A stretch of DNA of 64,000 bases from Phallusia mammillata. Taxonomy: Eukaryota. Positions within the stretch are counted from its first letter, which is position 1. Every line of letters begins with the position of its first letter. A model generated the notes under the pieces. It was not told the origin of the DNA. It saw only the letters and a list, made by a program, of their open reading frames with translations, and searched no databases. Positions 1 through 64,000 of this stretch are shown piece by piece. Location of the stretch: NCBI GenBank assembly GCA_965637545.1, contig OZ281496.1:27032001-27096000 (forward strand). The letters run 5' to 3'. Position numbers and translations under genes: made by a program.

Positions 1-200
1 TTTATTTCCGTTTTTACGAGGCAACAATCGATTTGCCGTGCTTTTGTAGCCTTTCCGTGGTTCGTATTGCCAATGCACAAACCCAAACCCCTCATATTGT
101 TGTTTTAACATTCAGCGAAAATTTTTAAGGCTTCATGTGCAAATTACGGGTTCGCTTATGAAACAGAATAGCCTGTGAATGTTTTGGATAAGTTTTACGT

Positions 201-316
201 AAAACGGCCCATTTGGCTGTTGCATGCAAGAAAACGGCCCATTTGGCTGTTGCATGCAAGAAAACGGCCCATTTGGCTGTTGCATGCAAGAAAACGGTCC
301 ATTTGGCTGTTGCGTG
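201..316. repeat. 30-bp tandem repeat, three perfect copies plus one partial
   Basis: Unit AAAACGGCCCATTTGGCTGTTGCATGCAAG at 201, 231 and 261, with a degenerate partial copy at 291. It explains the repetitive ORF 175..360. Confidence 0.95.
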
Positions 317-3004
317 TTAGACTCCCGTTAGTTGTCATGCAAGCAATACGGCCAACATGAAAGAACCAGGTTTCGTAACATGCTGCTTACAAAGGCATTG
401 TGAATCAAAGGAACTTATATTTGGCACTAAACTCTATATCAACGGCTTTGTGTATGTATTGTTAAATAGCAAAAATGTTTAGGACCCAAGAAAAAACGTA
501 AACGATGGCCAGTCGAGAAATGCTAGGTTGAAGGGTTACTGATATAAACGTTGGAGTTAACAACCGGTTCTAACGACGACGTCAAACCATAAAAATATGT
601 TATGGTATAATTTTGAGGTGTGGGTATAGTGTTTGATCTAAAAAATATATGAAATTATTTACCAAGCAAAATAAAAATCAAAGTCATTTTTATTGCTGAA
701 ACAGTTTTAAATACACTTAACTATAACTAAACCATTTTAGTGCCTAAACCAATATTTTTCATTTTGCCTTAATATCGCGTCACGCAATAAGTCACTTAGC
801 TACTGTGTGACCACATGGCGATAAAAACGCGAGTAACAGGGTTGCCAAAGGTTATGGGGTACCGTATGAGTTTTATTGCCACAAAAGAGACAAATTAAAG
901 AGGGGCGCTGTTTTTTCGGCAAATTGAACACAGCCTTAAGGCTGCTTGAAAGTCAGGTTACAAGAAGCAGCCGTCAATGCAAGGCAATAAAGACCCTTAA
1001 GTTTAACAGCAAGGTTAAGGATATGTAGTAGCATCTTATTTCAAGCCAAGGTCGCCATTACAAGTCTTATTGAGCAAAACATGAGGATCACTTACTGATG
1101 AAAACGTTAAGTTTAGGAAGTCAGCAATTTATTAAAGCAAGTCCTGTAGACAATGCTTTGTTAGCTGTTTGGAAATGTTTTCATGTTTAAATCACATTTC
1201 ATTTTGTGCAGTTTTGGAGTTACCTCGAAAATTCAGATTATAAGAATAAAACTGCTCAAAGGCGTAGTTAGATTCTTGCATTGCCTGTATGTTTGATATT
1301 TAGTTCCTGTTTGGTCCGGGGGTGCTTTGTGCATCGCTTGCGAACGTATAGAGGTTGATCACAGGAAACCGTAAAAATATCGTTAAAGCGTAGCCTCTCG
1401 CCCGAGTCGTAAAGTCGAAAGGGGGCCGCTAACAGCCAAAGCTTCATCGCACTTGTGCTGTTTACAAAGAAGCTACCTGTGCTACATCTAAACCGGCTAC
1501 TGTTCCAGTCCACGAAAAAGCTTAGTTATTAGGTTGTGCGTATGAGGCAGAGTTTCGAAAATCGTTTTTCAAGTTAGTTGGGCAGGTTTACTGTTTTTTC
1601 ACATCAGTATATAAGAAGACATACAGTGAACTTATTTCGATTGAAAACTTGATTAGCCTATCTTACATTAAAAAGCGATATTCTTTTGTTGTAAATTACT
1701 AAACGTTTCGCAGCAAACGCTTTATGTGAATAAAAGTATCATCAATTAAATAAACAAATATGTAAACAGTGTTCTTATGAGTAGACATATGTTGCACATT
1801 TAAGTTTACACGAAAAAAGGTTAAACTAAGCGCACAAGAAAAATAAATATAATTTCGAATTGACGGTGAGGTGTAGGTATGCACTGCAGTGTGATGTACA
1901 TAAGCAGCAAAATCGACAGTAAAAACTATAACGCCGTCAATAGGCCTGGCGTACTACTATTTCAATATAGAGCTTGGCATATAACACGATTAATTTAACA
2001 AGGAAGGTCGTATATACAAATTTTATGTCCGCTTAAAATATGTTTTACAGAGTATAAAATTTGTGACGTGGTTTTGCTACACAGTCTTGGTTTAGCTTCT
2101 AGTACATTCTTGCAGTAAAAAATCGTCGGGTAACTTTTATATTGGTTCAAGAATTTAGGTGAGAATATTTTGTGCTTTTTATGGCCAATTTAAAGTGTCA
2201 ATAAACATCTTGAAACAAAACAATATAATTTAAGCTAGTGTTAAAAAAATTTGCTAAACATAATTTATTTAGGACTTAAAACAATAAAATTTATATATAC
2301 ACGGTTTTTTTATTTTATATTATTGCAGATTCACGTTTTTCAATACATCTGTATCTTTTGATAGAAGTCACATTTTCTATCACAAACCCATACTAACATT
2401 TTGTACGATTAGACATTGCAGTTTGCATGAAACAAATGTTTGGTATAGTTGGCTGCACAGCAGTGTCCAAGACAAAATGTAACGTGACTGTAAAATATAT
2501 AAGTCCATGCTTAGTTTGAAATCATGTTGACTACACTCCTTTCCAACAGAAACTGGTTTCGTTCATAAAATGAAAACCAATTATGTTCTAAGCCTATTAT
2601 TTAAATTTAAAAAAAGATGTTTCTTTGGTTGTTTGTTGCATTGTTTTTTTCTCGATCTCGAGGAGCGCTGGGGCCTTTTTTTAATATTCTGATACTTCGA
2701 GATGTTTGTTTAAAACTCTTTAAAGAATTATTTAAACATACTTTTGATAATGAGTAGATATAGGTAGTGAAACACCATTAATGGTCATGCCTAACTTTTT
2801 AAGCATTCTCTTAGCATCTAAGATTTGTCTGATTGTCTTCATGCTAATGGTGCCTGAATTTTAGCGAAATGCATTCTTTTTTCATTACAAGTCAAGGACG
2901 CTATAATTGATTGTTGTTAATAAATATACGGGTAATTTCAAATATAAACTTTATTTGAAGGATCGAAATATTTTTGAACGAGGAACGACGCGAACCACAC
3001 AAGC

Positions 3005-6000
3005 ATGGAAGCAACGGTTCAGGGCACAGCAGCCTGTGTTTTGCCCCCACATCGACATTACTCAAGCTGGTATGCGCCCCATGGGGCCCATCCTATCGGC
3101 CAATCGCCACCGAGCTCATTCCTTCATTTCGGAACCGCTGGTCAAGCAAGTCAAATGGTGGCCGCTAACCAATCCACCAATCCAGGCTCTATGTACAACC
3201 TTCACCCGGGGCAGTACACCCATTATCATCCAGTCGGTGGGGGTAACTCTGGGGGCGCTTCGGCAATGATGCCCCACAGTTTTCATCACCCAAGTACCCC
3301 GTTTGCTCCAGGGGGTGGCGGAGTAGGAGACCCCAACACCCAGCTGGGGCCAATGAATTTTCCAACGATTATGTTCAACATGGACAGAAGCAGTGAGGGT
3401 TTGAACAATTTGAATTTTTTTGAAATTACGAGAAATAGTCAAAATAATGTTAAGTAGTCTAGCAAAACAGGCCTTTCCTACTTCACAAGCTGACTTAACA
3501 AATTCTTCATATTTCAGTGATGTCATGGGCACATATAACCACAACATCCACATGATTAAGATGTTGGTAAATGGCACCCACACCTAAACATCTTTGAGAA
3601 TTACATTTTTAACTCATTAAAATTACAAACAAAAGTCAAAAAATTGTGTTCTGTGATTTTAGCAAATCAGACTGTTCTTACTTCCTAAACTGAATAACAA
3701 ATCCTTCATATCGCTTTAAAAAATTTGAATCTAATATATTTCGGACAGTTTTCGCCTTCAACTACTAGATAAAATATGTCAAAAAATCTTTATACCTGCG
3801 TTGTAATTTTAGTAATACTTTAGCGATAACGTGGGTAATGTCTCTATTTCACAGAGACTAGGTTCCCACACTGTCACAATAAAGGAGCGTATAAAAGTCT
3901 ATTTCATATTCGGAAATATACTGTGCTGTTAAATTCTCTACAAAATTTAAGCCGCTTGACCATTTACGGTGGGATTTACATGTTTTATACGAAAAGCGAA
4001 CCGATGCGACGAATTGTAAAATCGTCTCTCGTATCTGTGTAGTGAAGTTTTGCGATGGCACAAAAATTTCGCCCATAAACAGCTTTTTGCGAGTCTCCGC
4101 AGGCATAAAACACACGCTGTCAAATCTAAAACATAGACAATAACTTCTTAGGCCTGAAAGTCTATTTTTGAGGTAGCTTCAATATAGTTTTCTACATAGG
4201 TTTAAACAATAATGTAGCTTTAAAGTTTAAGGTTTGTATGAAGTGTCAGTATGAGAAACAGGCATAAGACTTTGTCATAAATTGTTTGGTGATATTGTAC
4301 CATAAAGTATGCTTGGTTTTGTACTGAATTTTCCTAGGTTTATAGGTTTGTTTTTCGTTTCGGCGATATTTCTAGCCTTGTTAAAAGCTTTTTGGAATTT
4401 TATGTCTATGAGCAGGCTGTATGAGATAGTCTACAATTTTAGTTGCTGTTTGCTAGTTTGCTACAAGCCTATCTAAAAGTTAAAGAACAGAACGAAAACG
4501 TGCGTACTTTTCAGTGCATAACACTTTTGTTGAATAGTATAAATATTACTAAAAAAATGGAATTGGTCATTTGGTGTCAACCCAATTTTGTTAAATTATA
4601 GGTAAAGTTCATAAATAATGCAAATGGCTTCTTTAATTATTTGAAGAGATGAAAAATAAGTTTTTCTAAAATAGATTTGGGACAATTCAATTTTGATTTG
4701 AAGCACTTACTTTTAATCTCTACTAAATTAAAAGCCGTGTTTGTGTGTTCTGTAAAAGAGTATGATTCTGCAGAAGGGCATGGTTTGGTTGTAATGAAAC
4801 ACAAAAGAATATGCTACCCAAAACATATCAGAAAATGACAAATTTTCAGCTAAAAATTGGGAAAATACATGCAGTTGTTATTGGGTGAAACTGTGTTGCC
4901 AACGATGCGATGCTGATACAACGGTTGACCCCAAAAACGCAATGTAGCCTTTCTAATAGCTTGACTTGGCATAAATTAAAATGTTGGCAAATGGCGCTCA
5001 CACCTAAAACCCTGTTTCAACATCACGAGTAATGTATCACTACTTGACAAGAAAATTTGCCGACCCCCCATGAAGGTAGTTATAATTCATGTGCCAAAAC
5101 GCCTTGCCGCGCTCAATACGACACCAACGCAAATTAACACCCCCATTCGAGCTGATGTGAAATTGTCTATGTTGGAGGCGTAACTGATCACCTACAGACA
5201 TTAAGGTGTCGGTAGGGTTTTATTGGTAGATAACTGTTACCAGCAACATGGCACTGTTTGCACTGGGCAACTGTAATTGGTGTTCGACAGTGTGCGATCG
5301 GTCGACCGGTTAAATGGCTGCGCGGGCCTTGGGGTATCGTTTTACCGTGGTTCCAACCCTTGGTGGTCAACTGAAGGGTCGTGGCTTGAACAACGGCGCC
5401 GACCAAAATTGTGTTTGCCCGTCGACGTATAATGTGTGTGTAATTGGCTCGATCAGGCCAATGGATCAAAATGCTTCGACGCAAATTCAAATTTTTCAGT
5501 TTTGAGGCTCAATTCTGAGCTATGACTTACTTTGTGTGGGCGCTATACGACCTACAGACCACCTAGTGTATCCCATTGGTAGTCGATGATGTATTGGAGT
5601 AACCCGTAATGACCTCAAATGCTATGTTAAGTACGAATGAATGTAGTTTTAAATCTTTATTTCTATTTTTATAAATATGTTTGTCCTGCTGGAAATTTTG
5701 TTGAAAACCATTTTAAATTTAGGTGTGAGACAACTTCTTTCTACGGAAGCAAAAAACAAAATGGCTGCCGTAGTTAATTTAAAATGTTTACTCAAAAACA
5801 AATGTTTTAACTGCAGAACAATTTTAAGTGCTTGCAAACAAACAAGCGTTAATCACATAAAATTCTCTTAAACGTTAGTTTAATGGTTGGTTTTTGGTCT
5901 TTGAAGTCTACACGATTTTTAACATACTATTGGCCGAGTAATATTTGACTTTATGTTTGAAGGGATTTTTTTTCCAACATTAAAATAGTTTTCGTTCTGA

Positions 6001-9000
6001 ATCGTGGTGACGCAGATAAATGGAAGTTTGTCACGTGAATAAAAATGGCGGATGTTGCGACTGTCGACGTCAGTTGGGGACATTAGAAGCGGAAAGATCA
6101 ATCATTTAATTACCTGACAGCGTTCAAGAAAAACTCGTAAAGCGTTAAGTAAACCAGTTAACCGATTTGCTAGTCAAACAGCAGAAAGCGGCAAGCTCTA
6201 TCAAACTGAATTTTATTGGCCCCAATGCTTTTAATATAAATTATAGCATAAAACTTGGTACCTACATACCACATGAAAAGTTGCGCCTTTCTTTTTTATT
6301 AGGGCTGGTGATAAAAATATGGCGGATTTGGGCAACTGATGTACACGTATGGAAAGCGTGGAGCAGTGCCAAAGCCGTTTGTAATGGCTGTTCGTGTAAT
6401 GTTTGCCTTCGAAAAAATACCGAATTTTATTATGCTAGTAACGAGGCCTGGCCTGGGTCATGTCAGTATTGCAGGTGAAAAATCTCCTCTGATCTTTTGA
6501 TTTTACTGCGCTATGGGTCCCCGTGTGTGCGTTTTCACTCTATTTGCACAGCGGGATACAATATGGGGCCCATTGTTCAGCATTTGGTAGCATTTTGCCG
6601 TCTGGTAGTAAAACGCTCCTAAAGTCCTCAATTACAAACCTGCGGTAATTTATGAAAAGAGATCTGCGCAATTTGAATGGCTTCCAGCCAACGAAATTCT
6701 TCTTCCGTTTTATTAGGATTATCCAGCTTGTCGAATTCTGGAATCCCATTGAAAACGTTCCTGGAATCGAGAAACGGAAATAGATTGGCGGTGCGTTTAA
6801 CATGATGCAACATGCGTGTCCTTTTCACATCTTTACACTTCGAAACGTTCTTACGTTTGCGTAGTCATTCTTTGCTTGGTGATTTTTTAGGAGCATTTAT
6901 TTTGCTTTAATCAGCAAAATAAGTCAGAATAAAACTAAAATAAGTAAATAGGAATTTTCATGTCAAATCATTACAGCAAAGCCACTGTTTAGGAAAACAA
7001 AACTACAATAAATGCCAGAATGCTGGACATAAATAATGTTTTTTTATGTAAACATTTGCTAGCATTACTCATAAAGAAAAAGGTTATGTTTGAACTAGGT
7101 AAACGTGTCCCAGATTTTTCGCAATTGACAAATTCTGTGCAATAGTCATGCCAAAATCGGCATAAAAAATAACGAATTTTGTGGGTCCCAAAAATGGTCA
7201 TTTCGTACTCAGTACATATAAATTTTGATTCGCCAAACATTTGCTACAAAGGTTAGGCAAAGTACATGTTGCGTGTTCTTGCACTCAACATATAGTCCAA
7301 AGCATTGTAACGTCTTGTGATACACATGAGCGAGTACTTCATGGGTCTAAATCTGTCATGGGCCTCTGAAAATGGGAGTTTCTTTTTGCAGACACGAAAA
7401 GTACGCGCAAAATGTCAAAAAGTATGATATTTGCAGCGACGATTTATTGATTTAGTTGTCCTAAATTGGAAAATGCGACATGGTGTATACTTACGTAACG
7501 TATATCACATTAGGAAATGACTTTGAATGCTGCAAATTTGAGAAAGGAGAAATTTAGCAATGTTGCAACATAATATAATGGTCCTGTTCAAAAAAACTTG
7601 GTGAAATCAGTTTTTCTTCGTTTTTGCCTACATTGGACTCTTACGCACTCATATGGCAAAGTACTGCTAAAAGGTTTAGACATCCTAGTTGTGGCATGTA
7701 GTTTTCTACGCAAGGTCCAGAGCAGGCAAGGCTTTAATATGCAATTTCATGCTGCAAAAAGATTGATCGTGTCATGTATACGCTGGCGCCAAAACCATTA
7801 ACCAGCACAACGCATAACAAAAATCCTATAACGGTTATACGCTTTGGATATACAATTGGTCAAATAAAGGGGCGCATAGCGCATATGGGGGCCTGCAACG
7901 TTAGAAAAGCATCAATATTTGATAATGGCGTCTTGAGTTTGCTATTTTACGAGCAAAAGGGCCTAGACGGAAAGGGAGCCGAGTTCAGGTCCCGAATACA
8001 CGCGGCGCCAGGCTCCGTTGAAGCTTTTGCGGTTGTGACATCGTAAATTGGCCTGTCGAAGTCTTGGCCTTTGACTCGCGCGCGTTTTTCGCGTCATCGG
8101 CCATTTTGCCGAAAGACTGATGCGTTACGCAAAAAGTCCCTTGTCGAACCGCGCGCAAATTGGCGACTCTTACTTGAACGTTGGTATTAGTGTTGCGTTT
8201 TGCTGTAAAGCAGTGTTTGACTGGATTTGATGTTCGTACTATAATGTGTTAACCTTTTAGCAGCGTTTTTGAAGAGGTCCAAATATATTTTTAAATTTAT
8301 ACAGTGTATGTTGTGTGTGTCCATGTAACGGGGCGATTTTCAACGGTAGAAAACACAAACAACTTCTCAGCCACCCTTTTGTACTTTCAAAAAGCATTTG
8401 TTATTTCTTAATCCCAGTTTCCTGAACTATTTTCTTTCCCCGCTACAAAAGATAAACCGTTACAAACCTCACAGCTATAAAAAATAAGCGTCATATATCT
8501 CACCCACAAAAACAACGTGACTGTACGCTCGGCATAAAGTGTAGTAAATCTATTTTCGAAACTTAATTCAGTTTTGATGACATTTCTCAGCATTTTACAG
8601 TCTCCGCATTTATAATAAATTCAATGTCTCAATGTTCGATGTCTCTTCTAAGCCAGTGGTCGGCAACCGCCGGTCCGCGAGGAGTTCGTTACCGGGCCGT
8701 ATAGTTTTTCAGGTTAAATTTAAAACATTTTGCCGCGTATCCCGGGAAATGATAAACTAATTTAGGCGCTTGTATCGCTGAATAAGTTATTTGTAGTTTT
8801 TGAATGCCGATCCGCTATAAAACTTCAGTTTCAAAAACGGTCCACAGTACAAAAAAAGGTTAAAAGGCTACCGACCCCTGTTCTAAGCAATCAATCTGTA
8901 TGAACTGTCATTAATTAAGACCATTATACTTCATACAGCCATCGGACACCACCACCCAGCATCGCAACATCATTCACGTAAGAAACGCCAGCCGTACAGC

Positions 9001-10018
9001 AAATCACAAATTAGCAGCCTGGAAAGGGAATATCGGGCCAACAACTTTATCACAAGACAGAAACGAGAGAGCATAGCCAAAGATCTGCATCTCACAGACC
9101 GCCAAGTCAAAATCTGGTTCCAGAATAGAAGGGTAAAAGATAAAAAGCTGAAACTTCGGGAACAAAAAGACCAAGTAAGTAACTTGATTGCTTCATTAAA
9201 TTGCTGTTTAAGAAACAATTTAAGAAAACAACCCAAAAGATGTTCAGCAACCTAACTGTCAGCAACCAAAAAAAAAGAATGTAAGGTTGTTATTTGTAAA
9301 TAGATTTTAAACTGCTGTTTTGAAAGTAAATAACCTATTTACACCAAAAAATAAGTAAATACTCAAACTAGTTTAGCAAAAACAAAATACTACTGCAAAT
9401 AGATGTCAAAGAAGTTGTTGCGAGTCCTCTTTCTGAATTAAACACAATTTGAGTTCACTGTGTGTTAGGAAAGTATTCTACAGTAATTCCCTAAATTGTA
9501 CGTTTGATTTACGAAATCACCATATATTCTGCCTACTTTCTGAAGTTGGTAAATTTATTAAAAGCTGTCAGAATCGCAAAAAAACGTGAATGATTACTAA
9601 CCATGTAGTTTTAGCAGTAAATCGTTTGCTTTGTTCTACCATCCCCAAATAGATACAGATTTTACCAAAAAATGTCGATTTGCTGTGTTTGACCAGAAAA
9701 GCCAACAAATGTTTAAGCAATAGCATTGATCCTTTTTTTGATTGGTCCATATACAACAAAATTGCTCCTTTTTAACAACAGCAACAACAACAACAGCAAC
9801 ACCCGCATCATCTTGTACACAACGGACATGTGGAGCCCCATATTGTGAAGACAGAAAGTGATATGGTTGCTACTCATGGTATGGATCAACTCCAGCACAA
9901 AGACCACGCCTTAACCACGCCCCCTTTGCATTTTGATCCACGTCAAAATTTTTCTCCACTTGTTACCCCTCCCAGGGACAGGGTTATGAATGGACACGAT
10001 GTGAAACTTAAGTATTAA
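3005..10018 (+). CDS. Hox13: Posterior (Abd-B class) Hox protein, Hox13-like; 3 exons, ~286 aa
   Basis: Exons 3005-3392 (His/Gly/Pro-rich, donor GTGAG, phase 1), 8939-9174 (homeodomain [57 protein letters not shown], donor GTAAGT, phase 0) and 9782-10018 (poly-Q, ends KLKY*). Phases are compatible and the total is 861 nt. EREY and NRRVK are paralog group 13 features, and the sequence resembles ascidian Hox13 as I recall it (not database checked). Confidence 0.88.
8654..8880. mobile_element. hAT-type MITE in Hox13 intron 1
   Basis: Imperfect TIRs CAGTGGTCGGCAACC / GCTACCGACCCCTG. Perfect 8-bp TSD TTCTAAGC at 8646-8653 and 8881-8888. Confidence 0.9.
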
Positions 10019-10639
10019 GACGGTGATGGGCAGTATACTTTGTTGTATTTTTTCATGTTCTTGAGTTTGTATTTAAAATGCAATTGGTAAACCCTAGGCG
10101 AGGTTAGAGAGTTAATACAGTATTTCAACTATTACTTTCTACTGATAAGCAAGCTCACGGTACAAATTGTATAGTGTTTTAATCTATATTTTTGGCTCGT
10201 GTTCAGATTGTAAAAATCTATAAAATACAAATTGAACATTCAATACTCTTTTAAACATTTTTGCTGTAAAAATCATTATAACTTAAGACCTGAAAAAAGT
10301 GTAAGTGTTTGGTCTGTATTAAACTGTCACAACTTTTCAAACTACAATCACTTTACATGTGTCTACAATTTTCAATTTCAGCAGGTCTTTAGCGCACCCC
10401 AGCGGCATAAATTTTGTGTGGTATTTTCGTATTTTACCTTGAAGGTTTAGAGAAATATTGCATTTGCCGAATTTGAAAACAAGTTCAGTTTACAAGCAAC
10501 CATACTTTGCTATTGCAACAGAACCTTTTTCAGCCATATTGCAACAGTTGACGTATTTGCACATGTTAAACTTATTCATGGTAGTTAAGGTCGAGCGTAA
10601 ATGTCAAAAATATTTGGTGTAATGTATGCACACTTGTAT

Positions 10640-10828
10640 CAGTGGTGGGAATCAAATTTTTTGTCAGCCGGTTCTATCTCAAAAGTCACATTTTCCCGCC
10701 GGCTCTGTTACTAAAAGTCCATTGACAGTAACCAGTAATGCTAAGCGGTTCGCTGATGTCATAAAATTTTGTGAGACGGTTCTATAGGTTCTATAGAACC
10801 GGTGCGAACCGGCTAAATCTCACCACTG
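10640..10828. mobile_element. hAT-type MITE, family A (CAGTGGTGGGA TIR)
   Basis: TIRs CAGTGGTGGGA / TCTCACCACTG. Flanks ACTTGTAT / TCTTGTAT match 7 of 8. Homologous to 18301-18480 (inverted) and 49439-49590. Confidence 0.88.
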
Positions 10829-12392
10829 TCTTGTATTGTGTATTTCATGTATTAATGAGAATAACACTGCAGGACCCTTTTCGATTTTTCTGTGCTTTTG
10901 ACAATCCAATATCGCGAAAATTGCAAGTATCAGCATTCTACTATAGTTTCTATAACGTTGTTGTATTTTTCACCAAGTGCTAACAGTAATAGTAATCTGA
11001 CATATTTCATGCAAAAGAACATTTTTGGTTTTATCACTACATGGGCTTAATGGCCGTACTTCCAACACACAAATACGATAAACCCCAAAGTACACAAAAA
11101 CTTGGCGGCACATCGAATAGGATATTGCTACGTCTGACCTGTGTTGTCTGTTTGTTGGCATTTTGCCCCACTGCTTGTAATTGCAGCACTTTGCTGTGTC
11201 GATTGGCTTTGCTTTGCTTTCCGTTTTCCTTTTTGCTTGTGTTCGAAGGTCGAAGAAAAGTTTAAATCCGAATCAAAAAATGACAATTTCTGCCACTGCT
11301 TCATATGCTTTGTAAAGTGCAAAACATCTCAAGAAAATTCAAACTGTGATATTGCTTTCAGTCATTGCCACAATAAGCGACCTAAAAAAAGTTGCGCTAA
11401 CGTTTCTTTTTGTTGTGCTTGTAGTAACGCAGTCATTTTAATATCTCGAGTTCCTTTCTTCAATTGAAAAAAAGTACTGCTCAAACACTGTAGCTGTTGT
11501 GCAACTGATTCCAGAGTAATCCTTGTCATGCTTGAGTCTAACCGATCAATTACATGCTCAGCATAGCAACCAAATGACATCTTTAAGGTTTAGCTACTGC
11601 TGGTTATAATAGAGACAGTTACAGTTACCTACAAAGACGTATCGTAAACGTTATGAAAAGGGGCAGTCAAGACAAAAGTAGGGAATTTTCTCTGCAAAAG
11701 CACATATTGAATTGACAATAAATAGAATACATGTTGCACCATTGCATTTAACCCGTAATATATCAGAATTTGAACGCTATGTGACCATTTATATGTCTTT
11801 GAATCAACCACAAAAACAAAACGTAATCATTGTAGGGTTTTTCCCGTTGTTAAAAATAATTTGATGTAAATGTTCAGTTTGGAAGAATAAGAATGCAGTA
11901 ACAAGTAAAATTTACAGTGTTTTATTTTCGTGTTTATTTATTAACAAGAAAATTAGTGTGGATGCATAAAAAAACGCCAAACGAAATTTCAGGCCACATC
12001 AACAACGTGACGTCATCATGCATCAGCTGGCAGGTCAAAAATCAGCGATGCGTAACAGGAATGACTTTTCAGTCTGGTTTAAGGGACTGTGTTTTGTTTT
12101 TGTTATTTCCAGTTTTAAGTGATAAAATGTAGTTTTAGAGATGGCATGTTAAACATAGGTTGTAATACATACCTTGATACCCACTATATGTTGCCATTTT
12201 TAGTGGGCATATGAGGCAACAATCAATAAAGTACCGGTCAAAATACAATGCCATTCTTCTTTACTTTTGTTGACAGCTTCAAAAAGTATAGGAGCCTGCA
12301 GTTGTTGCAATCACTATTTGTTGTATTGCTGTTTTATAACCATTTACTGTTTCTTAAGTGTGCTTTGCAACAAAGCATAGCTGATTAAACAA

Positions 12393-15300
12393 ATGTGGTC
12401 GTTCTTTTCGCGAGATCCTGCAAAAGGATTTCCCTATGAAGTTGGTGAGAAGGTTGAAGGCCTTGATGCCGACCACAGCATATGGACAATGCATGCCGGA
12501 AAACAGAAGGTAAGGGTTGATAAAAGGAAATATACAAAATGCTTGGTTCAGGTTTAAAGTCTTGACTAAGAACTGAGTATGTAAAATGGAATGAACAACT
12601 GTTTAACAATGAATTACAGAGCAATGGTCAACCAGTGTCAGTATTCCTGTTTGATGTATCAGCAAATAGTGAAACTGCCAAGCAAACTGCTCAGGCATCA
12701 GTAAAGAGGCTTAAAACTTTGAAACACCCGAATATACTCACCTTTATTGACAGGTAATACATTACATTTTGTAGTATATTACCATCAAATTTTGGAATAA
12801 ACGCTTCTAAACTACAGCATTTGGCAATTTGTTTACAATTTAGTTTGGAAACAGACAAATGCATATACGTTGTTACTGAGCCAGTTATGCCATTGGCTGT
12901 GCACTTGAAAGAAATTGAATCCAAAACTAATGAATTTGCAGTTTCATGGGGACTTCATCAAATAGTGGTAAGTAGAAAAACAATTAATACCTTTTCAGTT
13001 TTATATCCAAGTTAAAAGATTATTTTTTGTGTTCGCAGAAAGGATTAAGCTTCCTTCTGAATTCCGTAAATGTGATCCATAATAATGTTTGCATGTCATC
13101 TATGTTTGTTGATTCTGCTGGGGAATGGAAGCTTGGTATGAATTTCCTAAAATATTGTTTCTTGTCATTCTCATATTGCTTTTGTTGTTTCCATGTCACT
13201 AGGCCCTAAATTATACCCTAAAATTTCTAGATACAATCCTATAGCATGGTTTAGAATTTTTTGTTCAAAACAAATTTGGGCTTGTGTCATAAGAAACAGT
13301 ATTGGTTAGCTTAATCTTGCACATATGTTTAAGTATATATTTCATGGAAGATTAGTTTTGGTATACAGGCAAATAGTAATACAATTCTTTTGATTTGTCA
13401 GGTGGAATTGATTACATGTACCCAGCTACAGGCGAGGGAAGCAACATGCCTCCCATTAAAACTGCCCCAGCCCTTGAAAAGTATGATCCTCCAGAAAAGA
13501 GCCAGTCATCTGGCAGACAAAGAAAAGCCCCCAAATGGTGAGAGCTACTTAACAATGCCACCTGTATTTGTATGTAAAATATGTGGCATTTCTGTGTAGG
13601 TCCTCTGACATGTGGGGCTTGGGCTGTCTGATATGGGAAGTTTTTAATGGAAGGCTACCAAGAACTTCATCCTTAAAAGTTATTGGCAAGGTATGTTATT
13701 TTTATGTTGTGTGAAAAAGCTGTCCGTGCCACCTATTTTTCGCTTAATTGCAAACTCTGTTTATTTCATCATGAATCCTAAACTGTAGTTTGTTATCAAG
13801 ATGTATAGCCAGAATCATCTGTATTGACTTGAATTATTTGTATGTTCTCTACCCATGCACTTTATAAATTGCAAACTGCAGAAAATGACTTTCCATATGT
13901 ATATTTTTCTGTATTGTTTTTGCTAGATTCCAAAGTCACTTGTTCGCAATTACTGTGAGCTAGTGTCTGCTAACCCAACATCAAGACCTAACCCTGACAA
14001 ATTCCTGGAAGGCTGCAAAGTACAGGGATCTTTTATGAGCAATCACTTTGTGCAAACCAATCTTTTCCTCGAAGAAATCCAGGTTTGTCCGATCAAACAA
14101 AGCATGTGTTTTTGCGCAAAGTAAAAAATGCCTTTTGTTTCAGATTAAAGAACCTCATGAACAAGCCCTATTCTTTACTGACCTAACAAAGCATTTGGAC
14201 GAATTTCCAATCATATACAGTAAACACAAGATTCTTCCCCAGCTTTTAAATGCATTTCAGTTCGGAAATGGAGGACCTGCAGTTCTTCCCCCCTTATTCA
14301 AAGTAGGAGCTGATTGTCATGCAATGCTAAATAGTAAAACAAGAATAACACATGACAATCAAATTGTATCTTAAACTTGTTCAAGTTTGACTTAGCTTTA
14401 TGACAAGCTTAGCAGTTGTTTTTGTACATTTGTATATATTATCATCTGAGGATACACTTAGAGTATGACTTGAGTCATTGCTATGACAACAGTTAACCTG
14501 TCTTTGCCTATGTGTAACCCCAAAAGTATAATGCCATGTTTTTGTTAGCTTGGAAAGCATCTTGACACAACAGAGTATCAAGCCCAAATTGTTCCATGTG
14601 TTGTAAAACTATTCACTTCAACTGATCGTGCAACTAGAATTCATCTTCTTCGGCAGCTGCCCTTGTTTGTAGAGCATCTGCAACCTGCTGTAAGTCTGTT
14701 TGGCCAACTAACACTGTACTGCATTGTGATGGTCATGTAACTATGTTTATTTGATGTTTTGCTTAAGAAATAACAGAATATACTTTAATCAAGGCATTGT
14801 TTGTATCTGCTCATTGAACATAGTTCAGATAAACACAGTAAAGCTTTAGTAGTTAAGTATGAAGGGTAATTTGGTGGCTAAACACAGCAGTTTGCACTTT
14901 GCAATGCTGTGTTTAGTTGCACAAAAATCATCACCTCAGGACTATACTTTCAGCATTCAAAAAACTTCGTTTTTTAACAGGTTGTTAATTCCCAAGTCTT
15001 TCCAAACATGATCACTGGCTTCATGGATACAAATCCTGCAATTCGTGAGCAGTCTGTGAAGGTTGGTTTTTGCTTAACCTTTCTTGAAAACTTTTTTTTT
15101 CTGATAAGGAACAAACTGCCACAAGCTGAACTGCAATAGAAAAATACTTTACATTTTAGGGCATGTTTTTGCTGGCTCCCAAGCTCAATGAGAACAATCT
15201 TAACAATGAACTGATGAAGCACTTTGCTCGGTTGCAATCTCGTGACGACCAGGGACCAATCAGAACCAACACCACTGTCTGTTTGGGAAAACTAACCCAG

Positions 15301-18300
15301 CATCTCAATCCAGCAGTATGTATTCACAAACTGTTGAAAATTTATTCTTTTTCAAAATCTAATCTGCTTTGTTATTTTGGACATAATTAAATGACATTGC
15401 TATCTTGCATGAACTTGTATTGGAACTAGGTTATCATAGCTTATTTTTACAGACGCGACAAAAAGTTGTGTCATCTGCATTTGCAAGAGCCATGAAAGAT
15501 CCTTTCCCAGCAGCCCGAACAGCTGGAGTGCTTGCAATGTGCAACAACATACAGTACTTCACTACCAAAGATTGTGCCTATAAGGTAAGTCCAGTATCAT
15601 CTTTTTGCCACATACAGATTTTAAAATTGCTGTCATATATTTGTACTTTCTCTGTTCTTTCAAGGCTACTTATGCTAAACAACACTTATTTATGTCAATG
15701 ACAAAACAATTACCTCCAAAATACTGCATGAACAAAATTATGTTTGTAACATTGTATGATAGCAATAGTCATTGGAGATACTGAAAATCTGAAGTTTTGC
15801 ATTTATACCTATAACAAGTATTTTACAATCTATTGTTCAAAGGCCCTTCCTGCTCTTTGTGCAATGACAGTGGATCCTGACAAACAAGTAAGAGAAAATG
15901 CTTTCAAGACGATAAAAGTTTTTATCGACAAACTTCAAACTGCTTCAGATGATCCAGAAGAAGCTTTAAAAATGGGTAGGCTTTTTCTAACCATTCTACT
16001 GGACCACAATCACTAAACTGCAGTCTGTTTATTTTTTTTTAGTCCAGTACAAACCTAACTTTGGTCTGGGATTTTGCTACATTAAAGTTTGATTTTAGTC
16101 TGTGTAACTCCCTAAGACCATACCATATACTAGGGATGGGCCGAGCCGAGCCAGAACCCGAGTACTCGGTACCGAGCATCGCTGTTTTTAATGCTCGGTG
16201 CTCGGCCGAGCAGTTTTACAAGCTGACCCGAGCGTTAAATTTGCATATTCACGCCCTGCTAACATACGTAACTAGTGTTCTAAAGGGTGTCTATGAACTA
16301 AAACGAATGATTTTTCAAATGCACTAGATGGTGGAAAAACGCGTACTTAAAAGGGCATGTACAGCTTAATAAAACACCGCCGGTGACGTAAGAGACCTTG
16401 TAGAGCTTAAACGTGGAAAGGGGATTTTTTGTGACGTCATAATGCACCCAGCGTGCTCGGCCGAGCACCGAGCGCTAAAGTTAGATGCTCGGTGCTCGAC
16501 CAAACAGAACATTTGCAGTTTTGGCACATCCCTACCATATACACATGTTAAAGTGAACTTAATGCAACAGTATTTGTAACTTATTTCACCTGAATGTTAA
16601 AGCTATTACATACAGTATCCATGTTGTGATTTTTATACCAGACATTTTTTCCAGACCAAGTAGCAAACACAGTTGGCACATCTGCTACCAACACAGCAAG
16701 TTGGGCTGGCTGGATGACAGGAGTTTCATCATTAACTTCCAAATTATACACAAATAAAGCAGCTACCCCACAACCTACTGGTAGGCAAATCTTGTAGTTC
16801 ATTTTATTTGTAAGGCACAATTTCAGATCCCTTAAAGGTGCATTTTAATGGCTGTAAATGTATGTCAAGTTTTAGGTTGTTGCAATCAACCCCAAAACCT
16901 TAACCTTTCAGCTGAAAACATGATAGAAGTGTTGCTTATCCTTAATACAACTTGTCTTCAAATTACGACATCCTGAAACTTAATGTATTTGGTACAGTGT
17001 AGTTGAGGTACTTATTCTTTATACACAGATCCTGCAAAAGACGCGAATAACAAACCAGATGCAACACAATCAAAACCTATTGATAATACAGTTACCTCAC
17101 CGAAACCCACTCCAAAAGTGGAAGACACAAATGAAGAGGATGAAGATGAAAATGATAATGGCTGGGATGAAAATGATGATTGGGATAGCTTAGAGGTCAG
17201 TGAGAACCACTTTGTCCTTCTGGTTTGCTTGTGGTGTGGTGTATGGTGCAATTAGTGTAACCAGGTGTATTAACTTGTTCAATTAGGAGTTACTTTTGGA
17301 AATTAATTATGTTAGTCATTGGACAGTAATTAAATGTTTTGTGTACACAATTTAAAAGTCAATATTTACTGTTGATGCACTCAATACCGTTTTTCTGCAG
17401 GTATATGGATAAGAATTAATAAATCACACAAGTTTTCTTTGGTTCCCCTTACTATATGCATACACAAATGCAGTTCATCACCTAATCCATTTAATTGCAT
17501 ACAGATCTAAAATCCTAAATAAAAAATTGTCTGGTTAATTGCATAACATAGCTTGGCAAAGTAATTGTGTGACAAACCGGAATTGTTTGTACTTGCTGTG
17601 TTAGAAAGTACAATACTAAAACTGGCACTGCTTACTTATTTTAAAACCACCACTACCACCAAAATGAGAAATAGTAAAATAGAACACAATGGAACCCTGG
17701 ATTTCCATTTGCATGTCAAGTTTAGATCTTATGATTAATCCCACCAATAGATGTAATTTTAGTTTGTTTTTGTGTGATTATATCATGGAACAGTGTATGG
17801 ATTTCAACAGTACACTTTAATATACAAATACTTCATATGTTATCATGTCACAATAATGCATGCTTTGCATTGCAATCAACCTTGTTTGTAATGATGACGA
17901 ATGCATGGCGGTGTTCCAGGAATTTGGTAGCGACATCGGCAAATTGCCGCCTGTTGCCAAGCCAAGGAAGACATATCGGGGCAAATTGATCACCACAAGA
18001 AAGTTAAGAGAAATGGAAGAAAATATTTGGGACGATTTACATGCCCAGGTATTCAGAACTGTAAAAAAGATAATGTTATGTCACCGATATAAAGCAGACT
18101 TCATAAAACCCTCTTGGTGGTTCATGGAGGGCTTAAAGCACCTTTATCAACTTCTACCAAAAGTTGGAATAAAAGTGGGTTGTCAATGTTCATGTAGATC
18201 ATTTGAAATCAGATACGCCAAGGCATTTTGCATGCTTTAGTTGTGGTAAAGTTTTAATTTTAGTTTGTGTGGTAGATTTAGATTGTGGGTGTGTCACACT

Positions 18301-19926
18301 CAGTGGTGGGATTTAGACGGTTCGCACAGGTTCTATAGAACCGTTTCACCAAAATTTATGAGATCATTGAACTGGTTTGCAATACTGGTTACTGTCAATG
18401 GACTTTTTATAACAAAACCGACTGAAAAATATGACTTTTGTGATAGAACCGGCTGACCAAAAATTTGAATCCCACCACTGGTCACATGGCATGTAATTTA
18501 TTTAATTTGCATGTGAATGTTTGTGTCAAATTTGTTGAGTGCACATTATGGTTTGTTCAATTCACATAATCAGTCATGTCAATAACCATTTTCATTGGTT
18601 TAGATGAATTGTACACCATTCTCAACAACAGCAAAAGCTTGAAAAAACTGTAAACTGTGCAAATACATGCACAAATACTAGACTAGACCAACAGTTGTTA
18701 TTGCATTCAGTTTCAAAACAACTATAGTTTGTTGTTGTTAAAGCTCTCTGAATCATATGAATCACTCATGCACTGCAGAAAACCTCACAATCACATGAAG
18801 ATGACAATGAAACGGAAACCAATGGAGACAATGGGGGTTGGGGCAATTCAGGTTGGGATGCTGACTTACTGGAAACTTCACAGGATAATAATGGATCAGC
18901 TGACAAAAAGACTGAAGATGATTGGTCAAATGGTTGGCAAGATGAAGGGTTTGGTAAGCAACCACACTTGAAAATGTTTGGGTCTTTGTTGTTCCACAAA
19001 TTGATAGGTTAGTGTATTACTTGGTTGCTATTATTACAGACCCCACCCCAAGTGTCAACAAGCCATCAAATACGTCTTCTGCCCAAACAGTGCAGTCTGA
19101 TTTAACACCAGCTAGCACTTACAACTGGAATCAAACTGAAAGCAAAGCACAGAAGGATCCAGAAGAGGATTTTTTCAATGAATTTGCTCCCAAACCGAAA
19201 AAGGTTTGTGCTGCCAGATACCTGAAAGTTGTTTAACATAAATTTCTGAGTGACTTGAACTCAAATCAAGTCACAAGTAACTCGACCTAGTTCAATACTT
19301 AACAAACAATAATTTTGCTGTGTAAGGTGTGCTTCGAAAATAAACGTTCAATCTCCGTACTTTTAGAGAAGTTGTTACAAAATTACAGATGCAGTTGTTG
19401 TTGATATTATAAATTACACAATGTTTGTTTGACTTCCTAGACCTTGGGTCAGAAGAATCGCTCCCAAGCCAAGACAAAACCTGTGAACAAGATGCCTGTG
19501 AAAAAGACATCACCCAAGCCCAGCACTGATTTTGATGCAGGTTGGGAAGATGATAGTTGGAATGACAACTCATGGGGCGATGATCAAGGTAAGGAAAAAG
19601 AATTATGCATGTGTTGTCCTTTGGAGCAAGAAAAAGAATTCAATTTAGCACATGCGATAGAAAGACAGATAAGTTTTCATTCCGGCTCATCCACCGTTTA
19701 TTCACACCTTAAAATCGCCCTAGCCTAATTTACATGACTAAGTCTAATTATTGGTGTATCGTTCTTTTATATTTGTAATACTCGCATTTCCGGTTCAGGA
19801 GTTTCAAAAGCTGACAAGGCCAAGCAAGAACGCGAGGAGAGAAGAAAACAAAGACAGAAGCAACTGGAAGAAAAAAGATCAGCCAAAGCAGGCCCGAAGA
19901 AGCTGGGCGCCAGAAAATGTGACTGA
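12393..19926 (+). CDS. SCYL1: SCY1-like pseudokinase 1 (N-terminal kinase-like protein), multi-exon
   Basis: Starts [16 protein letters not shown] (exon 12393-12509). Later exons encode [12 protein letters not shown] (12620-12753), [45 protein letters not shown], the HEAT region [14 protein letters not shown], and [15 protein letters not shown]. An acidic low-complexity tail ends [11 protein letters not shown] (human ends KLGARKLD, a COPI-binding motif). Confidence 0.95.
16131..16534. mobile_element. hAT (Ac-like TAGGGATG) MITE in a SCYL1 intron
   Basis: TIRs TAGGGATG / CATCCCTA. Perfect 8-bp TSD CCATATAC. Subterminal repeated CTCGG/CCGAG motifs. Confidence 0.9.
17689..18240 (+). pseudogene. 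Decayed intronless reading frame nested in a SCYL1 intron, possibly cyclin-fold-like
   Basis: Single frame from ATG 17689, interrupted by two stops (17818, 17854), then continuing as ORF 17860..18240. Protein-like composition. The motif [16 protein letters not shown] loosely resembles the end of a cyclin box. Family assignment is by eye only. Confidence 0.3.
18301..18480. mobile_element. hAT-type MITE, family A, inverted relative to 10640
   Basis: TIRs CAGTGGTGGGAT / ATCCCACCACTG. Flanks GTCACACT / GTCACATG match 6 of 8. Confidence 0.88.
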
Positions 19927-21027
19927 CCCTGTGGTCAAAGGTCAAATTTTACTCTGCAAAATGGCAGGGGTCGCAGCACTTCCAGGGGTAACAATTGTTC
20001 GGAAATAGAAAAGAATAAAATATCCGCTTTTTTATTCAAGTGACAGCGCCAGGGTACGCTCCTTTGTTAGTATTGCTTTTTATATTATTTACAACAAGTT
20101 TGCGTTGTTGTTTTTGGTGCACTATTAGACACAACATTATTTCTGTTACCTTCGCTGCTTTATCACATCTGAATATTGTCAACTGTCCTTGCGAGAACAT
20201 ATGTCCATTGTACCGACTTTTGAGCCCATGAAAAAAATATTAAAAAATCCCTATGTGTTATGTTGGCTAACTTATAACCCTGACTCGTTTTAAATATTAC
20301 AACATATGTTTTGTTCGGTAGAAGAATTGCGGTTTGGACTCGCAAACGTGTACTGTGCACCGAGGTTTCTTTTCGCGTCATATTAGTTTTACCACACTGG
20401 AGTTCGATAGACAATAGGTGCGTTCCATATCCTGAAGGTTTCGACGCAATTTTAGACACAACAAACCTGGAAATATCTTGGTTGTGATAAATCCACTTTA
20501 CCAGTGATTCTCCTTTTACTATCCTCAGAACGTTTGAATTAACGAACATAGCAGCCCTTGGTAACTTCTAGTGAAGCTGTTGGAAAATGGTTTAAAGCTT
20601 CTGGTGGCCTTAACGAACCCTTTACTCGAGAACAGCTAACCCAACTTTTTTTTGTATTGATGATATTTTATCGTGCAATAAATTGCCATAGTGGCTCACT
20701 TAGTCACTTGCTACAGATTGACAATACTCGATTACATTTGAAGGAAAAAGTTTCTCTAATACAAATCCTCGTGTTCGGGCAGAATCAATTTTGACCAGAA
20801 AACAAGCACTGAACACACACAACCTCTTTAAAGCTTGTTTTAAAAATCCCGATAAGCTTCAGAAAGCATGAATTGGTTTAAAAAAGTTTAACCGATGGAA
20901 GCAACGCAGAAATCAATACGGACACAACACTGAATTGGAATGTGCTCTTAATACCACATGTCAAGAAACAAACAAACCTTCAGTTTAAAATATGCAAGTA
21001 GCATGTTATATCAGCCATTGATACGAA

Positions 21028-21904
21028 TTAGTTGCTAACTGGAAGTCCTTTGCAGTAGTTCAACCCTTGAACAACTAAAAAGAGCGTTTTTATAAAATAA
21101 AGAACTAAAGCAACCTGTGTAGGCAAAATTACCTTTATCTGTGTTGCACGTTGTGGTAATTTCGACACCATTTGTCAACCAAGACCGAAACCAAATTTTG
21201 TCCAAACAATATTTCTGAAATACAAAATGCGTTGAATTGATGTGCGCTTTCACATATCCATACCATAAAACTTAGTGCCGTTAAATGTTAAATGCACTTT
21301 GCGGTAATATACACATTTTTTAAAGATAGTCAGTTGAATTGAGTTCCCTATGTAATCGAAAACATGGCGACAAGAACGCACAAAGCCGGAAATAATTGGG
21401 CGCAGCGTTTAAACTTTGGGCGTCAAAAAGTCGAGGGCACAATCGGGGGATGCTATAGAAAAGCGCTGCAGCTACTTCCTATTATGAAGCCTTAGGTGCT
21501 GTGCTAAGTTTGCTTTACTGTACAAACCTTCACGAATAAGATACATGTTAGATAAGAGGCCAAACAACCGTATTTTTTAAAACATACCGTTTTAGTCCCT
21601 GTTGGTGATGTGCTGGTTTTTGAGTAGTACATTCGGAACAAGTATCCCTCGACCAACTGAAGAAAAACTCGATTTTTATGTTTGTCACTCGGTTAACTTG
21701 ACTCGGTTAACGTGCTCTCACCTGTTTAGTGGAACAAAGCAATCGTTTTTTCTGAAATGGAAATGATATGCCCTTGGCCATCAACAACTGGAAACTCAGT
21801 GAATTTGTTGGGTTAAACCTGGCTTCAGATCCGAGCATTGCACCACCATTAGGTAGCAAACCAACAACCAAACAACAAATCCAAATGACAACCTTGTGCA
21901 TCAT
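21028..21904 (-). CDS. Secreted single-domain cystatin-like protein (copy 1), 4 exons
   Basis: Exons 21904-21722, 21656-21588, 21214-21133, 21074-21028 with GT-AG boundaries and phases 0,0,1. Signal peptide MMHKVVIWICCLVVGLL, N-terminal Gly (AMLG), Q-L-V-E-G motif across the exon 1/2 junction, and KIWFRSWL second loop. Confidence 0.8.
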
Positions 21905-22346
21905 TTCTAATAGCTAATGCCTAAACCAAAGTTTGTATTAAAGACTGTGTGAAACTCAGGTTAGGCTCAAAACAGCTGTGAACCACAACCGCCGCCTCTA
22001 CTAGATAGTGAACTGCATCAAATTCAGCAGAGATATGTAAATATTAGCCACTTTTTTCACATACACATAGCGCTTGTGGTTGGTGTCCACGAGTTTGCGG
22101 AGATATTCTGAGATCGGCAATGCAAGCGTTTCTGTAAAGGTTTTCTTAACACCATATTCAACAGTATATTATAAACATGCTGCTTGTCGTCGATGACTAC
22201 CAACACGTTTGCGTAGACAAAAAGCAAAGATCGACTGATATGTTTTTTATTGTGGGAGATTACCAAAATGGCGGGAAAATTGACAAACAAATCATTTGTT
22301 CAAAACATACAAGCAACACCAGTATGCAATATCGGTCCTTTACGAA

Positions 22347-22972
22347 TTAGCTGGTAACTGGAAGTCCGTTGCAGTCGTCCAACCCTTCAGCAACTGAAAA
22401 AAAAAAACATTTACAAGTAATAAGAAAACTAATAGCAATCTATGTAGCCGAAATTTTTGTTTACCTTGGTCTGTGTTGCACTCGGTGTCAACTGTGATGG
22501 ATTTTTGCAACCAAGACCGAATCCAAACTTTGTCTATGCAGTTTTCCTACGAAGCAAGTCAATTGATGCGTGTTTAATGCAAATCCAATAACTTATTAAA
22601 TGTATTCGAATGAAATAAACATTTCCCATAAGTTTTCTATATTCTTACATTTGTAGTTCCTGTTGAAGTTGTGCTGGTTTTTGAGTAGTAAAATCGGAAC
22701 ATATTTCCCTGGACCACCTGTGTTAGAGAAGGCCAATTTACTTATTTTTCACCAAATACGTTAATTGCACATACTTGTTCAGTGGAACAACGCAGTTGGT
22801 GCTGTCTGAACGGAAGCGATATGCTGTTTTCGTCCAACATATTTTGCCAGGGAAGGAAATTTGTGTCCTTATTGGGATCAAACCTGGTTTGAGACCCAAG
22901 CAATCCAGCATCGGTAGGCAGCAAATCCACACCAACCACGCAAATGGCGATAACAAGCTTACACAAAAACAT
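22347..22972 (-). CDS. Secreted single-domain cystatin-like protein (copy 2), 4 exons, 131 aa
   Basis: Exons 22972-22775, 22717-22649, 22546-22465, 22393-22347, phases 0,0,1. Signal peptide, GLLG, the QVVQG cystatin motif and KVWIRSWL; ends VAEGLDDCNGLPVTS*. Confidence 0.83.
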
Positions 22973-24140
22973 TTCTACTGTCTTTGAACTAGAAAAGCTT
23001 GAAATAGGGGCAAGACTTAGATGATCAGGTATAATTGACTAGAAGTTTACCTATCACTAAACTGACTTGTCAACTAAAGCATCCCTCCCAACCAACGCCT
23101 GGACAACGTTCAGGGAGAAGCATATCAAACTCTGTCACTTTCTTTTACTGTACATTTTGTTAAAGCCCCAACAACAACTAAGGCGGAAAAGGCTATTTTG
23201 AAACTGTACTTGAATGAGTGCTTAATAAAACGACGTAGCTGCAGCACTTGCGTCGTTTTGGTAGCAATTTTGACCTCAATCATTGGTCATTCTCTTCCGG
23301 CCTGATTGGTGATTGGAGCAATGCAAATGTGTTCGTACATTTCCTTTCACCAAGCAAAATAAAGTTAACTGACCGACACTGTTACCAGAGGAGGAAGCAA
23401 CTGAAATTTTATCATTGGCCCTAAAGGCAGGTAAAGAACAAGTGTAAACATAGATGACTGCAAACACAATGAGTTTGCGTTGTCATAGATCATGACCATA
23501 AACACGGTGACCAAGATGTTGCTATGCCCTAAAGCAGGACATGGCATGCAAATGCATCCAATTACAGTGCTTTTTTTACACCGTAGAAAATGTGTTTCAT
23601 TAGATGCATTTTTAGGATCAATCCGCCACAATACACAAGATATTTATTCAGCAGGGTAGGCCTATACCAAAACAGCCTTCGTTCTGTAGCTATTTCTTTG
23701 CTGCTATGATTGGAGAACTATAACTGAAGGTTGGTTTTGGGACAAAAACGGTTCACAACCCACCTGCAGACACAACAAGAATATAAATCTCTTTAAATGT
23801 TACTGTACCTGCCGTATCCAGTGTCTTAACCTGTGTAATACCTGTCTGTTGGTTTGCTTTGTAGAGATTTTACCAATTGGTTAAAATGAGTCTTAGTTCA
23901 GACTGAAAGGTTGTGGCACTAACCTTGACTCAGGCTTTAGATAACCAAGGTTGTTTGAATGATGACAAACATGTTGTGTACCCACAAAAATATACATTGC
24001 ACTTCACTGCATTGGAACTTGTCAGATACAAGGCCACTTAATACAAACCATAATCATACAACAATTAAAACTTTGTCATATGAAACAAGGCTGCATAATG
24101 TATAAGCAAAGCATGAAGAAAAATATTCAATGCTTTAAGC

Positions 24141-24327
24141 CAGGGGTTCTTAACCAGGGGTGCACGCACCCCCAAGAGGTACGAGAACTGTTCCAAGGGG
24201 GTGCGGGGGATACTGAATTATTAAGGTTTGTTAGGTCGATTTTATTTAAGCAATTACAGAAGGGGGAGCGAAAATTGGTTGGTGATTTGAAAGGGGTGCA
24301 GCAAGGAAAAAAGGTTAAGAACCACTG
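24141..24327. mobile_element. hAT-type MITE, family B (CAGGGGTTCTTAACC)
   Basis: TIRs CAGGGGTTCTTAACC / GGTTAAGAACCACTG. Flanks CTTTAAGC / CTTTAAAC. Near-identical to 47167-47383. Confidence 0.9.
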
Positions 24328-24526
24328 CTTTAAACTGTACCTGCTTGTGGAAAGCACGTTAAACACTTAAAAATGTACAATAACTGATAATAAATCATTA
24401 TAAAAGCTGATTTTTGTAAAACGGCCTTATAAAAAGCTTTAAAATCATGTCACACATTAATACATGAATAGTAAGGAACACATAAATTTACAATGATACA
24501 ACATAGAAGTTTTCTTCGTCATTTGC

Positions 24527-31138
<6,612 letters not shown>

Positions 31139-32720
31139 GGCTTAAACTACAACAACAAAAAATCAAATTGATTCTGTAATGTAAGAAATAATAATGACCA
31201 AAACCTAAAAAAAACATTACAACCACCAAAATATTTGTTACATTGTTTATTCAAGATGTTTTCTTGAGAAAACTAAAAGTAGGCAACAGAATTATTTAAG
31301 ATTGTTGGAAACTTGTTTAAAAAACAAAACTATTAAAACAAAAAATAAACAAGATGATAATGACGAAGATGATACAAGTTTAGCCATTACTTAAGAAACA
31401 AACGATGCCAGATAGACGCATATCAACGTTGAATTAGCACGATAAACGAAACATGCTGGATTGCTGTCAACACAAGCTTACAAACGACTTAAACGAGGCT
31501 AAGCTAGTCTACACTGTAGGGCAGGCTCTACAGAGGTAACTAGTAAACACTTATCGTTAAAAGCGTTTTCTCTTTTGTTATGCATCACTAGATTCACTAG
31601 CGCTACGAGCTACTGGGAAATAACAGTCGGTGCTTTTGAGGTCCAAAGATTATCCGTTTTTCAACGCAACACAAATTATAGTTGGTCAAGTTAAGGCATC
31701 TTTTGTTTTACAACATAGCTAATAATCTTAATAATACTTACCAATCGAATTTGAAAGCCAAGCGTAAAATGAATGAGCAACTAGCATTCGCTGCACGTCC
31801 TAGATTGCATTACAAATATGTTTTCAACAATATGAAGCATGGGTGGGCAATGGATTAGAATCATTTGTTTTGGATTTTTACAGCCTTTTTCCTGATGGTT
31901 TTCGCAGCCGTTTCCTGTTGCTGTCCCTGATGCTATGTAAGTGCAATGTTATTTTGAAGTAGATCACTACTGTGTGCCGACCGAATTTTAATACTATACA
32001 ACAAAATGAGTGGCCCAGGTGCCCCTAGCATGTCATTAAACCTTTATAACTGAAAACTATCGAGAAAGGTAGATTTTTGGGATCAAAGAGCTAAGAAAAA
32101 ACTGTATGACAGTTTGCTTTGTCATGTGACACAAGTCTGCGTCACTGTTTGCGTGGTTAACTAGTGAAGCGTGTCGGTTGATTTAAGGTTCCTCCAGTGC
32201 AAATACAAACTATTGTGAGTTTAGTCATATGCCAAAGAACTTAGTATTTTAGTAAAGCAGAGCGCCAATTGGCCGTTGTTACAAGTTTAAAAGCATTATG
32301 GTGTTAAGCAAAACCTTTTTCTCATGTTAATTGTTACGGTTAAACGAATGTAGTGGTTGACTGAATGTTTTAGATTTTTGAATAGATTTTTGATTTTATT
32401 TTTACAAGGTGATGGACTTCAACTTGTGCAATGAATATATTTACATGGTGCAAGCTGCAAGACTAATTTCTTTGTAGTCTGCTCCTTTCATGTGCATACA
32501 GTATAGACTGATTTAATTAAACGTTAGTTGAACAGCTTGCTGAGAGCTGTGTTGTGCAATGATATGGTGAACAAACTATTCAGTATTACACTTAGCTGCT
32601 TAAAATTGATTTAGTCATGGTTTCTGTTTTTTTATAAGCTTTTCAATGTGTCTCATATTTTGTGTGTGCTTAGGTTGGAGCTATAGAACAAAAACAGTCA
32701 AGAACAATTTAAAGTTCATA
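31139..32720. promoter_or_regulatory. Putative bidirectional promoter region between CTSF and sortilin, with a CLEAR/M-box-like GTCATGTGAC at 32121-32130
   Basis: Divergent ATGs at 31138 (-) and 32721 (+). The motif is seen directly; its function is inferred. Confidence 0.5.
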
Positions 32721-35700
32721 ATGTTTGCTGAGGCAAGCGGTTTCTCAATTCTGCTGTTTGTCTCTGTTATATTTCACACAAGTTTACCAACTTTTTGTCA
32801 TGACATGCAAACATTTACAAAAAAATTTGCAAGGACAAAACGGAGTGAAGAATCAACTTTGAACTCAGACAACACTAACAGGCAAAAACGGGACACTGTT
32901 TGTAACTCTATTCCGGATGTTCAAAATGTATTAAGTCCCAAGACTACAAAGGTATAAAACTGTCTCATGTTCTTTTGGTCATATTACTAAAAATTTTGGT
33001 TGTTCATTACACCTGTTTAAACTAACTGCTTACAGTTGCAATTTAAAAAAATCCTTTTTGATGTACTGAATTTGTTCTACATATTTATGTGCATGTTGTG
33101 GTATAAAAGATATATATTTCTTACAAAAATAGTCAAAACTTGTACTTGTTTTTGCAGCACATTTTCAGTAATGACGAGAATCCTGCCATATCTCTTACAT
33201 GGTCTGGTAACCAAGGTGTTATGCTTGCACTAACAACACGAAATTTTGGCATCTCATTTCGACCTTCAAGACTTTATAGGAGTACAAATCGTGGACAGTA
33301 AGTTTTGATTGATGCAAAATATTGATGCAGTCTTTTTTGAAGCAATTTGTCCATCACATTAGTAATATGTAACAAGAGACTTTAACTTGAGCAAAAACCT
33401 AAGGCTTGTTAAACAGAGTTGAATTACCCTTCATTTCAACCATGATTTATTTATTTTAGGTCATTTGTTGACATTTCAGACCAAATTGGTCACGACACCA
33501 TTAGAAAGTCAAATGGAATCCATCTTAGCCCTAATGATAGTGGAAAGGTGAGAGCTCTTGGATAAACTCAATAGCCTTGTTGTTTCATGGTTTTTGTTTC
33601 ATTCAGATAATCTTGATTGGATATGTTTCCCCCTTTACCTCTACGTTCCATACCAATATTTATGTTAGCACTGACACTGGTGCCACCTTTCAAAAGGCAA
33701 TTTGTCCGTTTATTATGGACGCCACAACTTTGACGTTCAGTCCAACAGATGATTACAGGTAATATGCACATTAGTGAAACATTTGTGCATGGGACATTTT
33801 TTTGCATTGAAACAAGTTTCTGTGTTACCAATAGACTATATATATATTGTTTAATGTAAATAGTATGCATTAGTTTGTTGCACTTGATATTACTGCAACA
33901 CATGTTGGTAAAAATAGTGGCAGCATCCTTTTTTCTGCACATTTGTATTTGTAGCAACTTCTGTACACTGCGCTCAGCGTTGGTTAAAAGACTTACGAAA
34001 AAGAAATAATTTTTCTTGATCATTAAATATATTTGTAATGAAATTAGACCTAATCTAAAAAGAATATGTTTTGATTACTGACAATGACAAGTGATATTTT
34101 TGTAGTCTGCTCGCCAAGTCAACAAACAACAGCCTTTTCATGTCAACTGACTTTGGTCGTGAATGGAAATTGGTCAAAAACCAAGTTCACACTGGAAAGT
34201 GGGATCCAATAGTGAAGCACCTTTTTTATTACACATTTGATCCAAGTGGCAGAATGTCATGTAAGTTATATGCTGGGACTAGGCTGACATTTTGTGTAAA
34301 CAGAAACATGTTTGTTTTTCTGTTTTTGCAAATTATGTCCATACTTTTTATTGCCACCATTAGTGGGATATCTTTGGAGAACACTTGCTAGGGTGCAGAA
34401 AAACTTCTTGTGTATTTCCCCCTAAAAAGCCTTTTAGAAAAAAAATGTTTTAGGAAAAACAATGTACATTTATTCTCAATACAACCACACAAGCGTTAAC
34501 ACTCTGTCTAAATATAATTTTGTTTTAGCAAAAAGCACAGAGAATGAGCTTTACAAACAGATGTCCACAGCAACATCTGGAACTCTTCTCGCTCAACATG
34601 TTCATAGTTTTGCTGTGCAGAATGATTTCCTTTTTCTTTCTGTTCAGTTTCCAGGGGTAAGTTGTACCAATTAAGTTTCAGATGTGTCCTATATAAAATT
34701 ATCTTGCAAAAATGAATTGATGTTCAAAACTGGTACCAAACCGAAAACCTATGCTAAGGATATGTAATATGTATTTTTTTTTGTTTAGTAACGCTTTTTT
34801 TGTTGTACTTGGCTAAAACAATCTGCCAAATAAATAGCCGGATCATTTACACAAAATTCTTTTACCATTAGGCAGATGCTAAAAAAACATTCAATTGCAG
34901 AACAATGGAAGTAGGGTTATGCATATCTCAAAAGACCAAGGCCAAACCTGGAATGCCGCACAATTGCCTCTTATTAATCCTGACCAGTTCTACTCTATTT
35001 TGGACATGTCAGAAAGCATGGTGTTTGTGCATGTTGATGCAGCAGGTGGTAAGTAATATACAAATAGCATTTTACTTGGTGTAAAAAGTTGCTATGGCTG
35101 TGATTTTGCATTTATTTAAAGATTGAATAGTGAGTCATGATCATGTGATGTATATGTAATTTCAATGATATCATTACATTTTACACATAACTCTTTGTAT
35201 TACTTACAAATTTTAACAAAAACTACATTTTTAACTAAATAAAAGCCAAACACTGTATTGGATTGTTATGATTACAGGTGATATGTTTGGGTAAAAGCAG
35301 TGGTTCCCAACCTTTTTTGTTACATTCCTCCCTTTGCCAATTTCCGAACTATTCATTCCTCCCCATAAGATGAAAAACAAATATAACATACAAAATTTTA
35401 GCAATTTAAAATATCAATTTATTTCACATTACTACTCAATGCGAAATTTCGTCTCGCTTGCGCTCTGAAAGTAGTTGTAATGGCGGCACAGTTCTTTTTA
35501 TACTACTCGTCTCTTTTAAATACTGGTAGTTGACTAAAACTTAGGCTACAACTAAAATCTACACAAACAATGATATGCAACTAAGAATCTAGTTTCATTA
35601 CACATATATACTGTTTACTAACTGTCGACTGTTCAGTTTTTAAGCAACTAAGCATCAGCCAGAGTGCCAAAAACAAAAATGTTAAAACAATGGACTTTGT

Positions 35701-38700
35701 TATGACAATAATTAATTAATTTAAGTGCCTGAAACGTAGCATGCGGCCGTATATACAAGAAGACTTTATAATTAGATGTCTATTTCAGAACCCTTTACAA
35801 CCAACCGGTTTCAAATGTGAACCGGATCCAAATTATAATGCATATCCCTAATGTATATGCAAAAATATTCTGTTACATTTCCAACAGAATTTTTTTTTAC
35901 AGTTTTTATGAAATTCCTCCCCTGAATTCATAAAATTCCTCCCTAGGGAGGAATTCCTCCCCGGTTGGGAACCACTGGGTTTTAATATAGTTTGTTTTGA
36001 TTGGTTTCGAACTTACTACGCACTACTTGCCTAGTTAATTCATTGTGGTTCACTTTCTTTAGACACTGGACATGGCAACATCTACACTTCTGAGGAGCGT
36101 GGAATAATATTTTCAAAATCTCTTACCAGACATCTTTACCCCAACACACAAGGCATCACTGATTTCTACAGGGTAATAATCAAATCTAAACAATCTGTGT
36201 TACAAGCTTTACGATTTTTAAAGTAGACACGAGTTGTTTGAGTTGCAACACCAAAAAATTATATTTGTTCTGCATTGCTTGGTTATATATTTGTGTTTTT
36301 GCTCAGCAGAAAGTGTACAACAGGCAAAAATGTTTATTTTATTAAAATGTTTTTCCCTGTGTCCTTGACCAATTTTTATTCCAAAAAAATCACTTGGTGA
36401 ATGGTTTCAAAACCAGGAACACCCATTTCCTTCTAATAGTGTTTACAGGCAAACCAATCCCACAAAACCTCACCTAATACATTTGCCAGGTTGCATATTA
36501 ACTGCTGTGTATTTTGTTCAATAGAACAGGAAATATGCGACCTGTAGCTCACCCATTGTCTTAGTTTATTGTACACAAGCAATAGAGCAAAATGCATTGA
36601 TTCTGTTTTGGCCCATTGTGTGTTTGCTATATTGTCTACGTATAATGGTTGTTTCACACGTTAAGGTAACAATAGACTTGTTGTTTTATAACTAAACTAT
36701 ATACGGTGCATTCAAAGTGCATGGTAAATGGCATTAAAGCTGTTTTATGCATTTAAAACTACAGACTGAAAACATTTTAAATATTATATGCCCAAAGTTT
36801 TTCAATCATACAGATTCAAAAATCTGTTTTAAAATGGCAATACTGAATATAGTTAAATGGAGGCATACCCTATGTAATTTGACATTTTCATTTGCTCAAG
36901 GTTCAAAATGTGCTGTTACTTCTATGTTATATACAATACTTTTGCAGGTCAAATCACTGCCAGGGGTGTACATTACTTCACAACTTACTAAAGACAATAC
37001 CGTGCACTCAAGAATCACATTTGACAAAGGAGGTGTATGGGACTCTATTTCATCTCCAGCAGGCAGCCATTGTCCTTCATCAGAAAAAGAGGTATATACA
37101 TACAGTCTATAAATACACTATGTAGATACAGTGTACCCTAAAGCCATTGATTGTGAAATTTGACTTTTTTGGATAAAATAGTAACGTTGTATGATGTCAT
37201 ACAATAACCAATGACTCAATAACAAAAAAGTCCCAGGACACTAAAATATTATTATCAGTTTACTGAATCTGAATTTTACTAGATGTTTTGTGATGAAATA
37301 AAACACATGATTTTACATTCACACTTCTGTTTAACATTTTTTATCCTGTTCAATTAGTAATAAGTTGTTGTAAATAATCTATTTTAATGGTTTGTATTAT
37401 GTACAATAGTTTGGTTCATATTTCTTATTTAATATTCAGTATAAGGAGTTGCAGTTCCCATTTAAAGTGAATGAAAAAAACACCAGTAGTCTCAACTGAA
37501 CAGGATGTTGTCTTAAGTTTGTTTGCTCTAACTCAATGGTTGGTTGCTTTTTGACAGTGCAAGCTTCAAATTCACAATTACTTCAGTGCATCCAAGCATG
37601 TCAGTCTACCTGCGCTGCCTCTTTCCAGCCCCAGTGCTGTTGGTATAATCATGGCACATGGAAATTTGGGTAGGTGCAAAAAAACTGTTTGTTTTTTTAC
37701 ATTTACTAGAATTTTTGCATTTTTTATCAACTTGTACCATTTTTTGGTCAAAATTTTAAGTTTGGTTGAAGTTAGAATCACTATGTGTTCATACATTTTT
37801 TCTGTTTGGACTTTCCACACGAAAAATATTTAAAAATAAATATGTCTGTTTTAAGGAGTTTTGCAATAGAAAAAAGTATGTTTTTTTACCAGACCTCCCC
37901 TTTAACTCGCCCAACTGCAATGGTTTTGCAATGTTACTTTCTAACTTTTAGTCATAATAATGTAGTATTGAGTATACTCTCTTGTCTAACCTTATTACAT
38001 GAATAAATATATAATCTAAATCTGTATTGGTTGTTTATTGCAGGTGATGGTCTTAACTTCAACCCACCAAATGTTTTCCTGACAAATGATGGAGGATACA
38101 CATGGAAACAACCTGCTAACCTTTCAGGTCCATATCATTATGGAATTGGTGACTCTGGTGGCATCCTCTTTGCTGTTCCATCTAAATCTGAACTTGTAAA
38201 CACAATTAGGTATTTAATGTAAAGTTTGAATTAACTTTGTGCAGCTAATAGTATTTGCTACTGTTCAGTTTTGGATTTCTTTCTATGCTTTCAGTGACAA
38301 CTTAATTAGGCAGATGTATAATGTCATAACACTCCGCATTGTCACAATTATACCATTTTACTGTGTATGATTTTGACACAAATGGTTGGTTTTGTGAAGA
38401 CAAGTGCATTAAAATGCCTTAATCATTAATTTGGGGACTCAGTACCTTGCTTCTGTTGAATTCGAGACCAATTTTAACAATATCTAGATCTGCAAAGTTT
38501 ACTGGAAAAATTACCTAAGCAGACCTTTTCGTGCATCATAGGTATGATAAAAAGTCCTTTGACATTAAGTTTTAATGATTTAAGTCTCAAGAAGTAATTA
38601 TGGGTCCCCTTCCCTGAAGGGGACTCATATTGTTTTTGTCCGTGTTTTTTTTTCTTTTTTCTGTCTAACGCTGGTTTGTGAGACGCGTTTGGTCAAGAAA

Positions 38701-41700
38701 GAGTGCTTTAAATTTATTCAAATTTACAAAGATGTTAGTTAATAATCCAAATTTGATCCTCCTGAAGTTTGACCCCGATTGGCCCAACGGTTCACCCACA
38801 GGCCCCCAAAACGTAATTTTTTTAAAACCGTTGTACTGACTAAAGTACAGCGTCTTGGAGTTTCATGCTTTGTTGTTTGGCGCAATGTAAGGTTTTTTTA
38901 AAGAATTTTGTATCTTTTTTTCGGATTCACCCATTTTTCACCCTTTAAACCCCGAAATAATCGGTTTTAGTTTTAAGGCAGAAATACAAGCCCTATGGTG
39001 CAGAAATATTTAAAAAAATAACAATTGTTTAAGCAGGGTACTCGTTTAGTATTTAAAGTATTTACCTTTACAACCCATAATATGTGTACGCTATCAGTCA
39101 GATATAAGTCCCAACGGAGGAATTCACTGGTTCACGATTAAGGCGGCAGAGCGGGAGTGCTCAGCTTGACGTCCGGACAGACGTTTTACGAGACAGTCGT
39201 TTGGGTGATTAGAAATCAGCTGTTTTTTTGTGCAGCAATGCTGTGTCGTTTTATTGAGTCAGTACACGCATTTTCAGTTTTGCAAAGTTTTTAAACCTAA
39301 GACGTAATTTAAACTTGATAAACGTACTTCGGTTTCGTTTATGTCAGGCAAAACGTCGTTGATCAACATAAATATGAAAAAATAAACTTAACTTTTTCAA
39401 ACGCCGCGATAATTGGTTATTAAATTCCCGTTGTCAGCTTGGCCGTCGCATAACCACGGGTCACTAAAGGTCAACTTGTAGGCATTACAACACAGTTAAG
39501 AATTTTTCTTCATAACGTATCTTCTTTATTTTTGACAAATCAATTCAAGAATCAGTACTTAAGTGATGTATAAATTAGGCTAAACGGTATTGTTGAACAC
39601 TGAGGACTGCATGATGTTAAAAACAGTGTCAAAAGGTCATTAAACAGTCGTTTTTGCGAAACAAAGTTAAGTGAAAAACAAGTTGTTATGTATACCTTTG
39701 TAGCAAACGACTTTTTTTATATAGTGTCTAATATAACAGTTAAGGCTTTCTAGGAAAATATATGTTTAAAACTGAACTTGAACGACAATATCAAGGTCAA
39801 AGTAAGAGATTAATTTGAAAGTATTTTCCCTGTTCTTTTTTCGCCGATTTTTTGTAATTATATGACAATAATGATGCAAAAAGAATACGGACAAAAAGTT
39901 TTAAAGTTAAGTTAATGCTTTGTAAAAAAATTGTCCTTAAGAATCTAAAAATAACTGCAACATAGGTTTACCGTATATCTGCATAAACACGTATGTGGGG
40001 ACCCATTCGTTTTTACATGCAAAAACAATCATACATGTAGATACAATCGTGTATAGTATAGTAAATTGGTAAATATCGTATAGAATATATAAAATTGAAG
40101 TATATCAGAAAGCCACTTTTCTAGTTTAAAACTAAAACACTACATTAGCCTTAATTGATCATCAGTTTCCATAAAAATGTGTTTGTTTCATAGATTTTCT
40201 TTTGATGAGGGAGACTGCTGGCACTCATACAAGTTTACTGACACACCGATTCAGATCACTGGCATATCAGCAGAACCAGGCGAGAAATCAACCGATGTGA
40301 GTATATGGGGATGGAACAGGAGTGGAGATGGCTCATGGATGGCAATTACTGTTGACTTTAGACCAGCAATGGGAGATTCATGTAAGTATGAAGCATAATG
40401 TGTGTGATACTACAGTCATTATCAGACATAACAGAAAAACAGAAAAAATCTAAACAGAAAAAATGTTTTACACAATATTACTGCCTTTTTTTCCTTATAG
40501 GACTGTTTACCTGTGATTTTAGTATTCTTTAGGTATCCATTTAAAGTGATAAAAAAAAACAGAACCGATACTTGTGTGCAAAACCCTAATACAATTCTGT
40601 CTTATCGTTATGGACCTTATCCAAATAATGAAAATGTATGACCATGCATGAAACGCTGTATCGACACAATTATGCCTATCCTGTCTCAATATTTCACAAC
40701 TGGGATCAGTCGTGCAGCGTCCATGCAGACCAGCGATCACGGCACACTCATATATAAATCATAGTACGCCAGCCCATTGAATGCGCTATACCGAATCAGC
40801 CTGGTCACCAAGCATTTACCACCGTAGGACGAGGCGTAGGCCAGAAAAATCTACCCTGCGATGGGATTCGAACTCACGACAGGAGTCTTTCCGGGACAAT
40901 GTTAAGAATTAACTCTGTGACTGAATATGCACAAACTGTGTTCGTTCAGGTGGCAGAGAAGACTATCAGAAATGGACAGCACATGAAACGAACACTTTAT
41001 CCGATGAAGGTTGCCTACTTGGTGAAAAGAAGATGTATTTCCGCAGAGCAAAGGGAAGTCTGTGTGTTAACGATCAGACACTAGTGAATAATCCTGTTGG
41101 ACAACCTTGCGCGTGTCAATACAGCGACTACATATGGTACGTTGAAAATTGAAAATTAATCGGGATTTAAGAAATTTTACGGAACCAATTTGTGACAAAA
41201 CGGTAATGGAACAGATTTACTCAGCTTGGTGTGCAGATTTTTTGAACATTTGGTATACTTTTGTATTTCTTCGTCTACTCTAAAACTATGGTTACACATT
41301 TTAGGTAGCCGTATATGTTCATTTCCTTAAACTTATTTAGTAGACGTAGAAACGTTGAAAATGTAGATGCTTTTTATGTGACATTGCTGTTACTTGGCCT
41401 TACCCTGCATTGAAGCAGCCTTGTTTTTGCGAAATTAAAACTATGGTTGTTTCTTGTTTTAACTAGTGATTACGCTTACGTTCGCAACGACCAGTCAATG
41501 TGTGTGAAAGACCCGGCAGTCGCCACATCCAACATGGACATTTGCATTGATAACGAAGAGGAAGTTATTGAAACGAAGGTACTTAAACTGTCTGAATCAC
41601 TTCTTATTGAAATATCGTCATACTCAATACTACCACTCTGTAGTAATGTATGTTTTGTGTTACTGTGCAGTGAATGCCATAAGTTTAGTTTTAAAGTTAC

Positions 41701-44289
41701 CAAAGGCCACTATAAAGGCACGTCGTTTTTAAAGATTGCCTTTTAGCAAGTATTGTGCATAAGAGGTGTTCTCGCATCCACTTTTTGAAGCTTACAACGT
41801 TTGTGTGCACAGGGTTACCGCAAGATACCTGGAGACAAGTGCCAGGGTGGCGTTCAGCCCAATACCAAAACCGAAGATCTCAAGAAAAGTTGTGCAAAGG
41901 TAAATGACTGTACAGACTGTCTTTGTGGCCTGTGTAAAGTTCTTTTGTGATTTTTCTGTCTTTGTTCCTTGAATTCCTCACTGGAAATGTAAATAGAGCT
42001 GCAAAACAGCGAACACGCAGAAAATTCTGGCACCACAAACATCGTTTTTTTTTCAAGGAAATGCCTTCTTCACATAGAAACGATTTGTGCAACGATTATT
42101 TATAAAAAGGTCCCATAATTGATTTTGTTAGTTATTACATGGTAAAAAGTGCATTGCACCGAATAACTGTTGTGGATACCTACGCTATTTATGGATTGCA
42201 ATTTGATATTGAAAACAAAATGCAATTAATTTTTTGACCAAAAACAAAAAAGCTACTGTATAATTCCATCACATTACCCGTTAAAACCATACTTACAATA
42301 AATTCTAACTAATTCAGTATAAATTCGGATACCTAAAAGGAGAGTATTGCCTTACTTGGTTTGTTCCACACAACGTTTAACAAATAGTAATACAAACAAC
42401 CGTTTGTCATAGTTCTGCGTAAAGCAGTAGTTCCCAACCTTTTTTGTCCTGTGCACCCTTTTAGTCGATATTCAAATCTAATTCCCCCCCTACAAATTTT
42501 TAACATTTCAATGTAATTCTTAGAACAGAAATTAAACTAACACAGATCACAGACAACCAGATTGTGACACAAATTCCCCCTACAAATTACAAAATCACCC
42601 CCTAGTTGGGAACCACTGGCGTAAAGCATCATTTGTGCATACTTGTAACCAGGCCTATCATTTTGCAGCCACAGATCATTGATGAAGAGTTTGGGGTTGA
42701 TCCCAATGACTTTGTATCGTACACACCTCGCCACACAAGCCGCCATATCGGCCTTGTCATCTTCCTTGTGATTATTGTCATAATGATGGGAGTCGCTCTA
42801 GGAGTGCTTTTGTATAGAAAGAGAAAAACGTAAGTAATGCACGACATAAATAGGCAGATTGCACTATAGCTATATTTGGAAAATGACCCCACAGTAAATG
42901 TGCCATGTGCCTTTAAGCCTATGTGTAGTTTTATTAGTATGGTGCCTCACATGTTTAGACTACTGCCGTGGGTTCGAATCTTACAGAAGGCTGGACTATT
43001 CGCCTTGTTCCAAAATGCTAGAAAGGCTACCACTGAATGACCAGTGGAATGTATGAATGGCTCTATTATGAACGTTAAGCAACGCCATGAAAACAGCTAA
43101 GGATGTTTAAAAACGCTAAGGCAAACAACAAACCATGAGAAATCAAATTAAAAACTTCAAAAAAGGGACTCAAACTTGACCTTGATAAAGACTCAAATTT
43201 CCTAGGCACTTGATTGAAATTAACACGATGAAAACAAAGGAAAATCGTTTTCGATAACAATGTGTTTTAACTATACGTGCTTTTTGCCAGCTGTATTTTC
43301 GACACGATAACTTCAGGGGGCTGTAAACAAAATAAATTTGAATGATTGATTTGATTTTGCCTTATATTTGTAAAGCAACTTGGATTGAGATAAATACAGC
43401 CCACAAAAACACACCGTCTTTATGTTTTGTCAACCCCAGTCGGTACTTACCCTTTTGTTTCTTTTACAGTATGTTGCGGGTACGATATACGCCACTTGCA
43501 CAAGACGACAACGAAGCAGCCAAGCGAGCCAACGGGTCCGCAGTGCACCCTCTAGTGGGCACTTCTTCATTGGTTGATGATGATGATGACACAGTAATCG
43601 TTGATCCAAGTTCTCTGGCTAACATGAAGCCTAAGAATGGAGCGACGTTGTCGTATCATGACGATTCCGATGAGGTACGTACCTATTGTATTCTGCGTAT
43701 TAGGTTGGTCACATTTCAAACTGTCAAACCTTTTATGCAAATAAATGATTTTTTTCTGAACATAATGCAGCCTTTCGATTGACAAACCCTATACAGTGGT
43801 ACTGAATATGCGATTAACCGGGTTTTTTTAAACAAAGAGTCACCATCTCAAAACGGTTTAACTAAATGTGCGATTAACCGGAACGCGTTTAATTGAAACT
43901 TCCTGAATTTTGGCAATGCGTCATTTAGATTCTTCTGTGTCCCATTATGGCTGTGCCGAGCGTAACTATTAGGATTTTCATTAACGTTTATTGCTATTTT
44001 TGTTGCTTGGTGTTTGGACTTAAATGTGCAGTACATTGGACAAACATGTACAGAGGTGTAAACAAAGTCCGTAAGTTAAAACGCAGTAAAATTTTTCAAA
44101 AGCTGCGATTACGGCGATTAAACGTCATATTTGTGTGACGTCATACAACCATACCCTGCTCTTGTCAAGGAAAGAACATCTAGTTTATCACCTTTTCCTA
44201 TCACTTACACATTAATATTTTAATGCAACACACTTATTTGTAACAGCCCAGCTAATAACGCGACTTTTTAGGACCTCCTTGTCACGTGA
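32721..44289 (+). CDS. SORT1: Sortilin (VPS10-domain sorting receptor), multi-exon
   Basis: Signal peptide and propeptide with furin sites RTKR and RQKR (32721-32952). BNR/Asp-box repeats ([32 protein letters not shown]), 10CC region [13 protein letters not shown] (~41812-41899), TM segment [23 protein letters not shown] (~42745-42815), and a cytoplasmic YTPL motif with a terminal acidic dileucine YHDDSDE/DLLVT* (last exon 44272-44289). Confidence 0.93.
35298..35977. mobile_element. Non-autonomous hAT-type element in a sortilin intron
   Basis: Perfect 15-bp TIR CAGTGGTTCCCAACC / GGTTGGGAACCACTG and subterminal ATTCCTCCC repeats. No clear TSD. Confidence 0.8.
38599..39500. mobile_element. Probable interspersed repeat beginning with a 14-bp hairpin (Helentron/HINE-like); right boundary uncertain
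   Basis: Hairpin TATGGGTCCCCTTC-CCT-GAAGGGGACTCATA at 38599-38629, followed by a T-rich tract. It sits in an unusually long (~2 kb) sortilin intron. The family call is an inference. Confidence 0.35.
40550..40895 (-). mobile_element. Probable tRNA-derived SINE relic
   Basis: Pol III B-box GAGTTCGAATCCC on the minus strand (40863-40875). No intact A-box or cloverleaf. Boundaries approximate. Confidence 0.4.
42425..42618. mobile_element. hAT-type MITE in a sortilin intron
   Basis: TIRs CAGTAGTTCCCAAC / GTTGGGAACCACTG. Perfect 8-bp TSD GCGTAAAG. Confidence 0.9.
42915..43075 (+). mobile_element. Possible tRNA-derived SINE fragment
   Basis: B-box-like GTGGGTTCGAATC at 42968-42980 with a degenerate upstream region. 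Confidence 0.3.
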
Positions 44290-47166
44290 CCATACGACGA
44301 CGCCCTTTCTCGATGATGTCATCAATGATTTTGCGCCCCAAGCCGAAAAATCCCTTCCAGTCTTATAGTCACTCCCGTAGCCCACTTCTACTCAGCTATG
44401 CATTGTACATTGCGATTTTTCTTGTGTTGTAAAAACGTCCACCTGTCCTACGTCAAGAGCATGTGATGTCATAGTGACGTCATGGGTCGGTTTGATTTCT
44501 TTCTGCGTTAACTTGCAGTATAGGCACGCTTGAAAGATTGTGATTTGTGTGAATGGTTCTTTCGCTTTTACCATGTTTATTTATTCGACGTTGAGCTGTA
44601 GAATTTAGGAGTATGATCCTTGAATGGTACTTTAAAAGTAACCAGTCACGTAAGGCCTTTTCTGATTCTTCACAGGTCAATGCAGTAATTAAAACTCCTA
44701 ATCGCTACATTATACTGCAATTAACCTGTGGCAGTCTTGTGTTGAATATAACCTTTCGACATATTCAAAGATATATATGATTTTGCCATGATCTTCTAAA
44801 CCAGGACTTTTAATATTATCGTCAATCTTTACAGTAATTTTGCTAAAATATAAAACTTTTTGCCCATAAACATAAACGGATGAATTGTACAAGCAAAATG
44901 CATACTGGCTACTCAATTTTATAAAGCGCTAAAACTGCTGAAGAACTTACAGTATTCTTAAAGATTAAGAATCTATGGTCGGGGTCGATCATATTGCAGT
45001 GAATTGGAAACTCGTCGATTTTTGCCAAGAGTTCACGAAGTAGATGCATGTGCGTTGTGAGATTGATTGCTGTCGATACGAAAGTGTCTGGGTTTCACAT
45101 GTATGCCTTCTAGAACCTATGCTATAGAAAATCTACATGTTACGTGAATTGTCGATTTTCAATCTCCCTCGGATAATAACATTGAAACAATCTTCTGTAT
45201 GGTTGCTTTATGTATGCAAGTCAAAACCTACTATTGCGCGTATCTTGACAATGTGAAAAATCGTTCAAAAGTCTTCGATGTCGTTGGGGTACTGAAGACG
45301 AAGCAGCCCTGATTGGTCAAACGCAGATGCAGCCCAGCCAATCAAAACTTGTCTATTACACTCTGTGGCCCATTTTCAGGCGCTTCTGTTTGCACAGAAA
45401 ATTTACCTCTATGTGCAATTTCGTCCAAGCGCGAAGCTGAAAATGTGTTTATATTCTGTTATTTAATGAATAAAATGCCTATTCGGTCGATAAACAGCCT
45501 CAAATGCCTATTTGACCAAAAACACCCTGGACTTGTAATTACGGCTGAAAATCAACCTCTTTTCAACACGGCCACATGTTTCATGTTGTGTTAAAACGCC
45601 TACTTTTTGTGCCTTAAATGTTTTGTTATAGTCGTGTGGCTTTAGGTATTATTTCATTCTCTTCCAAGGGCCACTTCCTTTATTCCTGTACATACCTGTT
45701 GACCATACATAAACTTATTTTAGGAGCGGTGCCTATTTTTGTTCTGCCCCTTTTCGTTTCAGTGCAGATCTAATAAATTCGAGATTACTGTGAAAAACGG
45801 TGTTGTTTGTTTGTGAAATACGTCATACTTACGCAATACCAGTCGTAATGACGTAACCTTGTGATTTGTGTTTTATGCTACGTAGTGGAAAAATGGTGAC
45901 GACAAACACACACTTAACGTCACATTGCGAAAAAATGTTTGCACTCAGTTATGTAGAAGTATTCAAGAAAAAAGCATAATACGAAGCCCTGCATCGTTTT
46001 GCGGAGGGTCTTTGTGTTTTAGTGTTATGTGCAGCCTGCATAAAGTATTGACTCTGCACGGCCTGATAACAGATTAAAATGCCCCACAGATACACCTGAT
46101 TGTACAGGCCTGAATGACTTGCTCACTTTAGTAACACTGTTTGTTTAGCGTTATGTTGTACTCATAGTCTATTTTTTTATCTACGCGAATTCCCATTATG
46201 GAAAATTCATATTTGTGTGGGCGAAGGTTAAACAAAGAGCGTGAGTGACGTTTTTACAGCCTCATTTCGCTGACGAAGCAAAACAGTTTTTGTTAATATC
46301 ATACCGGACCAAAAGCCAACGCTTTTATCTTAGACCAAAGTCCGTGTTCCCACAATTTATTTCATTTTGTCTGTTACGAAACCACAAATCAAAATTATAT
46401 TGACCAGTTATAGACTACGACTTTTATAATTAAGTCAGCAATCTTCGCGGCGCATTTAAACATGTTTTTTTCGTTATTTGACGTAACCACTGGTAACTGT
46501 TTTTTCAGCAAATAACTTGTCGAGTTCGAATGGGTTTTGTTCAAATGTTATAGCTTTGAAATCGGCCGCGATTTTATTTAAAGATTGCGAGCTTTGTCCA
46601 AGTAGAACCGAATGAAATTAAAAGAATACTTTTTATTACTTGCCATGGTTATACCGCGGCTCAAACGAAAGTCTACCCATGCCGCAAAAGTTACAACCCA
46701 CTAACTAAAGGAAAATCAATAGGCGTGGTTAACCAAATACCATATAAGTTTGGTTTTAGCCAGTGACAAGCTCAATTTGAGAAGTTTCATTGTCAATAAA
46801 GCTCAAAGTGTCTCGAATTGACCTGTCTCATGCAATTTTAAATACAATCCAAGTTTGCGTTTCCATTGTCAAAAAGTTTGCGCCTTGACATTTATAACTT
46901 ATTTTTTGGCTTCCAAAAACCGCCAATAAAAGTAAAAGTAATTTTAAAGTAGTTCCTTCACAAACACACCACTGAATCATAAACTATTTTTGTCAATACC
47001 CTTTTGCAAAAATGAATCCTGCTTTTCAATTCGAATCAACCCTGTTAAGAATTAGCTTTCTATCCTTCAGCAACCAGTGACACTATAAACAACATATGGT
47101 ACTGCACGCACAAGCATGGTACCACATGGACAATACAACATTTTCTTTAGAATTATGCGCTTATGT

Positions 47167-47383
47167 CAGGGGTTCTTAACCTGGGGTGCACGCACCCCCA
47201 AGGGGTGCGAGAACTGTTCCTAGGGGGTGCGGGGATGCTGAATCATTAAGGTTGGTTAGGTCTATTCTATTTAGGCAATTGCAGAAGGGGGAGCGAAAAT
47301 TGGTTAGTGATTTGAAAGGGGGTGCGAAAATTGGTTGGTGATTTGAAAGGGGTGCAGCAAGGAAAAAAGGTTAAGAACCACTG
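47167..47383. mobile_element. hAT-type MITE, family B
   Basis: TIRs CAGGGGTTCTTAACC / GGTTAAGAACCACTG. Perfect TSD GCTTATGT. Differs from 24141-24327 mainly by an internal ~30-bp duplication. Confidence 0.92.
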
Positions 47384-48129
47384 GCTTATGTTTTCACATG
47401 CAGAAAACCATGGGGTACCATACAGTGTTTGGTACCAGCCTTTAGCAACCACGTGTGTTTGTGATGAAAAACAATGGTTACATCATTTCGAACGAAGCAC
47501 AAAAAATAATCTTAAGTGCCCGACTGTCAATAAAGTGAACTCCATGCCTTAGTAATCAATTGTTTGTTTGTGGTCGGACAGGCAATAGTTACATCTAACG
47601 TATAAGGATACAGGAACACACACTAGCGTTTCTCATTACAATCGTTCGCCACCTCGTCAAGACATCAAGCAAACAGCGTTGTCTCAACCTTGCTAACCGC
47701 CAATGTGTCCAATGCAATTAAATCAGAGGTTGGCAAACATTGGGTTTACGCGCGGTACGGCCGATATTTACGTCACTGTTCTGGATATACTATTGACTGG
47801 CCGTCATTAGCCAAGTAACGAGGCATTTGACATCGGTTTCGGCCTGTCAGACAGTATCAAAACAAGACAATAGGCTCCCGGCCGGAGAAAAGCCACTCCT
47901 TGGCTATTATTTATCAAACAAGCGAATACTGGCGTCAAGGCAAAGCGTTGCTATACGGATCGCACCAACAAACTTTTGTATGCCAAATACGGTGTCCACC
48001 CTTTCTCTTCAAAGCAGCAAGTATTATATAAAGCAAGATGCAGAATGGTTTCAAGCAGAACATTCGCAGCAATCGAAGCAAACGCAAGTACGTCCAAGAC
48101 AAGCGAAGAACAACATTTTTCCGAAAATC

Positions 48130-50818
48130 ATGACTTCAGTATACTTTGCCCTATTGGCTGTCTTGTGTAAGTTGCAATTTTTATCCTTTTTAAAATTTTA
48201 AGTGAAGACATTATGAAACTGGACTGTGATGTTCAAACTTGTTTTGCAGCATTTTCTGTATCCGTTAATGCTCATGGCAGACTTCTTCAACCACCCAGTA
48301 GATCTAGTATGTGGCGGTATAAAGATACCGATGAAATGTTGATACCTTACTCCGATAAAATACAATCCAACTATCAAGACAACGAACTAAACTGCGGCGG
48401 CAGAGCGGTAAACTAAAACTTTGTTTTAAAATTATTTAAGGCGCGTTTGAACGTATGGCTCGGTGTAAAAAGACCATCTTTTTGTAACTCTTTCACATGT
48501 AAATGGTACTCTTTCTGTAGCGCATATAACGCCAGGCCCATTGAAGGCGTTCCATGATATAACTTAAATGTTTTTTTTGTATAGACATTAGTCAGTTGTT
48601 TTGTAAACGGTTCAAATTTTCATCTTAAAAACAGTTTAATAGCAATGAAATGAATTCTCCATGGTGATTCGTGAAATTGTTCTATATGTAATGTTTCAAT
48701 TTTTGTGCATTTTTCAGAACCAAATTGAGCAGGGAGGTAAATGCGGGGTGTGTGGCGACCCCTATAACTCTCCTGTAAAGGAAAACGAAGCGGGAGGAAA
48801 GTATGCTCTTGGGATTATTACAAGGTTTGTGCCGATTGCTCAAAACATTTTTTTGTAACTTAATTGTTGCATTTCTATTCATAAGCTGTTGCTGCCAGTC
48901 ACAATAGACAACCTTTAAGAGCTCTTCTGGCAATTGTATTTCTGGTTAAGCAACCTGTTTAGGACGTCGAAACGTCGGCAAAAATGAAATTGCCCGAAGA
49001 ACCCAAAAGGGTTGTCGCATTAATGTTGATTTGAATTTTTTCGCATTAAAAAATGGTAACGGTAAAATAAACTTCGTTTTCTGTTCTAGAAACTTTGAAA
49101 TGGGACAAACTATCGACGTTACTGTGGAAATAACGGCTGAACACAAAGGTTTCTTTGAATTTCGTCTGTGTCCCTGGAACGACGTTGATGCTCCTATTAC
49201 GCAAGAATGCTTAGACAGGTAACTAAAGTTCATCATACGACTTTGCGCAAAATCACAAATTTGTTTTTTGACGACGAGTTCGAAAACCTGTAGCGAATCT
49301 CGATCTCCCTCGCCTGGAAGCTTGCAGTCATATTTGGCCAATTGATAATTGTTTCTTGATACAAACTGCAACGACGTTCTGCACAGACCTTTTGTAATCA
49401 AATAAGTATAATTGCAGCTGTTTCATAACAGATGAATGTCAGCCGGTTTTATCACAAAAGTCATATTTTTAGCCGGTGTTGTTGCAAAAAGTCTATTGAC
49501 ATTAACCAGTAATGTTGACCGGTTCGCTGATCCCATAATGTTTCGTGAGACGTTTCTAGAACTGGTGCAAACAGCTGAATCCCACCACTGGATGAATGTC
49601 ATTTGTCCCGTTTAAATGTTATATCCCCTCAAGCAAGCATTGTGTTACTAATCCAATGAATTAATATGTGTTTTGTTTGACTTCCAGGTATTTGCTTGAA
49701 GTCAATGGGGCCCTTAGCTGGAATCTGCCTGAGGATCCTGAGTTAGCCCAGGCCACGCATAACCTTGCAGTCAAGCTCCCTGCTGATGTCACTTGTGAGC
49801 AGTGCGTTCTCCAGTGGCGATACCACACAGGTGTGAATCCTTGTCATGTAAACTGAAAATAAAACCTACACCAATAAAATCATAAGTTAGTACGTGGGCA
49901 GGTGGCCGAACAGTCCAGGGCGCCTAACCCACAGACAGACATAAAAAAACTGATCAGAATTCGTCCTCGGGAGCTTCTTTGTTCGAACTATGTGAAAAAA
50001 GTCATTGTTCGCCAGGGCTATCACCGGCCAACAATACTATGTCAAGTTACTTGAAATGTGCCTATAAAATTATTGCTTTGTTGCAGGCAATTCTTGGGGC
50101 AAAGATGAAAACGGCGAAGGTCTTGGCTATGGAGACCAAGAAGAATTCTATGGTTGCTCTGATTTCGCCATCCAGAGCGATGGTTTAGTACCTCTGGCAA
50201 CTACAACTGTATCCAACAACGCTGTTACTAAATCTACTACGGAGGCGCCTGTTACCACGACGACCGAAACGTCATCTGACGCAACCGTTACCACGACAAC
50301 GACCGTGCCACCACCAACCACGACAACTATGGCCAGACCTGAAATGTCTGAACCAGCTCCAGGTAAAAACTGGGAAAATGTCTTTTTGCAATTTTCAATA
50401 GCAGTAAACCATAAACTTCAAACGGAATCGTCTTTATCTTAGTTTGTAAGCTTTAAAACTTGGAATAAAGAGTTTTTTTGGTTTCATAATGTCGTTTTAT
50501 AGTACTTTATAGTGACAACCAAAATAGCAAGATAGGATTGTGTGTTAAAGTCAAAGCAGCCTAGCCTAGCTACATTATGAGGAATTTGCAATCTGTGTGG
50601 TTCTAGTCAGTTATAATCCTTTTTTTGCAGAAATTGACTGCGCGACAGCAACACTCGGCCAACCATTCTTCCGTGATTGTCACTCGTTCTATATATGCGC
50701 CCATGAAAATCAGCACCCGTTTGAATTTCTATGCGCAGAAGGCACTGTTTGTGATTTCGATGGAAGATGCAAGCACCTTTGGGATGTCTCCTACCCTTGC
50801 GGAGAAAAGAAACTGTAA
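48130..50818 (+). CDS. AA15-type LPMO 1: signal peptide, catalytic domain, Thr-rich linker, CBM14-like domain; 7 exons
   Basis: MTSVYFALLAVL/SFSVSVNA then His1 in HGRLLQPPSRSSMWR. Also GKCGVCGDP, second His in ITAEHKGFFEFRLC, CEQCVLQWRYHTG, GDQEEFYGCSD, Thr-rich linker, and a final Cys-rich exon 50630-50818. Confidence 0.9.
49439..49590. mobile_element. Left-truncated family A MITE in an LPMO1 intron
   Basis: Body matches 10640-10828. Right TIR ATCCCACCACTG is present and the left TIR is missing. GATGAATGTC occurs on both sides. Confidence 0.75.
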
Positions 50819-52131
50819 TAGTGTTTGCTGCTTTATTGTTTATATTCAAAAGTTGATTAAAATGTGTATTTTTGTTTCGTATTTCAATTGCAGTAGTTTG
50901 CCTGTTACGTAGACTCACCATATCTTCACTAGATTGTGCATGTACCTCTATTTAACATTTAAACGTATAGGTTTCTAATTTTTAGTTGTAGCTTTTGTAT
51001 TATAGCTTGTTTGTATTTCGTAGTTGCCTATTCTATGCTTCTTTGAAAATGTTGTTGGAGTTTTGCAGTTTGATTATTTTGATCTGTGGTGTCAAAGTTT
51101 ATTTTGTTTATGTGTGCAGTTTGTTTATGTGTGCAGTTTGTTAATGTGTGCACAAACAAAAGCGTATTTAAGTATGTTGATTTCACACAAAAATACATAC
51201 TATTTATGAGAAAAGTCTTGTTTTGTTAAAAGTTTGTGTTAACATTTCATCCATTACAATTTTGAAAATGAATTTAAATTAATAAACAAAAAAAAATATT
51301 GGAGAGTCACGGAAAAATTGTGCTTTTTTTAGTTTGTGCATTTCGAGAGAAAAAATGTCGACAAAGGCGCGGCAGCGTGTTAAAAAGTTTGAAATCATAA
51401 ATAATGTCAAAAAAGAAGCGAATAAGTTTCACTGTGTATATTGTATGACTAAAGCAATGAGTTAATAAAATCACATGCACGGATAACACAGTTGGATAAT
51501 GTTACAAGTAGCGAAAAGAAAGAATTTGTTTACACCACTTTTTTAACAAATCTGCTAGAAAACATGTTGTTTTGTGTGGTTTGGTATATTAAACATGTGT
51601 ATTTTCTAAACTCCTTATGTTTCTGTTTTTAGCACTTTTACCTTAACATAGTAACTACAAATACTGGAAAACGCTACTAAACGGAAATGTCCAACAATCT
51701 GAATTTATGGACCAAATGTGTCAGACTTTTTGCTAAAAAATGGAAACTGTGCATATCAGCTTTGTATTCATCTAAACTTGGTGGGAAACTCTTTACTTAT
51801 TTGTGTGTAGTAATTATGATACTGTATTAGTCAAATATAATATATACCTTTAGTAACTTTAGTTTGGGCAAGTAACACTACAGAGACAATGTAACACTAT
51901 GCCTGTAAATTGTTCTATGAAGCAGAAGATTGGCCGGATAAAAAATTGTCATGATTGTATTACGGATTTTGATATTGTCTGATTTGGATACAAAAAGCCA
52001 CAGTCTACAATGATCACATGATAACCAAAAAATTATCAAGAATATGTATGATATTGATGGAAGGTTGCTTATATAAATTGTTTTTAATGCAGATATGTAA
52101 AATAATTTCCATTGTATTTAGTTACTTTGTA

Positions 52132-55100
52132 TTAAAACTTTCTGTTTGGATCCATGTTGCCACACGGTGGAGGCACCATAAATGCATGAACGCATCGGCC
52201 ATTGCTTGCACACACAGTCCCTTGTGGGCAATCAAATATATATGGATTTGGATGGGCAAACACACATCGGTAGAATGAAGTGCAAGTGTAGAAGTACACC
52301 TGCCCAGAAACTGCCTTTGAACAATCGATCACTAAACAAGTAAGTATTTGTATTAGAAAAAAAAACCTTTAAAAAACACTCATTGAAAAAAAGTGTAGCA
52401 CTCTATTACAAGAAAAGCCACTTGCACACAACAGTTTTGCTAAAGTGGCTTTTCATCCCATTAGGTTAGTTTGACTTTGAAGTCCTTACAGACAGTTAGT
52501 TTAGTGTAAAATTGATTTTGTCCTAATAATAGGCTAGTTTTAGGTTTATACTGAAATTACATTGATGTATATAATTCAGAGTTGTGAAGAAAAAAACATA
52601 ATGGTTCAACAATCCCTATGTCATTTTCATTTGAGTAACATCAATCTTTTTTAAAAATATATTGACTTGTCTGTTTCTTGTCAGAACTATATTTATATGA
52701 CATATTGTATCATATGTTTATATATATATATATATGTACTTGTTTACCTGGTGGACTTGGTGCTGCAGGTTTAGTTGTAGTTGGTGCTGGAGTTACAGCA
52801 GTGCTGGTTGCTGGAGGCATGTATGTGCTGGGTTCTGGAGGTGTATATGTGCTGGGTGTTGGAGGCTTGTATGTAGTGGGTTGCACATTTGTAGTTGTTG
52901 ATGGTTGGGTGCTTGTCATATTTGATTGTGTTGTTAGTGTGGAGGTTTCAGGTTGAGTAGTGGTGCTTTGAGGACGGTTACCAGCATTGTTGGCTTGAAT
53001 TGCAATGTCAGAGCAGCCATAGAACTCTTCCTGGTGTCCATATCCCAAACCTTCACCCTCTTCATCGACACCCCAAGAGTTGCCTATACAAATTGCCAAA
53101 GGTTGATTTAGGAGTCACCCACAAATAGGCTGCTCACTGAATGCAATAAGCCAATTTCTTTAATCACTCCTAAGCAGATTAATACTACTGTATAATAAAT
53201 CAGGCATAGATCCATCTAAGATTTTTATTGTGCAACTACATTGATTTTGGTCCAATCTTTATTAGTATGTCTACATGATAAGCATGAAGCTAAGTTTTAA
53301 ACATTCCCAACTTTGGACAAGGTCACTCAGTACTAAACACAAGGTCACTCAGTACTAATTATTGCCTGTTAAATATTGCGAAAAAATGCTTACCAGCATG
53401 ATACTTCCACTGAAAAACGCACTGCTCACAAAGAACATCATATGGCAAAATGACTTGAAAATCGTGAATGCCCACAGCCGCTGTACGGTTAGTGGGAAGA
53501 TACCACCTAATGGTGCCGTCAATAAGTCGAAGTTGTCGCCTTGAGAGATTGAACGTAAATATAGTTATGTCATATGACTGAAATCTTTGTTTGTTTTTCT
53601 GTTGTGTCAAAAACTCTTGGATGATTATTTGACCCATTGTTACCTGTTGAGGCATTCGTGTGTAACGGGGTTAGTGATGTTATTCCACGGGCAAAGGCGA
53701 AACTCCATGTAGCCTTTATGTTCTGCGGTGATTTCCACCTTAACGTTGATTACTTGTCCACGGTTATAAATCCTTCAAAATATTTGAACAAATTTACATC
53801 AAGGGTGCGCAACCTTTTTACTATGACGACCGCATTGCACAGTGGCCTCCCGGTGTCTCCTTGTACATATATATCATCTAATGGCGCCTTAAAATCCCAG
53901 ATTATCTTCTAACATGATCCACAAGTTGAACTGTCTGGAGAACAGTCTTAAGGTACACCATCGTTTGTTGTGACATTTGTGGTGTTTTTTTTCGCATTGT
54001 TGTCCATAATGTGCTTTAAAGAAAATTTGACGCGTATCGGGCTCTTTCCAGTCCCACAAACTCTATTTAGACCAGTTTTGAAAAACAAATATGTAGCAAA
54101 AGAGTTTTATTTACGTCACGGTCGCCAGTACGTGTATTTTAATTTTTAGTATACATGTTCACGGCCTACTAATTTCGTCTCCGCGGCCGCGGGTTGTGTA
54201 CGCTTTCCTTCTGTAACTGGCGATTTCCGGCAGTGATTATGTAACAGTTTTTGTTGAATCATGTCGTGATTTGGGGCTGCTGGCGAAATACGTACGTATT
54301 TGACGACACATAAGCCCCATCCTAGTTTTTCGTCACCATATAGCATAAGATAACACTGAAGTCGCAAATGATTGGTTTTTTTTAACATTTTCTACTTTTA
54401 GCCTTTTATGCACAACTCAAGCGTGAAACGCTTTAGAGCCACTGTTCTTTTATGTGAAACCTGGTTACTTTAACAGGCGTATAGTGTTAATAGTATTTCA
54501 ATATTCTCGGTATATATGGTTTTAGGGGTTTCCTGTGAGACATTAATTGGGCTGTAACTCAACGTTCAGATATAAATATCATCAAAAACTCACCTGGTTA
54601 TAATTCCAAGTGCGTAAATTCCGCCAGCTTCATTGGGTTTTACGGGATCAGCCCAGTTATCTCCACACACTCCACATTTGCCACCGTTCTCCTGCTGGAC
54701 CTGCGGTACCAAATCTCTAATGAAAATAACTACTTTACTATAGGTAAAAGTTTTACTGTTTGTTGCTGCATGTTGAGTTATATAAACACTAACTCTTTGG
54801 TAATTTTGTATTTATTAAAAGCACACTCGCTACAAATTGTCAAACAAACATGCAAGCGCACCCTTACCCAGTAGCCACCACAATACAGTTGATGGTCGCG
54901 TTTATTTTGTACAATAATATTAGCGTACGGGATTAGCATCGGGTCTTCGTACTTGAAGCGCCACAGACTTGACCGACCTGGTGGTTCCAGAAGTCTTCCA
55001 TGGCCGCTTGTGCCCGCTACCAAAACTGCGAAATAATTATCCGATTTGCTATTTTATTAGGGCAATGGTAAAATTAGAATCTTAAACTGTTTTTTTTTGC

Positions 55101-55327
55101 ATCAAATGGCTACGGTCTTTATTGCAATTGATTTAAAATAGTTTTCCTTTTAACCAATATTAGGCATTATTATTATGGGTTTGCCCGTTTTTGCACGGTA
55201 ACCAATACGCTTGCGTTTCGTTTTTTATTTTTATTCTGTGCGCATTGTAACCTTAATTAAACTGTAAGTTGGTACATCTTCAACTGTCAACAAACTTACC
55301 CACTAAGACAAAAACCGACAAGAACAT
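52132..55327 (-). CDS. AA15-type LPMO 2 with linker and CBM14-like domain
   Basis: MFLSVFVLV/VLVAGTSG then HGRLLEPPGRSSLWR. Also GKCGVCGDNW, ITAEHKGYMEFRLC, CEQCVFQWKYHAG, GHQEEFYGCSD, a Thr/Pro linker, and the Cys-rich last exon in ORF 52132..52332. Same exon layout as LPMO1. Confidence 0.9.
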
Positions 55328-56092
55328 TCTTGCCATCAATAATACCTAATTGTAATGAATTCATGCTGACCGTTGCTTATTATACGCAGGATCTGAGATT
55401 TTTAGCACGAAAAAGGAACGTTTAAGAGAAAATTGAAACGAATACTGCGAAAATAAATGCTTACTTTTGTCGTGAAAGTTTAAATGTCTCATGCTCTTCT
55501 CCCTTTGTCACGTGTTACGCAGCAACCTTTGACACGACTGACCTACCAGGCCAACTTTGTTGCCAAATTCCACGAGTTGACAAATATTCCTGTGTATTTT
55601 TACAGGCTAACACACAAAACGCTTATTGGCCTGAAAAAAAACTTTTGTCAGTTTTTTAACCTTTATATTTGGCCTTTATATCCAGTTGAAATTTTTTGTT
55701 GGCCTGAAAAATTAAGTGTGCTAAATTACAAAGATTTTATTCTTTTTTTGTACTGTAATGTTTTAAATGTTGTGGCCCTAACCTACCTACGTCCATTTTG
55801 TCTGTACAAAGTTCTAAACTTAAAAAAAAGTTGTGCTCCTGTTAAAATCGTTTTTTTTACAGATTTTTCCTGGCCTCGGGGATTTCACAAACTATGATCA
55901 AGTGTGGCCTAATTGGTAAAATGAATGAGATATATGGAATAGTCCTTTCAGCAACATCAACAGTGTAAAGTCACGATACAGGTAATGGCAACATCCTGAT
56001 TATTTTAATAGGATTCCTACGCACTCGGAAAAGTGCAAAATTCGGTTTTGTTGCCATTGACCACAACGCAATTCCACAAGTAAGGTAAGTTA

Positions 56093-56144
56093 AGCTGCAG
56101 ACAGTGCACACTGTTTCGACCTATAAGGTCTCATCAGTGCAGCT
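56093..56144 (-). ncRNA. Type I hammerhead ribozyme
   Basis: Minus strand reads AGCUGCA-CUGAUGA-GACCU(UAU)AGGUC-GAAA-CAGU(GUGC)ACUG-UC/UGCAGCU. All core nucleotides are present, with a 7-bp stem I, 5-bp stem II, 5-bp stem III and a GUC cleavage triplet (C17 = 56100). Confidence 0.92.
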
Positions 56145-56463
56145 GGTGACGAGAGATCGGCCGCATTGGCTATAGTGTAGCCCTCCAACGGCACTCCAGT
56201 TTGTTGGGAGCAGCAGGGTACAACCCCATGCATCACCTAGTTTGTGCGATGCCACAACTGGGCATACAGCACAGATGAAACTGGCTCACAATGGCCAAGC
56301 AACTGCTTGGGAACCACAGTGAAGTCGGCTCAGTGTCACAGTATAAATGTAAAAGCATGTGAGCCAATAAATGATAAGCAGCAGACAGTGCACTGTCTTT
56401 TTATAGGTCGAAACAGTGTGCACTGTCTGCAGCTTATCATTTATTGGCTCACATGCTTTTACA
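56093..56463 (-). mobile_element. Retrozyme / Penelope-associated non-autonomous retroelement with a hammerhead ribozyme
   Basis: Flanked by the 12-bp direct repeat TAAGGTAAGTTA (56081-56092, 56464-56475). One complete hammerhead plus a second cleavage-site remnant at 56384 define a 284-nt monomer. An inverted partial copy lies at 56400-56463. Confidence 0.8.
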
Positions 56464-58132
56464 TAAGGTAAGTTATATATCTATATATGTATGTCCAAGT
56501 GCTGCCTCTTGTTGGAATACTTCTTCAATGGAAATTCAAAATGACACAAATTTGTTGCCGTCAGGACCAAAGTTTGGAAACTGCAACACAATGCCAACCA
56601 AGAAAGTTGTAAAATAAAGGTATAGCGATTAAACAGTGGTATCGGCTCGGTTAATCGCTACCTAAATAAAATAGTCACTAAAAGGACAGGCAAGATATAG
56701 CCTACAGGTCAATTGCACTACCTGCTAAAATGTAACGAGACAGTTTTGTAAACAAGTCGCAAAGGTGGATCTGCTTGTCGAAGAAGTCCAAGTTAACGAT
56801 TTCTGTTATAAAGCATACAACACTTTGCTTTGATTACAAAAACCTGCAAACGACAGATTGAAGGTGTTTATGTGTTCGACCATAATATAGGGTGTGTCAT
56901 TCGGTTGTCACTGTTGTGGGTTTAAACTTAAAACCACAACTTCAGCTTTAAAGCGTTCGTTGGACGAACGATTTTGCAAGTTGAGCATAAAAAACATAAC
57001 ATGGAACGTCTGTGCAGCTGTGTAGTCTATAGGTGCACTATATTCCATAAATAAAAAAAGTTTCTATCATAACTAGACCTACTACTTCAGAAGTTATGTG
57101 TTATTTAAATGGTGTTCGGTTCTCATTGTTCATATTATTCATAACCCAGGTATATCATGTAGTTTATCCATGATGACTTGTTTTTTTGTGCGACGATTTA
57201 TACATGTTCTATGATGAGGGTACTTTAGGCCTTTTTTGAAAAAGGTATATTCCTAAACACTAATAATGATTACTCTTTGCTTGTTACTGCATTACTGAAT
57301 CCATGTAGCCCTGTCTATGGGCGCTGTTAAAGTCCTTGTAGCACCGGGACATAAGGCTTAGTTCTAAATGACCGGTCTTTCATTTTAGTCGTTATACAAC
57401 AAGTGGAACTAACATGATTTTTTACGTTGTTTGAATACCGGAAAGAGGCGTTTTGGCTTATCACGGCTTCATCTGTGGTATTTCACGGTGTTTTGTGATC
57501 AATTTTAAACACCTGTTGACTTATTTATTCATCGTTTCAAAACAGTGCTTTTCGCAAAGGCGTCTGGCAGTTTGACCTGATTTTGTTCTGAAAAGGCTGT
57601 GCAATGCAATACTTTTTTGGCCTTGAAGGAATTTAATGTAGGCTACCCTATGGACTTACTTTAGTTTGGAATATTATTGTATAAGCAATAGCCTTGCTGG
57701 TTCTGTCTGTTCAATAGAACTTATAAGTTTGCTCTGGCAAATTTTTCACAAAAATTAGTAAACAACGACGAAATTGAATGTTGGGATTATATTTTTACAA
57801 ACTCAAATCAACAAACTTTGCATACGATGGTTGATAGACACAAACAATTTGTGACAATTAGATTTCAAATGCTTTTCAAACTACTGTCAAATCATACTTC
57901 GGACCTGTTAACTTTATGACTTTTGAAAGCAGGCCGTCAAAAACAAGCTTGCTAAAAACTGTTAAACTAGTTACCTACAATAAAAGTTCATGCTTAAAGT
58001 AAGCTTCATGAAGTGGTTAGCCAAGAACCTACCACAGACATTACTAAATGTTACACTATTGTGATGACATACGAAAACGCAAAGCTACATTATATATGTC
58101 TGGTAAATACAGTGGTATATGTTTGATGACGC

Positions 58133-61100
58133 CTAATGATTGACCCCACATTGCTTGATTGCGTATAGATGCTTACACAAGCCATTTTCACACTTAGTTC
58201 CTGCTGGACAATTGAAAACAAACGCTTTTGGGTGGCCAGCTACGCACCGGTAAAACTGGTTGCAGTTAAGACAGTAGAATGGTGAGAAAGCATAGCTCGA
58301 TTGACAGTCAATCTCTAAAAAATAAAAACACAAATTAATCAGTCCAACTTTACCTCTATAGCCCAGGCCCTAAGTGACTTGGTGTATTGTGCAGGAAGCT
58401 ATTGTTATCGACGGTTGGTGGGTAAATCTGTTTATTTTAGAACGTAAACCGTTTCTCCCACTTTTTACGAAATCTTTTAACCGAAAAATGGAAGAACAAT
58501 TGTTCAGGTTACACCAAATCTTTAGAAATTGTTTGTCTTGTTAACTACCTGGCATTATTTGAAGAAAAAATCTACCCCAAGTCTTTCTTTGCAAAGCAAT
58601 CTCGCAACAAGTCTACATAAAGTTTTTTTGGTAACAGGTAGATCTATGTTGCAAGCATGAGTGCGTGATGAACGAAGTAAATCAAATTGGGTTGTCGTTT
58701 TTCATTACCTAGGCATATTGAAACTTGCGCTTTTTATAGCTGCCCCCTAAGCACCTGAAATTTAATGGATGATTTAATTTAAACATAGGCTAGTTGTTTC
58801 TCATGCAACAGTTGGACCAAAAATCTTGGGATTATCAAGTATTGCGGGTGGAATACTTAACCACAGCCTATAAGCTTTGTGCACAAAAACGCTTACTGCC
58901 GGTTTTTAGGTGGCATGACGCTTCTCCGGTCAGCCGTAAATAAATACCAGCACACACCTGGTGGTTTTGCAGGTGCCGCGGTGATCGGTTGATTTGTCTG
59001 GGTTGTTGTGGGTCTGCGAGTCCTAGTCGTGGCTCTTGTGGTAGTAGGGGCCTGGGTAGTTGTAGTTGTCATAGGCGGTGGCTGAGTACTTGTCGTAGTT
59101 GCGCCGTCAGTGGGTTCTAACTCGTCGTCATCAACGATCATGATGTCAGAGCAAGCGTAAAACTCCTCCTGTGGTCCGCGACCAAGTCCACTAACGCCAT
59201 TTTCATCTGTTCCCCATGAATTGCCTACATTGTAAATAGACATTCAAACTCTTTATACCTTATAGGCCTATAGGTTCTGAAACGGTAAATGGGGCATATG
59301 GCTTATACGACCATTACACCTGAAATTAAATCATACCCTACACTGTAGGGCAGTGGTTCTCAAACTTTTTTGACCGCGACCCAAATCTGAGCTTTATGAA
59401 CATCTTGCGACCCAAGCCCAAAACAACAAAAATGTATTTTTTATTTTTGTATGAATAGTTATCATCCTTAAATGCTAACTGTTACTTTTCAAGTTCAGTT
59501 TCATATGATTAACCTCCTATAGCATTCCCCGTGCTAACGTGTTACAATCGCCGTGTGCGTAATAGAAAATTGGAAGGCTATGTCTGTATGTTATAATGAT
59601 TGGTTCATTTTGCTGTATAGCGTTGTCGAGTGAGGCTGTATTTGGCTACGGTGCTATCAAAACTCTCAGAAAACCACTTACTTATGCTGCAATACTCCAA
59701 GGTTACTAAGATAAAGCCACATAAAATGGCTATGATACAATAATTCAGTCATGACTGAGAATTGAAAATACTTAAAAAATGAAATGTAAAAAGTTCGTTT
59801 GGGCAGAATTGAATCACCACAGCGCGACCCATTTTGTGACCCTGCGCGACCCATGTTTGGGTCGCGACCCATACTTTAAGAACCACTGCTGTAGGGGCTA
59901 CAGCGTGTTTGGACGAAAATGGCAGTCTATATGACCAGATGTTTTCAAATAGGGTGTATTTACCTTCACTTGGTGCATCTTCTGGCTGAATACACGTTAG
60001 TAAATGTGTTCAAATTAGTGTGCTAAGGGAACTTAGGGTATTTATCTTTGAAATTTGTAATAGGAAAATAGGTTAAATAACATGTGCTGTAAAGAAAACC
60101 TGTTTTGTCGGGAATTGTTATATAGGCGAAGTAACACGAAACTTTACCTGTGTGATACCTCCACTGCAACACGCACTGTGTCTCGCATATCGCATCATCA
60201 GGAAGTTTAACTTTTAGGTCGTGTATACCGATGGCTCTCGGCGGAGGAGGCAAAAACCACCTTGTGTTTCCGTCCGCAAACCGCAACAAATGCCTAAAAA
60301 CATATGATCTTAACCCGCAACAATTCTAGAGTAGTTAAAGCTTTGTGTTTCATTCGTTTCTCAAGCACGTTTTCATGCATGGGGTCGCTTTTGGAGCACC
60401 CTTTTTTCGTGTTCATGGAGCGTTGAATGAATGCAGTTTTTGTAAATCACAGTTGAACAAAAAAACGTTCGATAAATGCAGATTTTTTTAAGTACAAGCT
60501 GTTCATGGGAAACTATTCAATTACAATGGCTTTTGATTGACCTTTAGCATATGGTTACCTGTTGAGACAATCGTGGGTGATAGGAGTTTTGAAATCGTCC
60601 CAAGGACAGAGTCTGAACTCGAAATATCCCTTGTGCTCAGCGGTTATCTGCACCTTGACGTCGATCAACTGTCCACGGTTGTAGATTCTGGAAAGAACGA
60701 TTTGGTTGTTAATGTTTGATGTGTTACGTAACGGACTTATAGATTCTCCAATTATCTACCGCAGTTAAAACTGTAGTGTGTTTAAATTAGCTGCCAAACC
60801 AGTTTTCAAGCAACCAGACAAAAAACTCTTGGCATTCACAGTTAATGTAATGGTTCAAATTAGTTACTTTTTTGGTTTAAATTGCTTAAATGGCCCAATT
60901 CGATTGCTGATTGAGATAAGAACGTGACTTTGTATTGTAGTGAAACTAAAGAAATAAAACTGTGATGGAAAAATTGTAGGTCAAAGGAACAAAATAAAAC
61001 TGAAGTATTCTATTTTAAAATGCAGCGAAGCTTATAAAAACCATGAGCTCGTTTTTTACTTGCCTCGCTATAACGCCTCGTGCGAACATGCCACCAGCTT

Positions 61101-61582
61101 CATTTGGTTTGTTAGGGTCCGCCCAATTGTCCCCACACACGCCACATTTTCCGCCATTGGCTTTTTGAACCTTAAATTACGGCGAAAAAAACTTTAAGAG
61201 CAAGGAGGTTGCCAAAATTGTGCATTTCAACGAAATAACACAAACATACAAAAACTGTTTTTGATTGGAAGCGGTATTCGCTTTGTAAAAAAGACATAAA
61301 CTTTAACGAGTAAGTTTACTCTTACTGAAAATCCACCACAGTAAAGTGCATTGTCGTTGTAGTTTGGCAGTATGTTTTCGGCGAAAGGAATTATCATGGG
61401 ATCTTTGTCTTTCAGTCGCCACAAGCTTGATCTTCCTGCAGGCTCCAGAAGTCTTCCATGGGCGTTAACCCCGACAATATGAGCTAGAATATTACAAATA
61501 GTTACGACCAATTGTAAATGCCATTGTTCTGTCGGCTACACTTACCCACTACAATGCAAAATAAAAAGCAGACGTTTGTCAT
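58133..61582 (-). CDS. AA15-type LPMO 3 with linker and CBM14-like domain
   Basis: Exon 1 61582-61546 MTNVCFLFCIVV, then AHIVGVNA-HGRLLEPAGRSSLWR. Also GKCGVCGDNW, ITAEHKGYFEFRLC, CETQCVLQWRYHTG, GPQEEFYACSD, Thr-rich linker, and a Cys-rich last exon ending CGVNH*. Confidence 0.9.
59351..59888. mobile_element. Non-autonomous hAT element in an LPMO3 intron
   Basis: TIRs CAGTGGTTCTCAAAC / TTTAAGAACCACTG. Perfect TSD CTGTAGGG. Subterminal CGCGACCC repeats. Confidence 0.92.
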
Positions 61583-62029
61583 GTCTCTACTTCCTGGACA
61601 ACAGCAAAGTAAAGCTCTATGGCCCCACTCGAATAACTTATACCAACTGACTTCCTAAAGAGGAAAAAAATATCAGCTTTTCGCAGAGATCTGAGCTGAA
61701 TCACCTACAACGGTTGCACCACGTGTTAGGAGGTAAACAATGGGTTCAACCACTTTGCTTAACTCCGTTCCTTCCAGTGTGACTTGCTACGCCAAATGCA
61801 TGTCATGGTATGTTTTACGTCTTTGACGCGTTTCAACTGGTTGTTAACTTGTCAAAATGATTTAAGTCTTTGCGTTGTCGCATTTGTCATGGTATTACGT
61901 GTTCAGAGTGTGCAATACATAGTTTTCTGGAGAATGTCGTTGACAAGACAGATGGAAAGAACTTCCTTCTTCAAGTGATCAAATGGTACATTCGCAGTTT
62001 TGAAAAGTGAGTGTCCGCACGTTTAGCTT

Positions 62030-62254
62030 GATGTGAACCCGGCGTTTCTTAATTAATCATACCGGGTTAGTCCTATACAGTGCAAAAAGAGCAATGCATC
62101 CAGGGTTTAAGTTAAGTCACCTGTCATGAGGGCGAATCGCGATGTAAACCCGGCGTTTCTTAATTAATCATACCGGGTTAATTCTATACAGTACAAAAAG
62201 AGCAATGCATTCAGGGGTTAAGTTAGGTCACCTGTTATGAGGGCGAATCGCGAT
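62030..62254. repeat. Two-copy 111-bp tandem duplication
   Basis: Units start at 62030 and 62141 with high identity. Each contains the stem AACCCGG...CCGGGTT. Confidence 0.9.
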
Positions 62255-62844
62255 TTATTAAAATCGCTTGTGGATTACTGTGGTTAGTTAGGTTATTACA
62301 ATAAAGGTGTTTTTACGGAAATTGTGACCTTTAGGCCTATGACCACAACATGGAGTTGCTAAACGCTGGGTGCATGGGTTTTTGGGTTTTTTGGAGTGTA
62401 TCTCATATTCGTGCTTACAATGGCCATCGAACGTGATATTTCGCACAAAGGTTGAGCGGAAAGAACAATTTATCTTGACGTTGAAGTTGTCAGTCCTAGT
62501 TAGACCGAAAATTTGGCCTCGATCGCGGTTTGTGTAGGCCTACTTGGCACAACTATGTTGGAAACAAAATGTATGTGTTCATGGGGCTTCTCGCGAGAAA
62601 GCAAGGTCCTGGACGGAAAACAAACATTTTATCGCGCCCTTTTAACGGCCTTGACGTAGTTAAATTCTCTTTTGTATGAAAATAGTGAACTATTTTTTTC
62701 AAAATTCTATACCCGGCAATCGCCAGCAACACATTTAAAAACAGCAATAAACAATTGATGTCTAATCGCCATAATAGCACCCAGTCAACTTAAAGGCATT
62801 ATACCGAATTAAGTCACTTACGTTCAACACTTATGTTTTTCTCA

Positions 62845-63021
62845 ACTTGAGGGGTTCGTTACGGGGCCGCAGAAAACTTTCTGAAAGTTTACATTAAATC
62901 AAAGTTGTAATAATCGTAATTAGATTTCAGTGCTGAACATTTGTGGTTTTAAAGGCCGGTCTGTGACAACAATTTCAGTTTCAAACCGGTCCACAGTGCA
63001 AAAAAGGTTTCCGACCCCTGC
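62845..63021. mobile_element. Degenerate copy of the 8654-8880 MITE family
   Basis: Right end TTCAGTTTCAAACCGGTCCACAGTGCAAAAAAGGTTTCCGACCCCTG matches the right end of 8654-8880. The left end is eroded. Confidence 0.6.
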
Positions 63022-63307
63022 ATTACGCTATGTACATGACATCAAAGGTACTTGCAATTTTTCTGACGGTTTATTTTCTTGCGATTACAAAGTACGTAAA
63101 ACAGCGTTTTTTTAAATACAGCACAAAACATAACCGTGTAAGCGCAGTCATAAAAAGATGTATCAGTTTCTTGTCTATAGAAGGTTACAAAAAGAGACAG
63201 GTGACGAAGGTTCACGAAAGGGCTGGAAGTCATAGTACTGGATCTTGTTGTTGTGGTAGTCGGAGCTGGGGTATAGTCGTGGTTGTATCTGCGCCGTCGG
63301 TAGCTTC

Positions 63308-63886
63308 TTACTCGTCGCCATCAACGATCATGATGTCAGAACAAGCGTAAAACTCCTCCTGTGGTCCCAGACCAAGTCCACTGACGCCATTTTCATCTGT
63401 TCCCCACGAATTGCCTACATTGTAATAGACATATTCGAACTCTTTAAATCTTTTATATGTCCTGAAAGAGTAAATTGGGCCTATGGCTTATACGGCCCTT
63501 AAGCTATACACCTGGAATTAAATCCTACAGCATATTTTGACGAAATTAGGGTTAGTCGAGACCATAGGTTCTCAATTAGAGTTAGATATACCTTCACGGG
63601 GTACATTTTTGGGGTACAGTCGCAATCTAAACTTTATCTTTGAAATGTGTCATAGGAAAATAGTTTAAAAAATATGCGCTGTAAAGAAAACCTGTTTTGT
63701 CAGGACTCGCATTGTTAAATAATCGCTATTTGATATTTACCTGTATGATACTTCCACTGCAACACGCACTGTTTCTCGCATACCACATCATCAGGTAGTT
63801 TAAGTTTTAGGTCGTGAAAACCGACCGGTTCCGGCGTAGAAGACAAATACCACTTTGTATCACCGTCCTCAAACCGCAACAAAAAG
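63308..63886 (-). CDS. AA15-type LPMO 4 (partial; 5' exons beyond the window), ending at a premature TAA directly after the catalytic domain
   Basis: Intact exons 63886-63741 (FLLRFEDG...CEKQCVLQWKYHT) and 63414-63308 (GNSWGTDENGVSGLGLGPQEEFYACSDIMIVDGDE*). Close paralog of LPMO3. It could be a pseudogene. Confidence 0.75.
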
Positions 63887-64000
63887 CTGAAAACATGTGA
63901 TCTTAAGTCACAACAATTCAGGAGGGGGTAAAGCTTTGTCTTTGTCTAGTTTCTCAAGCACGTTTTGAGTTTTGTTCATGCATGAGGGTTTTGGGGCACC

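What the first reader, a model, noticed from the sequence alone, without database searches (positions are those of the whole stretch)
48130..64000. Tandem array of at least four AA15-type LPMO genes in a probable tunicate
Seen: three complete paralogs with His1 directly after the signal peptide, the T-A-E-H second His with the conserved Ala at -2, and a Q-E-E-F-Y-x-C motif, plus a fourth partial copy; orientation + - - -. Established: AA15 LPMOs are copper enzymes that oxidatively cleave chitin and/or cellulose and were characterised in arthropods. Tunicates uniquely among animals make cellulose, and they also have chitin in the gut barrier. By alignment the axial position looks like Phe, as in chitin-active forms (inference). 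An expanded, diversified LPMO set could remodel tunic or filter fibres or digest algal walls. I know of no functional description of this in chordates.
Basis: partly seen in the sequence, partly recalled or inferred. Interest (0 to 1): 0.74.

Follow-up and report, generated by a model that had tools for sequence, protein, structure and literature searches.

The report
Four tandem LPMO genes, sea squirt
A sea-squirt genome carries four neighbouring genes for secreted copper enzymes (AA15 LPMOs) built to bind and oxidatively cut chitin. The genes are real and two are transcribed, but such genes were already recorded in sea squirts and many invertebrates, so this is an ordinary new member whose role in a chordate is still untested.

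Summary
Window 48130-64000 carries three complete 7-exon genes (g1 on +, g2 and g3 on -) and the 3' part of a fourth (g4, on -).

- **Fourth copy:** g4 ends at a TAA directly after the catalytic domain, so it has no linker or CBM14.
- **Family:** the only solved structure matched is Thermobia TdAA15A (5MSZ), collinearly over four exons.
- **Transcription:** spliced contigs from public runs confirm all six g3 introns, one of them GC-AG, and show g4 is transcribed.
- **Host:** the closest proteins are ascidian (Clavelina, Ciona, Styela). Ciona intestinalis has the same sortilin-then-LPMO gene order with two tandem copies, so the host is an ascidian.

CBM14 plus axial Phe point to chitin, not tunic cellulose. 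Scallops carry six or seven copies, so four is not a cellulose-linked expansion.

AA15 genes in tunicates were already noted in PMC5823890 and PMC8704543. I found no functional study in any chordate. A neighbouring-window note had already flagged g4. I class this as a new member of a known kind, of modest interest.

The parts
48130..50818 (+). g1: complete 7-exon gene, 345 aa. Signal peptide, AA15 LPMO domain, Thr/Pro linker, CBM14. Exons 48130-48166, 48250-48407, 48718-48824, 49090-49218, 49688-49830, 50087-50362, 50631-50818.
   Evidence: Phase-consistent GT-AG model. Pfam per exon: LPMO_10 on exons 4 and 5 at 22.0 and 20.7 bits (cut-off 23), CBM_14 on exon 7 at 20.8 bits (cut-off 22.1). Catalytic exons are 71% identical to Ciona savignyi and Clavelina orthologues. 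Transcription not tested.
52132..55336 (-). g2: complete 7-exon gene, 370 aa, same architecture with the longest linker. Exons 55300-55336, 54868-55025, 54594-54700, 53644-53772, 53394-53539, 52748-53083, 52132-52331.
   Evidence: Phase-consistent GT-AG model. CBM_14 on exon 7 at 22.2 bits, above the 22.1 cut-off; LPMO_10 on exon 4 at 22.2 bits. Lys replaces the Tyr24-equivalent surface aromatic. Transcription not tested.
58133..61582 (-). g3: complete 7-exon gene, 341 aa, same architecture. Exons 61546-61582, 61326-61483, 61064-61170 (GC donor), 60559-60687, 60148-60293, 58958-59224, 58133-58314.
   Evidence: All six introns are bridged by spliced contigs of public runs X8 and X1, including the GC-AG intron 60687/61064. 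Model.
63308..64000 (-). g4: 3' part of a fourth copy. Exon 5 is 63741-63886. The last coding exon is 63308-63414 and ends at TAA 63308-63310 directly after the catalytic domain. Decayed linker remnant downstream; no CBM14 exon in 62000-63300.
   Evidence: The TAA sits where g3 has TTA (Leu). A spliced contig in X3 bridges 63413/63740 and runs unspliced through the stop to 63196. Against g3: introns 80-85% identical, dS about 0.21.
48273..48275 (+). His1 codon of g1. The equivalents are g2 55000-55002 (-) and g3 61458-61460 (-).
   Evidence: Aligns with His1 of 5MSZ.
49136..49144 (+). Ala-Glu-His of g1, the second histidine of the brace with Ala at -2. Equivalents are g2 53718-53726 (-) and g3 60633-60641 (-).
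   Evidence: The exon-4 profile matches 5MSZ residues 74-115 at E 3.3e-9, with Ala and His on Ala89 and His91. Codons checked.
50146..50148 (+). Axial Phe codon of g1 (the F of QEEFY). Equivalents are g2 53022-53024, g3 59160-59162 and g4 63350-63352, all on -.
   Evidence: Ungapped alignment of exon 6 to 5MSZ residues 164-192 puts this Phe on Tyr184. Tyr184 is the axial residue according to PMC5823890. Codons checked.
50631..50818 (+). CBM14 (peritrophin-A) exon of g1. Equivalents are g2 52132-52331 (-) and g3 58133-58314 (-).
   Evidence: Pfam CBM_14 at 20.8, 22.2 and 17.3 bits against a 22.1 cut-off. Seven invariant Cys. Ascidian orthologues score 25-33 bits.
36924..43677 (+). Upstream sortilin/Vps10 gene. 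It is a synteny anchor, not part of the array.
   Evidence: Pfam Sortilin-Vps10 at 42.8 bits, cut-off 33. Eight exons are collinear with the Ciona intestinalis sortilin gene that lies directly upstream of Ciona's two tandem LPMO+CBM14 genes.

Best explanation
The region is a tandem cluster of four paralogous ascidian genes for secreted, copper-dependent lytic polysaccharide monooxygenases of family AA15.

After signal-peptide cleavage, His1 and the His of the T-A-E-H motif would form the histidine brace that holds one copper. A Phe lies at the axial position. In three copies a Thr/Pro-rich, probably O-glycosylated, linker tethers the catalytic domain to a C-terminal CBM14 module. That module would dock the enzyme on chitin fibrils, where it would oxidatively break glycosidic bonds in crystalline chitin and open it to chitinases. 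The fourth copy lost linker and CBM14 through a nonsense codon. It is still transcribed, as a free catalytic domain.

The most likely site of action is the gut, either in turnover or remodelling of the animal's own chitin-nanofibre barrier membrane or in digestion of dietary chitin.

Shown here: the gene structures, motifs, homology, synteny, and transcription of g3 and g4. Inferred: copper binding, chitin as substrate, and the tissue.
For: - **Gene models and motifs:**
- **Family:** collinear matches to TdAA15A (5MSZ), exon 2 to residues 1-32, exon 4 to 74-115 (E 3.3e-9), exon 5 to 118-160 (1.5e-4), exon 6 to 164-192 (9e-4). No other significant solved relative.
- **Axial Phe** sits on Tyr184. 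TdAA15B, which has axial Phe, is chitin-specific (PMC5823890).
- **CBM_14 hits** on the last exon. Full-length ascidian orthologues score LPMO_10 68-79 bits over model positions 1-183, starting at the His, plus CBM_14 25-33 bits.
- **Transcription:** spliced RNA-type contigs for g3 and g4.
- **Selection:** pN 0.17-0.27 against saturated pS 0.83-0.88 among g1-g3, and dN/dS 0.12 for g3/g4 exon 6.
- **Conservation:** same exon structure in Clavelina and Styela; tandem pairs in Styela and Ciona, with sortilin synteny in Ciona.
- **Literature:** the Ciona gut membrane is framed by chitin nanofibres and decorated by CBM14 proteins (PMC6109156). Tunicate AA15-GH18 chitinase fusions exist (PMC5823890). 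Insect group III AA15s are multi-copy, midgut-specific and act on the peritrophic matrix (PMC9156745).
Against: - No enzymatic, copper-binding or tissue-expression data exist for any tunicate LPMO.
- Single exons fall just under Pfam's LPMO_10 cut-off, and I did not search the joined protein.
- The part of the Ciona gut-membrane proteome table I read lists no LPMO.
- TdAA15A cleaves both cellulose and chitin, so family membership alone does not fix the substrate.
- The Ciona gut membrane also contains some cellulose fibres (PMC6109156).
- Transcription of g1 and g2 was not tested.
- The catalytic domain has 8 Cys, not the 10 conserved in Thermobia and its closest matches.
Confidence: 0.6

Rival explanations
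1. The enzymes act on tunicate cellulose. They would remodel tunic or filter fibres, or digest algal cellulose.
For: Tunicates make cellulose. TdAA15A is active on cellulose as well as chitin (PMC5823890). The Didemnum genome paper labels the tunicate LPMO orthogroup as cellulose-related and finds it in all tunicates but no other chordate compared (PMC8704543). Cellulose fibres are intermingled in the Ciona gut membrane (PMC6109156).
Against: The appended module is CBM14, which is chitin-specific, not a cellulose-binding module. All four copies have axial Phe, the chitin-type state. Closely similar AA15 domains occur in molluscs, annelids, brachiopods and arthropods, which make no cellulose, often in higher copy number. 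The cellulose label in PMC8704543 appears to derive from the Pfam family name, not from an assay.
Confidence: 0.15
2. The proteins serve mainly as chitin-recognising immune or barrier components, for example tethering or attacking chitin-bearing microbes such as fungi or diatoms in the gut. Polysaccharide cleavage would be secondary or absent.
For: CBM14 is the module by which Ciona VCBP-C docks on gut chitin and traps microbes (PMC6109156). The gene family is multi-copy and diverging. Exon 5 of the young pair g3/g4 shows dN/dS about 0.95, a pattern common in immune genes, but from only 48 codons.
Against: The complete histidine brace, Ala at -2 and the axial aromatic are invariant in every copy, and the catalytic exons are under purifying selection. 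That would not be expected for a purely binding role.
Confidence: 0.15
3. Some or all copies are decaying duplicates without function. In particular g4 would be a pseudogene.
For: g4 has a premature stop relative to its paralogues. A decayed, frameshifted linker remnant follows it, and no CBM14 exon is present. Its exon 5 has dN/dS near 1.
Against: g1-g3 have intact reading frames and consistent splice sites. g3 is spliced exactly as modelled. g4 is transcribed and spliced, its stop falls exactly at the domain boundary, and its exon 6 has dN/dS 0.12. Catalytic-only AA15s are normal in insects (group III, PMC9156745).
Confidence: 0.07

Closest known systems
Thermobia domestica TdAA15A (PDB 5MSZ) and TdAA15B, the founding characterised AA15 LPMOs
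   Same: His1 directly after the signal peptide. Ala-x-His second histidine (Ala89/His91). Conserved R-L-C-P-W, C-V-L-Q-W and Q-E-E motifs. Collinear sequence match over exons 2, 4, 5 and 6. Axial Phe as in the chitin-specific TdAA15B. An aromatic at the Tyr166 position (Trp here), and at the Tyr24 position in g1 and g3.
   Different: The Thermobia enzymes are catalytic domain only, whereas three of the four copies here add a mucin-like linker and CBM14. TdAA15A has axial Tyr. There are 8 rather than 10 Cys in the catalytic domain, because the Cys169-Cys178 loop pair is absent. g2 has Lys at the Tyr24 position. Activity is untested here.
Ascidian orthologues annotated as uncharacterised proteins: Ciona intestinalis LOC100181283 and LOC104265352, Clavelina lepadiformis LOC143469315 and LOC143470513, Styela clava LOC120341781
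   Same: Same domain order (LPMO_10 plus CBM_14) and the same exon structure. Catalytic-domain identity is 59-71%. Tandem pairs occur in Ciona and Styela. In Ciona the pair has the same upstream sortilin neighbour.
   Different: Four copies here against two at the syntenic Ciona locus. The orientation is mixed (+ - - -) rather than all on one strand. One copy here has lost linker and CBM14.
Insect LPMO15 group III (midgut-specific, multi-copy, e.g. TcLPMO15-3s and LmLPMO15-3)
   Same: AA15 catalytic domain. Several redundant copies per genome. A proposed or shown role on gut chitin, either the peritrophic matrix or dietary chitin. g4 resembles them in being catalytic domain only.
   Different: The insect group III proteins lack CBM14. 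Orthology is not implied: in the tree of database proteins, ascidian sequences form their own branch apart from the protostome ones (99% SH-aLRT).
Bacterial and viral AA10 LPMOs (CBP21, fusolin, GP37)
   Same: Same Pfam family (LPMO_10), fold class and histidine brace, and often axial Phe with chitin activity.
   Different: Only a marginal sequence match here (7ZE9, E 0.56) against E 3e-9 for AA15. These are intron-rich animal genes.

Membership tests
CAZy AA15 LPMO | The mature N-terminus is a histidine exposed by signal-peptide cleavage | tested here: met
   A 20-residue hydrophobic leader ends VNA or TSG immediately before HGR in g1-g3. This His aligns with His1 of 5MSZ and with position 1 of Pfam LPMO_10 in the ascidian orthologues. 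No signal-peptide predictor was available. g4's N-terminus lies outside the window.
CAZy AA15 LPMO | Second histidine of the copper brace, with Ala two residues before it (Ala89/His91 of TdAA15A) | tested here: met
   The exon-4 profile matches 5MSZ residues 74-115 at E 3.3e-9. T-A-E-H lies on Q-A-P-H and is invariant in g1-g3.
CAZy AA15 LPMO | Aromatic (Tyr or Phe) at the axial position (Tyr184 of TdAA15A) | tested here: met
   Ungapped alignment of exon 6 to 5MSZ residues 164-192 puts the Phe of QEEFY on Tyr184. It is Phe in all four copies.
CAZy AA15 LPMO | Sequence relatedness closer to AA15 members than to other LPMO families | tested here: met
   5MSZ is the only significant PDB match for four separate exons. 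The best other LPMO-type chain (7ZE9, named only 'chitin-binding type-4 domain-containing protein') reaches E 0.56. Ascidian orthologues match Coptotermes 'LPMO B' at E 1e-53. The dbCAN AA15 model was not available.
CAZy AA15 LPMO | Pfam LPMO_10 (PF03067) profile match above the gathering score | tested here: inconclusive
   Single exons score 20.7-22.6 bits against a cut-off of 23, at collinear model positions 86-125 and 141-170. The joined protein was not searched. Ascidian orthologues 59-71% identical in the catalytic domain score 68-79 bits.
CAZy AA15 LPMO | Copper-dependent oxidative cleavage of chitin and/or cellulose | not testable with these tools
   This needs recombinant protein, a reductant, and MALDI or HPAEC of the products.
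CBM14 (peritrophin-A chitin-binding module) | Pfam CBM_14 (PF01607) match and the six-cysteine pattern | tested here: met
   g2 scores 22.2 bits, above the 22.1 cut-off. g1 (20.8) and g3 (17.3) fall just below. Cys at aligned positions 3, 16, 22, 34, 40, 46 and 56 is invariant. Orthologues score 25-33 bits. A profile search of PDB sequences gave nothing significant. Chitin binding itself is untested.

The most novel reading that the evidence does not exclude
These genes are among the only LPMOs reported so far in the chordate lineage. They would have been kept from the bilaterian ancestor by tunicates alone, and the paralogues would have divided labour on the tunicate-specific chitin-plus-cellulose fibre composites of the gut barrier membrane, and possibly the tunic. 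Under this reading the CBM-less fourth copy and the fast-changing exon-5 segment mark a shift in substrate or partner. That would make oxidative polysaccharide cleavage part of chordate mucosal-barrier biology.
Probability: 0.15. Interest if true: 0.65.

Novelty: new member of a known kind. Interest (0 to 1): 0.35.

Why it matters
I found no functional study of an LPMO from any chordate. Ascidians build a chitin-nanofibre gut barrier that has been proposed as the forerunner of vertebrate mucus layers. A small, transcribed set of secreted AA15-CBM14 enzymes at a locus shared with the model species Ciona gives a concrete way to ask how that barrier is turned over, and whether animal LPMOs distinguish chitin from cellulose. 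The mere presence of the genes is not new. The four-copy number is ordinary for invertebrates.

Tried and rejected
- **Cellulose-linked expansion.** Rejected on three grounds: the CBM14 module, axial Phe, and equal or larger copy numbers in scallops and Thermobia.
- **More copies upstream.** tblastn with exon peptides found none in 1-48000.
- **Top hit of the representative search.** P0001, a 3325-aa Saccharothrix WD40 protein with 25 short stretches, is a repeat artefact and was ignored.
- **Finding the window's own proteins in the protein collection.** None had more than about 71% identity, so no stored full-length reference exists.
- **CBM14 exon profile against PDB sequences.** Only a non-significant Cys-rich eggshell protein came back.
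- **Ciona gut-membrane proteome table.** No LPMO in the part I read. The top of the table was not read.
- **Paper searches for AA15 with Branchiostoma, or with horizontal transfer.** Nothing relevant. One broad paper search was wasted on ascidian papers without LPMO.
- **Rfam at gathering score over 46000-64000.** No match.
- **Structure prediction.** Not run, because only homologues, not the window's spliced proteins, could be submitted, and the sequence match to 5MSZ already settles the fold.
Full report
**Observation**

Six-frame translation of 46-64 kb shows exon-sized open segments carrying HGRLL…, ITAEHKG…, CVLQW(R/K)YH and NSWG…QEEFYxCSD. They occur once on the + strand and three times on the - strand.

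I read the DNA and checked splice sites and phases by script. This gives three complete 7-exon genes:
- g1, 48130-50818, + strand, 345 aa
- g2, 52132-55336, - strand, 370 aa
- g3, 58133-61582, - strand, 341 aa

It also gives the last two coding exons of a fourth gene, g4 (63308-63886, - strand), which the window end cuts off. All three complete genes share a 37-nt first exon (12 codons plus one base) and identical intron phases. Introns are GT-AG except g3 intron 3, which is GC-AG.

tblastn with the exon peptides finds no further copy in 1-48000.

**Anatomy**

Exon 1 and the start of exon 2 encode a 20-residue hydrophobic leader ending VNA (g1, g3) or TSG (g2) immediately before His-Gly-Arg.
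- Exons 2 to 6 encode the catalytic domain.
- The rest of exon 6 is a Thr/Pro/Ser-rich linker of about 55-80 residues.
- Exon 7 is a cysteine-rich module with seven invariant Cys.

Pfam on single exons, by reference, gives:
- LPMO_10 on exon 4 of g1-g3 (22.0-22.6 bits) and on exon 5 of g1 (20.7 bits), against a cut-off of 23, at collinear model positions.
- CBM_14 on exon 7 at 20.8 (g1), 22.2 (g2) and 17.3 (g3) bits, against a cut-off of 22.1.

Full-length ascidian homologues that are 59-71% identical in the catalytic domain score 68-79 bits on LPMO_10, covering model positions 1-183 and starting exactly at the His, and 25-33 bits on CBM_14.

**Family**

Against all PDB sequences, the only significant relative of any exon is Thermobia domestica TdAA15A (5MSZ). 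The matches are collinear:

| Exon | 5MSZ residues | E-value | Note |
|---|---|---|---|
| 2 | 1-32 | 0.19 (not significant) | His on His1 |
| 4 (profile) | 74-115 | 3.3e-9 | |
| 5 (profile) | 118-160 | 1.5e-4 | |
| 6 | 164-192 | 9e-4 | ungapped |

- The Ala and His of T-A-E-H fall on Ala89 and His91.
- The Phe of QEEFY falls on Tyr184, which the structure paper names as the axial residue (PMC5823890).
- The best other LPMO-type chain, 7ZE9 (named only 'chitin-binding type-4 domain-containing protein'), reaches only E 0.56.

According to PMC5823890, axial Phe is the state of most chitin-active AA10s and of the chitin-specific TdAA15B.

There are two differences from Thermobia. The catalytic domain has 8 rather than 10 Cys, because the Cys169-Cys178 loop pair is missing. 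And g2 has Lys at the Tyr24-equivalent surface aromatic.

**Transcription**

I laid Logan contigs of four public runs of the same (coded) organism on 58100-64000.
- Contigs in X8 and X1 skip exactly the modelled introns of g3: 58314/58958, 59223/60147, 60292/60558, 60687/61064 (ends CT..GC, which is GC-AG on the gene strand), 61168/61324 and 61483/61546.
- A contig in X3 joins 63413/63740 of g4 and then runs unspliced through the TAA to 63196.

So g3 and g4 are transcribed and spliced as modelled.

The RNA contigs also carry in-frame 6-nt insertions in the g3 linker, at 59035-59099. This suggests allelic length variation in the linker.

**The fourth copy**

g4's last coding exon ends …IMIVDGDE followed by TAA at 63308-63310, where g3 has TTA (Leu). 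Downstream, a recognisable but frameshifted remnant of the linker follows. No CBM14 exon is found in 62000-63300.

g3 and g4 are young duplicates: introns are 80-85% identical and dS is about 0.21. Exon 6 is conserved (dN/dS 0.12), whereas exon 5 has dN/dS about 0.95, from only 48 codons.

g4 is best read as a transcribed, catalytic-domain-only derivative. A pseudogene cannot be excluded, because its 5' exons lie outside the window. A first-reader note on the adjoining window (s1-351784) calls it complete, which I could not check.

g1, g2 and g3 are old duplicates under purifying selection: pS 0.83-0.88 (saturated) and pN 0.17-0.27.

**Host and evolution**

A profile of exon 2 searched against 1.84 billion representative proteins gave 803 hits.
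- The named closest hits are ascidian: Clavelina lepadiformis and Styela clava.
- Searching with the Clavelina protein returned Clavelina, Ciona intestinalis, Ciona savignyi and Styela clava first. Molluscs, annelids, brachiopods and arthropods followed at about 45-50% identity.
- No other deuterostome appears in the best 120.
- No stored protein is identical to the window's, so the species is not one of those four.

Summed exon by exon, g1 is 71% identical to Ciona savignyi and Clavelina proteins but only 63-65% identical to g2 and g3. g2 and g3 are 69% identical to each other. So g1 looks like the conserved orthologue, and g2-g4 look like a younger, more derived subgroup.

The same exon structure is seen in Clavelina and Styela. 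Styela has two tandem LPMO+CBM14 genes.

In Ciona intestinalis a sortilin-Vps10 gene is followed by two tandem LPMO+CBM14 genes. In the window, sortilin exons at 36924-43677 are collinear with Ciona's (44-78% identity; Pfam 42.8 bits) and are followed by the array. This microsynteny confirms an ascidian host and shows that the locus is ancestral.

In a tree of database proteins only (39 rows, window genes left out), the ascidian sequences form one branch (SH-aLRT 99%) apart from protostomes. This fits vertical descent with loss in other chordates better than recent transfer.

**Function**

Three lines of evidence favour chitin as substrate:
- CBM14, which is chitin-specific and is the same module that anchors VCBP-C to the Ciona gut chitin membrane (PMC6109156).
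- Axial Phe.
- The reported AA15-GH18 chitinase fusions in tunicates (PMC5823890).

The nearest functional analogue is the multi-copy, midgut-specific insect group III LPMO15, which acts on the peritrophic matrix (PMC9156745).

The cellulose idea is weaker. The module is not a cellulose binder, similar enzymes abound in animals without cellulose, and four copies is unremarkable: Argopecten has 7 distinct entries, and Pecten and Mizuhopecten have 6 each. Thermobia has more than 20.

**What is known**

PMC5823890 (2018) already lists tunicates among the holders of AA15, and CBM14 among the modules fused to it. PMC8704543 (2021) reports an LPMO orthogroup present in all tunicates and, among the chordates compared, only in them.

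Full-text searches for LPMO terms together with ascidian, Ciona or tunicate found no functional study.

**Verdict**

This is a real and correctly recognised gene cluster, and a new member of a known kind. It gains modest interest from three things: the absence of any functional work on chordate LPMOs, the conserved locus in a model ascidian, and the naturally CBM-less fourth copy.

Noticed in passing
window 36924-43677 (+): Sortilin/Vps10-domain receptor gene directly upstream of the LPMO array. Eight exons are collinear with the Ciona intestinalis sortilin gene, which occupies the same position next to Ciona's LPMO pair.
   Followed up: yes
window 59350-59890 (inside g3 intron 5): An insert of about 540 nt that is absent from the homologous g4 intron (923 nt against 326 nt). 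Many RNA-type contigs cover it at high word depth (30-230) with 95-99% identity. It looks like a dispersed, transcribed repeat (SINE- or MITE-like) inserted after the g3/g4 duplication.
   Followed up: partly
window 59035-59099 (g3 linker): RNA contigs from two studies carry different in-frame 6-nt insertions relative to the assembly. This suggests allelic length polymorphism of the Thr/Pro linker.
   Followed up: no
window 56094-56143 (-) and 56361-56450: Between g2 and g3 there is a full-length but sub-threshold Hammerhead type I match (22.8 bits against a gathering score of 34, E 0.007). About 220 nt away lies a long perfect-looking hairpin that hits miRNA-precursor models on both strands. 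This is compatible with the retrozyme-like element noted by another reader. Nothing reaches gathering score.
   Followed up: partly
window 62030-62251: Two head-to-tail copies of a 111-nt unit (93% identical) in the spacer between g3 and g4.
   Followed up: no
window 26687-27037 (-): An exon with the start of a papain-family cysteine protease domain (Peptidase_C1, 17.5 bits, below cut-off). It lies in the region another reader noted as cathepsin F with cystatin copies.
   Followed up: partly
g2 exon 2, window about 54900-54905 (-): g2 has Lys where g1, g3 and TdAA15A have the surface Tyr (Tyr24 of TdAA15A), which flanks the flat substrate face. This is a possible difference in substrate binding among the paralogues.
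   Followed up: no
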